Assembly: GCA_963701725.1 (NCBI GenBank) | Contig: CAVPAZ010000024.1 | Location: 47,580-111,579, forward strand | Origin: an uncultured bacterium | Lineage (GTDB): Bacteria > Pseudomonadota > Gammaproteobacteria > Burkholderiales > Burkholderiaceae_C | Direction: 5' to 3' | DNA length: 64,000 nt | Shown: piece by piece, positions 1 to 64,000 of the stretch | Numbering within the stretch: the stretch's first letter is position 1 | How the letters are laid out: each line of letters opens with the position of its first letter | Translations under genes and position numbers: made by a program | Notes under the pieces: generated by a model | The model's database searches: none | The model's input: only the letters and a program-made list of their open reading frames with translations | Told to the model about the DNA's origin: nothing

Positions 1-2
1 GC

Positions 3-542
3 ATCCTCGATTTCAACGACCGCACGACCTGCGTGCTGTTCGGCGACGGCGCCGGCGCGGTGGTGCTCGAAGCCAGCAACGAGCCCGGCATGCTGGCCAG
101 CGAGTTGCACGCCGATGGCCGCCATGTCGGCATCCTGTGCGTGCCCGGGCACGGTGGCCGGCGGCCAGGTGTCGGCGACCCGCTGCTCAAGATGGACGGG
201 CCGGCGGTGTTCAAGCTGGCCGTCGGCGTGCTCGAAGACGTGGCGCGTGCGGTGCTGGCCAAGGCCGGCCGAAGCGAGGCCGACATCGACTGGCTGATCC
301 CGCACCAGGCCAACATCCGCATCATGCAGGGCACGGCGAAGAAGCTGAAGCTGGCGCTGGACAAGTTGATCGTCACCGTCGACGAGCACGGCAACACCTC
401 GGCCGCATCGATGCCGCTGGCGCTGGACGTGGCGGTGCGCAGCGGCCGCATCGCCGCGTGGCGACACGGTGATGCTCGAAGGCGTGGGCGGCGGCTTCAC
501 CTGGGGCGCCGTGCTGCTCGACTTCTCGACACCGCTGCTTGA
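3..542 (+). pseudogene. fabH: 3-oxoacyl-[ACP] synthase III (FabH), 3' part. The 5' end is outside the window and the frame is broken near 459.
   Basis: The frame open from nt 3 (ORF 33..542) reads [23 protein letters not shown]...[12 protein letters not shown]...[16 protein letters not shown]. The conserved tail [18 protein letters not shown] sits in another frame (ORF 469..873). First gene of a fabH-fabD-fabG-acpP-fabF block. Confidence 0.85.
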
Positions 543-562
543 AACGCCTGCAGGACTTCGCG

Positions 563-1504
563 ATGACTTCGTTTGCATTCGTCTTCCCCGGCCAGGGCTC
601 GCAGTCCGTCGGCATGCTCGATGCCTGGGGCGAGCACCCGGCGGTCCGGCAGACGCTGGCCGAGGCCTCCGCGGCGCTCGGCGAAGACATCGCCGCGCTG
701 ATCCACGACGGCCCGAAGGAGCGCTGGACCTGACGACCAATACGCAGCCGGTGATGCTGACGGCCGCCATCGCCTGCTACCGCGCCTGGCTCGCCGAGGG
801 CGGGCTGGTGCCGTCGCCGTGGCCGGCCACTCGCTGGGCGAATACACCGCGCTGGTCGCCGCCGGCGTGCTGACGCTGGCCGATGCGCTGCCGCTGGTGC
901 GCTTTCGCGCGCAGGCGATGCAGGAGGCCGTGCCGGTCGGCGCCGGCGCGATGGCGGCCATCCTGGGCCTCGATGCGCAGGCGGTTCAGGCGGGCTGCGC
1001 GAGGCGGCGGCGGCGAGCGGCGAGGTGGTCGAGGCGGCCAACTTCAACGACCCGAAGCAGACCGTGATCGCCGGCAGCAAGGCCGGCGTCGACAAGGCCT
1101 GCGAAGTGCTCAAGGCCAAGGGCGCCAAGCGCGCGCTGCTGCTGCCGGTCTCGGCGCCGTTCCATTCCAGTCTGATGAAGCCGGCGGCCGAGGCCTGCGC
1201 GAGCGGCTGAGGACGTCCGCTGCGAGCCGTCGCCGAACCGGCGATCCGCGTCGTCAACAACGTCGACGTCGCGGTCGAAAGCGACCCGCGGCCATCCGCG
1301 ACGCGCTGTATCGGCAGGCCTTTGGCCCGGTGCGCTGGGTCGAGGTGGTGCAGGCGCTGCGCGCGCGGGGCTGACGCACATCTTCGAGTGCGGCCCGGGC
1401 AAGCGTGCTGTCCGGCATGGTCAAGCGCATCGATGCCGAAGCCGTCACGATGACGGTGCTCGATCCGGCGAGTCCTGGCCGAGGCGAAGGGGCTGCTGGC
1501 ATGA
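563..1504 (+). pseudogene. fabD: Malonyl-CoA:ACP transacylase (FabD), with at least five frame breaks
   Basis: MTSFAFVFPGQGSQSVGM (ATG 563), GHSLGEYTALVAAGVL, VEAANFNDPKQTVIAG, LLPVSAPFHSSLM and IFECGPGK are scattered over three frames (ORFs 539..733, 469..873, 819..1067, 1025..1210, 883..1374). The reconstructed stop is TGA 1502-1504. Confidence 0.8.
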
Positions 1505-1514
1505 ATGAGTTTCC

Positions 1515-2253
1515 ATGAGAGGCCAGATCGCGCTGGTCACCGGCGCCACGCGCGGCATCGGCCGTGCCATCGCGCCGGCGCTGGCGGGGCACGGCATGAA
1601 GGTCATCGGCACGGCCACCAGCGACGCGGGTGCCGCCGCCATCTGCGAGGCGCTGGTCGGCCTTCTCCGGCTGCCGTGGCATCCTGCTCAATGTCACCGA
1701 CGGCGCGGCGGTGGACGCGGCGGTCGACGCCATCGTCAAGTCAGCAGGGCGGCCTGCACGTGCTGGTCAACAACGCCGGCATCACGCGCGACACGCTGGC
1801 GATGCGCATGAAGGACGACGACTGGGACGCCGTGCTCGACACCAACCTCAAGGCGGTCTTCCGCGCCAGCCGCGCCGCGATCCGTCCGATGATGAAGCAG
1901 CGCTACGGCCGCATCGTCAACATCACCTCGGTCGTCGGTGCGAGCGGCAACGCCGGGCAGGCCAACTACGCCGCCGCCAAGGCCGGCGTCGCGGGCATGA
2001 CGCGCGCGCTGGCGCGCGAACTGGGCAGCCGCAACATCACCGTCAACTGCGTCGCGCCGGGCTTCATCGCCACCGACATGACGGAGGGCCTGCCCGAGGC
2101 GCAGAAGGCGGCGCTGCTGGCGCAAATTCCGCTCGGCCGGCTGGGCAGCGCCGACGAGGTCGCCGCATGCGGTGGAGTTCCTCGCGTCGCCGCGCGGCCG
2201 GCTACATCACCGGCACCGAACTGCACGTCAATGGCGGCATGTACATGAATTGA
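1515..2253 (+). pseudogene. fabG: 3-oxoacyl-[ACP] reductase (FabG), with several frame breaks
   Basis: MRGQIALVTGATRGIGRAIA (ORF 1515..1811), LVNNAGITRD...NITSVVGASGNAGQANYAAAKAGVAGMTRALARE (ORF 1505..2248) and AGYITGTELHVNGGMYMN* (ORF 1630..2253) are SDR motifs TGxxxGIG and YxxxK split over three frames. Confidence 0.85.
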
Positions 2254-2266
2254 GCGCAGCCCCGTG

Positions 2267-2286
2267 GACACCTGCGGCGTCGCCCC
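2267..2286. repeat. REP-like palindromic unit, copy 1 (GACACC-TGC-GGCGTC + GCCCC)
   Basis: gacacctgcggcgtcgcccc matches 2710-2729 at 19 of 20 positions. A third CCTGCGG-cored hairpin, gagtcctgcggactc, lies at 2328-2342. Confidence 0.5.
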
Positions 2287-2455
2287 AAGCCGGATGGCAC
2301 CCCTTGGGGGCTGAGCCCGGACACAAGGAGTCCTGCGGACTCGTCGTGCCTGGCGAAGGGACGGTCCGGTGGCCCGCCGCGGCATGCGAGGCGGAGCGAA
2401 GCGTCTCGGCGGCGTAGAATCGCGGGCTGTTTGAAGCAACACTCCTGGAGGAGTC

Positions 2456-2695
2456 ATGAGCGATATCGAAGCACGCGTCAAGAAGATCATCGCCGAGCAA
2501 CTCGGCGTTCCCGAGTCCGACGTCACCAACGAAAAGGCGTTCGTCGCCGACCTCGGTGCCGACTCGCTCGACACGGTGGAACTGGTGATGGCCCTCGAGG
2601 ACGAGTTCGGCATCGAGATTCCGGACGAAGAGGCCGAGAAGATCACGACGGTGCAACTGGCGATCGACTACGCGGTCGGGCACCAGAAAGCCTGA
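2456..2695 (+). CDS. acpP: Acyl carrier protein
   Basis: Intact 79-aa ORF with the phosphopantetheine site [23 protein letters not shown] lies just upstream of the ATG. Confidence 0.97.
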
Positions 2696-2709
2696 AATGA
2701 CGACCCCAA

Positions 2710-2729
2710 GACACCTGCGGTGTCGCCCC
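2710..2729. repeat. REP-like palindromic unit, copy 2 (GACACC-TGC-GGTGTC + GCCCC)
   Basis: Perfect 6-bp palindrome around TGC directly after the acpP stop. It is followed by an 8-bp hairpin, cagtcctc...gaggactg (2742-2773). Confidence 0.5.
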
Positions 2730-2789
2730 CCGAGGGGACCTCAGTCCTCTTGGGAGCGGCCCGGCGAGGACTGAACCGCCAGGCTTCAC

Positions 2790-4035
<1,246 letters not shown>

Positions 4036-4112
4036 TCGTCGGCGCCGCGCGGCGGCCCGGCGTTTCGAAGCAGGAGCACCGATGCGTTTCGCTCCGCCTC
4101 TGCAGACTCACT

Positions 4113-4553
4113 GTGAATCGCTACGAGCTGTGGCGTGCCAGCGCGATGCTGCTTGCCGCCAGCGCCAGCGCGGCGATGATCGCCTGGTGGTGCGCTCAGC
4201 CAGTGCCGACACCGCGCTGGGTGAGCGCCACCGCAGTAATCGGCACTCTGCTCTCACTGGCCTGCGGGGCAGGGCTGTGCCGGATGCAAGCTCTGACGCT
4301 GCGCTGGGACCGCCAGAACTGGCTGGTGATCCGCGACGGCGCTGCCGAACAGGCGGGCTCGCTGGCCGTGGCGATCGATCTGGGTGGCTGGATGCTGCTG
4401 CGTTTCGTGCCGGCAAGCACCGAAGTCGGCATGCCATGGCGTCGCAGGGCGGTCTGGGTCGCGCTGCAGCGGCGAGGTCTCGAGGCCCAGTGGCATGCAC
4501 TGCGCTGCGCGGTGCATTCGGCGCAACCGGCCTTGCCGCCTCTCGGCCTCTGA
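4113..4553 (+). CDS. Small membrane protein of unknown function, possibly YgfX/CptA-like (DUF1434)
   Basis: A GTG at 4113 in the frame of ORF 2790..4553 gives two N-terminal hydrophobic helices ([31 protein letters not shown]). The soluble tail WLVIRDG...[10 protein letters not shown]...WHALRCAV has an architecture resembling E. coli YgfX. Assigned from memory only. Confidence 0.4.
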
Positions 4554-4566
4554 GGTCGCTCCCCGC

Positions 4567-5173
4567 ATGAATGTCGACGTCGATGCACCGCTGATCGAAC
4601 GTGTCAAGCAAGGCGACACCCGCGCCTTCGAGATGCTGGTCGTGAAGTACCAGCGTCGGATCGAGCGCCTGATCGGGCGCATGGTGCGCGACGTCGATCT
4701 GGTGCCCGACATCGCCCAGGAGTCCTTTATTCGCGCCTACCGGGCGATTCCGCAGTTCCGGGGCGACAGCGCGTTCTACACCTGGCTGTACCGGATCGCC
4801 GTCAACACCGCCAAGAAGTCGCTGATGGAACTCAAGCGCGACCCACTGGTCTTCGAAACCGCGCTGGCTTCGCGCGACGAGGACGATGAAACTTCGCGTG
4901 TCGAGAACGAACTAAGCGACGGCGAGACGCCGGAGTCCATCATGGCCAGCAAGCAGATCGCGGGTGCGGTGAACTCCGCGATCGAGGCCTTGTCCGACGA
5001 TCTGCGCCAAGCCATCGTCCTGCGCGAGATCGAAGGCCTGAGCTACGAGGAGATCGCCGAGGTGATGAACTGCCCGATCGGTACCGTGAGGTCGCGCATC
5101 TTTCGGGCGCGCGAGGCCATTGCACAGCGGCTGCAGGCCGATGCTCGACGCGCGGGCGGGGGATCGGTGGTGA
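4567..5173 (+). pseudogene. rpoE: ECF sigma factor sigma-E (RpoE/AlgU type), with a frame break in the last ~12 codons
   Basis: MNVDVDAPLIERVKQGDTRAFEMLVVKYQRRI...FYTWLYRIAVNTAKK...LREIEGLSYEEIAEVMNCPIGTVRSRIFRAREAI. An extra base near 5135 hides the expected ...PMLDARAGDRW* (TGA 5171-5173). As given, the ORF runs on to 5235. Confidence 0.88.
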
Positions 5174-5206
5174 CGGAGGCCGTAGGTTTCAATCCGCGCT
5201 CCCGCG

Positions 5207-5899
5207 GTGGGGAATGTCATGCTCAACGGATCTGAAGACAGCGCGCGGTTCATGCAGGGCCTGTCGGCGCTGGCCGACGGTGAACTCGACCCGGCTGCGA
5301 CACTGGACGCCTGTGCGCAGTGGCACGGCGACGCCGTTGCGCGTGCATCGTGGCATGCCTATCACCTGATCGGCGACGTGATGCGGTCCGACGACCTGGC
5401 CACGGACACTGCGCATGACGCCAGCTTCCTGAAGGCCTTGCGCGTGCGCCTTGCCGTTGAACCGGTGGTGCTCGCGCCGCAAAGCGTGGCGGCCAGGGCT
5501 GACAGTATGCAGGCGGCTGCGGAGCGTCGCGCTGCGCGGGGTTCGCGCCGGTCCTGGCTGGGGCCGGCTGCCGTCGCGGCAGGCTTCCTGGCTGTCGCCA
5601 GCGTGTTGGTCTTGACCCGTGGCAGCGCGCCACTCGAGGAAACGAGCAGCATCCTGGCCGAATCCACAGCCCGCGGCAGCGCCGTTCTCGCTGCAGCATT
5701 GCCGGCGCCGGGCACTGCGTCGGCGATAGCCGCGAACGCGCCGGGGCGAGCACAGGCGCTCGTCGCCGACGGCAAGCTGCTGCGCGATGTGCGCCTTGAG
5801 CGCTATTTCGCCGCGCACTCGGAGTTCGGCGGCAGTTCCGCGCTCGGCGTTCCGTCCGGATTCCTGCGCGCGGCCACCAGCCAGACGCCGGATCGCTAG
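5207..5899 (+). CDS. rseA: Anti-sigma-E factor (RseA/MucA-like)
   Basis: Lies immediately after rpoE. The N-terminus LSALADGELD...WHAYHLIGDVMR is typical of the RseA N-terminal domain, and there is a central hydrophobic segment LGPAAVAAGFLAVASVLVL. The start could be 5207 or 5219. Confidence 0.75.
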   Translation: MGNVMLNGSEDSARFMQGLSALADGELDPAATLDACAQWHGDAVARASWHAYHLIGDVMRSDDLATDTAHDASFLKALRVRLAVEPVVLAPQSVAARADSMQAAAERRAARGSRRSWLGPAAVAAGFLAVASVLVLTRGSAPLEETSSILAESTARGSAVLAAALPAPGTASAIAANAPGRAQALVADGKLLRDVRLERYFAAHSEFGGSSALGVPSGFLRAATSQTPDR

Positions 5900-5931
5900 G
5901 TGCGACCGCACCTGCGCCGTCACATCCACCC

Positions 5932-6960
5932 ATGCTGAAGCGCTTGTTGTCCACCATTGCCGTGGCCCTGGCGGCGGGCTGCTGCACGCCCGCCATCGCC
6001 GCCAGTCCGGGAGCGTTCGGTGCCGCCGACTCGCCGCTCGCGCCGCACGAGACGAGGGCCTGGCTGGTGCGCATCCACGAGGCCGCCAGCCATCGGAATT
6101 TCCAGGGTACGTTCGTGGTCAGCGCGGGCGGCACGGTGTCGAGCTCGCGGATCGCGCATTTCTGTGTCGGCGCGAGCCAGTTCGAGCGGATCGAGTCGCT
6201 CGACGGACAAATGCGGCGTGTCTTCCGGCGCGATGACGTGGTGCACACGCTGTGGCCGCAAAGCAGGGTTGCGCTGGTCGAGCAGCGCGACCTGCTGGCG
6301 ACGTTTCCGGCGTTACTGCAGACGGGTGGCGACCGCATCGTCGTCTTCTACGATGTGCGCTCGCAGGGCAGGGAGCGCATGGCAGGCCGGGACGCCGATG
6401 TGTTGCTGCTGCGACCGAAGGACGAATGGCGCTACGGCTATCGCCTGTGGGCCGACCGGGACACCGGCCTGTTGCTGCGCGTCGAGGTGCTGGGCGAGCG
6501 CGGCGAGGTGCTCGAATCGTCGGCCTTCTCGGACTTGACCATCGGCATCAAGGCGCAGCCCGACAGCGTATTGCTGCCGATGAAGAAGCTCGACGGGTAC
6601 CGGGTCGTGCGTCCTACGCTGACGCCGGCGCGGCTCGACGTCGAGGGCTGGACGCTGCGGCAGGGCGTGCCTGGCTTCGAACAGGTGAGCTGTGTCAGGC
6701 GACTGCTCACCGGAATGACCGATGGCGGCGACGATGCTGCGGCCCAGGTGCTGCAGGCGATCTACTCCGACGGGTTGACCCATGTTTCGGTGTTCATCGA
6801 GCCCTACGACTCGGCCCGGCACCTGCGTGGCATGCATGCCGCGATCGGCGCCACGCAGTCGCTGATGCGCCGCCTGGGCGACTGGTGGGTGACGGTGGTC
6901 GGCGATGTTCCGGCAGCGACTCTGCACCAGTTCGCAAATGCCCTGGAGTACAGGAAGTAG
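5932..6960 (+). CDS. rseB: Sigma-E regulatory protein RseB/MucB
   Basis: Intact 342-aa ORF with a signal peptide and AWLVRIHEAASHRNFQGTFVV...YGYRLWADRDTGLLLR. Conserved position after rseA. Confidence 0.85.
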   Translation: MLKRLLSTIAVALAAGCCTPAIAASPGAFGAADSPLAPHETRAWLVRIHEAASHRNFQGTFVVSAGGTVSSSRIAHFCVGASQFERIESLDGQMRRVFRRDDVVHTLWPQSRVALVEQRDLLATFPALLQTGGDRIVVFYDVRSQGRERMAGRDADVLLLRPKDEWRYGYRLWADRDTGLLLRVEVLGERGEVLESSAFSDLTIGIKAQPDSVLLPMKKLDGYRVVRPTLTPARLDVEGWTLRQGVPGFEQVSCVRRLLTGMTDGGDDAAAQVLQAIYSDGLTHVSVFIEPYDSARHLRGMHAAIGATQSLMRRLGDWWVTVVGDVPAATLHQFANALEYRK

Positions 6961-7055
6961 TGCTCACCCCGCGACCGCGGCCGGCGTGCCGTGCCAGCCC
7001 TCGCTCGGCGATCGTGCCGGGCACAGGACCATCTCCTTTCAACCGAGGTTCTCTC

Positions 7056-8459
7056 ATGGTCGCTCGAGTTCCCTTCCGGTCGGGCGGCGCCTGGCGCCTG
7101 CGGTGCATGGCGCTCGCGCTCTGCGCTTGGGTCGCACTGGCGCCTGTGGCGGCACGAGCGCAGCAAGTTCCAGACTTCGTCGAATTGATCGAGAAGGTGG
7201 CTCCAGCGGTGGTCAACATCCGCACCACCGAGCGGGCTTCCGAGGGGCCGCGTTCACCGTTTCGTCGGCGCGCTCCGGTGCCCCCTGGCGAGGAAGCACC
7301 GCGGGGCGAAGGTTCGGGGTTCATCATCAGCGCCGACGGCTATGTGATGAGCAACGCCCATGTGGTCGAGGGCGCGAGCGAGGTGCTGGTCACGTTGGTC
7401 GACAAGCGGGAGTTCAAGGCCAGGATCGTCGGCGCCGACGAACGCAGCGATGTGGCGCTGCTGAAGATTGACGCGAGCGGATTGCCCACCGTCAGGATCG
7501 GCGACGTGAGCCGGCTGCGCGTCGGCGAATGGGTGCTCGCCATCGGGTCGCCGTTCGGGCTGGAAAGCACCGTCACTGCCGGCATCGTGAGCGCCAAGCA
7601 GCGCGAGACCGGATCGGACATCGCCTTCATCCAGACCGACGTGGCGGTGAACCCCGGCAATTCGGGCGGGCCGCTGATCAGCACTCGCGGCGAAGTGGTC
7701 GGTGTGAACTCGCAGATCCTGAGCCCGGTGGGCAGCTACATCGGCATCTCGTTTGCGATCCCGATCGACGAGGCGATGCGGGTGGCCGACCAGCTTCGCA
7801 GCGGCGGCCGAGTCGTGCGCGGCTACCTCGGCATCCAGCCGACCGACGTGCCGCGTGAGCTTGCCGAGGAGTACGGTCTCGCCAACGGCAAGGGCAAGAC
7901 GCGCGGCGCCTTCGTGCGCCAGGTGGTGCCTGGCGCGCCGGGAGAGAAGGCAGGCATGCAGCCGGGCGACGTGGTGTTGTCGGTCAATGGCCGAACGGTG
8001 GAGGGTGCGGTCGACCTGCGGCGCACGCTCGGCGCCTTCAAGCCCGGGACGGCAGTGACCCTCCAGATCAACCGGCGCGGCAAGGTCATCGACATCAAGG
8101 CGAACCTGGCCGAGGTCGCGCCGCAGACGGCGGTGGTCGAGCGAGGCGAACCGGCGGTGGCCGAGCAGCGCACGTCCGGTGCCGCGAAGGCGTGGGGGCT
8201 GGCGGTCGTGAACCTCAGCGAAGCAGAGCGCCAGAGCATGCGTGGTGCGGGCGGTGTCAAGGTCACCGCGGTGACTGGAGGCGCCGAATCAGTCGGCATG
8301 CGTGCGGGTGACGTGATCCTGGGTGTGGGCGCGTCGGACATTGCCGACGTGAAGCAGTTCGAAGCCGTGCTGGCCAAGGTCGACAAGACGCGTTCATTGC
8401 CGGTGACGGTCTTGCGCGGCGACTGGGCATCTTTCGTGAGAGTCCCAGCCGCCAGGTAG
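7056..8459 (+). CDS. degP: Periplasmic serine endoprotease DegP/MucD (HtrA family, two PDZ domains)
   Basis: ATG 7056 in the frame of ORF 6252..8459, with a signal peptide ending AARAQQ. Triad contexts are SNAHVVEG, SDVALLKI and GNSGGPL. Confidence 0.9.
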   Translation: MVARVPFRSGGAWRLRCMALALCAWVALAPVAARAQQVPDFVELIEKVAPAVVNIRTTERASEGPRSPFRRRAPVPPGEEAPRGEGSGFIISADGYVMSNAHVVEGASEVLVTLVDKREFKARIVGADERSDVALLKIDASGLPTVRIGDVSRLRVGEWVLAIGSPFGLESTVTAGIVSAKQRETGSDIAFIQTDVAVNPGNSGGPLISTRGEVVGVNSQILSPVGSYIGISFAIPIDEAMRVADQLRSGGRVVRGYLGIQPTDVPRELAEEYGLANGKGKTRGAFVRQVVPGAPGEKAGMQPGDVVLSVNGRTVEGAVDLRRTLGAFKPGTAVTLQINRRGKVIDIKANLAEVAPQTAVVERGEPAVAEQRTSGAAKAWGLAVVNLSEAERQSMRGAGGVKVTAVTGGAESVGMRAGDVILGVGASDIADVKQFEAVLAKVDKTRSLPVTVLRGDWASFVRVPAAR

Positions 8460-8872
8460 CGCATCGAGCCAAGGCTGGTGCCGCGTTTCGCTACCTCCGA
8501 CTCCAATCGGCGGATTTCCTGCAATGTGAAATCGATGGACCTTGGGCCCATATCCGACGACCTCGGGCGCCGCTTCAGCTGCGAGCCAGGCGATGTCAGC
8601 AAGTACAAACATCACCGTCTTCGGGCTGGATTGAGCCTTCGTTCGCATAGAATGCAGTGGCCGAGCAAGTCCTTTATATGTGTCTGCGTATAGGACTTGG
8701 AGCAACCGTAACTATCCCCAGCTTATCTACTGGACATTGTTGATAAACTGTTGATAACTATTCATGTTGGCGGCGTGCAACGGCGTGAAATCAAGCAACG
8801 GCGCGGTTTCCAGCCAGGGTCTTTTGGCTACAATGAAAGCCCAACAAGCAGTTGCCAAACATTTTGTTGGAA

Positions 8873-8904
8873 GGCGCGTCAATCGTTCGACGTGCCTTTT
8901 TTTT
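8873..8904 (+). terminator. Rho-independent terminator with no obvious gene in front of it
   Basis: Stem ggcgcgtc(8873-8880)/gacgtgcc(8889-8896) is 8 bp with one G-U pair. The loop is aatcgttc, followed by eight T (8897-8904). It lies ~415 nt after the degP stop inside an AT-rich island. Confidence 0.6.
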
Positions 8905-9010
8905 GGTTTCGGCACGGCCCTTCGGGCCTTCACATCGCTTCGCGATATGAGTCTTCACCGCAACGGCTTCGCCGTTGTGGTTTCAGCCTGAAGCAGCGCA
9001 GCGCGTTTCC

Positions 9011-10819
9011 ATGGATCACATCCGCAACTTCTCCATCATTGCCCACATCGACCATGGCAAGTCGACGCTTGCCGATCGCATCATTCATCGCTGTGGCGGC
9101 TTGAGCGATCGCGAGATGGAGTCGCAAGTGCTCGACTCGATGGACATCGAGCGTGAGCGGGGTATCACGATCAAGGCACAGACCGCGGCGCTCACCTACA
9201 CCGCGCGCGACGGGCAGGTCTATCAGCTCAACCTGATCGACACCCCGGGCCACGTCGACTTCTCGTACGAAGTCAGCCGTTCGCTATCGGCCTGCGAGGG
9301 TGCCTTGCTGGTAGTCGACGCGAGCCAGGGTGTCGAGGCGCAGACGGTCGCCAACTGCTATACCGCGCTCGATCTCGGCGTCGAAGTGGTGCCCGTGCTC
9401 AACAAGATGGACCTCCCGCAGGCCGATCCCGAGAACGCCAAGGCCGAGATCGAGGACGTGATCGGCATCGATGCGGCGCACGCCATCCCCTGCAGTGCGA
9501 AGACCGGCGAAGGCATCGACGACATCCTCGAAGCGGTGATTGCTCGGATGCCGCCGCCGCGCGGCAAGCCCGATGCGCCGTTGCGCGCGATGATCGTCGA
9601 CTCCTGGTTCGACAACTACGTCGGCGTGGTGATGCTCGTACGAGTGGTCGACGGATCGCTGTCCAAGGGCGAGCGCATCCGCATGATGGCCAGCGATGCC
9701 GTCTATTCGGCCGACTCGCTCGGCGTGTTCACACCGAAGTCGGTGCCACGCGATCGCCTGAGTGCGGGCGAAGTGGGCTTCGTCATCGCCGGCATCAAGG
9801 AACTCCAGGCGGCCAAGGTCGGCGATACGATCACGCTCGAGAAGAAGCTGCCCAACAACCTCGGCGTGGCCACCGAGGCGCTGCCCGGCTTCAAGGAGAT
9901 CCAGCCGCAGGTCTTCGCCGGGCTGTACCCGACCGAGGCGAGCGAATACGACCAGCTACGCGACGCGCTGGAGAAGCTGAAGCTGAACGACTCGTCGCTG
10001 CGCTACGAGCCCGAGGTCAGCCAGGCGCTCGGCTTCGGCTTTCGCTGCGGCTTTCTCGGCCTGCTGCACATGGAGATCGTGCAGGAGCGCCTCGAGCGCG
10101 AGTTCGACCAGGACCTGATCACCACCGCACCGTCGGTGGTCTACCAGGTCGAGCTCAACAACGGCGACGTGCTGCAGGTCGAGAACCCGTCGAAGATGCC
10201 CGATCTGGGGCGCATCCGCGAGATCCGCGAGCCGATCGTCACGGTACAGCTCTACATGCCGCAGGACTGCGTCGGGCCGGTCATGACGCTCGCGAACCAG
10301 AAGCGCGGCAACCAGATCAACATGGCCTACCACGGCCGCCAAGTCATGCTGACCTACGAGATGCCGCTGGCCGAGATCGTGCTCGACTTCTTCGACAAGC
10401 TCAAGAGCGTTTCGCGCGGTTATGCCTCGATGGACTATGCGTTCAAGGAATACCGCGCGGCCGACGTCGTCAAGGTCGACATCCTGCTCAATGGCGACCG
10501 CGTCGATGCGCTGTCGATCATCGTCCACCGCAGCCAGAGCTTGTACCGCAGTCGCGCCGTGGTGGCCAAGATGCGCGAGCTGATTTCGCGCCAGCAGTAC
10601 GACGTGGCGATCCAGGCCGCGATCGGGGCCAACATCATCGCGCGTGAGACAATCAAGGCCCTGCGCAAGAACGTCATCGCCAAGTGCTACGGCGGCGATA
10701 TCACCCGCAAGCGCAAGCTGCTCGAAAAGCAGAAGGCCGGCAAGAAGCGCATGAAACAGATCGGCACCGTCGAGGTGCCGCAAGAAGCGTTCCTGGCCAT
10801 ACTTCAAGTGGACGACTGA
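9011..10819 (+). CDS. lepA: Elongation factor 4 (LepA)
   Basis: [23 protein letters not shown]...[10 protein letters not shown]. Intact ORF with ATG 9011 in the frame of ORF 8975..10819. Confidence 0.97.
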
Positions 10820-11791
10820 ATGGCCCCATTGACCGGACTGCTCTACGCCTGCCTCGCGTTCTTCCTCGGGGGTTGGTACCTCGGCAACTGGAGCGGAAAT
10901 TTCTCGCTGCTGCTGTTCATCCTGACCCTCGTCACGCTGTGCTATTGGCTGGCCGAGAGGCTGCACTTCAAGCCACAACGCCAGGCCGCCGCGGCCAGGC
11001 TCGAGGCGCAGGACGGAGCGCGGCGGCTCGAACTCAGCCGCCTGGGCATCGCAAAGGTCGACGGCGACGTGGCGTCGGCCAAGCAGGCCTTGCTCGCGCA
11101 ACCCTGGTGGCTCGACTGGACGGCCGGCCTGTTCCCGGTGATCCTCGTCGTGTTCCTGTTGCGTTCGTTCCTCTTCGAGCCCTTCAAGATTCCGTCGGGG
11201 TCGATGATCCCGACGCTGCTCGTGGGCGACCTGATCCTGGTGAACAAATTCCACTACGGGGTTCGCCTGCCTGTCGTCAACAGGAAGATCATCGCCAATC
11301 ACGATCCGCAGCGTGGCGACGTGATGGTGTTTCGCTACCCGAAGGACACCAGCATCGACTACATCAAGCGCGTGGTCGGGGTGCCCGGCGACGAGATCAG
11401 CTACCGCGGGCAGCAGTTGTATGTCAACGGCACGCGCGTCCCGACCGAGCCGCTTCCCGAGTACTACGACGAAGACAGCATGCGCTACGCTCCGCAGTTC
11501 AAGGAGTTGCTGGGCAACGTGGCGCACCGGATCCTCGTCAACCCGCGCCTGCAGCCGTTCTACGGGGGAGACGACCAGCATGCGTTTCCCTTCCGCGAGA
11601 ACTGCAGCTACAACGTCGAAGGGCCGACCTGCAAGGTCCCGCAGGGACATTACTTCATGATGGGCGACAACCGCGACAATTCGCAGGATTCGCGTTTCTG
11701 GGGTTTCGTGCCGGACGAGAACATCGTCGGCAAGGCTTTCTTCGTATGGATGAACTTCGGCGACCTGAAGCGAATCGGCGCGTTCCAATGA
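10820..11791 (+). CDS. lepB: Signal peptidase I
   Basis: The ATG directly abuts the lepA stop. Motifs IPSGSMIPTL, YIKRVVGVPGD and GDNRDNSQDSRFWGFV. Confidence 0.95.
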   Translation: MAPLTGLLYACLAFFLGGWYLGNWSGNFSLLLFILTLVTLCYWLAERLHFKPQRQAAAARLEAQDGARRLELSRLGIAKVDGDVASAKQALLAQPWWLDWTAGLFPVILVVFLLRSFLFEPFKIPSGSMIPTLLVGDLILVNKFHYGVRLPVVNRKIIANHDPQRGDVMVFRYPKDTSIDYIKRVVGVPGDEISYRGQQLYVNGTRVPTEPLPEYYDEDSMRYAPQFKELLGNVAHRILVNPRLQPFYGGDDQHAFPFRENCSYNVEGPTCKVPQGHYFMMGDNRDNSQDSRFWGFVPDENIVGKAFFVWMNFGDLKRIGAFQ

Positions 11792-11841
11792 ACCGGGCGA
11801 TGTCGCGCGCTCGGTCACCTCACCTTCGGGAGCACACCCGC

Positions 11842-12219
11842 ATGGCTATCGAACATCCGCAGTCGCAGGCTCAGCGCGGCATCAGCCTGCTGGGCCTTCT
11901 GTTCTGGGCGATCCTCATCGGAATGCTGGCCCTGGTGGCGCTGCGGGTGCTACCGACCGTCAACGAATACCTGACGATCCAGCGCACCGTCAACAAGATC
12001 GCCGATCAGGGGCTCGCCACCGTGCCGGAGATCCGCGCGGCGTTCGAGCGCCAGAAGGACATCGAATACTCGATATCCTCGATCTCGGGCAAGGATCTCA
12101 AGATCACGAAGGAGAACGAGAACATCGTGATCCGCTTCGCCTACGAGAAGGAGATCGAGCTCGCGAGTCCGGTCTACCTGCTGATCAAGTACGAGGGCCA
12201 CTCCAGGCCGTCGCGCTAG
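11842..12219 (+). CDS. DUF4845-type small membrane protein
   Basis: ATG 11842 gives GISLLGLLFWAILIGMLALVALRVLPTVNEYLTIQR. The lepB-rnc position is typical of Burkholderiales. Confidence 0.7.
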   Translation: MAIEHPQSQAQRGISLLGLLFWAILIGMLALVALRVLPTVNEYLTIQRTVNKIADQGLATVPEIRAAFERQKDIEYSISSISGKDLKITKENENIVIRFAYEKEIELASPVYLLIKYEGHSRPSR

Positions 12220-12253
12220 CGCCAGCTGGGTTGACCGCTGCCCGGCGCCCCTC

Positions 12254-12958
12254 GTGGATCCCCGCCTCGAAGCGCTCCAGCAACGCAGCGGGTGTCGCTT
12301 CTTGCAGCCCGAACTGCTCAAGCGGGCGGTGACGCACCGCAGCTTCGGTGCCGATCACAACGAGCGCCTCGAGTTCCTGGGTGACGCGGTGCTGAACCTG
12401 GCGATCTCGAGCCTGCTCTTCGAGCGCTTCGGCGGTTCGGACGAGGGCGATCTGACGCGTGTGCGGGCGCACCTGGTGCGCGAGGACAGCCTGCACCGCG
12501 TGGCGCTGGCGCTCGGCCTGCCCGAGGTGCTGCGGTTGAGCGAAGGCGAAGCGCGTGGCGGCGGTGCCCAGCGTGCGTCGATCCTCGCCGATGCACTCGA
12601 GGCACTGATCGGCGCGGCCTTCCTGGACGGCGGGTTCGAACGTGCCCGGGCGCTGGTGCAGCGCCTGTTCGGCGAGGTCATCGCGACCACCGAGCTGGAG
12701 GCCTGGACGAAGGACGCCAAGACCGAGTTGCAGGAGTGGCTGCAGGCGCGTCGCCTGCCGGTGCCGGCCTATCGCATCAGTGCCACCCGCGGCCAGGCGC
12801 ACGCGCAGACCTTCGAGGTCGAATGCAGCGTGCCGTCGCTCGGCCTGGTGCAGCAGGGCGAAGGCCGCTCGCGCCGCCAGGCCGAACAGGAGGCGGCGCG
12901 CCGGGTGATTGCCCTCCTCGACACCAGCGACCGCCCGGGCGGCCCGCTGGACACCTGA
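12254..12958 (+). CDS. rnc: Ribonuclease III
   Basis: The [12 protein letters not shown] signature, a C-terminal dsRBD ([10 protein letters not shown]...QTFEVEC), and a GTG start. Confidence 0.95.
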
Positions 12959-12966
12959 AGCCATCG

Positions 12967-13905
12967 ATGACTGAACCCGTATCGCCTCTCGCCGGCGCAG
13001 CAGTGCCCGGCACCGCCCGGCACTGCGGATTGATCGCCATCGTCGGTCGGCCGAACGTCGGCAAGTCGACGCTGCTCAATGCGCTCGTCGGGCAGAAGAT
13101 CAGCATCACCTCGCGCAAGGCACAAACCACGCGCCACCGCATCACCGGGATCCGCACGCTGGCCGAGAGCCAGTTCGTGTTCGTCGACACGCCAGGCTTC
13201 CAGACGCGCCACAGCGCGGCGCTGAACCGCACGCTCAACCGCACCGTGCAGGGCGTATTGGCCGACGTCGACGTCGTGCTGTTCGTCGTCGAGGCAGGGC
13301 GCTTCGGGCCCGATGACGCCAAGGTGCTGGCGTTGATGCCAGCAGCCGGCGAGCGCGCCCGCCCGGTTGTCCTCGTCGCCAACAAGCTCGACGAGGTGCG
13401 CCGTCGAGCCGACATCGCGCCCTGGCTCAAGGGCATGCAGGAGCGCTACGCGTTCGCCGAGTTCGTGCCGCTTTCCGCGCGCAAGGATGCCGACGCGCGC
13501 CGCCTGCTCGAGATCGTCCGGCCCTACCTGCCCGAAGCGCCCTGGCTGCACGACGAAGAGGCGCTCACCGACCGCAGCGAGCGCTTCCTCGCCAGCGAGC
13601 TGATCCGCGAGAAGCTGTTCCGCCTGACCGGCGACGAGCTGCCCTACACCTCGACCGTGGTGATCGAGAAGTTCGAGGAAGAGGGTGGCCTGAGGCGCAT
13701 CGCCGCCGCCATCGTCGTCGAACGCGAGGCGCACAAGGGCATGGTCATCGGTGGCGGCGGCGAGCGGCTCAAGCGCATCGGCACCGAGGCACGCACCGAG
13801 CTCGAATCGCTGCTCGGCGCGAAGGTGTTCCTCGAGCTGTGGGTCAAGGTGCGCTCGGGCTGGGCCGACGACGAAGAGCACTTGCGCAGCTACGGCTACG
13901 AGTAG
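12967..13905 (+). CDS. era: GTPase Era
   Basis: ATG 12967 gives [23 protein letters not shown], and a KH domain at the C-terminus. Confidence 0.95.
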
Positions 13906-13917
13906 GGCCGCGCCGCC

Positions 13918-14721
13918 TTGTACCAATCGATGGTCACTCGCACGGCGCGCCCGCCCGCCACGCTGCAGTCGTTCGTGCTGCACCGCTACGACTGGAGCGA
14001 ATCGAGCCTCATCCTCGATCTCTTCACGCGCGAGCAGGGGCGGCTCGCGGTCGCCGCCAAGGGGGTGAAGCGGCCGACCTCGCAGCTGCGCCCGGTGCTG
14101 CTGCCGTTCCAGCGTCTGCACGTCACGCTGGCTCGGGGCCGCGCGAACGTCGACGATGCGGCCCCGCCCGAGGTACAGACGCTGCGCGCGGCCGAATGGG
14201 CGGGCGGTGCGGCGATGCTGACCGGCGCGGCGCTGTTCGCGGGCTTCCACTGCAACGAGTTGCTGATGAAGCTGGTCGCCCGCCACGACCCGCACCCGCG
14301 ACTCTTCGACGCCTATGCGCAGACACTCCCAGCACTGGCCGCCCGCGACGACACCCGCGTGCAGGCGGCGCTGCGCGCTTTTGAATTCGTGCTGCTGAAG
14401 GAGGTCGGCGTGCTGCCCGACCTGAGCCTCGTCACGCTCACGCAGAAGCCGGTGGGAGAGCGCGACCGGATGGCGATGCTCCCCGAAGCCGGCGTCACCG
14501 CGGCGCAGCCAGGTGACCCCGTCCTTTCGGGCAGCGTGCTGATCGGGCTGCAGGCGGCGCTAGCCCACGGCAGCATCGCCGCGCTGAGCCAAGCCTGCGC
14601 GGTGGCCCTGCCCGAACTCAAGGCCGCGCTGCGCACGCTGCTTCACTATCATCTCGGAACGCCGGTGATGCGCACGCGGCAGGTGATGATCGACCTCCAG
14701 ACGCTGGCAACCTCTGCATGA
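13918..14721 (+). CDS. recO: DNA repair protein RecO
   Basis: SFVLHRYDWSESSLILDLFTREQGRLAVAAKGVKR. TTG 13918 or ATG 13930 could be the start. Lies in the conserved era-recO-pdxJ order. Confidence 0.88.
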   Translation: MYQSMVTRTARPPATLQSFVLHRYDWSESSLILDLFTREQGRLAVAAKGVKRPTSQLRPVLLPFQRLHVTLARGRANVDDAAPPEVQTLRAAEWAGGAAMLTGAALFAGFHCNELLMKLVARHDPHPRLFDAYAQTLPALAARDDTRVQAALRAFEFVLLKEVGVLPDLSLVTLTQKPVGERDRMAMLPEAGVTAAQPGDPVLSGSVLIGLQAALAHGSIAALSQACAVALPELKAALRTLLHYHLGTPVMRTRQVMIDLQTLATSA

Positions 14722-15530
14722 ACCCCTTGATCACGTCGGGCCTCGACGCGAAGCGCAGCGCCACGGCGCTGTCGGTGAACCTGAACCTGGTGGCGATGAT
14801 GCGCAACCGCCGCCCGCTCGACCTTCCGAGCATCACTCGCGCGGCAACCATCGTGCTCGAGGCCGGGGCGGCCGGTATCACAGTGCATCCGCGGCCCGAC
14901 GGGCGCCACATTCGGGCTGGTGACGTGCGGGACCTGGCCACTCTGCTGAAGGCTTGGCCGCAGGCCGAGTTCAACATCGAGGGCAATCCCTTTCACAACC
15001 TGATGGACTTCGTGCGCGAGCTGCGCCCGCAGCAGTGCACCTTCGTCCCCGATGCCCAGGGGCAGCCCACGTCGGATCACGGCTGGGACCTGACGCAGGA
15101 CGCCGACCGGCTGGCGCCGCTGATCGCCGAGGCCCATGCGCTCGGCGTTCGCGTCAGCCTCTTCATGGACGCCGAGCCGGCGGCGATGGCCGCTGCGCGA
15201 ACGCCTGGCGCCGATCGCGTCGAGCTCTACACCGAGCCGTACGCGGCGGCACATGGCACGCCGCGGCAGGCGGCGGAGTTGGCGCGCTTTGCCGGCGCCG
15301 CGCGTGCCGCCCAGCAGGCCGGACTTGGCGTCAACGCCGGGCACGACCTCAACCGCGACAACCTTGCCGACTTCCTCGCCGCCGTGCCAGGCGTGCTCGA
15401 GGTATCGATCGGGCACGCGCTGATCTCCGACGCGCTCGAACTCGGATACAGCCAGACCGTTCGCGAGTACCTGCGCTGCATTGCCAACGCTGCCGAGCTC
15501 GGGCGCCAGGCAGGCGGGCTGGCGCGATGA
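14718..15530 (+). CDS. pdxJ: Pyridoxine 5'-phosphate synthase
   Basis: [15 protein letters not shown]...[12 protein letters not shown]...EFNIEGNP...NAGHDLN. ATGA overlap with recO. Confidence 0.93.
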
Positions 15531-15928
15531 TCTTCGGCATCGGTACCGACATCTGCGACATCCGGCGCATCGAGGCCGCGCTCGCACGACGTGGCGACCG
15601 CTTCGCCGAGAAGGTGCTCGGCGCGCGCGAACTCGTGGTGTACCGCGCCCGCCGCGAAAGGGCCGCCGCACGCGGCGTGCGCTATCTGGCCACGCGCTTC
15701 TCTGCCAAGGAGGCGTTCTCCAAGGCGATCGGCCTAGGTCTGCGCCTGCCGATGACCTGGCGTGCCTGCGAGATCGTCAACGCGGCGAGCGGCAAGCCAG
15801 CCGTCGAGCTCAGTGGCGCACTCGCTGCATGGTTCAGCGAGCGCGGGCTCAGCGCGCAGGTCAGCGTGAGCGATGAATCAGACTACGCGGCTGCCTTCGT
15901 GGTCGTCGAGACCAGGGACCGATCATGA
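15527..15928 (+). CDS. acpS: Holo-ACP synthase
   Basis: [16 protein letters not shown]...[15 protein letters not shown] overlaps on both sides. Confidence 0.93.
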
Positions 15929-17046
15929 TCCAGGCCAACGCACGCCAAGCTTCGCTCGCCACAGCCCCACTGCACGCACCGGTCGTGATCGACGTCGCCG
16001 GCCTCGGGTTGAACGCCAACGACCGGCGCCGCCTGCAGCATCCGCTGACCGGCGGTCTGATCCTGTTCGCGCGCAACTGGGAGAGTCGGCGCCAGCTGAC
16101 CGAGCTCGCCGCGGAGGTCAAGTCGCTCCGACCCGACCTGCTCATCTGCGTCGACCAAGAAGGCGGCCGTGTACAACGCTTTCGCAGCGATGGCTTCACC
16201 CACCTGCCGCCGATGCGCGCCCTCGGCGAGCAGTGGATGAACGACGGGCATCGCGGTGCCGGCAGCGGTGCGATGGATGCGACCGACGCCGCCACAGCCG
16301 CGGGCTACGTGCTCGGCGCAGAACTGCGTGCCTGTGGCGTCGACCTGAGTTTCACGCCGGTGCTCGACCTCGACCACGGCCCGAGCGGCGTGATCGGCGA
16401 TCGCGCCTTCCATCGCGACCCGCGCGTCACGACCCTGCTCGCCAAGAGCCTGATGCATGGCCTGGCGCTGGCGGGCATGGCCAACTGCGGCAAGCACTTC
16501 CCCGGCCACGGCTACGTGCGTGGCGATTCGCACCATGAGGTGCCAGTGGACCGGCGCAGCCTGAAGGCGATCCTCGCCGACGATGCGCGGCCCTACGAGT
16601 GGCTCAGCACCTCGCTAGCGAGCGTGATGCCGGCGCACGTGATCTACCCCAGGGTCGATCCGCATCCGGCCGGCTTTTCGCCGCGCTGGCTGAAGGAGAT
16701 CCTGCGCCTCCAACTCGGCTTCACCGGTGCCGTGTTCAGCGACGACCTGAGCATGGAGGGTGCACGCCGCATCGACGGGGCTGCGGTGAGCTACGCCGAA
16801 GCAGCGGCCACAGCGCTCGACGCCGGCTGCGACATGGTGCTGCTGTGCAACCAGTCGATGGGCGACGGGCGGGCCGTCGACGAGTTGCTGGACGGCCTGG
16901 TCGATGCCTGCTCACGCGGTCTGTGGCAGCCGGACCCCGACAGCGAGGCGCGTCGCCGCGCCCTGCTTCCCCAGGCAGCCCCGTTGAGCTGGGACGAACT
17001 GATGCACCACCCCGCGTACCAGCACGCGCTCGAGCGCCTGCCGTAG
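15925..17046 (+). CDS. nagZ: Beta-N-acetylhexosaminidase NagZ
   Basis: [10 protein letters not shown]...[14 protein letters not shown]...KHFPGHG...[11 protein letters not shown]. Confidence 0.9.
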
Positions 17047-17057
17047 CGGCGCCGATC

Positions 17058-20003
17058 TCAGCCAGCGTTCGCGTCGAACGGCAGCTTGTACTGCGAGAGG
17101 TCCTTTCGGGTCTCGACGAGCACCAGCGGGCCATCGTCCGCCACCTTTACGGGCTTCGGTTCGCGCGGCACGCGCACAGGTTCGGGTTCGAGCGCCATTG
17201 CGTCCCGGGCGGCCTGGATCTTGGCGGGATCGGAACCGACCCATTGCAGGCCCGCCGTCTCGGCCACCGAGCGAAGTTGCTCGGCATCTAGCACGAAGGG
17301 CTGCGCGACCTTCGGTGCCGGCGCCTGTGCGGCAGGCGCGGAGGCGACAGGCGCCTGGGGCGACGGCGCAACCTCGGGTCGCGCCGACACCAGTTCGGGC
17401 AATGGCGCACCGATGGCTTCAGGCGCTGGCTCAGTCTCGGCCGGTGTCGATGCAGCTTCGGCCGGCGCAGCGATGCCGGTCCCCTCGGCCTCGCGCGGCT
17501 CGCGCCGCTGACGGCCCCGCCCACCGCGACGGCGTCCGTCGCGCTCCGCGCCGAGCTCGGGTACCACGTCCTCAGGCTGCGCACTGCCGGTCTCCGGTTC
17601 GGTGCCTCTATCAGCCGGGCTCACGTCCTGCACAATCGCTGCCGATGCCTCGGCAGCAGCTGAGCCTTCGGCAAGCGCATCACCGCTCGCGTCCGGCGAG
17701 GGCTCGCTGCCTGGCGAGACGTCGCGTGCCTCGTCGCGGTCGCGACCGCCGCGGCGGCGACGACGACGCCCGCGCTCACCGCGGTTCTCGCCGTCCTCGG
17801 GTGCGGCGCCGCCGGGCAGCGTGTCGACGAAGCCGGACGTCGCCGCCTGCACCGTCGCCAGTTCTGCATCGGGCAATTCCGCTGCCGGTTCGGTGCGGCG
17901 TGTCTCGCGCTCGCTGCGCTCACCTCGTGCGCCACGCTCCCCACGCTCCCCACGCTCACCACGCGGGCGACGTGACTCACCGCGGCCTTCCTCCGTGGTA
18001 CCCGCAGCGACCGGCGTAGCCTGGGCGACAGGGACATCGGTGCGCTCCTCGCGCTCACCACGGCGGCCACGGCCGCGTTCGCCGCGACCTTCGCGCGCGT
18101 CGCTGCGCTCGCCCTCGCGTTGCTCGCCGCCGCGTCCTCCACGCCCGCCTCGTTCGCCGCCGCGGCCACGACCGCCACGGCCTTCTCGGCCTTCGCGCTT
18201 GGGGCCGGTCTCCGGTGCGCCTGGCACGACCGTCGGTTGCGCCGTCCTGGCCACCGGAGCCGGTTGCGGCGCAGCACCGAACAGACTCCTGATCCAGCCG
18301 AAGAAGCCACTGCCTGCCTGCGCCGCGGCGAACGGCGCTGCTGCTGCCGGAGCGCTCACCGGTGCCGCTGCCGGCACCGGCTTGGGTGCCACGACTGGCG
18401 CCGGCGTTTCGGGCAGGATGCCCTTGATCACCGGCTCCTGCTTGGCCTTGGTCTTCTCGCGCCGCGTGATGCCGACCTCGTCGTCGGGCTCCTCGATCAT
18501 TGAGTAGCTCGCTTGCAGGTTCTCCAGCCGCGGGTCGTCGTGGCGCAGCCGCTCGAGGCGGTAGTTCGGAGTTTCGAGGTGCTTGTTGGGCACCAGCAGC
18601 ACGGTGATGCGCTGCTTGAGTTCGATCTTGGTGATCTCGGTGCGCTTCTCGTTGAGCAGGAAGCTCGTTACTTCGACCGGCACTTGCACGTGCACGGCCG
18701 CCGTGTTGTCCTTCATCGACTCTTCCTGAACCATGCGCAGGATCTGCAGCGCGCTCGATTCGGTGTCGCGGATGTGGCCGGTGCCGTTGCAGCGCGGGCA
18801 GGTGATGTGGCTGCCCTCCGAGAGCGCCGGGCGCAGCCGCTGGCGGCTCAGTTCGAGCAGGCCGAACTTGCTGATCGCGCTCAACTGCACCCGTGCGCGG
18901 TCCTGGCGCAGCGCGTCGCGCAGGCGCATTTCCACGTCGCGCCGGTTCTTGCTCTCGTCCATGTCGATGAAGTCGACGACGATCAGGCCGCCGAGGTCGC
19001 GCAGTCGCATCTGGCGCGCGATCTCGTCGGCGGCTTCGAGGTTGGTGCGGGTCGCGGTTTCCTCGATGTCGCTGCCGCGCGTGCTGCGCGCCGAATTCAC
19101 GTCGACCGAGACAAGCGCTTCGGTATGGTCGATCACGATCGCGCCGCCCGACGGCAGATTGACCGTGCGCGAGAACGCGGTCTCGATCTGGTGCTCGATC
19201 TGGAAACGCGCGAACAGCGGCGTGTCGTCGCGGTAGCGCTTGACCTTGTGCGCCGTCTCCGGCATCACGTGGCTCATGAACTGCTGCGCCTGGTCGTAGA
19301 TGTCGTCGGTGTCGATCAGGATCTCGCCGACGTCGGCCGTGAAGTAGTCGCGGATCGCGCGGATCACCAGCGAGCTTTCCTGGTAGATCAGGAACGCGCC
19401 CTTGCCGGCCTTGGACGCGCCGTCGATCGCGGTCCACAGCTTGAGCATGTAGTTCAGGTCCCACTGCAGTTCGGGCGCGCTGCGGCCGATGCCGGCGGTG
19501 CGAGCGATCAGGCTCATGCCCTTCGGGTACTCGAGCTGGTCGAGGTTTTCCTTCAGTTCCTCGCGGTCTTCGCCCTCGATGCGGCGCGACACGCCGCCGC
19601 CGCGCGGGTTGTTCGGCATCAGCACCAGGTAGCGGCCGGCCAGGCTGACGAAGGTGGTCAGCGCGGCGCCCTTGTTGCCGCGCTCCTCCTTTTCGACCTG
19701 CACCAGCAGTTCCTGGCCGTTGGAAATCACGTCCTGGATGCGCGCGTCGCGGACGCTGGCACCTTCGCGGAAGTAGTTCTTCGAGATCTCCTTGAACGGC
19801 AGGAAGCCGTGTCGCTCTTCGCCGTAGTCGACGAAGCAGGCCTCGAGCGACGGCTCGACGCGGGTGACGATGGCCTTGTAGATGTTGCCCTTGCGCTGTT
19901 CGCGGCCTTCGATCTCGGTCTCGAAGTCCATCAGCTTCTGGCCATCGACGATCGCCAGGCGACGCTCTTCGGGCTGCGTCGCATTGATCAGCATGCGTTT
20001 CAT
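17058..20003 (-). CDS. rne: Ribonuclease E
   Basis: Intact 981-aa ORF. The N-terminal catalytic half begins [22 protein letters not shown]...[22 protein letters not shown]. The C-terminal half is Arg/Glu/Pro-rich low complexity ([15 protein letters not shown] repeats). Confidence 0.96.
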
Positions 20004-20672
20004 GTGCTCTCCTTCGCGCGCCGGCGCCGCTCTCTGCGAGCGAACGCGTGACGCATCACCGCCTGTCGCCGCCTGAGTGCCTCAGGCATGCGACGCTTCG
20101 ATGCACGAGAAACGGTGAGAGGAACGCTGAAGGAATCGCCCTGGACTGTGCGGTCGGGCCGATCAAGGGATCGGTCGGCCGGGCAGCGTTGGCGCGTGCG
20201 TGGCAGTGAGGAGGCGGATGCCCCGGCGGGACAGGCGGTCGACACCCGTGACGACACGGCGCGCTGCCGCTGAGCGCGGGCGCGAGGGTCGGGGCAGGGG
20301 GGTTGCCGCAAGGGCCGGAAACAACATTCGCAGGGTCACCTGACGCGGGCAAGAGGCTGCGCGGTACCGACTCCACCCGCGCTTCGCAAGCGCCTGCGGA
20401 TCGAACGCGACCTCTCGCCTTGAAAACCTTGTCTTTCCCCGGCCGGGCAAGCCCGCTCGGGGGTGTTCTCTTCTTTCGTTTGCTCTGCCGCCTGCCGTGC
20501 TTGGCCGCTCCGTCACTTCGGTGTCCGGAACCTGCCGATCAGGGCCTGCGTTGCATCACCTTGTTTGGCCGGGCATGAAGCCGGGCCGACCCGTCGCGTG
20601 CCGAGTGGCGCCGAGGCAGCCGGAGGAAATCCCCCGGTAAACTCTGCAGAATCAAACACTTAGAACGCAAAC
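20004..20672 (-). promoter_or_regulatory. Long rne leader plus the divergent rne/rluC control region (putative structured 5' UTR)
   Basis: ~670 nt without credible coding potential between rne and rluC. It has many GC-rich hairpins, and an AT-rich patch at 20,640-20,700 holds TTAGAA-18 nt-CATTAT facing rluC. In enterobacteria rne is autoregulated through its 5' UTR. The TSS is not determined here. Confidence 0.4.
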
Positions 20673-21749
20673 GTGGTGCGAGGCATTATAGAGGGCAAAG
20701 GCGCCGCGAGGGTCGCGCGGAAATGCGCCCCCAAAGCCGCCCAATCGCACCCGCCGCCAGCTGCCGCGCCGGCGGTGCAAAGGCTGAAGGTGGACGAGGG
20801 ATCGGAAGGTCAGCGGCTCGACAACTTCCTGATCGGCCTGTGGAAGGGCGTTCCGAAGACGCATGTCTACCGCGTGATCCGCTCGGGCGAGGTGCGGGTC
20901 AACAGAGGCCGCGCCGCGGCCGATACGCGCCTGGCGTTGGGCGACGAGCTGCGCCTGCCTCCGGTGCGCACGCCTCTCGCCGCCGGGCCCGGTGCCCGGC
21001 CGTCGGCACCGCCGCGGGAGTTCCCGGTCGTGTGGGAGGACGAGGTGCTGATCGCCGTCGACAAGCCCGCTGGCGTCGCCGTGCACGGTGGCAGCGGCGT
21101 GAGCTTCGGAGTGATCGAGCAGCTGCGCCGCGCGCGCCCCGACGCCCGGTTCCTCGAACTCGTGCACCGGCTCGACAGGGAGACCTCGGGCCTGCTGCTG
21201 ATCGCCAAGAAGCGATCGGCGCTGCTCGCACTGCAGGATCAGTTCCGGCGTCGAGAGACGGGCAAGACGTATGCCGCGCTCGTCGCCGGTGTCTGGCCGG
21301 CGTCGCGCAAGGTGATCGACCTGGCGCTGCACAAGACGCTCGACGCGGCCGGCGAGCGTCACGTGCGGGTGGTCGACGCAGGCCATGCCGACGGCCGGCG
21401 CTCGATTTCGCTGGTTGCGATCGTTGCGGCATGGCCAGCCTTCACGCTGCTCGACGTGACGATCAAGACGGGCCGCACGCACCAGATCCGCGTCCACCTG
21501 GCGCACGAGGGTCACCCCATCGTCGGCGACCCGAAGTACGGCGACTTCGCGCTGAACAGGGTGCTCGCGCGCGGCGAGGCGTTTGCGGGGCGGCGCTTCG
21601 AGCGCATGTTCCTGCACGCGCGCCGCCTGCGCTTCGAGCACCCTGCAAGCGGCGAGGTCATCGAGCTCGAGGCGCCCTTGCCCGCAGAATTCGCGGCGGT
21701 GGTGACGGTGCTGGAGCGGCCGCCGCGATCGCGCCAAGCACCGATCTGA
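20673..21749 (+). CDS. rluC: 23S rRNA pseudouridine synthase RluC
   Basis: S4 domain GQRLDNFL...VYRVIRSGEVRVN, then HRLDRETSGLLL and GRTHQIRVH. The start is uncertain (GTG 20673 or GTG 20775). Confidence 0.88.
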   Translation: MVRGIIEGKGAARVARKCAPKAAQSHPPPAAAPAVQRLKVDEGSEGQRLDNFLIGLWKGVPKTHVYRVIRSGEVRVNRGRAAADTRLALGDELRLPPVRTPLAAGPGARPSAPPREFPVVWEDEVLIAVDKPAGVAVHGGSGVSFGVIEQLRRARPDARFLELVHRLDRETSGLLLIAKKRSALLALQDQFRRRETGKTYAALVAGVWPASRKVIDLALHKTLDAAGERHVRVVDAGHADGRRSISLVAIVAAWPAFTLLDVTIKTGRTHQIRVHLAHEGHPIVGDPKYGDFALNRVLARGEAFAGRRFERMFLHARRLRFEHPASGEVIELEAPLPAEFAAVVTVLERPPRSRQAPI

Positions 21750-21757
21750 AAGCCCCC

Positions 21758-22228
21758 ATGTCCGAATACCAGGCGACGATACATTGGCAGCGCCGCGACG
21801 CCGCGTTCACCGACAACCGCTATAGCCGCGCGCACGTCTGGCGCTTCGATGGTGGCGTCGAGGTGGTGGCCTCGAGCTCGCCGCAGGTCGTGCCGCTGCC
21901 GATGTCGAGCGCCGCCGCGGTCGATCCGGAAGAAGCCTTCGTCGCCTCGCTGGCCAGCTGCCACATGCTGTGGTTCCTGTCGCTCGCCGCAGCGCGCGGG
22001 CTGTGCGTGGACCACTACGATGACGCCGCGATCGGCGTGCTGGCGAAGAACGCCGAAGGCCGGATGGCGATGACCGAAGTGACGCTGAGACCGCACGTGG
22101 TGTTCGGCGCCGGCACGGAGCCGACGCGACAGGCGCTGGACGAGCTGCACCAGAGCGCGCACGAGGCCTGCTTCATCGCCGCTTCGGTGCTGACGCGCGT
22201 GAACTGCGAGCCGGTGCATCATGGCTGA
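21758..22228 (+). CDS. OsmC family peroxiredoxin-like protein
   Basis: ATG 21758 in the frame of ORF 20723..22228. Reads EEAFVASLASCHMLWFL...LHQSAHEACFIAASV, the two-Cys OsmC pattern. Confidence 0.75.
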   Translation: MSEYQATIHWQRRDAAFTDNRYSRAHVWRFDGGVEVVASSSPQVVPLPMSSAAAVDPEEAFVASLASCHMLWFLSLAAARGLCVDHYDDAAIGVLAKNAEGRMAMTEVTLRPHVVFGAGTEPTRQALDELHQSAHEACFIAASVLTRVNCEPVHHG

Positions 22229-22896
22229 GCCCACGCTGAGTGCGCGCCAGTTCGACCTGATCGTGTTCGACTGGGACGGCACGCTGTTCGATTCCACCGC
22301 GCTGATCGCGCGCTGCATCCAGGCTGCCTGTGTCGACCTGGGCGTGCCGAGGCCGAGCGACCGCGACGCGAGCTACGTGATCGGCATGGGCGTGCCGGAA
22401 GCGTTGCAACACGCAGCGCCTGACTTGCCGCCGGAGCGCTACCGCGAGCTCGGTCTGCGCTACCGCGACCACTACCTGGCGCGCCAACACGAACTCCTTC
22501 TCTTCGACGGCATCCTGGCGATGTTGCAGGCACTGAAGGAGCGCAGGCACCTGTTGGCCGTCGCGACCGGCAAGTCTCGTCGCGGGCTCGACGACGTGCT
22601 CGCCACGGTGCGCCTGCGCGGGCTTGTTCGATGCCACCCGCACGGCCGACGAGACGGCCTCGAAGCCGCACCCGCAGATGCTGCTCGAGCTGATGAGCCA
22701 GCTCGGCGCCGAGCCCGATCGGACACTGATGATCGGCGACACGACGCACGACCTGCAACTCGCTGCCAACGCCGGAGCGGCGAGCGTGGCGGTGAGCTAC
22801 GGCGCGCACGAGTCGGCGGCGCTTGCCGGCCTCTCGCCGCGCCACGTGGCGCACAGCGTGGCTGAGCTGCAGGCTTGGCTGTTCGAGCATGCGTGA
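22221..22896 (+). pseudogene. HAD-family phosphatase (phosphoglycolate phosphatase-like), with a single frame break near 22,625
   Basis: Motif I is DLIVFDWDGTLFDS (ORF 22221..). The C-terminal half FDATRTADETASKPHPQML...MIGDTTHDLQ is ORF 22624..22896. Confidence 0.8.
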
Positions 22897-23302
22897 GCCC
22901 GGCGCGGACGCTCCGCTGCGGCTCTGCGCCAGCGCCGACCTCTCCGAAAAGGGGACGGCGCTCGTGTTCGACGTGCTGCAGCGGCGCGAACCGGCGCGCG
23001 CCTTCGCGCTGCGCTTCGAGGGGCACGCGGTGGCTTACCTCAACCGCTGTGTGCACATGCCGGCGGAGCTGGACTGGCAGCCCGGCGAGTTTCTCGACAG
23101 CCGGCAGGAATTCCTTCTCTGCGCCAGCCACGGTGCGGCCTACGAGCCGCTCAGCGGCCGCTGTGTCGGCGGTCCCTGCGGCGGCGGCAGCCTGACGGCC
23201 TTGCGCGTCGAGGAACGCGACGGTCACGTGTATTGGTATCCTTCCCGCGATATCCGGCCCGCCTGCGCAGACGCGCCGAACGCCCACGAAAGCTCCGCAT
23301 GA
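22889..23302 (+). CDS. Rieske (2Fe-2S) domain protein
   Basis: CVHMP...CASHGAAY (CxH...CxxH), with ATG 22889 in the frame of ORF 22823..23302. Confidence 0.8.
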   Translation: MREPGADAPLRLCASADLSEKGTALVFDVLQRREPARAFALRFEGHAVAYLNRCVHMPAELDWQPGEFLDSRQEFLLCASHGAAYEPLSGRCVGGPCGGGSLTALRVEERDGHVYWYPSRDIRPACADAPNAHESSA

Positions 23303-24306
23303 ACCCGCCCGACAGCCTGCAAGACGATCTTCGACAACCCCGCCCAGCGGGCCCTGCGGCCGGAAGCGCCGCGGTGCCGGCGGGCGGCGGCTGGAACGCG
23401 GTGGCCGAGCAGTTCGCTCGCGATTACCTGAAGGACCGCCGCAGCGAGCGCCGCTGGCGGGTGTTCTTCCGCCTGGCCTGGCTCATGCTCTTCGTGCTGC
23501 TGGCCTGGGCCCTGTACGCACAGCGCTACTACGCCGCCGTGCCGACGGGTCCGCACACGGCGTTGATCGAAGTGCGCGGCGAGATCGACGCCGGCTCCGA
23601 AGCGAGCGCCGAGAACCTGGTGGCGGCGCTGAAGAACGCCTTCGAGGACGACGGTGCGAAGGCCGTCGTGCTGCGCATCAACTCGCCCGGCGGCAGCCCG
23701 GTGCAGGCCGGCATCGTCAACGACGAGATCCGCCGCCTGAAGGCGCTGCACGGCAAGAAGGTCTACGCGGTCGTCGAAGATACCTGCGCTTCGGGCGCGT
23801 ACTACATTGCCGTGGCAGCCGACGAGATCTATGCCGACAAGGCGTCGATCGTCGGCTCGATCGGCGTGCTGATGGACGGCTTCGGTTTCGTCGGCACGAT
23901 GGAGAAGTTCGGTGTCGAGCGCCGCCTGCTCACCGCGGGCGACAACAAGGGCATGCTCGACCCGTTCTCGCCGCAGTCCGAGAAGCAGCGCGCCTTCGCG
24001 CAGGCGATGATCGACCAGGTTCACCAGCAGTTCATCGCGGTCGTCAAGCAAGGCCGTGGCAAGCGCCTGAAGGAGACGCCGGAGACCTTCTCCGGCCTGT
24101 TCTGGAACGGCCAGCAGGCGGTGCAGAACGGCCTCGTCGACCATCTCGGCAACCTCGACTTCGTGGCGCGCGAAGTCGTCAAGGCGGAGACCGTCGTCGA
24201 CTACACCCCGCATGAGAACCTTGCCGAGCGGCTGGCCAGGAGGTTCGGGGCGTCGATCGGCGCTGGAGCGGTCGGGGCGCTGCGTGCCTTGAGCCCGATG
24301 CGCTGA
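23299..24306 (+). CDS. sppA: Signal peptide peptidase SppA (36K type)
   Basis: VVLRINSPGGSPVQAG...CASGAYYIAVAADEIYA...IVGSIGV. ATGA overlap with the Rieske gene. Confidence 0.88.
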   Translation: MNPPDSLQDDLRQPRPAGPAAGSAAVPAGGGWNAVAEQFARDYLKDRRSERRWRVFFRLAWLMLFVLLAWALYAQRYYAAVPTGPHTALIEVRGEIDAGSEASAENLVAALKNAFEDDGAKAVVLRINSPGGSPVQAGIVNDEIRRLKALHGKKVYAVVEDTCASGAYYIAVAADEIYADKASIVGSIGVLMDGFGFVGTMEKFGVERRLLTAGDNKGMLDPFSPQSEKQRAFAQAMIDQVHQQFIAVVKQGRGKRLKETPETFSGLFWNGQQAVQNGLVDHLGNLDFVAREVVKAETVVDYTPHENLAERLARRFGASIGAGAVGALRALSPMR

Positions 24307-24329
24307 TCGCGCCCGGGGACCGCTGTTGC

Positions 24330-24974
24330 TCAGGCGGCGAGCAAGCCGCGCGTCTCTATGAAGGCGATCACCTCGGCCAGTCCGGTGAGCGTCTTCAGGT
24401 TGGTCATCACGAACGGCTTCGTGCCGCGCATGCGCAACGTGTCGGTCTTCATCACGCCGAGGTCGGCGCCGACGTAGGGCGCCAGATCGGTCTTGTTGAT
24501 CACGAACAAGTCGCTCTTGGTGATGCCGGGGCCGCCCTTGCGTGGGATCTTCTCGCCGGCCGCGACGTCGATCACGTAGATCGTCAGGTCCGAGAGCTCC
24601 GGGCTGAAGGTGGCCGCCAGGTTGTCGCCGCCCGACTCGATGAACACGATGTCGGCGTCGGGAAACTTCTCGAGCATGCGGTCCACCGCCTCGAGGTTGA
24701 TCGACGCGTCCTCGCGGATCGCCGTGTGCGGGCATCCGCCGGTCTCGACACCCATGATGCGCTCGGCGTCCAGCGCCCCGGCGACGGTCAGCAGGCGCTG
24801 GTCTTCCTTGGTGTAGATGTCGTTGGTGACGACGACCAGGTCATAGCGGTCGCGCAGCGCCTTGCACAGCATCTCGACCAGCGTCGTCTTGCCCGAGCCG
24901 ACCGGGCCGCCGACGCCGACCCGCAGCGGTGGCAGCTTCTTGCGGCGGCCGGGAATGTGGTGAAGCACAGTCAT
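24330..24974 (-). CDS. ureG: Urease accessory GTPase UreG
   Basis: [16 protein letters not shown]...CPHTAIRED...ESGGDNL...NKTDLAP. Confidence 0.96.
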
Positions 24975-25043
24975 GGGGCGTCTTCTTTCGATTCGTTCGG
25001 ATCGGCGCAGGCCCTGGCCGGCGGGCGCTGCGCGTGACGGCCT

Positions 25044-25775
25044 TCAGGAGCGGAACAGCCGCGAGTACTGCAGCTCGTGCTGCGCCGACCCGATGGCGAG
25101 CATCGGCGTGCACACCTGCAGATCGCTGTCCGCCAGGCTCAGTGCGTGTGCTACGGCTGCCGGAATGCCTGCCGCCAGACGTGCCAGCATCCGCTGTGCC
25201 GCGCCCTGACCGAGCGGCACGGCCTTCATCGCCGCCTGCACCATGTTCTCGGCCCAGCCGAAGGCGAACGACAGCAGCGCGTCGCGCACGGTCGCGCCGG
25301 TCTGCGCCGCGGCGAGCGCGAACGCCACGGGCCAGGTCGGGGCCGGGTGCAGCGCCGCCAGCATGGCGATGCGCGGATCGCCGGCGTTCGCGCCGCTGCC
25401 GCCATTGCGCAGCCAGGCGACCAGAGAGCGTCCCATCTGCTCGCTCTGCTGGCGCAGCTCGGTCGACTCGCGCGTCTGGCGCAGCCAGTCGTTCAATGCC
25501 GAAATGCGTTCGAGGTCGGCCTGCCGCCATGCGGCGAACGCCCTTGCCGCAACGGCCATGTCGGCGCGCGCCAGGCCAAGGTGCAATTGGTCGACGAGCC
25601 AGTCACCGGCATCGGCCTCGCTCGTCACGCGGCGGGCCTCGACGGCCGACTCCAGCCCTTCGGAGTAGCTGAACGCGCCCACGGGCAGCGCCGGCGAGGC
25701 GAGCCACATCATCTCAAGCAGCGTGCGGGCCGTGGCAGCGTCGTCGATCATCGCTGCGGTTTCAGCGGCTCGCAC
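25044..25775 (-). CDS. ureF: Urease accessory protein UreF
   Basis: [24 protein letters not shown]. Position between ureE and ureG. Confidence 0.9.
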
Positions 25776-25814
25776 CAGACCGAAGCGCGAGTGAAATCGC
25801 GCAGCGCCGGTGTC

Positions 25815-26381
25815 TCAGGGGTGATCGTGTTTGCAGTCGGGGCCATGAACGTGCCCGTGCCCGTGGCCGTGATCGTGGCCGTGCGACCTGGCGGGTACCG
25901 CCCGCACCGCTTCGTGGCCGTGCCCGGCATGGCTAGCATAGGCCCCGCCTTCGGGCTCGAACGGCGCCAGCGCGTCGTTCACGGCGAGCTGCATCTGGCG
26001 CAGCATGTCGGCGAGCACGGGGTCGGGCTCCAGTTGCAGGCGGTCGGGCTGCAGTTCCAGCGGCACGTGCCGGTTGCCAAGGTGATATGCGGCGCGCAGC
26101 AGGTCGAACGGCGAGCCGTGATCGCCAACGCGCACCAACATCACCGGCTGCGGCGTGGCGATCACCTTGACGAGCGAACCGTCCTCGGCCACCAGCGCGT
26201 CGCCGCCGCGCACCACGCTGCCGCGCGGGAGGAACACGCCCAGCGTTCGGCCCTGCGAATCCTCGGCGTCGAAGCGGCTCTTCTGGCGCGTGTCCCAGTC
26301 GAGCTCGATCGTCGCGGCGCGCCTGAGCAGCGCGGGCGCAAGGCCGTGGGCCTGGGCGAGGAGCTTGTTGACGATCAGCAT
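25815..26381 (-). CDS. ureE: Urease accessory protein UreE (His-rich tail)
   Basis: MLIVNKLL...LLRAAYHLGNRHVPLEL, with the C-terminus HGHDHGHGHGHVHG. The start was chosen at 26381 inside ORF 25815..26423. Confidence 0.9.
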   Translation of the reverse strand: MLIVNKLLAQAHGLAPALLRRAATIELDWDTRQKSRFDAEDSQGRTLGVFLPRGSVVRGGDALVAEDGSLVKVIATPQPVMLVRVGDHGSPFDLLRAAYHLGNRHVPLELQPDRLQLEPDPVLADMLRQMQLAVNDALAPFEPEGGAYASHAGHGHEAVRAVPARSHGHDHGHGHGHVHGPDCKHDHP

Positions 26382-26427
26382 GGGGGGCTTCCGATGGCTG
26401 GGAGATCTGCGGGCCGCGTGCATTGTC

Positions 26428-27405
26428 TCAGGGAGGCGCCGCAGCGTTGCCGGCGGTCTTCGCCGGAGCGGGCGCGCCAGGGCCCGCCTGCAGGCTGGCC
26501 GCCACGTCTCGCCACACCGTCTGGTAGCGTTGCTCGAATTCCCGGTGCAGGCCGCTGTGCGAACCGCCCTCGAACATCTCGAGGCGCTTCACGCCGCTGG
26601 CCGCGTCGTAAAGCTGTCGTGTCTGCTGCGACGGCACCGTCTTGTCCGCGGTGCCGCTCAGGAACCACTTCGGCGCTTTGATGCTGCCGATCTTCTCGAT
26701 CGACGCGAACTGCTGCGTCACCAGTGGCGCCAGCACGACGCCGATGGCGCCATAGTCGCGCACCATTTCGGGCATCGAGGTCATGCCCGACTCGACGACC
26801 AGCGCGCCATAGGCGAGCGGCTCGCGATGCCGGAGCGCCAGTTCCACGGCCACTCCGCTGCCCATCGAATGCCCGAAAATCACGCGAGAATCCGGCCTTG
26901 GCGCGCGGCGCGTCAGTTCGGTCCACGCCACCTCGGCATCTTCCATGATGCTCTGCTCCGAGGGCAGCAGGCTCGTGCTTTCGCCCCAGCCGCGGTAGTC
27001 GACCGCCAGCACCGAGAGGCCGGCCGCGTGGATGGCGGCGATCTTCGGTCGGTTCTGAAAGATGTTGCGAAAGGTGCCATGCAGGTACAACACGATGGGT
27101 GCGGCCGGGTCGTCGGCCGGAATCCACAGCGCGCGCAGGCGTTGCGCCGCGGCGCCGGGTGGCGCATCGGCCGGTGCGTCGGCCGGTGCGTCGGCCAAAG
27201 CGGGCGGCATCTCCAGCCAAAGCGCTTCGTCCCGCCCGGTGATCGGCTTCCAATCGGCCATCGTGCCTGGCGCGGGCCGATAGCCCTTGGCGCGTTGCTG
27301 GGTATCGATCCAAGCGCAGCCCGCTGATGCCGCAACGCTCCACGCAACGACGGCTGCCGCCAGCCAGGCCGTTGCCCTCCCGATCAACCTCGATCCGCTG
27401 CCCAT
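26428..27405 (-). CDS. Alpha/beta-hydrolase lipoprotein
   Basis: Lipobox AASAGC, HG oxyanion YLHGT, nucleophile elbow GHSMGSG, and an ADAPADAPADAP linker repeat. Lies 46 nt upstream of ureE on the same strand. Confidence 0.75.
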   Translation of the reverse strand: MGSGSRLIGRATAWLAAAVVAWSVAASAGCAWIDTQQRAKGYRPAPGTMADWKPITGRDEALWLEMPPALADAPADAPADAPPGAAAQRLRALWIPADDPAAPIVLYLHGTFRNIFQNRPKIAAIHAAGLSVLAVDYRGWGESTSLLPSEQSIMEDAEVAWTELTRRAPRPDSRVIFGHSMGSGVAVELALRHREPLAYGALVVESGMTSMPEMVRDYGAIGVVLAPLVTQQFASIEKIGSIKAPKWFLSGTADKTVPSQQTRQLYDAASGVKRLEMFEGGSHSGLHREFEQRYQTVWRDVAASLQAGPGAPAPAKTAGNAAAPP

Positions 27406-27916
27406 GACTTCTTCATCGATGCTTCACCGTTTCAGATCCACTTTCGCCGCGCTGCTCGCCGCCGCCTGCGGGCAGAGCGCCCTGGCGCAGACCGATTCCT
27501 TCGACGGGTGGGAGCTGAGCCTCAGCCCCTACACGATCCACTTCCATCCCAGCGACGAACACAAGCCCGTGGTCCAGGTCGGGCTGATGAAGGGTCTGGA
27601 AGACCGCTGGCTCGCCGGCGGCGCCGTGTTCTCGAACTCGTTCGGCCAGCCCAGTGCCTATGTCTTCGGCGGCCAGCGCTACGTCAATCCATTCGGTTGG
27701 GAGAAATGGTACCTGCAGTGGACGGCAGGCATCCTGTACGGCTATGTCGGTCAGTACAAGGACAAGGTGCCGTTCAACTACAAGGGCTTCTCGCCCGGGC
27801 TCGTGCCGAGCATCGGCTACCAGTTCACCGACCGCATCTACGGCGAGCTCGACCTGCTCGGCAATTCCGCGCTGATGTTCACGGTCGTGTTTCCGATTCC
27901 CAAGGGCGGGTTCTGA
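27404..27916 (+). CDS. Small outer-membrane beta-barrel protein (PagP-like architecture)
   Basis: Signal peptide ending SALAQ, alternating aromatic/hydrophobic strands and a C-terminal F. The resemblance to PagP is from memory only. Confidence 0.5.
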   Translation: MTSSSMLHRFRSTFAALLAAACGQSALAQTDSFDGWELSLSPYTIHFHPSDEHKPVVQVGLMKGLEDRWLAGGAVFSNSFGQPSAYVFGGQRYVNPFGWEKWYLQWTAGILYGYVGQYKDKVPFNYKGFSPGLVPSIGYQFTDRIYGELDLLGNSALMFTVVFPIPKGGF

Positions 27917-27934
27917 CGGGGGGAAGGTCGGGTC

Positions 27935-29015
27935 TCAATGGCTGGCCTCGAACTCACGCATGTACGCCACTAGCGCCTCGACGCCCTCGACAGGCATCGC
28001 GTTGTAGATCGACGCGCGCATGCCGCCCACCACGCGGTGGCCCTTGAGCTGCACCATGCCGCGCGCCTGCGCACCCTTCAGGAAAGCGTCGTCGAGCGTC
28101 GCTTCCTTCAAGAAGAACGGCACGTTCATCAGCGAGCGGTCTGCACGCGCGACCGGGTTCGAATAGAACGCGGTGGAGTCGAGGTAATCGTAGAGCAGCG
28201 CCGCCTTCACGCGGTTGCGCGCCTCCATCGCGCTCAACCCTCCCTGCGCCTTGATCCAGCGGAACACCAAGCCTGCGATGTAGATCGAGTAGGTGGCCGG
28301 CGTGTTGAACATCGAGTCGTTGTCGGCCTGCTGCTTGTAGTCGAAGGCCGACGGCGTGATAGCCAGCGCCTTGCCGAGCAGGTCGTCGCGCACGATCACG
28401 ATCGTCGCGCCGGCCGGGCCGATGTTCTTCTGCGCACCGCCGTAGATCAGGCCGTAAGCGGCTGACGTCCACCGGGCGCGACATGATGTTGCTCGACATG
28501 TCGGCCACCAGCGGCACGCTGCCGGTGTCGGGCGTCCAGTGGTACTCGACGCCGCCGATCGTCTCGTTCGAGCAGATGTGCACGTAGGCGGCGTTCGGGT
28601 CGAGCTTCCATTCGGCCTGCCTGGGCACGCAGGTGAAGTTGCTCGCTTCGGCGCTGGCGACGACGTTGACCGTGCAGTACTTGCCCGCTTCCTGGATCGA
28701 CTTCTTCGACCACTCGCCGGTGTTCACGTAGTCGGCGCTCGTGTGCCCGCGCAGCAGGTTCATCGGCACGATCGCGTTCTCGCCGATCGCGCCGCCCTGC
28801 AGGAACAGCACCTTGTAGTTGGCCGGCACGGCCAGCAGCTCGCGCAGCAGGCTCTCGGCCTCGGCGTGGATGGCGATGAACTCCTTGCCGCGGTGGCTCA
28901 TCTCCATCACCGACATGCCCGAGCCGTGCCAGTCGAGCATCTCGTCGGCGGCCTGGCGCAGCACCGGTTCGGGCAGCGTGGCGGGGCCGGCACTGAAGTT
29001 GAAGACGCGGGTCAT
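27935..29015 (-). pseudogene. serC: Phosphoserine aminotransferase SerC, with a single frame break near 28,458
   Basis: The N-terminal part [19 protein letters not shown]...MSHRGKEF...[15 protein letters not shown] is in ORF 27954..29075. The C-terminal part ...IVRDDLLG...MNVPFFL...[12 protein letters not shown] is in ORF 27935..28399. Confidence 0.9.
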
Positions 29016-29088
29016 CGGGGATCTCCGTCGGTTAGCGGGAAGCATACCGCGCGTCCGCCGGGGTTCCTTCGGCACACAGCGGTGGGCG

Positions 29089-31794
29089 TCAGCGCCACCC
29101 GTGGCGCGCGCTGTAGCGGTGCTTCATCCACTGCACAGCCAGGCCGTAGGCGAGCAGCATCGCCGCGAGCCAGCCGAAGTAGGTCAGCGGCAGCGCCTGC
29201 AGGCGCAACGCCGGCGCCAGGGCGCTGGCAGGCAGCAGCAGTCCGGCCGCGACGACCACCATGCTCGTCACCATCAACGGCGCCGCGGCCCGGCTGTCGA
29301 TGAACGGCCGGCCGCGGGTGCGGATCATGTGTACCACCAGCGTCTGCGAGAGCAGCCCCTCGACGAACCAGCCGCTCTGGAACATCGTCTGCGTCGCGAG
29401 TGTCTGGGCGTGGAAAACGGTCCACATCAGCACGAAGGTCAGCACGTCGAACAGCGAGCTCACCGGTCCGAAGCTCAGCATGAAGCGCAGCAACTCCTGC
29501 GGTGCCCAGTGCTGTGGCGACTGCAGCGCCTCGTCGTCGACGTTGTCGAACGGGATTGCCGTCTGCGACAGGTCGTACAGCAGGTTCTGCACCAGCAGGT
29601 GGATCGGCAGCATCGGCAGGAAGGGCAGGAAGGCGCTCGCCACCAGCACCGACAGCACGTTGCCGAAGTTCGAGCTCGCCGTCATGCGGATGTACTTGAG
29701 CATGTTGACGAAGGTGCGCCGACCCTCGATCACGCCCTGCTCGAGCACGGCAAGGCTCTTTTCGAGCAGCACGATGTCGGCCGCCTCCTTGGCGATGTCC
29801 ACCGCCGACTCGACCGAGATGCCGACGTCGGCAGCGTGCAGCGCTGCGGCGTCGTTGATGCCGTCGCCCATGAACCCGGTCACGTGACCGCTGGCGCGCA
29901 GCGCTCGAACGATGCGCTCCTTGTGCAGCGGGTTCAGCTTGGCGAACAGGTTCGCCGATTCGACAGCCAGCGCCAGCTCGGCATCCGTCATCCGCTCGAT
30001 GTCGCTGCCGCGCAGCACGCCGGTGATGGCGAGGCCCACATCGCCGCAGATCTTGCGGGTCACGAACTCGTTGTCGCCGGTCAGCACCTTGGTCGCAACG
30101 CCGCGCGCGGCTAGCGCCTGCAAAGCGGGTCCGGCCGACTCCTTCGGCGGATCGAGGAAGGCGATGTAGCCGACCAGCGTCATGTCGCGCTCGTCGGCGA
30201 CGCGGTAGGTGGCTTGCAGCGGTGGCAGTTCGCGCAGCGCCACCGCGACGACGCGAAAGCCGTCCTGGTTCAGGCCCTCGGTCATGCGCGCCTGCTGCCC
30301 GCGCAGCGAATCGGTCAGCGCCTGCACGCCGGCGCCGCGTCGAACCTGCGAGCAGGCGGCCAGCACCTCCTCGACCGCACCCTTGCAGATCAGCAGGTGG
30401 CGATCGTCGCGCTCGCTCATCACCACCGACATGCGGCGGCGCTCGAAGTCGAACGGCAGTTCGTCGATCTTGCGGAAGTTCTCGGCCACGCCGAGCTTCA
30501 GGTGCAATTCGGCGTGTTCGAGCACGGCCAGGTCGAGCAGATTGCGCAGCCCGGTTTGGTAGTGGCTGTTCAGCCATGCGTACTCGAGCACCTCCGGCGA
30601 GTCGGCGCCGTCGACGTCGAGGTGGCGCTTGAGGACCACGCGGTCCTGCGTCAGCGTGCCGGTCTTGTCGGTGCACAGCAGGTCCATCGCACCGAAGTTC
30701 TGGATCGCGTCGAGCCTCTTGACGATCACCTTCTTTCGCGCCAGCGTCACGGCGCCACGGGCCAGCGTCGAGGTCACGATCATCGGCAGCATCTCCGGCG
30801 TCAGGCCGACTGCAATCGACAGCGCGAACAGCAGCGCCTGCAGCCAGTCGCCCTTGGTGAAACCGTTGATCAGGAACACCACCGGCACCATCACCAGCAT
30901 GAAGCGGATCAGCAGCCAGCTCACGCGGTTGATGCCGGTCTGGAATGCGGTGGGCGTGGCTTCGATATGCGTCGCGTGCTCGGCCAACGTGCCGAAGTAC
31001 GTGCCCCGGCCGGTGCCGATCACGAGCGCCGTCGCCGAGCCGCTGACCACGTGCGTGCCCATGAAGCACAGGTTGGCTGCAGCGAGTGGGTCGTCGAGCG
31101 TGACGGCGGGAAGCTCGCCGGACTTCTCCACCGGCAGCGATTCGCCCGTCATCGCCGACTGGTTCGTGAACAGGTCCCTCGCCACCAGCAGGCGCAGGTC
31201 GGCCGGGATCATGTCGCCGGCGGCCAGGCGCAGCACGTCGCCGGGCACCAGTTGCTCGACGGGCAGCTCGGCCTCGTGCGGCGCGCCGCCGTGAGCCCGC
31301 CGCAGCACGGTCGCCTTGTTGCCCACGCGCCCGCGAAGCGCATCTGCGGCGCGCTGCGAGCGCGCCTCCTGCACGAAGCGCATCAGTGTCGACAGCGCCA
31401 CCATCGCCAGGATCACCGTGGCCGCGTGCAGGTCCTGGGTCAGCCCGGAAACCGCAGCGAGCAAGCTGAGCAGCAGGTTGAACGGGTTGCGGTAGCAGTG
31501 CCACAGGTGCAGTGGCCAGGCGACCTGTTCCTCGCGCGCAATTTCGTTGGCGCCGCTGCGGCGCCGGATCGCCCCTGCCTGGCTGGCGCTCAACCCGTCG
31601 ACGTTGCTATGCAGCCGGTGCAGCAACGCTGCAGTGTCGGCCCGGGCCGACTCGAGGAGCCTCGCCGACAAGTCGCCGGGCAGCGGCTGGCCCCAATGCC
31701 GGCCGCGCAGCATCTCGGGTACCGCCGAGCGCTGGAACAGCCGGCGCAGGGCCTTGCGCCCCCGATGAGGCGCGAGGTTCAGCTGCTGTAGCAC
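29089..31794 (-). CDS. mgtA: Magnesium-translocating P-type ATPase
   Basis: Intact 901-aa ORF with [23 protein letters not shown] and [11 protein letters not shown]. Confidence 0.93.
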
Positions 31795-33533
31795 TTCAGC
31801 ACGAACTCGCCGGGCGCGTCACCCAGCGCCTCGCTGCGCGGCAACGGGCGTGCCACCTGTTTGCTGGACGAATGGGCCTCCAGCCACTGTTGCCAGGCTG
31901 GCCACCAAGAGCCTTCATGGTGCGTTGCGCCGCGCTCGTAGTCGTCGGGTTCGATCCACGGGCCGTGCGCAGGCCGGGTGGCGATCCGGTAGCTGCGGTG
32001 CGCGTGGCCGGGCTCGGAGACGATGCCGGCGTTGTGGCCTCCGCTGGCGAGCACGAACGTGATCTCGGCTTCACTCAGCAGGTGCAGCTTGTAGACCGAA
32101 CGCCACGGCGACACGTGGTCGCGCGCCGTGCCGACCATGAACATCGGCAGCCGCAGGTCGGCCAGCGATACCACCTGCCCCTGCCGCCCGCCGATGCGGA
32201 AGCTGCCGGTCGCCAGCGCGTTGTGCAGATAGAGCGAGGTCAGGTACTCGTTGTGCATGCGGGCCGGCATGCGCGTCGTGTCGGCGTTCCAGGCCATCAG
32301 GTCGCTCGGTTGCTCGCGCTCGCCCATCAGGTACTCTCGCATGCGGCGCGTCCACACCAGGTCGCGCGAATGCAGGAACTGGAATGAACCGGCCATCTGG
32401 TCGCCGGTGAGATAGCCCTGATCGCGCATCAGCTCGCGCAGGTAGGCGACCTGGCTTTCGTCGATGAACAGGCCCAGTTCGCCGGGCTCGGAGAAGTCGG
32501 TCTGCGCAGCAAGCAGTGTCGTCGTCTTCAGGGGCGCGAGCCGACCCGCATCGGACACGCTGCCGTTGTTCCCCAATGCGGCCGCGGCGATGGACAGCAG
32601 CGTGCCGCCGAGGCAGTAGCCCACCGCATGCACCGGCGTCGGCTTGGGGCTCAGCGCTGCGATCGTCCTGAGCGCATCGAAAGGTCCCAGGCGCAGGTAG
32701 TCGTCCATCGTCAGCCCGTGGTCGGCCGCGTCGGGGTTGAGCCAAGACAGCATGTACACCGTGTGTCCCTGCTCAACGAGGTAGCGCACCAACGAGTTGT
32801 GCGGTGACAGGTCGAGGATGTAGTACTTGTTGATCCACGACGGCACGATGAATACCGGCTCCGGGTGCACGGTCCGGCTCTGCGCGTCGTAGCGGATCAG
32901 CTCGATCAGCCGGTTGCGCAGCACCACCTTGCCGGGGGTCGCGGCCACGTCGCGGCCGACCTTGAAATGCGCCTCGCGCTGCGCGGCCTGCACGGCGGCG
33001 GGGTCGGCCGACAGGTCCTCCATCCAGTTGCCGAGGCCGCGCAACAGCGGGCCACCAAAGGCCTTCGCGTTCTCATGCAGCATCACCGGATTGGTGGCCA
33101 GCCAGTTGGCAGGCGTCAGCACACCGAGCGTCTGGCGGGCGAAGACATCCGTCATCTCGGCGTGGTGGCGCGTCATGCCGGGCAGGCGTGAGGCTTCGTG
33201 CCACCAGGTCTCGACGTTGCGAAAACCAGAGCGCATCACGTTGAACGGCCACGCCGCCCAGGCTTCATGGCGAAATCGCGGGTCGTCGTCGGCCGCGCCG
33301 GCTGGCAGCAGATCCTCGCCGCGCAGCGTGTCCTGGCCCAGTTGCATCGCCAGCGCGGCCAGGTCCATCTGCTTGCCGGGCGAGACGCCCAGGTGCCACG
33401 CCCAGTCGGCCAAGGCAAGCGACAACGAGACCGGCGACAAGCCGCCGGTCAGCGGCAACGCTGCGACGTGCAACTCGCGATCGAGTCGTTCGGTGGGAGT
33501 TTCCTGGTGGCGCTCGGTGGTGGAGCGGTTCAT
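31779..33533 (-). CDS. phaC: Class I poly(3-hydroxyalkanoate) synthase
   Basis: Intact 584-aa ORF with VPSWINKYYILDL, the lipase-box GYCLGG and ASGGHNAG. Its 3' end overlaps the mgtA start by 16 nt. Confidence 0.92.
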   Translation of the reverse strand: MNRSTTERHQETPTERLDRELHVAALPLTGGLSPVSLSLALADWAWHLGVSPGKQMDLAALAMQLGQDTLRGEDLLPAGAADDDPRFRHEAWAAWPFNVMRSGFRNVETWWHEASRLPGMTRHHAEMTDVFARQTLGVLTPANWLATNPVMLHENAKAFGGPLLRGLGNWMEDLSADPAAVQAAQREAHFKVGRDVAATPGKVVLRNRLIELIRYDAQSRTVHPEPVFIVPSWINKYYILDLSPHNSLVRYLVEQGHTVYMLSWLNPDAADHGLTMDDYLRLGPFDALRTIAALSPKPTPVHAVGYCLGGTLLSIAAAALGNNGSVSDAGRLAPLKTTTLLAAQTDFSEPGELGLFIDESQVAYLRELMRDQGYLTGDQMAGSFQFLHSRDLVWTRRMREYLMGEREQPSDLMAWNADTTRMPARMHNEYLTSLYLHNALATGSFRIGGRQGQVVSLADLRLPMFMVGTARDHVSPWRSVYKLHLLSEAEITFVLASGGHNAGIVSEPGHAHRSYRIATRPAHGPWIEPDDYERGATHHEGSWWPAWQQWLEAHSSSKQVARPLPRSEALGDAPGEFVLKCYSS

Positions 33534-33664
33534 GGCGGCGCGTAGGCGATCTCAGCACCCGTGCGTGATCGACTGGGAAGCCCATTCTGCGGCGGTCGAG
33601 ATTGCCCGGCATTGATTCACGCCAACGCCTGTCGCCTTTGCAGCGCAGGCCCGGCTGGCGTGGC

Positions 33665-35419
33665 TCAAAAGAGGAAATACCGCTGTGCCATCGGCAGCAC
33701 CGCCGCCGGCTCGCAGGTCAACAGCACGCCGTCGGCGCGCACTTCGTAGGTCTGGGCGTCGATCTCCATCGCCGGCAGGTAGTCGTTGAGCAACATGTCG
33801 CGCTTGGTGACGTGGCGGCAGTGCTTCACTGCGGAAATACGCTTGTGCAGGCCCAGCGTCTCGCCCAGATCGCCCGCCAGCGCGGCCTGGCTCATGAAGG
33901 TGATCGAGCCACGCGCCAGCGCGCCGCCGAAGCTGCCGAACATCGGCCGGTAGTGCACCGGCTGCGGCGTCGGGATGCTGGCGTTCGGGTCGCCCATCGC
34001 GGCCATCGCGATGAAGCCGCCTTTCAGGATGAGTGAAGGCTTGACGCCGAAGAAGGCCGGCTTCCAAAGCACCAGGTCGGCCCACTTGCCGACCTCGATG
34101 CTGCCCACCTCATGCGCGATGCCGTTGGCGATGGCGGGGTTGATCGTGTACTTGGCGACGTAGCGTTTGGCGCGCGAATTGTCGTTGCGCGAAGAATCGG
34201 CCGGCAGCCCGCCGGGCCGCGTGTCGCCTTGCAGGCTGCCGCGCTGGACCTTCATCTTGTGCGCCGTCTGCCAGCAGCGCAGCACGACCTCGCCGACGCG
34301 GCCCATCGCCTGGCTGTCGCTCGAGAACATGCTGATCGCGCCCAGGTCGTGAAGCACGTCCTCGGCGGCGATGGTCTCGCGCCGGATGCGGCTTTCGGCG
34401 AACGCGAGGTCTTCGGCGATGTTCGCATCGAGGTGGTGGCAGACCATCAGCATGTCGAGGTGCTCGTCGACGGTGTTGACGGTGTAGGGCATCGTCGGAT
34501 TCGTCGACGAGGGCAGGAAGTTCGCCTCGCCGACGACGCGCAGGATGTCGGGCGCGTGGCCGCCGCCGGCGCCCTCGGTGTGGAAGGCGCACAGCGTGCG
34601 GCCCTTCGTCGCGCGAACAGTGTCCTCGACGAAGCCCGATTCGTTCAGCGTGTCGCTGTGGATCGAGACCTGGGTGTCGGTCTCTTCAGCCACCGCCAGG
34701 CAGGCGTCGATGGCCGAGGGCGTCGTGCCCCAGTCCTCGTGCAGCTTGAGGCCGATCGCGCCGGCCTCGACCTGCTGGCGCAGCGCCTCGGGCCGGCTCG
34801 AGTTGCCCTTGCCGAGGAAACCGAGGTTCATCGGAAAGGCTTCGGCTGCCTGCAGCATGCGCGCCAGGTTCTCGGGCCCCGGTGTGCAGGTGGTGGCAAA
34901 CGTTCCGGTCGCCGGACCGGTGCCGCCGCCGAGCATCGTCGTCACGCCGCTCGCTAGCGCCTCCTCGATCAGCTGCGGGCAGATGAAGTGAATGTGGCAG
35001 TCGATGCCGCCGGCGGTGACGATCATGCCTTCGGCAGCGATCACTTCGGTGCCCGGGCCGATCACGATGTCCACGCCCGGTTGCACGTCGGGGTTGCCGG
35101 CCTTGCCGATCGCGGCGATGCGCTGCCCGCGCAGGCCGATGTCGGCCTTGACGATGCCCCAGTGGTCGAGGATCAGCGCGTTGGTGATCACGCAATCCAC
35201 CGCCTCGCCGTGGCCCGGCCCGTTGACGCGCTGGCTCTGGCCCATGCCGTCGCGGATGGTCTTGCCGCCGCCGAACTTCACCTCTTCGCCATAGCCTCCG
35301 GCGCGCAGCGTGTAGTCCTGTTCGACCTCGATGATCAGTTCGGTGTCGGCCAGGCGCACCCGGTCACCGACCGTGGGGCCGTACATCTCGGCGTACGCGC
35401 GGCGGTGGATCATCGGCAT
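33665..35419 (-). CDS. ureC: Urease alpha subunit
   Basis: [18 protein letters not shown]..., [39 protein letters not shown]. The start was taken at MPMIHRR (35419) within ORF 33665..35494. Confidence 0.96.
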
Positions 35420-35490
35420 CACAGCGCTCCCTGGACCAGGCCGCGAAAGCCGACCACACGCCGCTCGCCGGCGCTCTTGCGGACTTCCGT
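35419..35490 (-). pseudogene. ureB: Urease beta subunit, 3'-terminal remnant only (last ~17-23 codons)
   Basis: The frame ending in the TGA that shares its A with the ureC ATG reads (TEVRKS)[17 protein letters not shown]. It is preceded by TGATGA (35491-35496) and no further UreB/UreA sequence. Confidence 0.7.
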
Positions 35491-35618
35491 TCATCAGCTT
35501 GGAGGTAGTGTTCGACGGCGAGCCGGATTACCTGCGACACCGGCAGTTTCTTGGCGACGGCCTTCGCCTTCACGTCTTCCAGGGTCTTGTCGTTGAGATA
35601 GAGACTCATTTGCGGCAT
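35490..35618 (-). CDS. Ribbon-helix-helix (CopG/antitoxin-like) protein. Its own stop is missing because the ORF runs across the junction.
   Basis: GAGGAGG lies 8 nt before ATG 35618. [43 protein letters not shown] shows the beta-strand plus two-helix RHH pattern. As given, the ORF continues to 35364 through ureB'/ureC sequence. Confidence 0.6.
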
Positions 35619-35751
35619 GAAACTCGCCTCCTCGTCTGATATACCATCACCATGGTAGAGAGCGTGTGCCGGAAAGTAAAGGGGATGTGCGGTAGCTGGC
35701 TTCCCCGGAACTTGTCGCGATGAAACGCCGTGAGCTGCGCCGGCGCGTGGA

Positions 35752-36214
35752 TCAGGCCTGGCGCGCCGGCGCGACCGGCACCTTGACGACGATCTTCCGG
35801 ACGGTGGTCGCGGCGCCGCGGCTGAGCTTGGGCATGTGGCCGTCCTGGGGGAAGAAGACGGCGAACGACCCGGGCCGCAGCGTGACGAGATCCACTTCGC
35901 CCTCGAGCGTCTCGAAGTCGGCGGCTTCGTCCCAGGCGGTCGGCCGTGCACGCGGCGCGGCTGCAGACGCCGATCTGCTCGATGCCGCTGGCGACGACCT
36001 GGACGTCGATGTGCCGGCGGTGGCACTCGATGAAGCCTTCGCCCGGCGCCAGCGTCCGGTAGCTGCTGACGAGCGCGAAGCACCCGTCGCCGAGGTCGTG
36101 GCGGCCGTCGGCGAGCGCCGCGAGGTCCGTCGCGTCGAGGAAGTCCGCCACGCGCGCGAAGAGCGGGTGCGCGCCGAGGTAGTCGCGGAAGCGGTCCAGC
36201 GTGTCGAGGATCAT
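35752..36214 (-). pseudogene. YhcH/YjgK/YiaL-family (DUF386) protein, with one frame break near 35,945
   Basis: MILDTLDRFRDYLGAHPLFARVADFL...GFIECHRRHIDVQVVASGIEQIG is in ORF 35606..36727. It is followed in another frame by AWDEAADFETLEGEVDLVTLRPGSFAVFFPQDGHMPKL...* (stop 35752-35754). Confidence 0.7.
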
Positions 36215-36233
36215 GGTGCGCCCGGACGCAGGC

Positions 36234-36886
36234 TCATGCGCGGGCCACGGCCCGCTCCGCGGCCTCGCAGAGCGCCTTGGACGGGTGGGCGCCGACGAGC
36301 AGCTCGCTGCCGCCGAAGACGAACGCCGGGACGGCCGTGATCTTGCGGCGGTGCGCTTCCGCGGTCCCCTCGCGCAGCGCGGCCTCGCCGCTCGCCGGCC
36401 GCGAGGGCGGCGTCCAGGCGCGCGGCGTCGAGCCCGACGTCGGCGAAGATCCGGCGCAGCACCGCGGGGTCGCCGATGTCGCGCAGTTCGCCGAAGTTCG
36501 CGCGGAAGAGCGCGTGGTGCAGCGCCTCGAAGCGCTCCGGGCTTTCGGCCTGGACGATCGCGCTCGCCGCGAGCGCGCGGTGCGTGTTGGCGAGCAGCGA
36601 CTCGGGGGTGCGCGTGCGCGAACTCGATCCCCTCGGCGGCGGCCTGCTGGCGCAGCCGCGCCATCGCGGCCGCGAGGTCGTCGGGGTCGTAGCCGAGCGC
36701 CGAGAGCGGCATCCCCGCCGGCGGCACCTCGGGGTGGATCTCGAAGGGGCGCCACGCGATCGCGAGCGCGATCCGGCCGGCGAGCGCGGCGCGGGCCTTC
36801 TCGAGGCGGACCGCCCCGATGGAGCACCACGGTCAGGTGTAGTCGCTGAAGACTTCGACGCGCACGACGGGCGGTTCGTGGCTCAT
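36234..36886 (-). pseudogene. DsbA/FrnE-like thiol-disulfide oxidoreductase. It has an in-frame TGA at the first Cys of CxxC (candidate Sec) and two frame breaks (~36,610 and ~36,395).
   Basis: GGAGGAGGAG lies 6 nt before ATG 36886. The frame reads MSHEPPVVRVEVFSDYT-TGA-PWCSIGAVRLEKARAAL...WRPFEIHPEVP..., the same phase as ORF 35606..36727. Later parts (ESPERFEALHHALF..., ITAVPAFVFGG...) are in ORFs 36211..36462 and 36234..36830. Confidence 0.7.
36801..36819 (-). promoter_or_regulatory. SECIS-like stem-loop 13 nt downstream of the in-frame TGA
   Basis: The mRNA reads UGA-CCGUGGUGCUCCA-UCGGGGCG-GUC-CGCCUCGA. The stem is 8 bp with one G-U pair, and the apical-loop G lies ~22 nt after the UGA. 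Confidence 0.3.
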
Positions 36887-36907
36887 GGGGTGCTCCTCCT
36901 CCCCGCG

Positions 36908-36936
36908 ATTCTGTGCCGTCCGGACAGGGGAGTCAA
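36908..36936 (-). promoter_or_regulatory. Sigma-70-type promoter in front of the DsbA-like gene
   Basis: The minus strand reads TTGACT (36936-36931), a 17-nt spacer, then CAGAAT (36913-36908), ~20 nt upstream of the SD. Confidence 0.45.
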
Positions 36937-36998
36937 ACCCGCGCCGCGGTTTCCTCGTCCCCCTTCGATGGCGCCGCCCGCGCCCGTTCGTGTTCCCA

Positions 36999-37032
36999 CT
37001 CCCCCATGGTGGCCGGGCGCACCATGGGGGAG
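36999..37032 (-). terminator. Perfect 13-bp inverted repeat hairpin after the truncated upstream ORF (no U-tract)
   Basis: ctcccccatggtg (36999-37011), an 8-nt loop, then caccatgggggag (37020-37032). On the minus strand it begins 34 nt downstream of the stop at 37066. Confidence 0.4.
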
Positions 37033-37065
37033 CATCGTCCTTCGCACCCGCCCGCGAAGCCGCGA

Positions 37066-37359
37066 TCAGATCGTCGTGTAGCCGCGGCCGCCGCGGCGCC
37101 GGCGGATCGTCCCGCCGTCGTCGTCGGCCGGCCGGCTGTCCTGCCGCGCCAGCCGGAAGGCGCACAGGTGGAGCAGCACCCCGTCGGCCGCCAGCGCGCC
37201 GCCGGAGATCGACCGGGAGCGAAAGCGCAGGTCCTCGCCGAGGCCCGCGGCCGGGAACGAGTCCACCTGCGCCTCGGCGGCCTGGCGCAGCAGCGAGGCG
37301 ACCTTGGCGCGCGTGGCGGGGGCCGAAGGCGGGACGCGCAGCTCCTCGATCGCGTCGAT
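37066..37359 (-). pseudogene. 5'-truncated ORF of unknown function (C-terminal 97 codons only)
   Basis: The frame is open right up to the 16S junction: IDAIEELRVPPSAPATRAKVASLLRQAAEAQVDSFPAAGLGEDLRFRSRSISGGALAADGVLLHLCAFRLARQD...*. I do not recognise the family. Confidence 0.4.
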
Positions 37360-38125
<766 letters not shown>

Positions 38126-38304
38126 AGTTGGCTGCCCTCCCAGACCCTTGCGGACCAGGTCGAGCAATTACCTCAACGCGAGAGCCATTCAATTGGCTCC
38201 ATATTGCGTTGTCGGTTGTCTTGTGTAGTGGACGCCGTCCAGCTCCTTGCGGAGCCGCGCGCGTCCGGCTGACACTCGACGGGTTGTGCGTGCGTTCTAT
38301 CTAG

Positions 38305-38316
38305 TTTTCAAAGAAC
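38305..38316 (-). promoter_or_regulatory. boxA-like antitermination element in the rRNA leader
   Basis: The minus strand reads GTTCTTTGAAAA, matching 9 of 12 positions of the E. coli boxA core GCTCTTTAACAA. It lies ~40 nt downstream of the P2 -10. Confidence 0.35.
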
Positions 38317-38360
38317 CGGCGCCTCTGCGGACGCCGCTCCCGCTCTTCAGCGGGCTTTCA

Positions 38361-38389
38361 ATCCTATCGTCGACTCTTGCCCGTGTCAA
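38361..38389 (-). promoter_or_regulatory. rRNA promoter P2
   Basis: The minus strand reads TTGACA (38389-38384), a 17-nt spacer, then TAGGAT (38366-38361). An A/T-rich UP-like stretch, gaaatttcgaaggcgatgaaaaaagagg, lies just upstream. Confidence 0.6.
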
Positions 38390-38568
38390 CCTCTTTTTTC
38401 ATCGCCTTCGAAATTTCTTTCTTTCGGCGACGCCTTGCCGACCCCTGGGAAGTTCCCGTGTGTCTCGGCTAGGGTTGTTGACGCGACTGGGAGCGTCAGA
38501 TGACCTCGACCCGAAGGCCTCAGTCGGCGCCGGTCTGTGGAAGACCCGGTGACCAGCGCGGATTTGTA

Positions 38569-38597
38569 GTTATACGCGATGCCGCCGACCCTGTCAA
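38569..38597 (-). promoter_or_regulatory. rRNA promoter P1
   Basis: The minus strand reads TTGACA (38597-38592), a 17-nt spacer, then TATAAC (38574-38569). Confidence 0.6.
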
Positions 38598-38821
38598 CCA
38601 CCTATTTCGCCGGCACCGTTCATTTCCCGCCCCTCCACCGGTGCGAACGTGCGCGCGCCGCCAAAGGGATCGGGATCATTGATCGATCCGCCGCGGAGAT
38701 CAAGCCCCAACTTCAGCCCCGACGGCGAACCGTGCGATCACCGAGCCGCCCGGCCTCCGCCAGGCCTTCCCGTGTGTCAGCCACAGACGCCTGACGTCCC
38801 GTTGGGCCGGCGTTGCTGGGC

Positions 38822-40108
38822 CTATCCGACCAACCGCACCACGTGCTGCTGCCTCGCGCCCCGCCGGACGACGAACACGCGGCCGCCTATGGCGACCGCC
38901 TGCGTCAACCGCTCGCGCTCGTTCGTCACGCGGCGGTTGTTCACGGACACGCCGCCCCCCTTCACGAGCCGCATGGCCTCGCTCTTCGACGGCGCCAGCG
39001 CGGTCTTCACGAGGACGTCCGCGATGCCGACGCCCTCGCCCTGGAACGCGTCCGCCCCCCATTCGGTCGACGGGACGTCCTCGAAGACGTCGAGGACTTC
39101 GTCGGCCGTCAACTCGGAGATCCCTTCGCCGAACAGCAGTTGTGATGCGCGCTCGGCCCGCTGCACGGCGCCCTCGCCGTGCACCAGCGCCGTGACGGCC
39201 CGCGCGAGCACGCGCTGCACCTCGCGCCGTTCGGGCGCGCGCGCCATCTCCTCGCCGAGCGCCTCGACTTCCTGCTGCGTGAAGAACGTGAAGTACTTCA
39301 GGTACGTCTGCACGTCGCGGTCGTCCGTGTTCAGCCAGAACTGGTAGAAGCGGAAGGGCGACGTCCGGCCCGCATCCAGCCATACCGTGCCCGCTTCGGT
39401 CTTGCCGAACTTCACGCCAGCGGCGGTGGTGACCAGCGGCATCACGAGCCCGTGCGCCCGGGCGCCGCCGCGCAGTTTCCGGATCAGGTCGCATCCGGCG
39501 GTGATGTTGCCCCACTGGTCACTGCCACCCAGTTGCAGCGTGCAGCCGTAGCGTTCGTTCAGGACCAGGAAATCGTAGGCTTGCAGCAGCAGGTAGCTGA
39601 ACTCCGTGTAGGAGATGCCGTCTTCGGCCTCGAGACGCCGCCGGACGGCCTCCTTTCCAAGCATGTAGTTCACGGTGAAGTGCTTGCCGACGTCACGGAG
39701 GAACGACATCAGGTCGACCGTCGCGAGCCAGTCGGCGTTGTCGACGATCTGTGCCGCGTTGGAGGCGCGTTCGAAGTCGAGGAACCGCGACAACTGCTCC
39801 CTGATGCCGACGAGGTTCGCGGCCACCTGCTCGCGGGTCTGCAGTTGGCGCTCCGGCGTCTTGCCGCTGGGGTCGCCTATCAGCCCCGTGCCGCCGCCGA
39901 CGATCGCGATGGGCCGGTGTCCGGCGCGCTGCATCCGCGCGAGCGCCATGATCGGGAGCAGCGACCCCACGTGCAGGCTCGACGCCGTCGGGTCGAAGCC
40001 GATGTAGCAGGTCAGCGACTGCGTCGCCAGCGCGTCGGCCAGCCCCTCCGTCGCCTCGTAGACCATCCCGCGCCATTTGAACTCGTCGAACACACTTGTC
40101 ACGGTCAC
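38822..40108 (-). CDS. tyrS: Tyrosine--tRNA ligase
   Basis: Intact 428-aa ORF with FDPTASSLHVGSLLP (HIGH region), KFGKTEAG (KMSKS region) and a C-terminal S4-like domain. Confidence 0.95.
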   Translation of the reverse strand: MTVTSVFDEFKWRGMVYEATEGLADALATQSLTCYIGFDPTASSLHVGSLLPIMALARMQRAGHRPIAIVGGGTGLIGDPSGKTPERQLQTREQVAANLVGIREQLSRFLDFERASNAAQIVDNADWLATVDLMSFLRDVGKHFTVNYMLGKEAVRRRLEAEDGISYTEFSYLLLQAYDFLVLNERYGCTLQLGGSDQWGNITAGCDLIRKLRGGARAHGLVMPLVTTAAGVKFGKTEAGTVWLDAGRTSPFRFYQFWLNTDDRDVQTYLKYFTFFTQQEVEALGEEMARAPERREVQRVLARAVTALVHGEGAVQRAERASQLLFGEGISELTADEVLDVFEDVPSTEWGADAFQGEGVGIADVLVKTALAPSKSEAMRLVKGGGVSVNNRRVTNERERLTQAVAIGGRVFVVRRGARQQHVVRLVG

Positions 40109-40439
40109 GATCCGTCGCTCCTTCGCGGCCTGCGCCGCGCTGCGCGGGGGCCGCGTCGCAGTCCCGCCCCCACACTACTCGGACAGGACAGCATAGCTGC
40201 CCCGCGCGCGGAACACACGTCCTGCGGGCGCGCGCCCACTGACCGCGGGGAGCCCGCTCCACGCGATCCCGATCTCGTCGGACGCGCGATGCCGCGGTCG
40301 CGCCGGGCGGACGCGAAGCGTGGGCGGGCGCAACCCGCCGTGACGCCAGGCCCTCCGTGGTCAGCGGAGCCAGTCTGCCGGCAGGCGCTCATGCCCCCTA
40401 TCGTCCGCGCGCGTCACGAAGGCGTTATAGGATCCGTCC

Positions 40440-41295
40440 ATGGGTCCCGGCCACGATCCGACCCGGCGCCGAGTGTTGGAATTGGCGACGGCCGTCGTCG
40501 TGGGCGCGGTCACCGGCTTCAACGCCGACACGGTGATTCACGAACAGTCGGCCCTCGGCGTGACGCAGCAGGCGGTCGATCTTCCCGCGTGGCCGGCCGC
40601 CATGGACGGCCTGACCGTAGGATTCTTGACGGACCTGCACCGCAGCGGCACGGTGTCGCGCGAGCTGGTCGATCGCGCCGTGGCCGAACTGTTGTCCCTT
40701 CGGCCCGGCCTCATCGTCCTCGGTGGTGACTACGTCTCGTTCGGCGAGCGCGCGTACGTGGACTCCGTCGCCGAGTCGCTGGCGCGCCTCCGGGCGCCGC
40801 ACGGCGTCTTCGCGGTGCTCGGCAACCACGACGACGAGCGTTTCGTACCGGCCGCGCTGGCTCGCGTCGGCATCGAGGTGCTGAGGGACGAGCGAACCCG
40901 GATCACGGTGGCCGGGCACGCTCTCGACCTGGTCGGCGTGCGCTACTGGACCCGCCGCGTGGCGGAGATCGCGGCGATGGTCGACCCGCAAGCAGCCGGC
41001 GCGCATCCTGCTCGCGCACGACCCGCGGCGCCTGCGCGAGGCGGTGGACCTGGGGTTTCCCCTCGTGCTGTCGGGGCACACCCACGGCGGCCAGGTCGTG
41101 CTCCGGGCTCGGGCCGTGGCGGCCCGCAAGTTCCCCATCGCGTCTGGGCTGCTGGCCCGCGACCGCACGCAGTTATTCGTCAGCCGAGGCATCGGGACGG
41201 TGTATGTCCCGGTGCGCTACAAGTGCCCGCCCGAAGTGGCGCTGGTCACACTCCGGCGAAGCGATCCCCAGCCACCCCAGCGGAATCCCGCATAG
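40440..41295 (+). pseudogene. Metallophosphoesterase (Tat-signal, YkuE-like), with a frame break near 40,985
   Basis: RRRVLEL twin-Arg N-terminus, then GFLTDLH, LGGDYV and LGNHD in ORF 40440... LAHDPRR...LSGHTHGGQ is in ORF 41044..41295. Confidence 0.75.
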
Positions 41296-41935
41296 GGGCG
41301 TCTATGAACGCCGCGACGAACCGGCGTCCCTCGACCACGCCATCCCGGCTGAAGAACCAGGGCGATGGCGCGGGGATACATCCGGTGCTCCTCGACGAGG
41401 ATGCGCGCCGCGAGCAGCGTCCTCGGTGTCGTCGTCGCGCACGGGCACGGCGGCCTGAGCCACGATGGGACCCGGCGTCGAGATCGGCGTTGACGAAATG
41501 GCACCGTGGCGCCGCTGACCTTGACGCCGTGCAGCAGGGCCTGCCGCTGCGCGTGCAGCCCGGGGAACGCGGGCAGCAGCGACGGGTGGATGTTGAGGAT
41601 GGCGTCTGGGGAACGCGTCGATGAAGGCTGCGCCGAGCAGCCGCATGAACCCCGCGAGGCAGACGAGGTCCACCGCGTGGGCCCGCAGGCGCGCCACGAG
41701 GGCGCGCGTCGAAGGCCGCGCGGGTGGGGAACTCGCGATGGTCGAGCGACGAGCGTCGGAACGCCGGCACGCCGTGCGCGCTCGAGGCCGCGGCGCGTCG
41801 GCGAGGTTGGAGATCACGAGCCGCGATGGTGGCGTCGAGTTCGCCCGCGGCGATGGCGTCGATGATCGCCTGCAGGTTGCTGCCCCGTCCGGAGATGAGG
41901 ACGCCGAGGCGCCGCGCGGTATCCCCGCGAGACAC
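41246..41935 (-). pseudogene. purN: Phosphoribosylglycinamide formyltransferase, with multiple frame breaks
   Basis: RLGVLISGRGSNLQAIIDAI (ORF 41246..41935), VDLVCLAGFMRLL and GPIVAQAAVPVRDDDTED (ORF 41302..41955), and ILVEEHRMYPRAIAL (ORF 41217..41504). The 3' end is approximate. Confidence 0.75.
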
Positions 41936-41944
41936 CGCGCCGAC

Positions 41945-42998
41945 TCAGACGACATAGCGCAGCCTCGCCATCGCCCGGCCGACGACCTCGCCGATCACGA
42001 GACCTCGCGTTCCCCGGCGGCCGCGCAGAGCCGCTCGCACGGGCCCGCGACATCGTCCGCGGCCACCGCGACGATCATGCCGATACCCATGTTGAAGGTG
42101 CGGCAGCATGTCGTCGCGGGGCACCTCCCCGCCGTCGTTGCAGGAACGCGAACAAGCGGCGGTGACGTCCACGAGGCGGTGTCGATGCACCGCCGACCTG
42201 CCGGCCGGCAGGATGCGCGGCAGGTTCTCCGTGATGCCGCCGCCCGTGATGTGCGCGAGTCCCTTGACGAGCGGTACCCCGCCTCGCATCGACGAGGCGG
42301 CCAGAGCACGGGCAGGTAGGAGCGGTGCGTCGCGAGCAGGGCCTCGCCGACGGTGCCCCCAGCGCGGGCACGTCGGTGTCGAGCTGCCACCGAGCTTGCT
42401 CGAAGACGAATGCGGCGGGCGAGCGAGTAGCCGTTGGTGTGCAGCCCCGAGGACGGCAGCCCGATCAGCACGTCGCCCGGCGCATGGCCGCGCCCGTCGA
42501 TCACGCGCGCCCGCGTCCACGCTGCCCGACGATGAACCCGGCGAGGTCGTACTCGCCGTCGGCATAGAAGCCTGGCATCTCGGCCGTCTCGCCGCCGAGC
42601 AGCGCGCACCCGTTCGCGCGGCACGCCCCGGGCGATGCCCTCGACGACCGCGACGGCGACGTCGGGCGACAGCCGGCCCGTGGCGAGGTAGTCGAGGAAG
42701 AACAGCGGGCGGGCGCCCTGCACGAGGATGTCGTTGACGCAGTGGTTGACGAGGTCCTCGCCGACCGTGTCGTGCCGGTTGGCGAGGAACGCGACCTTCA
42801 GCTTGGTGCCGACGCCGTCGGCGCTGGCGACCAGCACGGGCCCGTCCGCGGCGTGAGGGCTCGAGCGCGAACAGCCCGCCGAAGGCTGCCGAGCTCCGAG
42901 AGCACGCCCGGCGTGAACGTGCCTCGCGCGAGCCCCTTGATGCGGCGGACCACCTCGTGGCCCGCGTCGATGTCCACGCCGCTCGAACTGTAGTCCAT
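41945..42998 (-). pseudogene. purM: Phosphoribosylformylglycinamidine cyclo-ligase (AIR synthetase), with multiple frame breaks
   Basis: [21 protein letters not shown] (ORF 42798..42998). [52 protein letters not shown] and [11 protein letters not shown] are in ORF 41995..43830. Confidence 0.8.
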
Positions 42999-43028
42999 GC
43001 CTCAGGCTCGGCTGCCACGCTGCGCCGC

Positions 43029-44566
43029 TCAGGCAGGTGCCTTCGGCTCGCATCGGGCGCCCCGAGCCGACCGCGGGCGCCGTCGGGCTACGGTGCCGAG
43101 CCGCGTCCGGCACTGCGTCGGCTGCGCCCGTCGCTGCCTGGCCGTTCGGTTGCTGGAGCTTGAGCGCGAGCTGCAGGTACTCTCGCGATCGCGCGGGAAG
43201 GCGACGGGATAGTGTGCCGGTGTAGCACGACGTGCAGTAGGCACTGCCGCGAGGTCGCCGACGCCCGCCAGCAGGCCCTCGAGGCTCAGGTACGCGAGGG
43301 TGTCGGCGCCGAGGTACCTGCGCACCTCGTCGAGCGAGTGGGTCGCGGCGATCAGTTCGCGTGCGGCTGCGGCGTGTCGACGCCGTAGAAGCACGGGGAG
43401 ATGGTCGGCGGGCAACTGATGCGCACGTGGACTTCGCGCGCGCCGGCGGCGCGCACCATCTTGACGATCTTGCGGCTCGTCGTGCCGCGGACGATCGAGT
43501 CGTCGATGAGCACGACCCGCTGGCCCTCCAGGATGCTCGCGGACGGGGTTGAGCTTCACCCGGACGCCGAAGTGGCGGATCGACTGCTGCGGCTCGATGA
43601 ACGTGCGCCCGACGTAGTGGTTGCGGATGAGCCCCATGCGGAAGGGCATGCCGGCCTCCTCGGCGTAGCCCGAGCGCCGCGCACACGCCGGAGTCGGGCA
43701 CGGGCACGACGACGTCGGCGGCCACGCCGATCTCGCGCGCGAGCTGCCGGCCGAAGGCCGTCCGGGCCTCGTTGACGCTGCGTCCGAACACGAGGCTGTC
43801 GGGCCGCGAGAAGTACACGTGCTCGAACACGCAGTGCGCCAGCGGCTGCGGCGCGAACGGCGTGATAGCTGCGCAGCCCGTGCTCGGAGATCACGAGGAT
43901 CTCGCCCGGCTCGACGTCGCGCTCGTACGTGCGCGCCGATGAGGTCCATGGCGCACGTCTCCGAGCAGACGATGTAGCGCGTCGCCGAGGCGGCCCGAGC
44001 GCGAGCGGGCGGAACCCGTGCGGGTCGCGCGCCGCGATCAGGCGGTCGCGCGTCAGCAGCAGGAGCGAGTAGGCGCCGGTCACCTGCGCCAGCGACTCGA
44101 CGACCGCCTGCTCGGCCGGTCGGGCCTGCGACCGGGCGTACAGGTGCAGCACCACCTCGGTGTCGCTCGTGGTCTGGAAGATGGAGCCCTGCGCGCACGA
44201 GGTCGTGGCGCAGCTCGCCCGCGTTGACGAGGTTGCCGTTGTGGCAGACGGCGATCTGCCCGTGCGCGCAGTCGATGAGCAAGCGGCTGCGCGTTCTGCA
44301 GCTCGCTGTCGCCGGCGGTGGAGTAGCGCACGTGGCCGATGGCCGCGTGGCCCGGCAGCGCGGCCGAGCGTCGTCTCGTCGAAGACGTCGGCGACGTAGC
44401 CCATCGCGCGATGCACGCGGAGCCGCGCGCCGTCCGCGGTGGCGATGCCGGCGCTCTCCTGCCCGCGGTGCTGCAGCGCGTAGAGCCCGAGGTAGGCGAG
44501 GTTGGCCGCCTCGGGGTGCCCGAAGATGCCGAAGACGCCGCACTCCTCTTGTAACTTGTCGAACAT
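43029..44566 (-). pseudogene. purF: Amidophosphoribosyltransferase, with many frame breaks and an uncertain 3' end
   Basis: MFDKLQEECGVFGIFGH...ALQHRGQESAGIA and IFQTTSDTEVVLHL are in ORF 43556..44674. Later parts are in ORFs 43029..44807 and 41995..43830. Confidence 0.75.
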
Positions 44567-44861
44567 TGATGCTCCCCGGGTCCCGTGCCGCCGCGCGTCG
44601 CCTTCCGCATGAAGAAGATCGCCAGATCGCGATGTCGACGACGCCCGACGCGCGACGAGGGCGCCGGCGAGCATGGTGCCTGCGCGCGTCTCGTCGGCAG
44701 AGAGCGTCCCTGCTCCCGATCAGAGGCCGACGAACAGGAACATCGTGGCCGCCGAGATCATCAGCGACCGGCCGATGACCGCGAAGTTGCTCTGCGGGCG
44801 GCGGCATGCGTGCTCTCCGAGTTCGTTCGAACCGCGACGGCCTCGTGCGGGCGTCGGGCCG

Positions 44862-46195
44862 CTACCCGGCGACGACCGCGCTCCGCGCTGCGCCTGGAAC
44901 ACGCGGTCGAAGATGGCGTCGACGTGGCGGAGCTGTACGTGGAGGTCGAAGCAGCGCCCGATCTCCGCCGGCGACAGCACCGCCGTGACGTCCGGGTCCT
45001 GCAGCAGCAGCGTCCTGGAAGTCCACGCCGCTTGGTGGGACGCGCATGGCGTTGCGCTGCACCCACGCGTAGGCCTGCTCTCGCGAGACCCCGCGCCGCG
45101 CCAGCTCGAGCAGCACGGTCCCCGAGAACACCACGCCGCGCGACCGATCGAGGTTCTCCCGCATCCGCTCGGGGTGGACCACCATGCCCTCGACGATGCG
45201 CGTGAAACGCCGCAGCATGTGATCCAGCGCGAGGAAGCTGTCGGGCAGGATCACCCGCTCGACCGACGAGTGCGAGATGTCGCGCTCGTGCCACAGCGCG
45301 ACATTCTCGATCGCGGCCATGGCGTTGGCCGCGGACGAGCCGCGCCAGCCCGCACACCTGCTCGCAACCGATCGGGGTTGCGCTTGTGCGGCATCGCCGA
45401 GGAGCCCTTCTGGCCCTTGCCGAACGGCTCCTCGACCTCGCCGATCTCGGTCTTCTGCAGGCCCCGGACCTCGAGCGCGAACTTCTCGAGCGAGGCGGCC
45501 ATGATGGCGAGCGCGCACATGCAGCTCGGCGTGGCGGTCGCGCTGGATGACCTGCGACGACACCGGGGCCGGCGCCAGGCCCAGCGCTCGCAGACCGCGC
45601 GCCTCGATGGCCGGGTCGAGGTGGGCGAAGGTGCCGACGGCGCCCGAGAACTTGCCCACGCGCACGGCGCTCGCGCGCGCGCGCCGGACGCGCTCGACGG
45701 CGCGGCCGACCTCGGCGTACCACAGCGCGAGCTTCAGCCCGAAGGTCATCGGCTCGGCGTGCACGCCGTGCGTGCGGCCGATCATCGGCGTGCGCCGGTG
45801 CTCGATCGCGCGGCGCCTCGATGGCCTGGCGCCAGCGCCGCGAGCTGTCTCGAGCACCAGGTCGCACGCCTCGACCATCTGCAGCGCGAGCGCCGTGTCG
45901 ACGACGTCCGAGGAGGTGAGCCCGAAGTGCAGCCACCGCGCCGACGGGCCCGACGTGCTCGGCGACGGCGGTCGTGAACGCGATCAGATCGTGCTGGGTG
46001 GTCTGCTCGATCTCGTCGATGCGGGCGATGTCGAAGCCGCCGTTCTCGCGGATGTCGCGGGCCGCGGCCGGCGGGAACGATGCCCGCCTCGGCCATGGCC
46101 TCGGCCGCGGCCACCTCGACGCGCAACCAGGCCTCGAACCTGCGCTCCTCGCTCCAGATGCGCCCCATCTCGGGCTGCGTGTAGCGGCGAATCAT
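44862..46195 (-). pseudogene. purB: Adenylosuccinate lyase, with many frame breaks and an approximate 3' end
   Basis: [27 protein letters not shown] (ORF 45782..46246), [16 protein letters not shown] and [15 protein letters not shown] (ORF 44862..45878), and LRHVDAIFDRVF (ORF 44720..44980). Confidence 0.75.
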
Positions 46196-46206
46196 GCGGT
46201 GCGCCT

Positions 46207-47528
46207 TCAACGCTGGCGCCTGGTCCCGTGGACCCGCCGCCGGCACGTCGGCGTGCGGCCGATCCGCAGGCGCAGCGGCTGAGCGTCGATCCCGCCGTCG
46301 GCCCCGCCGCCGAGCACCGTCGCCGCCAGCGCGCCGTCGCGAACAGATCGCGCGCCACGCGCAGCACGTCGTCGGCGGTGACCGCCTCGATGCTGGCCAG
46401 CGTCTCGTCGAGCGTGTAGTAGCGGTCGAAGTAGAGGTCCTGCCGCGCCAGGTGGGTCATGCGGCTCGAGGTGCTCTCGAGGCTCAGCATGAGGTTGCCC
46501 TTGAGGTGGTCCTTCGCGCGCCGCAGCTCCGCGTCCGGCACCGGCGCGGCCGTGAGGCCACGCAACTCGGCGACGGCGAGGTCGAGACCTCGGCGACGTT
46601 CTCGTTCGCGCACCCGGCGTAGATGCTGAGCATGCCGGCGTCGCGGTACATGCTGCAGGCCGCTGAAGACGGAGTAGGCCAGGCCACGCTTCTCGCGGAT
46701 GTTCTGGAACAGCCGTGAGCTCATCGAGCCGCCGAGGATGCGTGTTGAGCACGTAGGCGGTGAAGCGGTCCGCGATGGTTCTGCGGGTACGACCGGCGTG
46801 CCCAGGCAGAGTGGCTCTGCTCGAGGTCCTTGGTCGCGCGTCAGCAGCGCCCGGCAGTGGCCGTCGGCGGCGTCTCGTCGTAGGCCGCGCCGGCTCGGGC
46901 ACGCCGCGAAGGCCGCCGCGACCAGGTCGCGCAACCGAGCGTGCTCGAGGTTGCCCGCGGCGGCGACGACGAAGTTCGGCGCGACGTAGGCGCCGCGCGA
47001 AGTAGTCGCGCAGCGCCGGCTGCGTGAAGGCCTCGACGGTCTCGCGCGTCCCGAGGATCGGACGGCCCAGCGGGTGACCCTCCCAGAAGTTCTGCGTGAA
47101 CAGCTCGTGCACGAGGTCGTCGGGCGTGTCCTCGACCATCTTGATCTCTTCGAGGATCACCTTCTTCTCGCGCTCGATGTCGTCCGTCCAGCGAACGCGG
47201 GCCGGCGGACGAGGTCGGCCAGCAGGTCGACCGCGAGCGGCAGGTGCTCGTCGAGCACCTTGATGTAGTAGCCGGCGTACTCCTTCGACGTGAACGCGTC
47301 GAGCTGCCCGCCGATGGAGTCGACGGCCTGCGCGATCTCCTCGGCCGACCGGGTGGTCGTGCCCTTGAAGAGCATGTGCTCGACGAAGTGCGCGATGCCG
47401 CCCTGCGCCGTCGGGCTCGTGGCGGGAACCGCGGGTGCAGCCACACGCCGATGCGACACCGAGCGGACGTGCGCCATGGTCTCGGTCGCGAGACGGAGGC
47501 CGTTGTCGAGGGTTTCGCGGGTGATCAT
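46207..47528 (-). pseudogene. M16-family zinc peptidase (insulinase-like), with multiple frame breaks
   Basis: GIAHFVEHMLFKGT (HxxEH) is in ORF 47157..47573, and ILEEIKMVEDTPDDLVHELF is in ORF 46207..47160. The remainder is spread over ORFs 46841..47446 and 45984..46934. Confidence 0.75.
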
Positions 47529-47685
47529 TCGATGGCAGGAAGCCCGGACGCCGGCGGGACGCTGGTCGCGCATGAACGGCCGCGGTCCGCTTCGCCCGGA
47601 AAACCCGATGATAGCACGCGCGCCGCGGTGCCCCGGGCCCTGGGCACGCGGGGCTCGCGTGCTAGAGTGGACTCCACGGAACTCG

Positions 47686-48836
<1,151 letters not shown>

Positions 48837-48968
48837 TCCGCGCGGGGCATCCCGCCGCTCCAGTCCGGCACGAACCTCGCGGCCGGGGACGACCCTCGCG
48901 GCGCCCGGCCCGGGCTCGGGTCGGGACGCATCCGGTCACGTGGGCGAGTCCCGGCGCGCCGCCGGTCG

Positions 48969-51900
48969 TCACCGCATGCGCGTGCCGAGTGCGTTTGTCC
49001 CGGCGGCCCAATCGACGCCGCCCGCATTCGAGTACATCGCCCGCTCAACGACAATCTGCGGGCGGCAGCACCAGCCGCGGCCGGCAGGCTCTCCACGATG
49101 GCGCCGAAGCGGCGGCTCGGCGCGCCGGTGAACTCCGCGTTCACCCACACGTTGGTGCGGCAGTTGGCCGGCAGGGACAGGCCTCTCGCCGCCGGCGTCC
49201 CGTCCTCGAAGCTAGAGCGTGACCTTCGCGGTCCCGCGTAGGCCGACGTGTTGGCGATCAGGACGAAGGTCTGGCGGCGGCGCGCCCGCGGCCTCGCCCT
49301 CGGCGAGCGCCCACGCTTCGCCGCTCGTCGGTGACGCCAGGCGAGTTATGCGCCTCGTGCCATGCCCAGTGCCGGGCCACCACATGGCGCGCTCGACGAT
49401 GATGGGGACGTCGTTCAGCGAGCGTCACGCGCGTGGACACGGCGGTGTCGGCGAGCTTGCCGGTCCTCGGTGTCGACCCAGATGTTGAAGCGGCTGTTGG
49501 CGGCGACAGCGTAGGTCTTCGGAGTCACGCGTGCCGTCGGGCAGCAGGTAGTCCGACCTCGATCAGCGCGTCGATGTCGGTCGGGTTGGCCACGAGGATG
49601 AAGAGGTCGAAGTACGCCGCCCGTCGCGCCCTCCGCCAGGAACCACTGCGTCGACTGGCGCGGTGACGCCCGCGCTCTCGTGACCGGCGTTGAACAGGCG
49701 CGCCTGCGCTCGTCAGGTACATCGCTCGCTCGACGATGATCGGCGAGCCGTCGTCGGACGTGATCACCGCGGACACGTCGGTGGCGGCCAGTCGCGGCGC
49801 CTCGTCGTCCACCCAGATGTTGAAGCGCCGCACGGTCGACGTGGTAGGTCTTGACGATCGGCGCCGCCGGGGCTGGAAGCAGGTACTTGACCTCGACGTG
49901 ACCGACGACGGTTCGGGGTTCTGGATCAGGTAGAACAGGTCGAACCCGGAGTGCGTGGCCCCCTCGGCCAGGTACCAGACAGGCGCCGGCGCAAGGACCC
50001 CGCGCTCGGTGTGTGCGCCGTATCCCGCGTCCGGCCCGCCGTGGCTCCATCGCATCGTGCGGTCCACCACAAGCGTCTCGTCCGCGTCGATCGTGGTCGC
50101 GAACTCGGCGGCCGTCATGCCCGGCACGGTGCGTGCGTCCACGGTCGCACGGCTGTGGGCGCCAATCGGCACGGGCCAATTCACGGTTGTGCCGTCACTG
50201 CGCTGGAAATGCAATGTGGCGGCGGCGGCGCGGTCGGTCGGATTCAGGAGCGCGATCCGCGTGTCGAACAGGTCACTGGTCGCCCCCTCGGCGAAATAGC
50301 GCTTCACGTATTCGTAGGTGAACGCCTGGGCGATGGTCTGCGGCGCCTGTCCGGGATTGGTGACGGTCACGTCCTGCACGCCTGCCGTTCCCCGCGGCAG
50401 GGCCAACTTCGCCGTGGTGCCGTTCAACCACGTGACGTCGGTGGCCGTCACTCCGCCTATGGTGACGGACGCGCCCGGGCTGATGTCGACCCCGGTCACG
50501 ATGGCCTCGTCGCCGCCCATGACGAGCGACGTCGCAGGGTAGACGCCGGCCTTGAAGAGCGCGTGAGCGGTGCCTGTGACGCTGGCGCCGGTCGAGAGCC
50601 TCATGAGGGGCGGGGCGGTCGCCCCGGCGGGCACCTGCAGCGTCGCCGTGTCCCCGGCGGACAGTTGCGTGGTGTACTCCCAGATCCTGCCGGTGTCCGG
50701 CGGCTGAATCGTCGCGGTGAACGGCCCGCTGGTGTACGCCTCGACGGTGATCGTGAACGGGCCGTCCAGGGTGAGGAACGACCACTGCGCGGTACCATCC
50801 GACTCGCGAAGCACATCCGCGAGGATCGCGCCGGGAGCCTCCGCCGCCAAGTGCGCCACACCGCCGTTGGCAACGTAGCCCGTCCGCCGGCCCTGGCTGT
50901 CGGTCACCGTCACGTACACGGGACACTTGAAGATCATCCGGTAGCCATCGACGAGCATCTGGATCCAGTTCGTCCGCTGCTCGTCCGTGAACGGCTCGGG
51001 CACGGTCTCATCGGAGCGGTAGTAGTTCCAGTGGTTCGCGGGATAGAAGTGGCTCGGGGTCGCGGTTCCGCCGAACTGCCCGTCGATGTACTCCTTGGTC
51101 TGGACGCGCACGACCGCTGGCTGCGTCGGCACGCCGACCCGCAGCGACGGATCGGCGAGTTGCGACATCCACTCGGGCCACGTGTAGAAGGTCGCCCGCT
51201 GCTCGATCCAGGGGTCGAGCACGCGCGCGAACTCCGCTTTCGCTCCCCACTCGGCTTCCGTCCTGCCCAGGTCGATACGGGGATAGAGAACCGCAGCCAG
51301 GTGGAACGTTCCTTCGACGAACAGCGGGCCCCAGTCGAGGCCGTTCAGCAGCCAGCGGACATCCGTGCTGCCGATCAGTTGACCCCACTGCAGGCCGTGC
51401 ATGAACGCCAGGACCTCTCGCTGGTAGTAGGGCGCGGTGTGACGGATGCACTGATTGACCCGGTCCTGCCCGAGCAGGGGCTTGAAGGCCCCCCCGGCCA
51501 GCATGTCGTTCCTGATGCCCGGGCGAAGGAGCATCAGCTTCTGATAGTCAGCGGGCACGTGCCACGCCTGGAGGTCGTTGTCGAGTTCGGCGGACATGAC
51601 CGGGCCGCTCTGAACGCCGGCGGTGCTCGGTACCGGGTCAGCAACTCCGCGAGGTTGTCCCGAACGTCGACCCGGAACGCGCCCGCCTTGACGGAGGTGT
51701 CGTCGGCGAGTTCCGCGGTGACGTCCATGTACGGAAGCGCCGCCGGGGCGCGCCAAGCGTCCTGGACCACGACATCGAAGCTCGCCTCCCCGTTTGCGTC
51801 CGTCGTCACCTCGGTGATTTGGGTCGAACTGCCCGACTGCTCGAACCGCACGTAGGACGACCCGGCCTGGAGGGCCTGCGACGAGCCGAGCAGGACGCGC

Positions 51901-53206
51901 TTGCCAGCCACGGAAACCCCGCCGAGCGAGAGCTTCGCCCGGACCCCGACCGACGTGGCGCCGAACCGCGTCGCGGCGGCCGGGCCTCCGTTGGACCCGC
52001 CGCCATAGACGTCCTGCTGGAACCCGCCGGGGGCGACGTTGGCGACGCGCTGGAACTTCGACTGGCCCAGCGTCAGCTCGAGCGTGTACCCGACGATCGT
52101 GACCGAAGCGGTCGCGGTCACCTTGGTCGCGCCGCTGCCGTAGCTGGCCGTCACCGTCACCGTGTCTCCGACCGCGACGGGAGTGATGTCAGACGAAGGA
52201 ACGGGCTTGGCCGTCATCGGCAGCAGCTCCACCCGCGCATCGCCGCTGGCGCCAGTCGTGGCCGTCACGCCGGGCACTCCGATCCCGCTGGGATCGGGCG
52301 GGATGATCAGCCCCCCCTTGTCAGTGAAGAACTCGATCGTGGCACCGCTGACCGGCGCACCGTCTCCGTCGAGGAGATTCGCCGTCAGCAGGCTCGGCGT
52401 GTGGCCATCTGCGGGCAGCTGGGTCGGTAGGGCCGACACGGTGAGCTGCGGGCCCTTCATCGGCACGCTGGTCGAGGCCGATCCGGACGCCGAGGACGCA
52501 GTGACGCTCGCAACGCCAGATGTCGTCGCGGCGACGAGCGTCGCGGTGAGTGCACCTGAGGAGTCCGTCGTGCCGACGACTGTACGTGCCCTCCTGTTGC
52601 CCGAGCCGCATCCGTCCCAGCGTGGTTCCGATGCTGGCGCTGATCCCCGCGATCCCCTTGCAGTTCACGTCGACGAAGCGCACGGTGATGCTGGACGTCG
52701 ACGTGCCGTTGGCTGGCAGGGTCTTCGGCGACGCGGTCAGGGACGCAGTCGTCGCCCCGGTGCCCGGGGTGATCTCGATCCTCTTGTTCGTCCCGAACTC
52801 GAGGTTGCGCCTCGTGCCGTTCCAGCCGTAGCCCACCGACACCCCCGTGTTGGGCGTCCCCGCAGCCGCGGTGGCGGTCAGTTCCAGCGTCGCGGTGCCG
52901 CGCGGGCACCCGCTGCAGAACCACAACGCGCCGTTGTGCCACGTGTCGAGGTTCCACGAGCCGCCGCCCGACGTGCTCGTGTTCTCGGTCCAGCCGCGTT
53001 CGAGCCGGAAGCCCTGCCACCAGATCTCGTCCCATAGCGCGCCGCCAGAGCTGGGTGTCACCGTGACCTGGATGGTCGCGCAGCGCTGCACGGACCCGGG
53101 GCCCGAGATCGAGGTACTCGCTGGGATTGCTCTGGGCAGCCGACTGACCAGCCATCGACATCAAGCCGGCGATTACGACGGGCGCAGTGAACCGCGCAGC
53201 ACGCAT
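48969..53206 (-). pseudogene. Very large (~1,410-codon) secreted multidomain protein. It has a signal peptide, Big_1-type Ig domains, an unassigned ~240-aa central domain, an IPT/TIG-like domain and four 'AEG' repeats, with several frame breaks.
   Basis: Signal peptide MRAARFTAPVVIAGLMSMAGQSAAQ (ATG 53206). SLTASPKTLPANGTSTSSITVRFVD and VSALPTQLPADGHTPSLLTANLLDGDGAPVSGATIEFF are invasin/intimin-like Ig domains. Pieces lie in ORFs 52457..53290, 52321..53091, 51534..52466, 49525..51756, 49415..50179, 49258..49440 and 48494..49150. The reconstructed end is ...WAAGTNALGTRMR* (stop 48969-48971). Confidence 0.65.
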
Positions 53207-53356
53207 GATGTGCCTCCGTGACTTCTGGCGACACGGTGCGCTCGAGCGCGGGCGGGCACAAGGGACCGCCGGTAGTGTCACGGTGAACACTCCAGCAAAC
53301 CACTCAGAATCAGTGATTTCCAGGCGAGGCGGCGGTTAGCCTGTAACTGCCGTGGT

Positions 53357-55375
53357 ATGCTCCGGCCGGTCGTGCCATGGGGGAAACCGGTCCCTCGAGA
53401 GCGGGCGTTGGCGGTCGCAGGGGCCGTTCGGTCGAAGCGGTACCCGAGGAACTCGCTCGATTCTGCGCTCACTCGCGTCCTGAACTCCGCCGCCTTCGCG
53501 CACGCCGGACGGTTGGCCCGCTTCCTGCGGTTTGCCGCGCGGGAAGTGTTCGCCGGCCACGGCGACCGGCTGAAGGAATACGTCGTCGCGGTCGAGGTCT
53601 TCGACCGTCCCGCCTCGTTCAATCCCGCCACTGACTCCGTCGTCCGCGTCGAGGCCCGCCGTCTCCGGGCGAAGCTCGAGGCCTTCTACGCCGACGAAGG
53701 TCGCGACGAACGGGTGGTCATCGAGTTGCCGAAGGGCAGCTACGCACCCGTGTTCGGGTTCCGCGCCGAGCCGGGTTCGGCTGAGTCGGCGTCCGGGCAG
53801 AGCGCTCCGGTGGGCGCTGCAGAGGGCCTGGCGGAACCGGAGGGGAACCACTCTCGCGCTGGAGCGGCGGCTCAGCGGGCTGGCGTGGCCGGGTGGCCGG
53901 GCGCCGGGCGCCGCCATGCCCTCCTGATGGGCATGGCCCTGGCACTGGTGGTGATCTCGGTCGGCACGTCGGTCCTGCTGTGGAAGGCCCGACCCGCCGC
54001 TGCCGTGGTCGCGGTGCTTCCGTTCGATAGCATCGGGGGCGGAACCGACGACGAGTACTTCGCCTTCGGCGTCATGGAGGACTTGACGGCACGGTTATCA
54101 CGGGTCGAGGGCCTTCGCGTGGTCGCGCGAACCTCCGCCTCGCAGTACAAGCGGGGAGACGACGTCGGGACGGTCGCGCGACGTCTCAATGCCACGGCCA
54201 TCGTTGAGGGGAGCGTGCGTCGGGCCGGGTCGATGCTCCGGGTGACGACACAGTTGATCGATGCCTCGAGCGGGCACCACCTGTGGGCACGCACCTACGA
54301 CCGCGCCGCCACCGACGTGTTCGCAGCGCAGGACGACGTGACGCGCGACAGCGCCACGGAGATCGCCAACCGCCTCACGGGACGCGCTCCCGTGGCGGCA
54401 AAGGCGGCGGAAGTGCCGGCCGCGGCGCTCGCCGAGGACCGGAAAGGCCGGTACGAGCGCAACCGCAGGACGCCCGAGGGACGCCGGCAATGCGTTGCGC
54501 ACTTCGAGGAGGCGGTGCGACTGGCACCGCGGTTCGCCCCAGCCCACGCCGCGCTCGGCGAGATTCTACGCGACGCTCGCGTTCCACGGCGAGATGGCGG
54601 TCGAGAGCAGCGTCGAGAGGGCCAAGGCGTCGATTGCGCGCGCGCTGGACATCGACGCTGACCTGGCCGACGCGCACAACACGCTTGCCTGGATGCGGTT
54701 CTTCTACGACTGGGACTGGCCCGGCGCCGAACGCGAGTTCCAGCGCGCGATCGCCCTGAACCCGAGCCACGCTGGTGCGAGGCAACTGTATGCGCTCGGC
54801 CTGGCCTCTCGCGGGCGGTTCGACGAGGCGGTCGCCCAGTCCGATGCGGCGGTCGACTTGGACCCGATGGTGTACATGATCAGCGCCGAGCGAGGCGCGG
54901 TCCTCTATTGCAGCCGCCGCTACGACGAAGCCATCCGTCACGCGCAACGGGCGCTGGCGGCGAACCCTGACGCCGCCGCGGTCCGCGGCGTGTTGGGGTC
55001 GGCGCTTGCGGCGCGCGGGCAGTACGCGGAGGCCGTGGCCGAGTTCGAGAAGAGCGTGGCCGTCTTCGGACGCATCTCATACGTCATGGCCCGCATGGGA
55101 CATGCCTACGTCGGCCTCGGACGCGTCGAGGAAGCGCGGGGGCTGTTGTCGGAACTCGAAGCGGGCCAGGACTCAGGCGACGTGGCGCCGGTTCACCTCG
55201 CCCTCCTCTACACTGCCCTCGGCGACAAGGATTCCGGGCGTTCGAGGCCCTCTCGCGGGGGTGTGACCGTCACGATGGCGACGTGGTCTTCCTCGGCGTC
55301 GAGCCCCTGCTCGATCCGCTGCGGACCGACCCCCGCTTTGCGGAACTCCTGAAGCGCGTGCACCTCGCCGATTGA
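53357..55375 (+). pseudogene. Membrane-anchored ToxR/CadC-like regulator with a periplasmic TolB-N-like domain and TPR domain, with 2-3 frame breaks
   Basis: The N-terminus RLARFLRFAAREVFAGHGDRLKEYVVAVEVFDR...VRVEARRLRAKLEAFYADEGRDERVVIELPKGSYAPVF looks like a winged-helix trans_reg_C domain. It is followed by a TM helix ALLMGMALALVVISVGTSVLLW, then VAVLPFDSIGG...FAFGVMEDL. The TPR part is in ORF 54495..55352, and the reconstructed tail is ...DPRFAELLKRVHLAD*. Confidence 0.65.
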
Positions 55376-56183
55376 CCGGCGGGGCGCCAGCGACAGGCCT
55401 CGACCGATGGCGGCTGCACGGCGAATCACCGGCCACCGTTCTGCTCAGCCCGCGAAAGATCAGATCCCTGAACCTGTCCACCGCGTGGAAGCTCGGACCG
55501 TCGGGGACCGACCATGCGGCGTACACAGCATTCCGTTCGGGCGCGGACGAACCGCCGGGACGCTTGATCCGGAAGACATTGAAGTGCCAGCGGTCGCCGA
55601 CCGAAGGCGGGATTCGCCGCGCGGCGTCGTCCGACAGCCCGCGTGCACCCTCGAACGGCATCGACGCGATGGCCGTCCACCGACACCTGCCCTGCCCGGC
55701 CGTCCGTCGCGTCACGCGTGACTGCAGGCCCGGCCAGTCCCAGCCGGTGTCCGATGAGAGCTCCGGCCAGGGCGTGGCCACGCGCAGATTGCACACGACG
55801 TTCGCCGGGTTGATCTCGACCTCCGCGTAGGAACGGCCGGCGCGAGCAGGGTCGAGGAAGACCTCGACGACCTCTTCGTTCCACAGGTGATCGTCGCGCT
55901 TCGTGAGCGTCCACCACGGTTCGTCGTCGTCACAATCGAAGCGGACGACGAGCGCCTCGCGCGTCCAGAGCGCCCGGAACTCCGTCCGGTACGCGTCCGG
56001 TCCCCACGCAATCGAGGTGCAGCCACTCCATGCGCCGTGGAGGACGTTCAGCAGGGTCTCCGCGGCGTCCCCGCAGGCACGGACGTCGAGATGAGTGGCA
56101 GGCGGATCCGACGGGTGACGAAACATCTGGGCCATGGTCCCGGCGATTGTAGCGACGTGCTCGAGAAAGGTCCGGCGCAGCAC
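55173..56183 (-). CDS. Carbohydrate-binding family 9-like (CBM9_2/DOMON-like) protein. The last ~90 codons of the ORF as given are probably read-through.
   Basis: FRALWTREALVVRFDCDDDEPW...DHLWNEEVVEVFLDP...YAEVEINP...WHFNVFRI. A 1-nt shift near 55,455 would give ...FAG* at 55445-55447 and remove the ~200-nt overlap with the convergent regulator gene. Confidence 0.6.
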   Translation of the reverse strand: MLRRTFLEHVATIAGTMAQMFRHPSDPPATHLDVRACGDAAETLLNVLHGAWSGCTSIAWGPDAYRTEFRALWTREALVVRFDCDDDEPWWTLTKRDDHLWNEEVVEVFLDPARAGRSYAEVEINPANVVCNLRVATPWPELSSDTGWDWPGLQSRVTRRTAGQGRCRWTAIASMPFEGARGLSDDAARRIPPSVGDRWHFNVFRIKRPGGSSAPERNAVYAAWSVPDGPSFHAVDRFRDLIFRGLSRTVAGDSPCSRHRSRPVAGAPPVNRRGARASGVPQSGGRSAADRAGARRRGRPRRHRDGHTPARGPRTPGILVAEGSVEEGEVNRRHVA

Positions 56184-56187
56184 CGCG

Positions 56188-57452
56188 TCACACGAGGACG
56201 TCGCCGGTCATCACCGGCGCGGCGCCCGTGATGCGTACCCGGACCCACTCGTTCCGCCGGTGCCCCGGTGGAATCTTCACCTTGCAGTAGTGGCCCGTGA
56301 GCGCGAGCGTGCCGTCATCCAGCGTGATCGCGCGGTGTTCGCTGCCGACCTGGTCGGCCCGGAAGCGTTCCTGCAGGCGCTCCCCGATCGATCGCACCCG
56401 GGCTGCACGGTCACGGACGGTCGTGCCGTGCACCTTGGGGCGGATCGATGCCGCGTCCGTCCCCGGCCGATCGGAGAACGGGAACACGTGCAGCGACGTC
56501 AGTGGCGATCCCGACAGGTAGTCGCAGAGCGCATCGACGTCTGCGTCCTGCTCGCCGGGGAACCCCACGATGACGTCCGCGCCGATGGCGGCGCGGGGCA
56601 TGCGGGCGCGAATCCTGTCCACGACGTGCGCGTACTGCGCCGGCGTGTACGGACGGCGCATCGCGTCGAGCACGCGGCCACTGGCATGCTGGAGCGGGAC
56701 GTGAAAGTGCGGCGCGTAACAGGCCGAGTCCGCGACGAGGTCGATCACCGCGTCACTGCAGTCCATCGGCTCGATCGAACTGAGCCGGACTCGCACACCC
56801 AGCGTCTCGGCGTGAACCGCCAGTCGCCTGAGCAGTGCTTCCAGCGACGTCGCCGGCACGAGGTCCCGGCCGTATGACCCGAGGTGCACGCCCGTGAGGA
56901 CGACTTCTCTGTACCCGTGCCCCGCCGCGTCCCCGACGCGCGTGACCACTTCGTGGACTGGCAGGCTGCGGCCGCGCCCTCGGGTGCGCGGGATGATGCA
57001 GTAACTGCACGCCTCGTCGCAGCCCGTCTGGACCGCCAGCGTCCATGCCGTCCGCCCGGCCAGACCGGGTTGCGGCAGCGAGCCACACGGCCCCTCGCCC
57101 GCAGGAGGCACAGCGGCACCAACGGCGCCCAGCCACGAGCCGGACAGATCGTGCTTGGCATCGTTGGACACGACCGCACACACGCCTGGCATCGACTCCA
57201 GGTCGGCGGGGCGGCGCGACGCATAGCACCCGGTGGCGACGATCCGAGCGGCCGAGTTGCCCCGCGCGATTCGCCGGATGGCCTGCCGCCCCCCCTGGTC
57301 GGCTCCAGCTGTCACCGAGCAGGTGTTGACGATGACGAATCCGCCTCCTCTGGGGGCACGGCTCGCGCCCCGGCGCGAAGCAGCGCGGCCTCGATTGCCA
57401 ACGAATCAGCGGTGTTGACCCGACAGCCGAACGTGACGATGGCGTAGGTCAT
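56188..57452 (-). pseudogene. mtaB: tRNA methylthiotransferase MtaB-like (radical SAM), with one frame break near 57,340
   Basis: MTYAIVTFGCRVNTADS (ATG 57452) is in one frame. VNTCSVTAGADQ...QTGCDEACSYCIIP...TSLHVFPFS is in ORF 56188..57315. Confidence 0.75.
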
Positions 57453-57541
57453 CGGAGAGAGTACTTGACCGGCTGTCGGCTACCGGCATGCACGGCCGTG
57501 CGGGTGCTCGATGCTGCCGGAAGGGGGATACGCCAACCTCG

Positions 57542-58816
57542 CTACGCCCCTGCCCGCAGCGCGCGCTGCCCGATGTCCCGGCGCATGTGCATGCCCTCGA
57601 AGCGGATCGATCCGGCCGCGTCGTACGCCCGCGCGATGGCGGTCCCGAAATCCTCGCCTCGCGCGACCACGGTGAGCACGCGGCCACCGTCGGTCACCAG
57701 ACGCCCATCGCGTTCGGCCGTCCCCGCGTGGAACACGATCACGTCTGCGGCGTCTGCCGCAGGCAGTCCCTCGATGGCCTTGCCCTTCTGGAAGGGACCC
57801 GGGTAGCCACCGGAGGCGAGCACCACACCGACGTGCGGTTGCCCGAAGACCAGGGGCTGGTCGGCTGAGAGACGACCGGCGGCGGCCGCGGCGAGCCAGG
57901 CGGCCAGCGAGCCCTGCAGGCCCGGGAGGATCACCTGGGCCTCCGGGTCACCCAGCCGCACATTGAACTCGACGACTTTCGGGCCCTGCGGGGTGAACAT
58001 GAGGCCCACGTACAGGAACCCGCAGAACGGCATCCCCTCTGACGCCATGCCGCGCAGCACGGGCGTGACGATCGTGTCGAACACCAGCCGCTCGACCTCG
58101 GCCGTCAGGCGCGGACTGGGGGCGAAGGCGCCCATGCCCCCGGTGTTGGGGCCCTCGTCGTTGTCGCCAACGCGCTTGTGGTCCTGGGCCGACGCGAGGG
58201 TGACGCCTCGGGTGCCGTCGCAGAGCACGAAGAACGAGGCCTCTTCCCCCGTCATGCACTCCTCGATGACGAGGGCGTCACCGGCGTCACCGAACTGTCG
58301 GCCGAGCATGGCGCCGTCAATGGCGGCGTGGGCGGTCTCGAGGTCGGGCGCAATCACGACGCCCTTCCCGGCGGCGAGGCCGTCTGCCTTGACGACGACG
58401 GGCAGCCCGAGCTCCGCGACGGCGCGCCGGGCGTCCTCCGGCGACGAACAGGCCCGATGCCGGGCCGTCGGGACGCCGTGCCTGGCCATGAACGCCTTCG
58501 CGAACACCTTGCTGGTTTCCAGTTGCGACGCCGCACGCGACGGGCCGAGCAGTGCCAGCCCTTCTGTGGCGAACCGGTCCGCGACGCCGAGGGCCAACGG
58601 CAGCTCCGGCCCGACGACCGTCAGGTCGACGCGTTCCGCACGGGCGAGGGCGACCAGGCCGTCGATGTCGGCGGGGCGCACGTCCGCGCACCGGGCCAGC
58701 CCAGCGATGCCCGGGTTTCCGGGCGCGCACACCACGCCCGTGACGCCCGCGTCTCGCGACAGGCGCCACACGAGCGCGTGCTCGCGCCCGCCAGATCCGA
58801 CGACGAGGAGTTTCAT
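57542..58816 (-). CDS. purD: Phosphoribosylamine--glycine ligase
   Basis: Intact 424-aa ORF: MKLLVVGSGGREHALVWRL...VVKADGLAAGKGV...GPNTGGMGAF...EFNVRLGDPE. Confidence 0.95.
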   Translation of the reverse strand: MKLLVVGSGGREHALVWRLSRDAGVTGVVCAPGNPGIAGLARCADVRPADIDGLVALARAERVDLTVVGPELPLALGVADRFATEGLALLGPSRAASQLETSKVFAKAFMARHGVPTARHRACSSPEDARRAVAELGLPVVVKADGLAAGKGVVIAPDLETAHAAIDGAMLGRQFGDAGDALVIEECMTGEEASFFVLCDGTRGVTLASAQDHKRVGDNDEGPNTGGMGAFAPSPRLTAEVERLVFDTIVTPVLRGMASEGMPFCGFLYVGLMFTPQGPKVVEFNVRLGDPEAQVILPGLQGSLAAWLAAAAAGRLSADQPLVFGQPHVGVVLASGGYPGPFQKGKAIEGLPAADAADVIVFHAGTAERDGRLVTDGGRVLTVVARGEDFGTAIARAYDAAGSIRFEGMHMRRDIGQRALRAGA

Positions 58817-58977
58817 GGGAGGACCCGGGCCACCTCAGGCGCGGCGTGGCGCGCGGATCCAGGGCCGGAATCCGGGTCCACGGCGAGCCGCGTTGGAGTG
58901 TGATAGCCTAGCATATTCGCCTGTTCGGCTGCGGTCGGACAAGCATGCCATTAGGCACGTGAGGGGGTGAATCAGCG

Positions 58978-59175
58978 TTGGCCGAAGTCAAAGTCCAGGA
59001 AGGTGAGTCCATCGAAAGCGCCCTCCGGCGTTTCAAGCGGAAGGTGCAGCAAGAGGACATCATCAAGGACATCAAGAAACACTCCTTCTATCTGAAGCCG
59101 GGCGACAAGCGCCGCGCGAAGCAAGCCCTTGCGCGGAAGCGAAGCCGCAAGAAGCAACGGCGGGAGATGGAGTAG
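58978..59175 (+). CDS. rpsU: 30S ribosomal protein S21
   Basis: TTG start with GAGGGGG upstream. AEVKVQEGESIESALRRFKRKVQQEDIIKDIKKHSFYLKPGDKRR. Confidence 0.9.
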   Translation: MAEVKVQEGESIESALRRFKRKVQQEDIIKDIKKHSFYLKPGDKRRAKQALARKRSRKKQRREME

Positions 59176-59196
59176 GTCGCCGAGCGGAGGCCGCCC

Positions 59197-59508
59197 GTGG
59201 ACGTGGAGGACCGGGAACTGCGGTGTGTCAGCTGCGGCCTGGCCTTTGTCTGGACGGCCGGCGAGCAGGCCTATTACGCGGACAAGCAGTTACCCCACGA
59301 GCCGAGGCACTGCCGCGCCTGTAGCAGGGCGCGGCGGAGCCCGGCCGTGGCGGTACTGCGACCGTCCGCCAAGGTGACGAGCGCGGCAACGTGCTCGCAG
59401 TGCGGCCGGCCGACGACGGTGCCGTTCCATCCGTCGGTGGGCCGGCCGGTGTTCTGCAAGACGTGTTACAAGCGCAGGCGCACACCGGTCGCACGTCGCG
59501 ATCCGTGA
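59197..59508 (+). CDS. Double zinc-ribbon protein (two CxxC...CxxC pairs)
   Basis: LRCVSCGLAFVWTAGEQAYY...PRHCRAC and ATCSQCGRPTTVPF...PVFCKTCY. GTG start 22 nt after rpsU. Confidence 0.6.
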   Translation: MDVEDRELRCVSCGLAFVWTAGEQAYYADKQLPHEPRHCRACSRARRSPAVAVLRPSAKVTSAATCSQCGRPTTVPFHPSVGRPVFCKTCYKRRRTPVARRDP

Positions 59509-59704
59509 GGAGCGGCGCCTGGCTTCGCTCGCGGCATCCGGGTCTCGTAGCCGCGCCCGGATGCGGTAGCCGGCGCAGGCGCCTGGCGACCGTAAGCTGC
59601 TGAATTGACGGTAGAAAATTCTTCGTGTTAGTGTGACGGGTCCGGGTTCGCCCAGTCTGCGCAGCCGCAGTCAACCGGCACACGGCGCGCCAAGGGAGTC
59701 AGCA

Positions 59705-60042
59705 ATGCAGATCGAAGAACGCGTGGTTGGCGAGGTCTTGATCCTCGACCTCAAGGGCAAGATGACCCTCGGTGAGGGCGACGAGTTGTTGAAGGACAAG
59801 ATCAACAGCCTCATCAGCCAGGGCCGCAAGAAGCTCCTGCTGAACCTGGAAGGCGTTCCCTACATCGACAGCGCGGGCCTCGGTGAGATCGTGCGCACCT
59901 ACACCACGGTCAGCCGCCAGGGGGGAAGCTGAAGCTGCTCAACCTCACCAAGCGCATCCAGGACCTGCTGGCCATCACGAAGCTGCTCACCGTGTTCGAG
60001 ACGTACGAGTCCGAGGACGAAGCCATCAAGAGCTTCGCGTAA
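59705..60042 (+). pseudogene. STAS-domain anti-sigma-factor antagonist (SpoIIAA-like), with one frame break at the G-run near 59,925
   Basis: MQIEERVVGEVLILDLKGKMTLGEGDELL...[16 protein letters not shown] is in ORF 59633..59932. In the next frame it continues [38 protein letters not shown] (TAA 60040-60042). Confidence 0.75.
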
Positions 60043-60075
60043 TCCGCGAGGCATCCGCCTCGTTCGCGGCGTTGC

Positions 60076-61023
60076 ATGGCGCGTCCCGCACCCGTACCGA
60101 CCGCTGAAGACCCGGGCGCCCTGCCAGACGGCGGGGCGCCCGTTCCTCTCGTCAAGAGCCTTCTCCGCTCGATCCGGCCGCATCAGTGGACGAAGAACCT
60201 GGTGATCTTCGCCGCGCTGTTGTTCGGCCAGCAGTTGCTCAACCCTGCCTCCCTCAGCGCTTCCGTGGGGGCCTTTGCGGTCTTCTGCGGCCTCTCGGGT
60301 GTGGTCTACCTCGTCAACGACGTGATGGACCGCGATGCCGATCGGCTGCACCCCAAGAAGCGGTTCCGCCCGGTGGCCAGTGGCGCGTTGCCGGTGCCGA
60401 CTGCGCTGCTGTCGGCAGGGGTGCTTGCTGCGGTTGCGCTCGCTGGCGCCGTGGTGCTCGGCCGGGAGTTCACCCTCGTCGCAGTGACCTACCTGGCGTT
60501 GCTGACGCTCTACTCGGGCCCTCTCAAGCACATGGTCATCCTCGACGTGTTGACCATTGCCTTCGGGTTCGTCCTGCGTGCGGCAGCCGGCGCGGTGGCG
60601 ATCCACGTTCCAATCAGTCACTGGCTGCTGGTGTGCACGATCCTGCTGGCCCTCTTCCTGGCGCTCGCGAAGCGTCGCCAGGAACTCGTCGTGCTGGCCG
60701 ACGGCGCGTCGGGGCATCGCGCGATCCTGCGCGAGTACAGCCCCGCGTTGCTCGACCAGATGATTTCCGTCGTGACGGCGTCGACGCTCATGGCGTATGC
60801 GCTGTACACGGTCAGCCCCGAGACGATCGCGAAGGTCGGGACCGACCGCCTGCTGTTCACGCTGCCGTTCCCGTTGTACGGCATCTTCCGGTATCTGTAC
60901 CTCGTTCACCAGCGGCAAGGCGGCGGCAGTCCCGCCGAGATGCTGCTTCAGGACCGACCGCTGCTGCTGTGCGCCGCACTCTGGGTGCTGGCGGTGGCGG
61001 CCATCATCTACGGCCCGCTCTAG
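60076..61023 (+). CDS. UbiA-family prenyl-phosphate phosphoribosyltransferase (decaprenyl-phosphate PRTase-like)
   Basis: Intact 315-aa polytopic ORF with RPHQWTKNLVIFAALLF and the Asp-rich motif LVNDVMDRDADRLHPKKRFRPVASG. Confidence 0.7.
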   Translation: MARPAPVPTAEDPGALPDGGAPVPLVKSLLRSIRPHQWTKNLVIFAALLFGQQLLNPASLSASVGAFAVFCGLSGVVYLVNDVMDRDADRLHPKKRFRPVASGALPVPTALLSAGVLAAVALAGAVVLGREFTLVAVTYLALLTLYSGPLKHMVILDVLTIAFGFVLRAAAGAVAIHVPISHWLLVCTILLALFLALAKRRQELVVLADGASGHRAILREYSPALLDQMISVVTASTLMAYALYTVSPETIAKVGTDRLLFTLPFPLYGIFRYLYLVHQRQGGGSPAEMLLQDRPLLLCAALWVLAVAAIIYGPL

Positions 61024-61102
61024 TCGCGGTCTCCTGAGGGACCAGCGATCGGGCAGGCACAGCCGACGCCCCGTCTCCCGCGTCCAGTCGCGGGCCGGGC
61101 CC

Positions 61103-62017
61103 ATGCACATGGCCGACTTCACGATTCGTTCGGACCAGATCGACGTCGAGCAGATCATGCGGCAGATCCGCACGCGCATCAAAGAGAAGCGCGGGGTGGA
61201 CTACACCGAGCAGGAGATCAAGGAACTCGCGGGCGTCAAGCTCGAGCGATTCCTCGATCCGCGCGCGTTGCGATCCGATCTGCTGATGCACTACCGACAG
61301 CAACGGCCTCCGCAGGGCCTGCCGACGCTTCCCCCGCACCCGACGACGTACGCGTTCGACGACGAGACGATGTACGCGTCGCACCGGGGGCCGCTGCGCT
61401 GGATCCGCAAGCTGCTGAACCCGCTGCTGAAGCTGTTCTTCAACCCCAACCCGTTGATCCAGGTGCTGCACATGCAGGGCGAGATCAACGAGTACCAGTT
61501 GCGCCAGTACGCCCAGCAGTTCGACCACATCAGCCAGCGGTTCGTCACGCGCGACGAACTCGACGCCCTCAACTACGAGGTGTTGAACAACGTCGTGCTC
61601 GAACTGACGCGCCTGGGCATCGAGGTGAAGAACCTCAAGATGCGCGTCGAGTCGCTGTCGACGCGGCTCGACTTCGACGAGCGTCGGGCGCGCGCGCTCG
61701 AGAGCCTCGTCCAGCTCAAGCCCGGCGCGGTCGCCTCGCCGCAGGAGACTGCTCCCCAGGTTCAGGACGGCCCTGATGCCGAGGGTGACGGCGACGCGGG
61801 CCGGACGGGCAAGCGGCGGCGACGCCGCCGTGGCCGCCGTCGTGGTCCGGGCGAGGGGCCGTCGACGGCGGAGGAGCAGGGTGCCGTGCAGGGTGCCGTG
61901 CAGGGTGGCGAGCCGGCCGGCGCCGGCGCACCAGCCGCGCAAGACACCGACGCAGCGCGCTCCACCGAGTCACGCCCGGCGGAGCCGCCACCGGGCGATT
62001 CCCGCACGGACCAGTGA
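61103..62017 (+). CDS. Hypothetical coiled-coil protein with an Arg-rich, low-complexity C-terminus
   Basis: ATG 61103 in the frame of ORF 60797..62017. Reads DQIDVEQIMRQIRTRIKEKRG...LNYEVLNNVVLELTRLGIEVKNLKMRVESL, with a tail [16 protein letters not shown]. No family assigned. Confidence 0.5.
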   Translation: MHMADFTIRSDQIDVEQIMRQIRTRIKEKRGVDYTEQEIKELAGVKLERFLDPRALRSDLLMHYRQQRPPQGLPTLPPHPTTYAFDDETMYASHRGPLRWIRKLLNPLLKLFFNPNPLIQVLHMQGEINEYQLRQYAQQFDHISQRFVTRDELDALNYEVLNNVVLELTRLGIEVKNLKMRVESLSTRLDFDERRARALESLVQLKPGAVASPQETAPQVQDGPDAEGDGDAGRTGKRRRRRRGRRRGPGEGPSTAEEQGAVQGAVQGGEPAGAGAPAAQDTDAARSTESRPAEPPPGDSRTDQ

Positions 62018-63353
62018 GAGCTCGCTGTCGTCGTCCAGCGTTACGGCGCCGACATCAACGGCGGCGCTGAACTGCACGCCCGCTACGTTGCGGAGCACCT
62101 CGCACGCCACCACGACGTCGAGGTGTTGACCACGTGCGCTCGCGACTACGTCACGTGGCGCAACGAACTGCCGGAAGGGGCGGAGCAGATCAACGGCGTC
62201 GCCGTGCGCGGTTCCCGGTGTCGCGGGAGCGCGTCCCGGAGGAATTCGGCCGCCGGTCGCATCGTCGTCTTCCAGGGCCAGCACTCGGTCAAGGACGAAC
62301 TCGACTGGCTCGAGGCGGAAGGGCCGACGAGCCCCGCCCTGCTCGAGATACCTCGCGGCGTCTGCCGGCACGACTACGTCTTCTTCTTCAGCGCCCGGTA
62401 CTACCACGCGTACCACGGCGCCCGCGCCATGCCGCGCAAAGCCGTCCTGGTCCCGACGGCTGAACGCGACCCCGCGGTGGCCGTGAGCATCTTCGGCCCC
62501 GGTGTTCCGGGGCGTGCGCGCCATCATGTACAACACCTTCGAAGAGCGCGCGATGATCCACGCGCTGTCGGGCAACCGCGCCGTCCCGGGCGTGGTCGTG
62601 GGCATCGGCTCGGACGTGCCGTCGCACACCGACGCGCGCGGGCGCGCCGCAAGTTCTCGCCTCGACGGGCGCGTACGTCATCTACGTCGGCCGCATCGAC
62701 GAGAACAAGGGCTGCAAGGAGCTCTTCGCGTTCTTCGAACGCTACGTGAGCGGGATGCGCGGGACCTCACGCTGGTGCTCGTCGGCACCTCGATCCTGCC
62801 GATCCCCGAGCACCCGCGGCTTCCGGCACCTCGGGTTCCTCGACGACCGCGACAAGTTCGACCTTGTCTCGGGTGCCGAGGCGTTGGTCATGCCGTCGTA
62901 CTTCGAGAGCCTGTCGATGGTGGCGCTCGAAGCCTGGGCTCTGGGCCGGCCGGTGCTCGCCAACGGGCGGTGCGACGTGCTGCGCGGACAGTGCGCCCGC
63001 AGCAACGCCGGGCTCTACTACGAATCTTCGAGGAGTTCGCCGAGACGCTCAACGCCATCGAAGCGCACCCGCAGTTCGCCCACGCGCTCGGGCAGAACGG
63101 CCGCGACTACTACCGCCGCCATTACGCGTGGCCCGTGATCGAGCAGAAGTACCTGGACATGCTGGACCAGCTTGCCGAGGCTGATCGCGCCGGCCAGGCG
63201 CCCCCAGGCATCGAGGCGCTGCCCGGGATGGTTCGCGCGCGCCGGCGAAGGACGTGCCGTCCGGCCGCCGAGGTCCTGGCGGAGGTCCCGGGCGGCCCGG
63301 TGCTTCCCGCCCGGCGGCCGGATCGGCCGCGCCCGCAACGGCGGCCCGCATGA
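62014..63353 (+). pseudogene. Group-1 (GT4-like) glycosyltransferase, with many frame breaks and no usable start codon in the body frame
   Basis: The reconstructed sequence is LAVVVQRYGADINGGAELHARYVAEHLARHHDVEVLT..., VIYVGRIDENKG, and ALVMPSYFESLSMVALEAWALGRPVLAN (the E-x7-E region, ORF 62746..63138). Pieces lie in ORFs 62123.., 62502.. and 62746.. The stop overlaps the next ATG (ATGA 63350-63353). Confidence 0.7.
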
Positions 63354-64000
63354 GCGCCCGACCTGCCGTGCCGCGGGCCGTTCACCAGGTGCTGGCGACG
63401 CTCGGCTACGGCGACGCCATCGGCCACGAGGTGCGTCGGGATCCAGCGGTGCTGCGCGGCGGCCGGCTTCGAGTCGGAGATCTTCGTCGAGACCGCCGAC
63501 CCGCGCCTCGAGCACCTGACGCTCGACTACCGCGAGCTGCCGGACGCGAGCCACCCCGACAACGTCGTCTATCCACCACTTCTCGATCGGGTCGCGCGCC
63601 TCCCGCGTCGCGTACGCGCTGCCCGACCGGATGGCGCTCGTCTATCACAACATCACGCCGCCCGAGTACTTCATCGGGGTGCACCCCCTGCTGGTGCAGC
63701 TGTGCTTCATGGGCCGGCGCGAACTGAGCGCGTACATCGACCGCGTCGCGATCGCGCTGGGCGACTCGGAGTTCAACCGGCAGGAACTCGAGGCGGCCGG
63801 ATTCCGCGAGACCGCAGTGCTGCCTGTCGTGCCGAGCTTCGCGCACCTCGACGTGGCGCCGAGCCTGCTGCTCACCGGCCAGTTCGACGACGACTGGGTG
63901 AACCTGCTGTTCGTCGGGTCGCGTGATCCCGAACAAGAAGCTCGACGAGGTCATCCGCATCTTCGCGGCGTACAAGCGCCGCGTCAACCCGCGGTCGCGG
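63350..64000 (+). pseudogene. Second glycosyltransferase (group 1), 5' part. It has frame breaks and continues beyond the window.
   Basis: MSARPAVPRAVHQVLATLGYGDAIGHEV is in ORF 63254... The reconstructed remainder is ...LVYHNITPPEYFIGVHP...ALGDSEFNRQELEAAGF...NLLFVGRVIPNKK. Confidence 0.6.

Follow-up and report, generated by a model that had tools for sequence, protein, structure and literature searches.

The truncation of ureB in front of ureC very probably marks the left-hand breakpoint of a chimeric contig and does not belong to any living genome. In the window, by which we mean the whole 64,000-nucleotide stretch of DNA that was analysed, this joint lies at positions 35,472 to 35,474 and is most likely an artefact, i.e. 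a chimera formed at the level of the assembler or of the reads. Three pieces would have been joined, with DNA from two unrelated bacteria of soil type, one of the Burkholderiales and one of the Acidobacteriota. Positions 1 to 35,472 would stem from the chromosome of an Ideonella/Rubrivivax-like member of the Burkholderiales, positions 35,474 to 37,359 would be 1.9 kb of an Acidobacteriota-like genome, and the part from 37,360 onwards would belong to the chromosome of a member of the Vicinamibacterales (Acidobacteriota). We favour a chimeric contig because the flanks are long housekeeping blocks that are each syntenic with their own phylum and are not native to one chromosome, because each of the two joints cuts two genes (ureB and a ribbon-helix-helix (RHH) gene at the first, an ARPP-1 family gene and the 16S rRNA gene at the second), and because the joints are free of IS elements, integrases, repeats and filler. 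Moreover, composition and error density both show a step at the first joint, and the presence of a short third piece between two joints is expected of a multi-segment chimeric read.

On the left-hand side, ureC (33,665 to 35,419, minus strand) is intact and encodes a urease alpha subunit of 584 amino acids with Pfam matches to Urease_alpha and Amidohydro_1. Its N-terminus aligns with the UreC proteins of its relatives. In a database comparison, the named relatives (the closest being 85-93% identical) belonged to Ideonella, Rubrivivax and Burkholderiaceae; the window UreC shares 93% amino acid identity with P0004 and 85-88% with named UreC proteins of Ideonella and Rubrivivax. Downstream of ureC, between 24,330 and 33,533 on the minus strand, Pfam searches identified a phaC-like gene, mgtA, an aminotransferase gene, a hydrolase gene, ureE, ureF and ureG. 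The last three, like ureC, are intact, with Pfam matches that cover the full profiles.

The 93%-identical UreC is encoded on L002, a contig of 331 kb (ENA ERZ25039527, contig_14713), on which the gene order is urtA-E, ureA, ureB, ureC, phaC-like, mgtA, EamA, aminotransferase and, after further genes, hydrolase and ureE. Intact ureA and ureB genes thus stand before ureC in L002. The window is collinear with L002 from 25,939 to 35,421, a syntenic stretch of at least 9.5 kb with about 90-93% nucleotide identity, and the match runs 51 nt further, inside ureB, to 35,473. Because of this collinearity, the separation of ureC from ureEFG (24,330 to 26,381) is regarded as native to the lineage. Indels between relatives occur nearby; at about 29,030 to 29,088, for example, the window lacks the EamA gene of L002. 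Further to the left, the region from 1 to 23 kb harbours genes in the order fabH..fabG-acpP-fabF-rpoE-mucB-degP-lepA-lepB-DUF4845, an arrangement (fabH..acpP-fabF-rpoE-mucB-degP-lepA-lepB) that is typical of betaproteobacteria.

The structural urease operon itself is incomplete in the window: full-length ureA and ureB genes are absent next to ureC and only 17 codons of ureB are found. When the whole window was searched by tblastn with UreA, the N-terminus of UreB, UreJ, UreD and UrtA of L001 and L002, no homology was detected, and the best match for the missing urease and urt proteins was 65 amino acids long with 32% identity (E = 0.003). This agrees with the first-pass annotation of this DNA, according to which nothing resembling the rest of ureB, ureA or ureD follows upstream.

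The sequence around the start of ureC was inspected directly. The minus strand reads ...CAAGCTGATGAACGGAAGTCCGCAAGAGCGCCGGCGAGCGGCGTGTGGTCGGCTTTCGCGGCCTGGTCCAGGGAGCGCTGTGATGCCGATGATCCAC... at this position, and the ATG of ureC (35,419 to 35,417) overlaps the TGA (35,421 to 35,419) of the frame containing the ureB end by one base. The ureB remnant (35,419 to 35,472, minus strand) consists of the last 17 codons and this stop codon. Over the 51 nt from 35,423 to 35,473, it is 86% identical to ureB of L002 and 16 of the 17 residues match. Judged by this alignment, the remnant is UreB beyond chance. When the window, L009 and L002 were aligned three ways, the window was seen to track the RHH gene through ...TCCGCAAGAGCG and ureB from GCGCCGGCGAGCGG... 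onward. Junction 1, at which Burkholderiales DNA passes into Acidobacteriota-like DNA, was thereby placed at 35,472 to 35,474, and the crossover lies within a GCG that is common to both sides, with zero filler bases. The BLAST matches at this junction end at 35,477 (L009) and 35,473 (L002).

The RHH gene (35,472 to 35,618, minus strand) is truncated at its 3′ end and comprises codons 1 to 49. Its open reading frame starts with an ATG at 35,618, crosses junction 1 and ends only at a stop codon at 35,366 to 35,364, inside ureC. The Pfam profile RHH_1 (PF01402) matches this frame with 17.9 bits (E = 0.003), which is under the cutoff of 20.5. A phmmer search of the full database with the first 45 residues retrieved a small family of proteins of 81-82 amino acids, and the best match, P0361 (81 amino acids), is 93% identical over residues 1 to 45 (E = 1.4e-18). 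The gene encoding P0361 is located on L009, which matches the window from 35,657 to 35,477 with 87% nucleotide identity. This homology begins within the region of a palindrome, TACCAT-GGTG-ATGGTA (35,642 to 35,657, minus strand), which is a probable operator/promoter upstream of the RHH gene. At the other end, it stops at codon 49 of 81, so that the C-terminal tail and the own stop codon of the family are absent from the window.

The crossover at 35,472 to 35,474 explains why only 17 codons of ureB are left and why the RHH gene is cut as well (49 of 81 codons). It also explains the residues TEVRKS and the TGATGA preceding the ureB remnant, which are RHH codons 42 to 48 in the wrong frame. The first-pass annotation had recognised an abrupt joint to unrelated DNA, the overlap of the ureC ATG with the TGA of the ureB-end frame, a TGATGA in that frame (at 35,496 to 35,491) and an RHH frame that crosses the breakpoint without a stop of its own, and all of these were recovered here. 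Its breakpoint at 35,491 to 35,496, however, has to be moved by about 20 nt, its estimate of about 20 remaining ureB codons (20-23) is reduced to 17 plus the stop codon, and the TEVRKS that it had assigned to the UreB C-terminus belongs to out-of-frame RHH codons, as can be seen from the intact homologue P0361.

We also considered that the read-through tail might complete the RHH gene, since in this tail W..RERCDADD resembles the family motif W..H.ERT.AD..RG. This was rejected, as the motif, with 18.9 bits (E = 0.28), scored lower than four chance matches elsewhere in the window. The residues ERCDADD are encoded in the wrong frame by conserved codons of ureB and ureC, among them GAT codons that are unusual at this GC content, and the likeness is a coincidence. 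The tail, which reads through to 35,364, is without meaning. A 50-mer spanning junction 1 was absent from the genome_contigs and metagenome_contigs collections, and a 31-mer at the overlap of the ureB stop and the ureC start was absent from metagenome_contigs. Neither collection contains these strains, and the absence of the junction from other assemblies is therefore uninformative.

To the right of junction 1, the middle piece of 1.9 kb contains the 5′ part of the RHH gene, a YhcH/DUF386 gene, a DsbA-like gene and a 3′ fragment of an ARPP-1 family gene, all on the minus strand. The YhcH/YjgK/YiaL (DUF386) gene (35,752 to 36,214) is 88% identical to L005 at the nucleotide level; Pfam DUF386 was matched in two frames and tblastn in frames -1 and -2, with one frameshift near 35,935 to 35,942. 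The DsbA-like gene (36,234 to 36,886) carries two frameshifts and an in-frame TGA, and positions 11-78, 78-146 and 149-186 of the Pfam DSBA profile are matched in one frame each, three frames in all. Its TGA (36,833 to 36,835) is located at the expected first Cys of the CxxC motif. A hairpin 3′ of this TGA was considered as a SECIS candidate; shuffled sequences fold with a similar energy (z = -0.16). The ARPP-1 fragment (37,066 to 37,359) consists of the last 98 codons, covers positions 228-297 of the 297 of the Pfam ARPP-1 profile and lacks the 5′ 700 nt of the gene. It is 84% identical to L005 (7,144 to 7,433), and the match ends at 37,360. Since the relatives of YhcH among GTDB species representatives are at best 55% identical and taxonomically scattered, the origin of the middle piece was assigned from its composition and from its metagenomic relatives L005 and L009. 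It is Acidobacteriota-like and possibly derives from the same genome as the right-hand side or from a related one.

The second joint (37,359/37,360) was located by a three-way alignment with L005. Here, a bacterial 16S rRNA gene, of which the 5′ half is present (37,360 to 38,125, minus strand; Rfam SSU_rRNA_bacteria, 705 bits) and whose start is placed by Rfam near 38,122, breaks off near E. coli position 750, directly against the last 98 codons of the ARPP-1 gene. Up to ...GGCATTGACGC (37,360), the window is identical to the 16S rRNA genes of L003 and L004, and beyond this point it has no likeness to rRNA. The crossover shares ACGC between both sides, again with zero filler. After the 5′ half of the 16S rRNA gene, no 16S 3′ half, 23S, 5S or tRNA gene was found.

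The DNA that follows is Acidobacteriota-like. An intact tyrS gene (38,822 to 40,108, minus strand) identified by Pfam encodes a Vicinamibacterales-like TyrS with 90% amino acid identity to P0122, and the named matches belong to Vicinamibacterales/Acidobacteriota. It heads a syntenic block, metallophosphoesterase-purN-purM-purF-purB, that extends to about 47.5 kb. On L003 and L004 (ENA ERZ25039459), the corresponding order is purB, purF, purM, purN, metallophosphoesterase, tyrS, a gap of about 6 kb, SSF and purL. No genes are called in this 6-kb stretch, the start of which aligns with the window 16S rRNA gene, and presumably it is the rRNA operon. The 16S rRNA gene with its leader is 93% identical to L003, and from 37,360 to about 48,800 the window is collinear with L003/L004 at 80-93% nucleotide identity. 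Farther right, a gene encoding a MiaB-like radical-SAM protein, purD and others were found. The view that the two sides are taxonomically unlike, which had been put forward before any database was searched, is thus borne out by UreC (Ideonella/Rubrivivax-like) versus TyrS and 16S rRNA (Vicinamibacterales-like) and by synteny with L002 versus L003/L004.

Next to gene content, the tetranucleotide composition was compared with L002 to L005 as independent references. The left side correlated with L002 at r = 0.994 and with L003/L004 at 0.94, whereas the right side correlated with L004 at 0.985 and with L002 at 0.943. For the middle piece, the values were 0.966 with L005 and 0.900 with L002; L005 itself correlates with L003/L004 at 0.97. 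A sliding 4-kb profile of the composition changed sign between 34 and 38 kb. Since the tetranucleotide composition switches at the ureB joint, junction 1 is the boundary between the phyla. Such a comparison of the two sides had already been suggested in the first-pass annotation.

The density of frame-breaking errors was determined as well. Errors were counted as changes of frame in the window, using intact proteins of relatives as probes together with phase tracking. Only one frame change was found between 24.3 and 35.4 kb, i.e. in about 11 kb. The 1.9-kb middle piece contains three frame changes and one in-frame stop, and at least 18 frame-breaking errors occur in the 7 kb between 40.4 and 47.5 kb, while tyrS has zero frame changes and the 16S rRNA gene is clean as well. 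Left of junction 1, errors thus occur at a rate of about 0.1 per kb, and right of it at about 2 per kb (one per 0.4-0.6 kb). As a proxy for a step in coverage, this rise is imperfect because errors are uneven within each genome, and the region from 0.5 to 4.5 kb on the left is likewise frameshifted. At the left-hand rate, we calculated a Poisson probability of about 7e-4 for at least three events in 1.9 kb. A consensus this rich in indels would be typical of thinly covered long-read assemblies, and the related contigs L002 to L004 have Flye-style names and contain split genes too. As short G/C runs are found everywhere at 70% GC, the homopolymer context of the frameshifts is not diagnostic. 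A gene map based on codon usage learned chiefly from genes of the left side called too few genes on the right, which is due to the frameshifts and the different composition rather than to a lack of genes.

From these data, we propose how the contig may have arisen. Its source would be a noisy long-read metagenome assembly, a platform suggested by the density of frameshifts and by the Flye-style names of the related contigs. Fragments from different cells would have been ligated during library preparation, and one or two chimeric reads would have been the sole support over a thinly covered stretch, so that the assembler would have crossed over between the two genomes. The RHH 'fusion' frame and a frame that extends ureC N-terminally to 609 amino acids would then be by-products without biological meaning. 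Both joints probably lie inside one deposited sequence, since the window UreC (P0001) and TyrS (P0121) are each listed in the protein collection on a contig of 123,523 bp. The microhomology of 3-4 nt found at both joints (GCG and ACGC) would be just as compatible with illegitimate recombination in living cells.

The three causes that the first-pass annotation had left unranked, a real rearrangement, an assembly chimera and plain concatenation of contigs, can now be ordered, with the chimera in first place. The concatenation of separate contigs without N spacers, for instance members of a contaminated bin, would turn 35,472 and 37,360 into contig ends and would account for the genes that are cut on either side of both joints, for the 16S rRNA gene broken mid-way, which is a classic contig end, and for a middle piece sized like a contig of minimum length. 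Even so, we consider it unlikely. The record of 123,523 bp on which UreC and TyrS are found is far below the size of a concatenated bin and above that of the pieces, and the density of frameshifts suggests a long-read assembly, in which breaks inside the 16S rRNA gene are untypical. Moreover, by our estimate microhomology of 3-4 nt at both joints is expected in only about 1% of arbitrary concatenations.

This microhomology would be accommodated by a genuine rearrangement or horizontal transfer, through which Acidobacteriota DNA came to lie beside ureC on the chromosome of a member of the Burkholderiales, or vice versa, with destruction of ureA/ureB and of the urease. The pieces also abut without adapter or filler, and ureC and ureEFG are intact. 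However, the flanks are long syntenic housekeeping regions, each belonging to its phylum (fab, lepA and lepB versus tyrS, the pur genes and 16S rRNA), and are not cargo-like, and half a foreign 16S rRNA gene would have been included. No direct or inverted repeats, IS elements, integrases or other mobile elements were found at either joint, a step in error density at a joint is unexpected within one replicon, and the joint was absent from the other assemblies searched, which are collections without these strains. Such an event is therefore very unlikely, and in its specific form, in which a Burkholderiales cell acquired tens of kb of Acidobacteriota core DNA (half a 16S rRNA gene, tyrS and the pur cluster) by microhomology-mediated illegitimate recombination while ureA/ureB were deleted and the urease was inactivated, it is more improbable still. 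A native ureB pseudogene, which a deletion or insertion in one Burkholderiales genome would have truncated beside native DNA, is hardly credible either: nearby indels do occur between relatives, as with the EamA gene of L002 missing at about 29,030 to 29,088, but the DNA right of 35,474 is Acidobacteriota-like in composition with relatives (L005, L009, L003 and L004) that are not Burkholderiales, the RHH gene is cut as well, and the 5′ half of the 16S rRNA gene is 93% identical to the Vicinamibacterales-like L003/L004.

A chimeric contig, as we favour it here, has practical consequences. The 123.5-kb contig mixes two phyla and would contaminate any bin or genome to which it was given. It would yield false open reading frames, namely the RHH-UreB/UreC read-through and the extended UreC of 609 amino acids, together with a false call of a urease pseudogene and a false truncated 16S rRNA gene, and it could be mistaken for gene transfer between phyla. 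The contig should therefore be split at 35,472 to 35,474 and at 37,359/37,360. Neither urease loss in this Burkholderiales lineage, nor gene fusion, nor horizontal transfer should be inferred from it, and the ureB truncation is of value for quality control only and not as a real biological feature.

Compared with known systems, the left side of the window corresponds to the urease cluster of the L002 type, urtABCDE-ureA-ureB-ureC-[phaC-mgtA-...]-ureE-ureF-ureG. Shared and collinear are ureC, the 7-kb insert between ureC and ureEFG (phaC, mgtA, aminotransferase and hydrolase) and ureEFG, whereas the rest of ureB, ureA, the urt transporter and ureD are missing from the window and are replaced by foreign DNA. 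The RHH gene resembles those encoding CopG/Arc/MetJ-type proteins of 81-82 amino acids (P0361, P0362, P0365, P0366 and P0372) that share the tail ...PLGG..W..H.ERT.AD..RG. With P0361 on L009, it shares 93% identity over residues 1 to 49 of its product, and the upstream palindrome and the Shine-Dalgarno sequence are kept; in contrast to P0361-type proteins, the C-terminal 32 residues are absent and the tail in frame consists of ureB and ureC read out of frame. Finally, the contig as a whole can be compared with interspecies chimeric contigs that arise from chimeric long reads. In nanopore data sets, 1.7-8.2% of the reads are chimeric, interspecies ones included (PMC10025935). Unlike contigs built from such reads, neither joint in the window contains an adapter remnant, but two taxa, breakpoints that are blind to genes, a middle segment and a local drop in consensus quality are common to both.

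Over window positions 40,400-49,500, as well as at 35,500-37,360 and about 500-4,500, the phase of the coding sequence shifts every 200-400 nt. Two to six frames are needed for each of purB, purF, purM, purN and the genes for the M16 peptidase and the metallophosphoesterase, and fabD, fabG and fabF are likewise disrupted in frame. Such breaks were found neither in tyrS nor at 9-35.4 kb. The repeated phase shifts look like the product of an indel-rich consensus at low read depth, rather than of pseudogenisation.

A DsbA-like gene (36,234-36,886, minus strand) contains an in-frame TGA at 36,833-36,835 (FSDYT-TGA-PWC), in the position that the first cysteine of a CxxC motif should occupy. The product could be a selenocysteine (UxxC) DsbA-like protein. 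A long hairpin follows the TGA, but it folds no more stably than shuffled sequence (z = -0.16). Alternatively, the TGA could be a mere base error, the segment being error-rich.

Directly upstream of the ribbon-helix-helix (RHH) gene lies a perfect palindrome, TACCAT-GGTG-ATGGTA (35,642-35,657, minus strand). Its counterpart is found at 576-600 of L009, the contig that carries an intact homologue of this gene and is otherwise unrelated to the window; the similarity between the two begins around the palindrome. The palindrome is likely an operator through which a small, mobile RHH cassette regulates its own expression. The family comprises proteins of 81-82 aa whose C-terminal tail is conserved (PLGG..W..H.ERT.AD..RG); no Pfam annotation was found for this tail, and the intact L009 homologue has no recorded Pfam match.

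Of a 16S rRNA gene, the window contains no more than the first 750 nt at the 5' end (37,360-38,125, minus strand). The gene breaks off at 37,360, where it directly adjoins a protein-gene fragment, and in the window no 23S, 5S or tRNA gene comes after it. The truncation is masked in the Rfam match, which is given as 'model 1-1533' across 835 nt. Further to the right, about 6.6 kb of the window (48,800-55,460) is missing in L004, an otherwise collinear Vicinamibacterales-like contig. This stretch, placed between the neighbour of the M16 peptidase gene and a MiaB-like gene, encodes among other things a TPR protein and, in an 887-aa ORF, a TIG/IPT domain. It represents either an indel between relatives or another assembly problem.

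At the urease locus, Rfam reports a match of 90.6 bits to 5_ureB_sRNA, a Helicobacter antisense RNA, on the plus strand (34,960-35,258), opposite the 5' part of ureC. Rather than marking an sRNA gene, the match is most likely due to the conservation of the coding sequence for urease alpha. On the minus strand, a gap of about 7 kb (26,382-33,664) separates ureC from ureE-ureF-ureG and contains genes for a phaC-like synthase, an MgtA-type P-type ATPase, a class-V aminotransferase and an alpha/beta hydrolase. Owing to a frameshift at about 28,457, the aminotransferase gene appears as a 154-aa C-terminal fragment. In L002, a related Burkholderiales contig, an EamA transporter gene of about 1.1 kb lies between mgtA and the aminotransferase gene, whereas it is missing in the window (29,030-29,088). 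In L002, ureC stands apart from ureE-ureF-ureG in the same arrangement, and the separation is thus native to this Burkholderiales lineage.

Follow-up and report, generated by a model that had tools for sequence, protein, structure and literature searches.

The minus strand of the 64-kb stretch of DNA analysed here (hereinafter, the window) harbors a gene of the DsbA/FrnE type whose frame is interrupted by a TGA codon exactly where the first cysteine of the active-site motif is expected. The question raised by this locus is whether the TGA is a genuine selenocysteine (Sec) codon, as proposed by a first-pass annotation made from the sequence alone, or the outcome of a sequence error or of the decay of the gene. 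The data reported below indicate that it is, very probably, an evolutionarily conserved Sec codon in a DsbA/FrnE-type redox protein, an assignment based on sequence comparison.

The gene and its in-frame TGA codon

The features of the locus are listed in Table 1; the positions given by the first-pass annotation for the Shine-Dalgarno sequence, the ATG, the TGA, the hairpin and the open reading frames (ORFs) were all correct on re-reading of the sequence. The gene starts with the ATG at 36886-36884 and ends with a TGA terminator at 36236-36234 (both on the minus strand), embedding about 217 codons when the Sec codon is counted and two 1-nt insertions are corrected. Its frame reads MSHEPPVVRVEVFSDYT, then the internal TGA, then PWCSIGAVRLEKARAALAGR; the ORF 36833..37447, which ends in ...VFSDYT*, is in the same phase as the ORF 35606..36727. 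The homologous codons following the TGA had been estimated at about 90, a figure to be lowered to about 72-76 before the first frameshift.

Table 1. Features of the DsbA/FrnE-like gene (positions refer to the 64-kb window)
Feature	Position	Strand	Basis
Shine-Dalgarno sequence GGGGAGGAGGAG	36904-36893	minus	Read from sequence; 6 nt 5' of ATG; leader aligns with L071
DsbA/FrnE-like (PF01323) gene	36234..36886	minus	Three-frame translations, Pfam, structure match and L071
In-frame TGA, predicted selenocysteine codon, residue 18 (U of U-P-W-C)	36835-36833	minus	Alignment with homologues
CCG TGG TGC (P-W-C), rest of the UxxC motif including the resolving Cys	36824..36832	minus	Invariant in all Sec and Cys homologues
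SECIS-like hairpin	36819-36801	minus	MFE folds, RNAalifold consensus, comparative data
5' arm UCGGGGCG	36819-36812	minus	Sequence and MFE fold
Apical loop GUC	36811-36809	minus	Sequence and MFE fold
3' arm CGCCUCGA	36808-36801	minus	Sequence and MFE fold
First frameshift, 1-nt insertion vs L071, within GCGCACGCGCACCCCCGAG, exact base ambiguous	36604..36620	minus	blastn gap
Second frameshift, 1-nt insertion vs L071, extra G in GGCGA[G]CGGCGAG (~36,391)	36389..36393	minus	blastn gap

By sequence, the stitched protein is a member of the DSBA-domain family: it matches the profile PF01323 with E=1.8e-35 and 122.9 bits (cut-off 25.6), over profile positions 2-186 of 191. Among solved structures, the best match is Deinococcus radiodurans FrnE (5cnw, E=3.4e-25), residues 7-210 being aligned to 11-215. 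In this alignment the SDIACPWCYIG of FrnE corresponds to SDYT-U-PWCSIG of the window, which places the TGA at the first, nucleophilic Cys of CPWC. The two proteins share the active-site context SD..CPWC.IG and differ in the residue at this position, Sec here and Cys in FrnE; moreover, the FrnE chain (260 aa) continues for ~45 residues past the alignment, a tail that the ~217-aa window protein does not possess.

Conservation of the TGA codon and of the downstream hairpin

A TGA at the same codon, with frames open through it, was found in place of TGC in 13 independent contigs from other samples, of which 11 are GC-rich and Rokubacteria-like and two are distant and low in GC. The set of TGA-bearing sequences is composed of L001, L025-L031, L071-L074, L063 and L067, with L072 and L073 representing one distinct gene on two contigs. 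L001, retrieved by a scan covering one genome per species, is a contig of a Candidatus Rokuibacteriota MAG; its gene is intact (216 sense codons) and reads ...VFSDYT-TGA-PWCLIGAVRLEKA..., with the same hairpin as the window. A metagenome scan disclosed seven further intact TGA-bearing genes (L025-L031) and the two distant low-GC ones (L063 and L067, 34-37% identity), and the contigs encoding three "truncated" database proteins turned out to carry three distinct TGA genes on four contigs (L071, L072/L073 and L074).

All 11 GC-rich TGA genes are intact, with 214-222 codons, 62-92% pairwise amino-acid identity and an ATG or GTG start located 17 codons upstream of the TGA. Throughout this clade the protein sequence flanking the codon is conserved upstream as well as downstream (VRVEVFSDYT-U-PWC.IGAVRLEKA), and in the TGA-bearing genes examined no start codon exists between the TGA and the conserved PWC. 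This lack of an intervening start, together with the conservation of the peptide encoded upstream, means that the TGA has to be decoded by the ribosome. The terminator is itself a TGA in the window gene and in 9/11 of the GC-rich relatives, so that the recoding of UGA has to be position-specific and the code is not reassigned; a genome-wide reassignment of UGA, which was also considered, is ruled out on the same ground.

At the corresponding codon, 50 distinct homologues, belonging mostly to Gemmatimonadota and Longimicrobiales, have TGC or TGT. A single member of the Sec clade carries TGC, i.e., L069 (407-575; Ga0316622_100068137), with 76% identity over the first 56 residues; its hairpin is degraded (-6.5 kcal/mol), and a 1-nt insertion is present, beyond which homology is lost. 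This sequence may represent a decaying Cys revertant or a paralogue. The genes adjacent to the DsbA-like gene differ in every relative examined, and the gene context therefore gives no clue to function.

The hairpin located downstream of the TGA had been regarded as SECIS-like in the first-pass annotation. [quoted passage not shown] The hairpin is contained in the MFE fold of the window sequence, a fold in which GUGGUGC is also paired with a downstream GCGCCGC. In the single sequence, whose context has 70% GC, the hairpin is not significant (z = -1.5 to -1.8, with 13-14/200 shuffles folding as well), and its significance is thus derived from the comparative data.

The 8-bp helix is recovered by RNAalifold from the TGA-bearing sequences. 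In a separate count over 12 distinct sequences, 96.9% of the cells are paired, a value reached by 0/500 shuffles and to which no register-shifted control comes close. The fixed 19-nt hairpin has an energy of -10 to -11.6 kcal/mol in 12/12 distinct GC-rich Sec sequences, against 0 to -8.1 kcal/mol for the same segment in the 50 Cys homologues. In L063 and L067 the hairpin is found at the same position, with a 3-nt loop whose first base is G, and three pairs are changed on both sides (GC>AU, GC>CG and GC>AU); these compensatory pairs all come from this one lineage and effectively represent one evolutionary comparison, and the MFE structure of these two sequences is a different one. On the whole, the hairpin accompanies the TGA in all the TGA homologues and is weaker or absent in those with Cys, in agreement with its assignment as a putative SECIS.

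The coding sequence overlapping the hairpin appears constrained at the nucleotide level too. Among the codons for invariant amino acids, those invariant also in their nucleotides are 4/7 in the hairpin vs 12/81 elsewhere (Fisher p=0.019), and the few changes in the hairpin region concern the edge of the loop (L028) or fall just outside the stem (L071). Near-invariant synonymous sites also occur upstream of the UGA, at codons 10, 12 and 15-17 (window 36,859-36,836; L001, L025-L031 and L071-L074). This upstream constraint exceeds what the hairpin alone explains, and it could reflect a recoding context, a longer structure or just the small size of the sample.

None of the SECIS families of Rfam gave a match at the gathering threshold, nor at E<=1 over 36,000-39,500. 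Given the poor coverage of bacterial SECIS elements by models of this kind, this result lowers the case for an fdhF-type element and not that for a hairpin working as a SECIS. The two elements share some traits: as in the Escherichia coli fdhF SECIS, the hairpin lies within the coding sequence just 3' of the UGA, and a G-U opens the small apical loop; the loop and its closing pair read GGUC, as in the apical loop of fdhF. Unlike in the fdhF SECIS, the stem in the window is shorter (8 bp) and fully paired, without the bulged U, and the loop has 3 nt.

Frameshifts and surroundings of the gene

The two frameshifts that the first-pass annotation had placed further down the gene do exist in the sequence, and both correspond to 1-nt insertions with respect to L071. 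The latter shares 91% DNA identity with the window over 722 bp, 5' leader included, and is intact at both sites. In the translations, the first frame change falls between ...EFA and PESLLANTH and the second one between ...LAAGE and GEAALREG. Other genes of the window are affected to a different extent: the adjacent YhcH/DUF386 gene requires one frame correction for a full match to its Pfam profile, and purF and purM (~42-44.7 kb) can each be read only by combining several frames; no frameshift is present at 29.1-35.4 kb, where ureC, phaC and the gene for a P-type ATPase of 901 aa are intact. A census of frameshifts from GC3 phase was too noisy, and these disruption calls rest on individual genes. 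The indel density is strongly uneven across the window, which suggests that read coverage or polishing varied widely from one segment to another. The minus-strand ORF run at 41,900-45,900 reads as purB, purF, purM and purN, with a Pfam basis for the AIRS domains of purM only.

From 25.9 kb to 35.4 kb the window is colinear, at ~90% identity, with the contig L075, in which the genes are arranged in the order ureA-ureB-ureC-phaC-ATPase. The colinearity stops just upstream of the ureC start, and at ~35,490 the window switches to unrelated sequence. What precedes ureC is no more than the final ~17 codons of ureB (~35,418-35,500, minus strand; L075 9,850-10,020 for comparison), and the place of ureA and of the rest of ureB is taken by a small ORF whose beginning resembles a ribbon-helix-helix protein (no Pfam match), by YhcH and by the DsbA-like gene. 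On the other side, at ~37,358, a C-terminal ARPP-1-domain fragment (profile positions 228-297 of 297; ORF 37,362-37,066) is fused to 16S. Only the 5' half (~750-770 nt) of the 16S rRNA gene is present (37,291-38,125, minus strand), and the joint (~37,355-37,360), where a 5-nt GACGC repeat is found, looks like an assembly chimera. Upstream of the 16S gene is tyrS (38,822-40,108), as is commonly the case; the 16S fragment, judged by eye only, is not betaproteobacterial in appearance.

The selenoprotein gene is thus embedded in a 1.9-kb block (35,490-37,358) having a high indel rate, next to clean neighbouring sequence. The nearest named relatives of UreC (33,665-35,419) are Ideonella and Rubrivivax (Burkholderiales), with 85-88% identity, and the closest matches of the DsbA-like block are Rokuibacteriota-labelled and unlabelled sediment contigs. 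The contig may therefore mix taxa, and the rest of the window may derive from an organism other than that of the DsbA-like gene. The most economical reading of the 1.9-kb block is that of a chimeric, locally unpolished stretch of metagenomic assembly.

Two further observations concern the urease region. In L075 (ENA sample ERZ25039527, which is also the source of the Sec-gene contig L074), ureB (9,599-9,924) and the P-type ATPase gene (13,599-16,310) are each split into two calls; this assembly contains indel errors too, at other places than the window. An Rfam match to 5_ureB_sRNA (34,960-35,258, plus strand, 90.6 bits) lies antisense to ureC, over the 5' part of its coding region; it has no bearing on the DsbA-like gene and most likely reflects the conservation of the urease coding sequence and not a small RNA gene.

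As for the two frameshifts of the window copy, the closest relatives are intact, other genes of the window are frameshifted as well, and the block is delimited by two mid-gene junctions; for these reasons they most likely represent spurious single-base insertions that were left uncorrected, the 1.9-kb stretch being poorly polished and probably chimeric. A different explanation is that the lineage possesses a genuine selenoprotein and the window copy is a decaying pseudogene, whose frameshifts are real and which yields no full-length protein. The presence of two frame-disrupting 1-nt insertions within 650 bp, the disruption of the neighbouring YhcH and the existence in nature of decayed copies, such as L069, are in keeping with this explanation. 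However, apart from the insertions the gene is 91% identical to an intact relative, without further stops or deletions; housekeeping genes as purF and purM are also split over frames, pointing to sequence error; and the location between two mid-gene junctions is typical of a low-coverage chimera. The decay of the window copy is therefore considered unlikely, and a technical origin of its frameshifts is preferred.

Proposed decoding of the UGA codon and membership in a known family

The best overall explanation, to which we attach high confidence, is that the gene encodes a Sec-containing UxxC member of the DsbA-like family, the frameshifts of the window being technical. The product would be a cytoplasmic-type FrnE/DsbA-like thiol-disulfide oxidoreductase using Sec as the nucleophilic first residue of the CPWC motif (U-P-W-C). 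The internal UGA would be recoded co-translationally, with the hairpin 13 nt downstream acting as a bacterial SECIS and recruiting SelB with Sec-tRNA(Sec) to the UGA in the A-site; the TGA at the 3' end of the gene would still act as a terminator. The UxxC DsbA/FrnE selenoprotein with a downstream SECIS envisaged by the first-pass annotation is supported, at the level of sequence, by the conserved TGA, by the association of the hairpin with it and by the family match.

In line with a caveat of the first-pass annotation, none of selA, selB, selD and tRNA-Sec was found in the 64-kb window, nor in the fetched flanks of the relatives; ARAGORN detected no tRNA in the window and no tRNA-Sec in 15 related loci. 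The ORF 41995-43830, considered as a possible SelD on account of its AIRS and AIRS_C domains, was rejected, its sequence and its neighbours identifying it as PurM in the frameshifted purB/purF/purN run. A six-frame scan of the window for in-frame TGA codons in high-GC3 open sequence returned two of them (24304-24306 and 57866-57868), with no redox motif or convincing coding context.

Two other explanations of the TGA have to be weighed. According to one of them, the gene would be an ordinary Cys-type DsbA/FrnE gene in which a TGC>TGA change was introduced by base calling or assembly, or arose as a private nonsense mutation; one base change is enough to produce the picture, and the window contains many sequence errors. 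This possibility, kept as a caveat by the first-pass annotation, is excluded by the presence of TGA at the exact codon in 13 independent assemblies, among which are the nearest relative, 91% identical, and a named Rokuibacteriota MAG; the hairpin, moreover, co-occurs with the TGA, and pairwise identities of 62-92% exclude a common erroneous template. Its probability is accordingly regarded as negligible. The other explanation accepts the conservation of the UGA and assumes that one of the standard amino acids Cys, Trp and Gly is inserted at it, through near-cognate decoding or a suppressor tRNA, with no Sec involved. The UGA-C context is leaky, and the Sec machinery was not observed directly in the 64-kb window and in the flanks of the relatives. 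Nevertheless, the site is that of a redox-active Cys, where the Sec/Cys exchange is established for the DsbA-like family, the conserved hairpin and the constrained synonymous sites fit a SECIS-dependent recoding, and these very genes still use TGA for termination; a readthrough by standard amino acids is thus very improbable, and the insertion of Sec remains our preferred reading.

A DsbA-like selenoprotein is not a novelty in itself, as the first-pass annotation might have implied. Zhang et al. 2005 (PMC1088965) described the "DsbA-like protein" (COG2761, UxxC) among the selenoprotein families of the Sargasso Sea, and it was later found in Anaeromyxobacter, Desulfovibrio and Desulfotomaculum (PMC1794560); the family was counted in 41 organisms (PMC5029168), and it is listed as "DsbA-like protein form 1" (PF01323, UxxC) in a 2026 review (PMC13188914), a 2022 review likewise giving it as PF01323, UxxC. 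The window gene, judged from its sequence, is a further member of this published family (UxxC, PF01323/COG2761), with which it shares the Pfam domain, Sec as the first residue of xPWC/UxxC, the existence of Cys homologues and a small G-loop hairpin after the UGA. The examples named in the publications, compared by description, come from marine metagenomes, Deltaproteobacteria (Anaeromyxobacter and Desulfovibrio) and Desulfotomaculum; the carrier here is a GC-rich, Rokubacteria-like clade from sediment or wetland metagenomes, in which the Sec form is apparently fixed.

Rokubacteria are placed by GTDB in Methylomirabilota. No literature specific to selenocysteine in Rokubacteria was found, only statements at the level of the phylum Methylomirabilota, and the BSepDB text does not include DsbA. 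Within that phylum, 63 selenoprotein genes have been predicted in a single MAG (PMC13188914), and Sec-type hydrogenases are reported in Methylomirabilota by another 2026 paper.

The clade is also of interest for its annotation. In the protein database every close homologue (62-90% identity) is called as an N-terminally truncated protein of 148-194 aa, and the full-length proteins with CPWC all have 59% identity or less. This pattern is the usual signature of mis-annotated selenoproteins, which are typically annotated as truncated (PMC1088965). The public gene calls for the clade (P0001-P0023 and others) start past the TGA, either at Met58 or at a GTG, TTG or ATG codon, and in L071 (gene 36-767, minus strand) a spurious antisense ORF of 243 aa is called over the true N-terminus. 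A truncated homologue, MDP1603744.1, is located on a 1.2-kb contig labelled as a "Legionella sp." MAG, probably a binning artefact. Since every close public homologue is called truncated and an antisense ORF is called in one contig, the annotation of this GC-rich clade is systematically wrong, the "DsbA family protein" calls being deprived of their active site.

Taking these data together, it can be proposed, with roughly even chances of being right in all its parts, that Sec has become fixed at the nucleophilic position throughout a FrnE-like subfamily of a Rokubacteria/Methylomirabilota-like lineage, the sole Cys-codon member seen being a decaying copy; that the codons of helix alpha-1 contain a SECIS of unusually small size, with a stem of 8 bp and a GUC loop of 3 nt, which has constrained both the synonymous sites and the protein (IGAVRLE vs VGWARLE of the Cys homologues); and that all the members are mis-annotated as truncated in public databases. 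The understanding of Sec decoding itself is left unchanged by this locus, and a tool-free reading of raw sequence was able to pick out what is, in all likelihood, a genuine selenocysteine codon. For the family, the finding would add a GC-rich, Rokubacteria-like clade to a known group of selenoproteins, whose paired Sec and Cys sets, with and without the hairpin, provide a small and clean example of SECIS evolution inside a coding region.

Follow-up and report, generated by a model that had tools for sequence, protein, structure and literature searches.

Chimeric long reads are ligation concatemers or unsplit consecutive molecules and are able to bridge contigs. Assemblies of mixed communities typically stop at rRNA operons. 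For long-read metagenome assemblers, inter-phylum chimeric contigs, including merges of at least three organisms, and indels without read support have both been documented (bioRxiv 10.1101/2025.04.22.649783).

The joint described here, at which a 16S rRNA gene ends in mid-sequence, was compared with these cases. It resembles the published inter-genome chimeras in the abrupt switch of taxonomy and composition, in the presence of more than two sources, in frame-breaking indels, and in a marker-based contamination estimate (1.44% here) that does not flag it. Those chimeras were diagnosed by read clipping, whereas the breakpoints here were set by comparison with relatives. As would be expected of chimeric long reads, two blunt joints at arbitrary in-gene positions surround a short and poorly polished bridge; unlike in such reads, no adapter remnant was visible at the joints. 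Similar to the usual breaks at rRNA operons, the Acidobacteriota part of the contig ends inside its own operon, but the contig does not stop there and runs on, apparently falsely, into unrelated DNA. Genuine rRNA pseudogenes and 16S intervening sequences also interrupt an rRNA gene in mid-sequence; in contrast, the 3' part never resumes here, the fragment shows no decay, and relatives have no native rrn operon other than this one.

The window (the whole 64-kb stretch of DNA analyzed) corresponds to positions 47580-111579 of C24, a 123-kb contig carrying approximately 40 kb of Acidobacteriota DNA in a metagenome-assembled genome (MAG) of 31 contigs and 2.87 Mb with a completeness of 65%. The source data were presumably long reads, judging from the sizes of the contigs, the pattern of indels, and a 390-kb contig that contains a complete rRNA operon. 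Eight tyrS-linked loci of the Vicinamibacterales type were taken from long contigs, chosen through the TyrS relatives of the gene just upstream of the 16S rRNA gene, and scanned with Rfam. The closest relative of the 16S/tyrS side was L011, a locus of the Acidobacteriota MAG MFD00032.bin.3.232 (genome G021). The closest relative of the other side of the joint, L101 (a 127-kb JGI metagenome contig), was found via the neighboring DUF386 gene; for its comparison with the middle piece, BLASTN results were used, as tblastx gave mostly GC-rich noise. The features of the locus are listed in Table 1.

Table 1. Features around the two joints, with positions in the window, strand, and the basis of each assignment
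Feature	Position	Strand	Basis
ureC, intact, native to the genus of the MAG	33665-35419	-	Amino acid identity
ureB 3' end, Burkholderiales type; ureA and the rest of ureB missing	35419-35475	-	UreB similarity
Joint B/A (accurate to a few bases): end of the middle piece against the last ~18 ureB codons	35475-35476		UreB similarity
Ribbon-helix-helix (CopG-type) gene, 5' part of ~47 codons, cut by the second joint	35476-35618	-	Weak Pfam RHH_1 match
DUF386 (YhcH/YjgK/YiaL) gene, one 1-nt insertion near 35941 shifting the frame	35754-36214	-	Pfam, alignment with L101-L103
DsbA/FrnE-like gene, TGA at the first Cys of CxxC, two frameshifts	36234-36887	-	Three-frame translation, Pfam
ARPP-1 (PF20208/DUF6569) gene, 3' fragment, codons ~237-332 and stop	37066-37359	-	Pfam, homologue alignment
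Joint C/B: 16S end meets ARPP-1 start	37359-37360		Three-way comparison of the window, L011, and L101
16S rRNA gene, 5' fragment, nt 1-766 of ~1553	37360-38125	-	RF00177, BLASTN
rrn leader and promoter region upstream of 16S	38126-38604	-	Unbroken BLASTN alignment to L011
tyrS, Acidobacteriota type, intact; precedes the rrn operon in the donor lineage	38822-40108	-	Amino acid identity

The 16S rRNA and ARPP-1 fragments and their joint

A single small-subunit rRNA match was found in the window by cmscan with Rfam (minus strand, start at 38125, 705.5 bits), and no large-subunit rRNA, 5S rRNA, or tRNA was found across the 64 kb. The alignment is of high confidence in its printed part, which extends to approximately model position 700. 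The gene reads …GAGAGTTTGATCCTGGCTCAG… at its start and can be traced to …GGTGGCGAAGGCGGCATCCTGGACCGGCATTGACGC, and the fragment is not a functional copy, which would cover model positions 1-1533 of RF00177. In BLASTN of the window against the eight related loci and the MAG's own 16S rRNA gene, the similarity stopped at 37360 in seven of the nine comparisons and at 37362 in the other two; the breakpoint corresponds to nt 765 of the 1553-nt gene in L011. The fragment shared 96.2% identity with L011 (one gap) and 89-92% with the seven other relatives. The alignment with L011 was unbroken over window positions 38604 to 37360 (93.3% over 1248 columns), and with the leader conserved as well, neither the fragment nor the leader shows decay.

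The remainder of the operon was found in the relatives. In all eight, tyrS was followed by a complete 16S rRNA gene and two tRNAs (Rfam), and complete 23S and 5S rRNA genes came after the tRNAs in seven, the L016 contig ending within the 23S rRNA gene. The tyrS-linked 16S rRNA gene was the only native copy in each of the five relatives whose genomes were checked. As a cell would thus be left without the 3' half of 16S, 23S, and 5S rRNA, a real cut at 37360 would probably be lethal. The earlier note had reported the rest of the 16S, 23S, and 5S rRNA genes as absent; accordingly, neither the window nor the 31 contigs contained an Acidobacteriota-type 16S 3' half, 23S, or 5S rRNA gene, although an absence from a genome that is 65% complete is not decisive. 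BLASTN with the rrn operon of L011 against the MAG genome matched only the rrn region of C3 and the fragment on C24.

A second 16S-23S stretch (G021:C20:58870-60421, locus L107), approximately 79-81% identical to the tyrS-linked one, was observed in the genome that carries L011. As its 16S is only ~81% identical to the first, this extra copy seems to be foreign, and MAG MFD00032.bin.3.232 thus seems to hold foreign or chimeric DNA as well.

On the other side of the joint, an open frame (IDAIEELRVPP…YTTI) begins at 37359 and ends with a TGA at 37068-37066. Its Pfam match covered ARPP-1 profile positions 228-297 of 297 (31.2 bits; cut-off, 27), and its first residue corresponded to residue 237 in homologues that are 332-333 aa long; the complete domain (~297 positions of a ~330-aa protein) is thus not present. 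Because the last in-frame stop before the frame is a TGA within the 16S words CATTGACGC and the first possible start is a GTG 31 codons in, the frame has no start of its own, and the fragment is truly 5'-truncated. In BLASTN, it was 84% identical at the nucleotide level to L101 over 293 nt, with window positions 37360 to 37068 matching L101 positions 5144-5433 within the gene at 4437-5435. This ARPP-1 gene of L101 is intact (999 nt), and the similarity starts 707 nt into it. The 5' part of the gene was not found elsewhere in the MAG genome, which is not decisive at 65% completeness. Homologues of ARPP-1 are present in several Acidobacteriota genomes.

From the sequence letters, the earlier note had placed the end of the 16S rRNA gene at 37360, joined to a 5'-truncated protein frame that starts at 37359 and runs from IDAIEEL to a stop at 37066. 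This description proved accurate to the base, and the stop was found as described.

The joint in the window reads …CATTGACGC/ATCGACGCGATCGAGG (with the slash at 37359/37360), the natural continuation of the 16S rRNA gene in L011 is …CATTGACGC/TGAGGCGCGAAAGC, and ARPP-1 of L101 reads …GGCTACGCC ATCGACGCGATCGAGG across the same position. Two unrelated sequences thus meet bluntly at this point. No bases are inserted, and the microhomology is at most 4-5 nt, ACGC(C); no shared sequence or repeat longer than ~5 nt was found at either joint. Each flank tracks an independent natural sequence up to the same base, namely, the rrn operon of the eight relatives on one side and ARPP-1 of L101 on the other. 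The exact 32-mer across the junction had no match in JGI metagenome contigs, among which the source sample may not be included.

Target-site duplications and terminal repeats were searched for at the joints, and only chance GC-rich repeats were found; Pfam scans of pieces of the middle block identified none of them as a transposase. An insertion sequence or transposon insertion was rejected, as terminal inverted repeats, target-site duplication, and transposase were all missing and the Pfam-matched genes were ARPP-1, DSBA, DUF386, and RHH.

Origin of the flanks and of other contig ends

TyrS encoded upstream of the 16S fragment was 90% identical in amino acid sequence to that of L011 and 60-73% identical to those of dozens of Vicinamibacterales MAGs; its identity to TyrS of the genus to which the MAG belongs was only 29-34%. 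The synteny with L011 extended over 8 kb upstream of tyrS. A second tyrS, of the native type, is located on C22 of the MAG, and the two are ~30% identical. Likewise, the MAG has its own complete 16S rRNA gene on C3, which is ~78% (77.5-78.7%) identical to the fragment, and the bin thus contains discordant duplicates of single-copy markers (two 16S rRNA genes and two tyrS genes). At the opposite end of the locus, UreC was 88-93% identical in amino acid sequence to those of four genomes of the same genus. An exact-protein look-up of TyrS and UreC of the window in public assemblies returned nothing on record.

Two side observations concern these flanks. At window positions 40,100-47,400, upstream of tyrS, the genes syntenic with L011 are broken up among two or three frames, which suggests that the Acidobacteriota part of the contig has many 1-nt indel errors; L011 may carry errors of its own. 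An Rfam match to 5_ureB_sRNA (RF02514; 90.6 bits) was observed at 34960-35258 on the plus strand, antisense to the 5' part of ureC, and it is probably explained by conservation of the urease coding sequence and not by a genuine sRNA in this organism.

The composition of C24 was examined by two measures. For the third principal component of the tetranucleotide frequencies, z ranged from -2.6 to +1.0 in the chunks of C24 up to 80 kb and from +3.4 to +7.9 beyond 80 kb. The 5-mer log-likelihood ratio (LLR) per kb switched at the block from about -15 to between +10 and +25. For controls outside the training set, the LLR was +5 to +15 for Vicinamibacterales loci and -15 for a Burkholderiales relative. 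Both the gene-level taxonomy and the k-mer composition change over the block, with a Burkholderiales-type genus on one side and Acidobacteriota on the other.

An Acidobacteriota-like 5-mer signature, like that of the right half of C24, was also observed on other contigs of the MAG: C1 (~140.6-152.9 kb), C5 (1-5.7 kb), C11 (44.6-47.5 kb), C22 (51.3-53.2 kb), and C27 (79.8-90.2 kb). On C27, DNA up to ~78.2 kb matched the MAG's own genus with 81% identity; from ~80.1 kb, the identity was 72-74% to Acidobacteriota genomes versus 69-70% to the own genus. On C1, the matches to DNA of the own genus ended at ~136.7 kb. Further chimeric joints in this MAG are therefore likely.

The middle piece and the second joint

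The stretch of approximately 35476-37359 (about 1,884 nt) carries, in minus-strand order, the 3' fragment of ARPP-1, a DsbA/FrnE-like gene, a DUF386 gene, and the 5' part of a ribbon-helix-helix (RHH) gene. The earlier note had described a 1.9-kb piece between two joints; the two joints and the size held, and the second joint was relocated from 35,49x to ~35475/35476.

Read through over three frames, the DsbA-like gene gave one DSBA domain (profile positions 2-186 of 191, 118 bits), whereas its single pieces scored at most 18 bits. The TGA at the first Cys of its CxxC motif (…DYT*PWC…) lies in frame at 36834-36836 on the minus strand. The N-terminal 88 aa of the DUF386 protein matched Pfam with 73 bits. 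The DUF386 gene was 88% identical at the nucleotide level to L101-L103, the window having a single extra base versus these three contigs, and the read-through protein was 81% identical to P0001. The RHH_1 match was weak and N-terminal (E 7.6e-4, 19.8 bits, under the cut-off of 20.5). The RHH frame continues into ureB-derived sequence, and the similarity to UreB of the same-genus genome G003 (sequence AGDRKVVGFRGLIQGSLT*) begins at window position 35473. Neither ureA nor the 5' part of ureB was found elsewhere in the MAG genome, which at 65% completeness is not decisive. The middle piece contains three 1-nt frameshifts (two in the DsbA-like gene and one in the DUF386 gene), and the genes just outside it (tyrS, the 16S fragment, ureC, and phaC) are clean of such breaks.

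Searches of 20 relatives of the MAG gave no DNA match to the middle piece, and its LLR was +7 as compared with an average of -12.5 for native windows of similar GC content; because of these two results, it is considered not native to the MAG. The LLR of L101 was +16. The source of the middle piece would be a high-GC organism that is Acidobacteriota-like by composition. In five Vicinamibacterales-type genomes, only a 114-nt match was found; the piece is absent from G021, and none of the relatives has it downstream of its rrn operon. Among 301 Acidobacteriota genomes, seven had the DUF386 protein, at an identity of at most 42%, and the 16-kb relative L101, when compared with 301 Acidobacteriota genomes, gave scattered matches of 64-81% without synteny.

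Since ARPP-1 and DUF386 are on the same strand and ~2.6 kb apart in L101, the middle piece resembles a single natural fragment that was cut at either end. What lies between these two conserved genes varies: in L101 (4437-8474), it is a TPR gene plus a 344-aa gene without a known family, and in the window (35754-37359), it is the DsbA-like gene.

Explanations of the joint and consequences for the MAG

The joint at 37359/37360 is very probably an inter-genome chimera of DNA from different soil bacteria, made during sequencing or assembly, and not a structure present in any cell, with the qualification that the middle piece resembles the 16S side in composition, so that taxonomy alone does not establish two organisms and the two could be places in one genome. 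This reading is favored because both partners are cut without a functional product while every relative examined has these loci intact, because the cut would remove the only 16S 3' half, 23S, and 5S rRNA, and because the 16S fragment and its leader lack decay. It is also favored because another joint that cuts a gene and certainly connects different phyla is found at a distance of 1.88 kb, because neither joint has repeats, target duplications, or mobile-element genes, and because the middle piece is more error-laden than its flanks, as expected of a sequence covered by very few reads. The recurrence of the foreign signature at other contig ends of the MAG points in the same direction, as does the documentation of this class of error for long-read metagenome assemblers (bioRxiv 10.1101/2025.04.22.649783). 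The artificial join of unrelated pieces proposed in the earlier note is thus supported by the collinearity of both flanks, the switch in taxonomy and k-mers, and the duplicate 16S and tyrS genes.

According to this reading, C24 would consist of three pieces. The first (~83 kb) would come from the MAG's own Burkholderiales-type organism and end within ureB; the second would be the 1.88-kb fragment of the other high-GC organism with Acidobacteriota-like composition; the third (~38.6 kb) would come from a Vicinamibacterales-type Acidobacteriota genome and end at nt 766 of the 16S rRNA gene. The Acidobacteriota path may have stopped within the rRNA operon at a low-coverage contig end. One or a few chimeric long reads, i.e., a concatemer of three unrelated fragments with the short one in the center, would then have bridged the contig ends, and the thinly covered middle piece would have been poorly polished, leaving 1-nt indels.

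We infer that such a chimeric read, rather than an error in the assembler graph, most likely made the bridge. A graph error without any chimeric molecule, in which the path was lost in the tangle of 16S repeats common to many species and was then wrongly linked to other paths of low coverage, would still make the joint an artifact, and we regard it as the less likely route, possible but doubtful. Ribosomal RNA operons are classic break points, several contig ends of the MAG look foreign, and assemblers do make chimeras and sequence unsupported by reads (bioRxiv 10.1101/2025.04.22.649783). However, neither joint has a shared sequence longer than ~5 nt that could mislead an overlap graph, and two blunt joints around 1.88 kb fit a physical or read-level concatemer better.

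A real rearrangement within an Acidobacteriota genome (deletion, inversion, or illegitimate recombination) that left an rRNA pseudogene, with only the ureB joint being artificial, is improbable. The middle piece and L101 are Acidobacteriota-like in composition, Acidobacteriota genomes do encode ARPP-1 homologues, and the microhomology at the joint would also fit illegitimate recombination. Nevertheless, the event would have hit what is the sole native 16S rRNA gene in five of five relatives and would probably have been lethal, the fragment has not decayed, and the middle piece is neither in G021 nor next to the rrn operon of any relative. A rare real event would also have had to occur by chance 1.88 kb from an inter-phylum artifact, and the excess of errors in the middle piece over its flanks fits a thinly supported bridge. 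That a Vicinamibacterales-type bacterium actually carries an rrn operon cut at nt 766 of the 16S rRNA gene and fused to an ARPP-1 fragment is very improbable. If the joint were true, it would mean a recent large rearrangement in a lineage normally having a single rrn operon, and would imply an undetected second operon or an unusual rRNA supply.

Horizontal transfer of ~40 kb of Acidobacteriota DNA with half a 16S rRNA gene into a Burkholderiales chromosome, disrupting ureB, is more improbable by far, the sole observation in its favor being the contiguity of the pieces in the deposited contig. Against it, housekeeping genes of the block follow the gene order of the donor (tyrS and the 8 kb upstream, as in L011), and the block keeps the donor composition and ends the contig; integration signatures are lacking, the host's tyrS and 16S rRNA genes are duplicated, and the foreign signature recurs at other contig ends. 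The least credible reading, with a negligible probability, takes the 1.9-kb piece for an intron or intervening sequence within a functional 16S rRNA gene. Nothing beyond the interruption itself speaks for it; the genes of the piece are ordinary protein-coding ones, including a truncated one, and the only other small-subunit rRNA gene is the native one on C3. The known intervening sequence that the earlier note had named as an alternative was excluded, as the rRNA never resumes after the insert and no 3' half follows anywhere in the window or genome.

The joint is thus very probably a data-quality warning only: a public Burkholderiales-type MAG with a contamination estimate of 1.44% holds ~40 kb of Acidobacteriota DNA, and this foreign block carries a 766-nt 16S fragment and a second tyrS. 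If the contig is taken at face value, the MAG may be wrongly identified from its 16S rRNA, gene transfer between phyla may be falsely claimed, and an 'rRNA pseudogene' and a 'broken urease operon' may be falsely reported. The bin needs to be split at the joints before use, and several other contig ends seem to be foreign as well.

Follow-up and report, generated by a model that had tools for sequence, protein, structure and literature searches.

Does the minus strand between positions 53206 and 48969 of the analysed window (the whole stretch of 64,000 nucleotides) carry one gene or several, and what could the part in the middle of its product do? A sequence-only reading had described a single gene of about 1,410 codons for a secreted protein with adhesin-type domains and a possibly enzymatic core. 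On balance, we favour a single exported surface protein whose gene was broken in the assembly, with an uncatalogued head domain that has lost its usual Cys and a C-terminal cassette that would retain it at the surface.

Gene unity and domain order

No single open frame runs across 53206-48969 (-). The coding is spread over three minus-strand frames and no stop-to-stop piece is longer than 49528-52188 (887 aa), so the 1,410-codon gene does not exist as an ORF in the deposited sequence. The claim of one gene nevertheless held, because intact homologues align end to end: alignments with proteins of 1,391-1,426 aa from Vicinamibacterales/Acidobacteria assemblies take in 95-98% of the query, with 40-43% identity, and we observed each of these proteins as one ORF on its contig, with its domains in the same order. 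Stop-free open frames of 1,454 and 1,474 aa were also found in two Vicinamibacteraceae/Acidobacteria genomes. Judged from these comparisons, 53206-48969 (-) is one gene for a predicted exported protein of ~1,400 residues, and it is probably functional.

The alternative that the stretch holds separate genes, each with its own start and stop, was given next to no weight. It can point to an ORF listing with five or more separate minus-strand ORFs, but all of the pieces are collinear with the single 1,391-1,426-aa proteins, they overlap in different frames without start contexts of their own, the GC3 plot changes frame inside a continuous coding signal, and no relatives carrying the parts as separate genes were found.

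The features of the gene are as follows.

53213..53217, minus: Shine-Dalgarno-like GGAGG, 7 nt upstream of the ATG, read from sequence
53206-53204, minus: start codon ATG
53135..53206, minus: start codon and Sec-type signal peptide MRAARFTAPVVIAGLMSMAGQSAA, cleavage likely after SAA, judged by eye
52753..53134, minus: conserved N-terminal Trp/Gly-rich module of no family, crossed by the frame switch near 53125
52158..52752, minus: two Big_1/Invasin_D3 Ig-like domains (Pfam PF02369, PF09134), with a frame switch near 52587
51630..52157, minus: extra beta-rich Ig-like stalk region, no Pfam match, ending at the frame switch near 51629
50940..51627, minus: central uncatalogued domain (P0121 residues 1-229) with Ala65, Gln69, His109 and Asp138
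50593..50939, minus: beta-sandwich domain (AF2 model), opening with the invariant Cys235-Pro-Val
50314..50544, minus: IPT/TIG domain (Pfam PF01833, E 8e-6, 26.2 bits against a gathering cut-off of 20.9)
48972..50310, minus: C-terminal cassette of four tandem 'AEGAT...NP' repeats of ~110-130 aa
48969..48971, minus: stop codon after ...AGTNALGTRMR

Most of the architecture had been anticipated by the sequence-only reading, and the peptides it quoted were all found on the minus strand. The signal peptide it named is borne out by a hydrophobic N-terminus (MRAARFTAPVVIAGLMSMAGQSAA|Q), with the ATG and GGAGG in place, and the homologues have equivalent hydrophobic N-termini. The Trp/Gly-rich module had 28% identity to the same module of P0005 and gave no Pfam match and no PDB sequence match. 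Where two or three invasin/intimin-type Ig domains had been proposed, Pfam recognised two, at about 52752-52579 and 52445-52158 (E 1.4e-9 and 7.9e-7), the second above the gathering cut-off (Big_1, 38.4 bits against 34.9) and the first just under it (Invasin_D3, 29.9 against 33). A further Ig-like region without a Pfam match follows, and the Ig region had 40% identity to the homologues in the alignment. The IPT-like domain was confirmed by a TIG match above the Pfam cut-off, and the repeat array by the four tandem repeats. The beta-sandwich (residues 229-345) was modelled as all-beta with a pLDDT of 85-91, and its only Foldseek matches were weak and Ig-like. The signal peptide and the Ig-like domains agree with a secreted or surface protein, as had been suggested.

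A look for orthologues in Acidobacteriota genomes had also been advised, and the search returned the 1,391-1,426-aa proteins above. They are hypothetical proteins of Acidobacteria/Vicinamibacterales MAGs, among them JNM38_20125 (P0003, 1,391 aa), MUF60_05325 (P0004), P0002 and P0005-P0008. They share the length, domain order and C-terminal cassette of the protein studied here, with 40-43% identity over the central 576 residues, but differ in having Ser at position 65 (here Ala), in their intact ORFs and in their gene neighbourhoods, which are not shared. Neither two long contigs of homologues nor the surroundings of the distant member P0130 showed a conserved operon.

Origin of the frame switches and the host

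Reading the gene through means crossing about 18 single-base frame switches, 15 of them within the last 930 nt. They were counted by aligning the region to P0005, a homologue of 1,426 aa, with frameshifts allowed, and by reading the three frames, and lie near 53125, 52587, 51629, 49890, 49828, 49707, 49655, 49618, 49563, 49529, 49465, 49416, 49364, 49329, 49280, ~49235, ~49215 and 49060. Two more switches placed by the aligner, at 52085 and 51985, were rejected, as the native frame is open at both places and gives a sensible reading. The GC3 frame plot, which is independent of the alignment, gave the same three upstream switches and lost a stable frame below ~49780. The stretch 51627-49891, with the central domain, beta-sandwich, TIG domain and repeat 1, is one unbroken frame, so the central domain could be analysed without any base edit. 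Repeat 1 is intact, and repeats 2-4 carry the 15 switches. A net +1 base was found in 12 of the 16 typed switches, and the corrected path contained zero stop codons. After correction, the most broken segment showed 65% identity, and the central part, which is intact, showed 42%.

The damage is not confined to this gene, and a dense patch was delimited by codon-usage Viterbi segmentation and fragmentary Pfam matches:

42400..49900, unstranded: dense frame-switch patch

The patch spans an AIRS-domain gene, an M16 peptidase pair, an rlmN copy and the 3' end of the studied gene. Four neighbouring genes on both strands are also broken in it, and rlmN is split over several frames. Window positions 2.4-42.4 kb are almost free of switches. 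Genome-wide, ~1,800 putative same-strand frame switches were observed in scattered patches, and rpoB is intact in the same genome. Fragments of near relatives in other assemblies break elsewhere (P0124). Many unrelated genes are broken in patches, and their proteins are otherwise conserved. Because the patch also hits the neighbours, similar patches occur through the genome, rpoB is intact and the corrected path is conserved and stop-free, the switches are probably one-base consensus or assembly errors rather than biology. A sequence-quality problem had been implied from the start, and the patchy switches in the neighbours and the intact rpoB point the same way.

A true pseudogene, decaying in the organism through accumulated small indels, is very unlikely in our judgement. 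The ~18 frame switches in the deposited sequence and the database entry of just a 659-aa product (P0001) at this locus would fit such decay, and loss would be tolerable for a family that is accessory, sporadic and strong in only 2 of 201 genomes of the order. However, adjacent genes including rlmN and the AIRS-domain gene are broken in the same patch on both strands, comparable patches lie throughout the genome, the corrected path has no stops with its most broken part showing the highest identity (65%), and pseudogenes do not age by gathering indels to ~1.6% with no substitution decay to match. With assembly error as the preferred reading, the locus is a practical warning, as indels shrank the only public protein call here to the 659-aa fragment P0001.

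The Acidobacteriota host proposed earlier fared only partly well. The homologues point to that phylum, but the bin holding the window does not resemble the group, and the central domain was absent from 40 of 40 sampled relatives of the bin. Our preferred reading places the gene in a soil acidobacterium of the Vicinamibacterales type.

The central domain

The central segment had been called unassigned, and sequence, profile and fold searches all came back empty: the ~230-aa domain had no Pfam, NCBIfam or PDB match by any of the three. A 23-member profile found nothing meaningful in PDB or Pfam (best PDB E 0.16, a chance pilin match). The 241-aa stand-alone model was poor (pLDDT 57) and had no significant structural match against PDB, and a 345-aa model (pLDDT 74) gave just weak Ig-like/nanobody matches in its beta-sandwich half; the best Foldseek E values, 0.016 (Ig-like) with the 345-aa model and 0.78 with the domain alone, are both non-significant. 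The central domain is a rare, uncatalogued family, with 24 representative clusters among 1.84 billion and 13 proteins among 5.8 billion, and it is nearly always accompanied by Ig-like stalk domains in large surface proteins.

We observed a distinct conservation pattern among 33 members. At position 65, 17 members have Cys, 10 have Ser, 4 have Ala and 2 have another residue; His109 is kept in 31 and Asp138 in 32, Gln69 is invariant, and so is Cys235, which is a lone Cys. Ala65 occurs in the studied copy and its nearest relatives (P0009, P0010, P0123, P0122), and Ser65 in the close 1,400-aa homologues. Residues 1089-1309 of P0130 are an example of a Cys-type domain. In the AF2 model, residue 65 starts helix 65-81 with Gln69 one helical turn later, His109 starts strand 109-116 and Asp138 comes just after strand 135-137.

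This residue order is that of papain/transglutaminase-type thiol enzymes, which suggests a fold class on the basis of motif and model. By predicted secondary structure, the conserved residues of the family would come in the order known from Transglut_core (PF01841) and papain-like enzymes, with a Cys where a helix starts, a His where a strand opens, an Asp after the next strand and a D-P motif. It differs from Transglut_core in having no detectable homology, in its invariant Gln at i+4 and Cys235, and, in the studied copy, in the missing Cys. No hmmscan match to PF01841 appeared at E up to 10, and transglutaminase homology was rejected when hhalign compared the family profile with 28 Transglut_core domains taken from relatives' genomes (five settings; probability 0.1, E 0.44-0.52). 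For a papain-like fold (clan CA), Foldseek against PDB gave a few USP/GtgE matches at probability <=0.06, with the model of pLDDT 57. The enzymatic core suggested earlier is therefore split by the evidence: the family set of Cys65, Gln69, His109, Asp138 and Cys235 makes it plausible for the wider family, but it is doubtful for the studied copy, as the usual Cys is lost to Ala65 here and Ser65 stands in the close homologues. The Ala65 head domain may bind a ligand instead of catalysing, as the Ala itself suggests. The clade without Cys65 keeps Gln69, His109, Asp138 and Cys235, and their invariance there argues that the site still does something.

Two other readings of this site were weighed. 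The studied copy could still be an active enzyme, with Cys235 or the clade-conserved Thr64 as nucleophile together with His109 and Asp138, and with a Ser-His-Asp triad in the Ser65 homologues. We regard this as doubtful but credible: the Cys65-less clade, at only 36-50% identity, keeps His109, Asp138, Gln69, Gln143 and Cys235 without exception, Ser65 in close homologues is a classical nucleophile swap, and a Cys that is both lone and invariant in an exported protein is suggestive. Yet Ala65 is kept in the nearest relatives P0009, P0010, P0123 and P0122, Cys235 belongs to the first strand of the following domain and precedes a Pro, an unusual setting for a nucleophile, and the central domain has no homology to any enzyme family.

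The domain could instead form a covalent bond rather than hydrolyse, through an internal thioester of Cys65 and Gln69 (i, i+4) assisted by His109, and the Ser/Thr-type members might form an ester. The CGEQ motif forms such a thioester in complement C3 and alpha-2-macroglobulin. The C-G-x-Y-Q motif with its invariant Gln speaks for such a bond, as does the weak macroglobulin MG4 match of the relative P0139, and the domain rides with Ig-like stalks like the thioester domains of TIE proteins (PMC4450167). It resembles the TIE adhesin domains, C3 and alpha-2-macroglobulin in its jointly conserved Cys and Gln and in belonging to surface proteins with Ig-like stalks, but differs in motif context and spacing, in matching no family, in its diderm hosts and in the absence of the Cys from the studied copy. 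In Gram-positive thioester domains, the Cys lies in a [YFL]C-hydrophobic-hydrophilic beta-strand motif and the Gln is distant, in a second beta-strand motif (PMC4450167), whereas Cys-type relatives here have CGxYQ at a helix start and show no Pfam TED or A2M match. A thioester role also leaves unexplained why Gln69 and His109 stay invariant in members that have lost the Cys, and with Ala65 the bond is impossible in the studied copy. We consider the covalent-bond reading of the family highly improbable.

Our preferred reading of the studied copy remains a head domain that has lost its Cys. For the family at large, we offer a speculative and fairly unlikely proposal: a new extracellular thiol-dependent family in diderms, either a variant of the cysteine hydrolase/transferase fold or a CGxYQ thioester adhesion domain, of which the Vicinamibacterales clade would be a Ser/Ala derivative with its chemistry changed or lost. 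TIE-type thioester domains were found only in Gram-positives (PMC4450167), and CGxYQ thioester domains, if true, would be without precedent outside Gram-positives and the alpha-2-macroglobulin family.

The cassette and the whole protein

The C-terminal cassette is common to beta-lactamase-, lactonase-, peptidase- and TIG/FN3-type proteins. Many acidobacterial exoproteins carry it, at identities of up to 62%, behind N-terminal parts that are unrelated to one another. Repeat 1 had 62% identity to P0048, a protein of the beta-lactamase family, over residues 581-706, and 32-33% to its other three repeats. Some cassette-bearing proteins match DUF5719 (PF18986) weakly (P0052, E 2.4e-6, 27.4 against 26.2 bits), but repeat 1 of the window and P0005 reach no Pfam threshold. 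To our knowledge, DUF5719 has no known function; our literature search found no paper naming it, and the cassette has no sequence relative in PDB. The four DUF5719-like repeats may retain the protein at the cell surface or matrix; such an anchoring role is our guess from the distribution of the cassette.

In the whole protein, the signal peptide is followed by the N-terminal module, a stalk of two Big_1 and further Ig-like domains, a head of ~230 aa, the beta-sandwich, the TIG domain and the four repeats, and the Ig-like domains may hold the head away from the cell. Fibrillar adhesin-like proteins with invasin/intimin Big_1 stalks share the signal peptide, the tandem Big_1/Invasin_D3 domains and a non-Ig functional domain. 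Unlike invasin/intimin-type adhesins, the studied protein has neither a beta-barrel anchor nor a C-type-lectin-like tip; its functional domain lies mid-chain and its C-terminus is the DUF5719-like cassette.

The abundant Acidobacteria of soils are poorly understood, and most of their large exoproteins lack annotation. The head domain, which is described in no database, is a rare reusable part with an enzyme-like residue set, carried by surface proteins whose sorting tails differ. The strongly conserved cassette, likewise described in no database, may serve the phylum as a general module for surface retention or sorting.

Reading frames and architecture of the gene

No single long ORF spanned 48969-53206 of the window, and the minus-strand coding signal was spread over three frames, which bore out the sequence-only reading in its claim that this gene exists only upon frame correction. 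The minus-strand ORF listing gave 49528-52188 (887 codons) as the largest stop-to-stop piece, with overlapping pieces on both sides: 376, 279 and 292 codons long on the upstream side, 259 and 283 on the downstream side. The G+C content of the window was 67-74%, and the GC3 frame plot indicated switches of the coding frame at ~53100, ~52500 and ~51580 and the loss of a stable frame below ~49780. At the 5' end, the ATG (53206-53204) had a GGAGG 7 nt upstream and opened the peptide MRAARFTAPVVIAGLMSMAGQSAAQ, which by eye resembles a Sec signal peptide; at the 3' end, the final frame closed with ...AGTNALGTRMR before the stop codon at 48969-48971. Both end points and the peptides quoted in that reading were therefore correct.

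A purpose-written, frameshift-aware protein-to-DNA alignment was run against the 1,426-aa homologue P0005, and the three frames of the last 350 nt were read manually. The alignment was collinear from the signal peptide through the final residue and required ~18 frame switches, three of them upstream (~53125, ~52587 and ~51629) and fifteen within 49890-49060. The aligner also placed switches at 52085 and 51985; since the native frame is open at both sites, these were rejected as spurious. The stretch 51627-49891 formed one unbroken frame that runs from the unassigned domain through the beta-sandwich and TIG domain into C-terminal repeat 1.

Features of the frame-corrected gene
53206-53135, minus strand: signal peptide, Sec-like as judged by eye
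53134-52753, minus strand: N-terminal Trp/Gly-rich module, kept in relatives at 28% identity, no Pfam or PDB match
52752-52158, minus strand: two Big_1/Invasin_D3 domains (Pfam)
52157-51630, minus strand: further Ig-like region, from alignment to homologues
51627-50940, minus strand: central domain, matching no family
50939-50593, minus strand: beta-sandwich, confident model (pLDDT 85-91)
50544-50314, minus strand: TIG domain, exceeding the Pfam cut-off
50310-48972, minus strand: four 'AEGAT...NP' repeats, from repeat alignment

When 5.8 billion proteins were searched with the intact central piece, seven near full-length relatives (1,391-1,426 aa, 40-43% identity, 95-98% query coverage) were found in Acidobacteria/Vicinamibacterales metagenome assemblies, each a single ORF on its own contig. 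Stop-free open frames were also present in two MAGs that serve as species representatives, one of Vicinamibacteraceae (1,474 aa) and one of Acidobacteria (1,454 aa); the public protein set gives the gene on this contig as no more than a 659-aa fragment (P0001). The single-ORF relatives and the collinear alignment to P0005 upheld the claim of one gene. The gene and domains described earlier are real, with an ORF that is broken in this sequence; what the window carries is a copy, damaged in frame, of an acidobacterial exoprotein not yet characterised. The interpretation as a whole was supported in part. In a sister architecture (P0009, P0010 and P0139), everything from the N-terminal module to the TIG domain was retained, Ig stalk and central domain included, and an FG-GAP/VCBS beta-propeller stood in place of the four repeats, which means that the C-terminal module is exchangeable.

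Origin of the frame switches and of the contig

Indirect evidence favours assembly error as the cause of the frame switches. The assembly is not uniformly bad, since rpoB has a clean frame of 1,404 codons. A codon-usage model trained on 207 long ORFs from the genome and applied as a Viterbi segmentation gave ~1,800 putative frame switches genome-wide that stay on one strand and have no stop close by, distributed in a strongly patchy way; on this contig each 5-kb bin held either 0-4 or 9-22. One dense patch covered window 42400-49900 with roughly one switch per 60-300 nt, while 2400-42400 had almost none, and the 3' end of the gene sits at the edge of this patch. An AIRS-domain gene, an M16 peptidase pair and an rlmN copy were also shattered by it, on both strands. 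Comparable patches were seen on many contigs of the genome.

That the gene is a true pseudogene seems highly improbable given the intact rpoB, the patchy switches genome-wide and the neighbours broken on both strands. The corrected path contained no stop codons, and the most broken segment was also the best conserved: its identity to P0005 was 65%, higher than in repeat 1 (57%) and the middle part (42-44%), both of which are intact. Indel density was ~1.6% and substitution decay did not match it, which is unlike the ageing of pseudogenes. Among typed switches, 12 of 16 had a net extra base. Near-relative fragments from other assemblies (P0122, P0124 and P0125) were short and frame-broken at other positions, one break falling within the domain that is intact in the window copy, so the same indel problem exists in other assemblies of the lineage at different sites. 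In P0124 the frame is lost precisely over the CPVYVTV strand and regained at AAEAPGAIL.

All relatives of the gene were acidobacterial, and a scan with the central-domain profile gave no match among 40 genomes sampled from the bin's relatives (14 from its genus, 10 from its family and 16 from its order). The C-terminal cassette occurred only once in the whole bin. The adjoining rlmN copy (47725-48752, plus strand) was split over several frames with a best piece of 91.7 bits, and a second, intact rlmN (416 bits) lay on another contig (G000:C2:66618-67697); the presence of both copies in the bin agrees with a second organism as the source of a contig or of part of one. Strong matches were found in 2 of 201 sampled genomes of the Vicinamibacteraceae MAG's order, plus one weak match, so this is a sporadic accessory gene. 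The neighbourhoods of two homologues had nothing in common with that of the window copy. Beside the gene lies a ToxR/CadC-like regulator (53357-54661, plus strand), whose homologue in the Vicinamibacteraceae MAG (L006:2275-3339, plus strand; 42.6% identity) is directly upstream of the orthologous gene on the same strand, whereas the window arrangement is divergent. No regulator homologue was found at two other homologue loci; linkage in one of three loci with enough flank is a weak hint.

A rare central domain with enzyme-like residues

The central domain, taken unedited from the window (P0121, 241 aa), matched nothing in Pfam, NCBIfam or PDB sequences, nor did a 23-member family profile in PDB or Pfam, in agreement with the earlier statement that this segment fits no family. 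It was present in 24 representative clusters among 1.84 billion and in 13 proteins among 5.8 billion within the allowed length range. The carriers were large proteins, nearly always also with Big_1/Invasin_D3 domains. Sequence architecture suggests that the domain is extracellular and may act at the cell surface in combination with more than one kind of sorting system.

Across 33 aligned members, Gln69, His109, Asp138-Pro-Trp, Gln143 and Trp153 (P0121 numbering) were invariant, except that P0139 has lost His109, and Cys235-Pro-Val was invariant wherever the sequence extends that far. Residue 65 differed between clades.

Residue 65 in the 33 aligned members
Cys65: 17 members, [FY]x-C-G-x-Y-Q, distant members
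Ser65: 10 members, T-S-P-W-W-Q, close 1,400-aa homologues
Ala65: 4 members, T-A-P-Y-Y-Q, window copy, P0009, P0010 and P0123
Other residue: 2 members, P0139 and P0137

Ala65 was also present in fragment P0122, and its occurrence in several relatives makes it look real and no sequencing error. Distant Cys-type members (P0129, P0133, P0143, P0146 and P0147; P0140, P0142 and P0144) had, by eye, varied C-terminal tails, either dockerin-like repeats or a Gly/Cys-rich motif, hydrophobic tail and basic residues (MYXO-CTERM-like).

In the AF2 model (345 residues, pLDDT 74, pTM 0.77), helix 65-81 has residue 65 in its first turn, strands 97-104 and 109-116 form a hairpin with His109 at the start of the latter, and Asp138 directly follows strand 135-137. 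By this placement, the residue order is the same as in papain/transglutaminase-type thiol enzymes. The domain-only model was poor (pLDDT 57), Foldseek on the models gave no significant neighbour, and hhalign against 28 Transglut_core domains extracted from relatives' genomes gave a probability of 0.1.

The family may descend from, or converge on, a thiol enzyme-like domain whose nucleophile was replaced in the Vicinamibacterales clade, and the head domain of the window copy would then be a non-catalytic, ligand-binding derivative on an Ig-like stalk; we hold these steps together as a tentative reading, somewhat short of an even chance. His109, Asp138, Gln69 and Cys235 stay invariant in the clade that lacks Cys65, which calls for explanation and would suit a site still working via another nucleophile, though we consider this unlikely. 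An internal Cys65-Gln69 thioester, of the kind that the CGEQ motif forms in C3 and alpha-2-macroglobulin, is very improbable for the family, because the motif context is unlike the one that PMC4450167 defines for thioester domains of Gram-positive bacteria, and the bond is impossible in the window copy with its Ala65. Alternatively, Cys65, His109, Asp138 and Cys235 may form a putative metal site.

A widely reused C-terminal cassette

Window repeat 1 (49915-50310, minus strand) aligned at 62% identity with residues 581-706 of the beta-lactamase-family protein P0048 (1,028 aa), which has four repeats within residues 581-1028, and at 32-33% with the other three. The search of 5.8 billion proteins showed this cassette to be common to hundreds of proteins whose N-terminal parts are unrelated to one another; TIG/FN3 arrays, lactonases, peptidases and hydrolases are among them. 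In Acidobacteria it comes after a wide range of N-terminal domains. It is related weakly at best to DUF5719, on which no literature was found. The 62% identity to the unrelated P0048 exceeded that between orthologues of the giant protein; such conservation across unrelated proteins, better than that of the rest among orthologues, suggests a common partner. From these sequence comparisons we infer that the cassette may serve surface or matrix retention, or sorting. Its wide reuse is part of the scientific content of the finding, together with an undescribed, rare head-domain family that carries an enzyme-like set of conserved residues.
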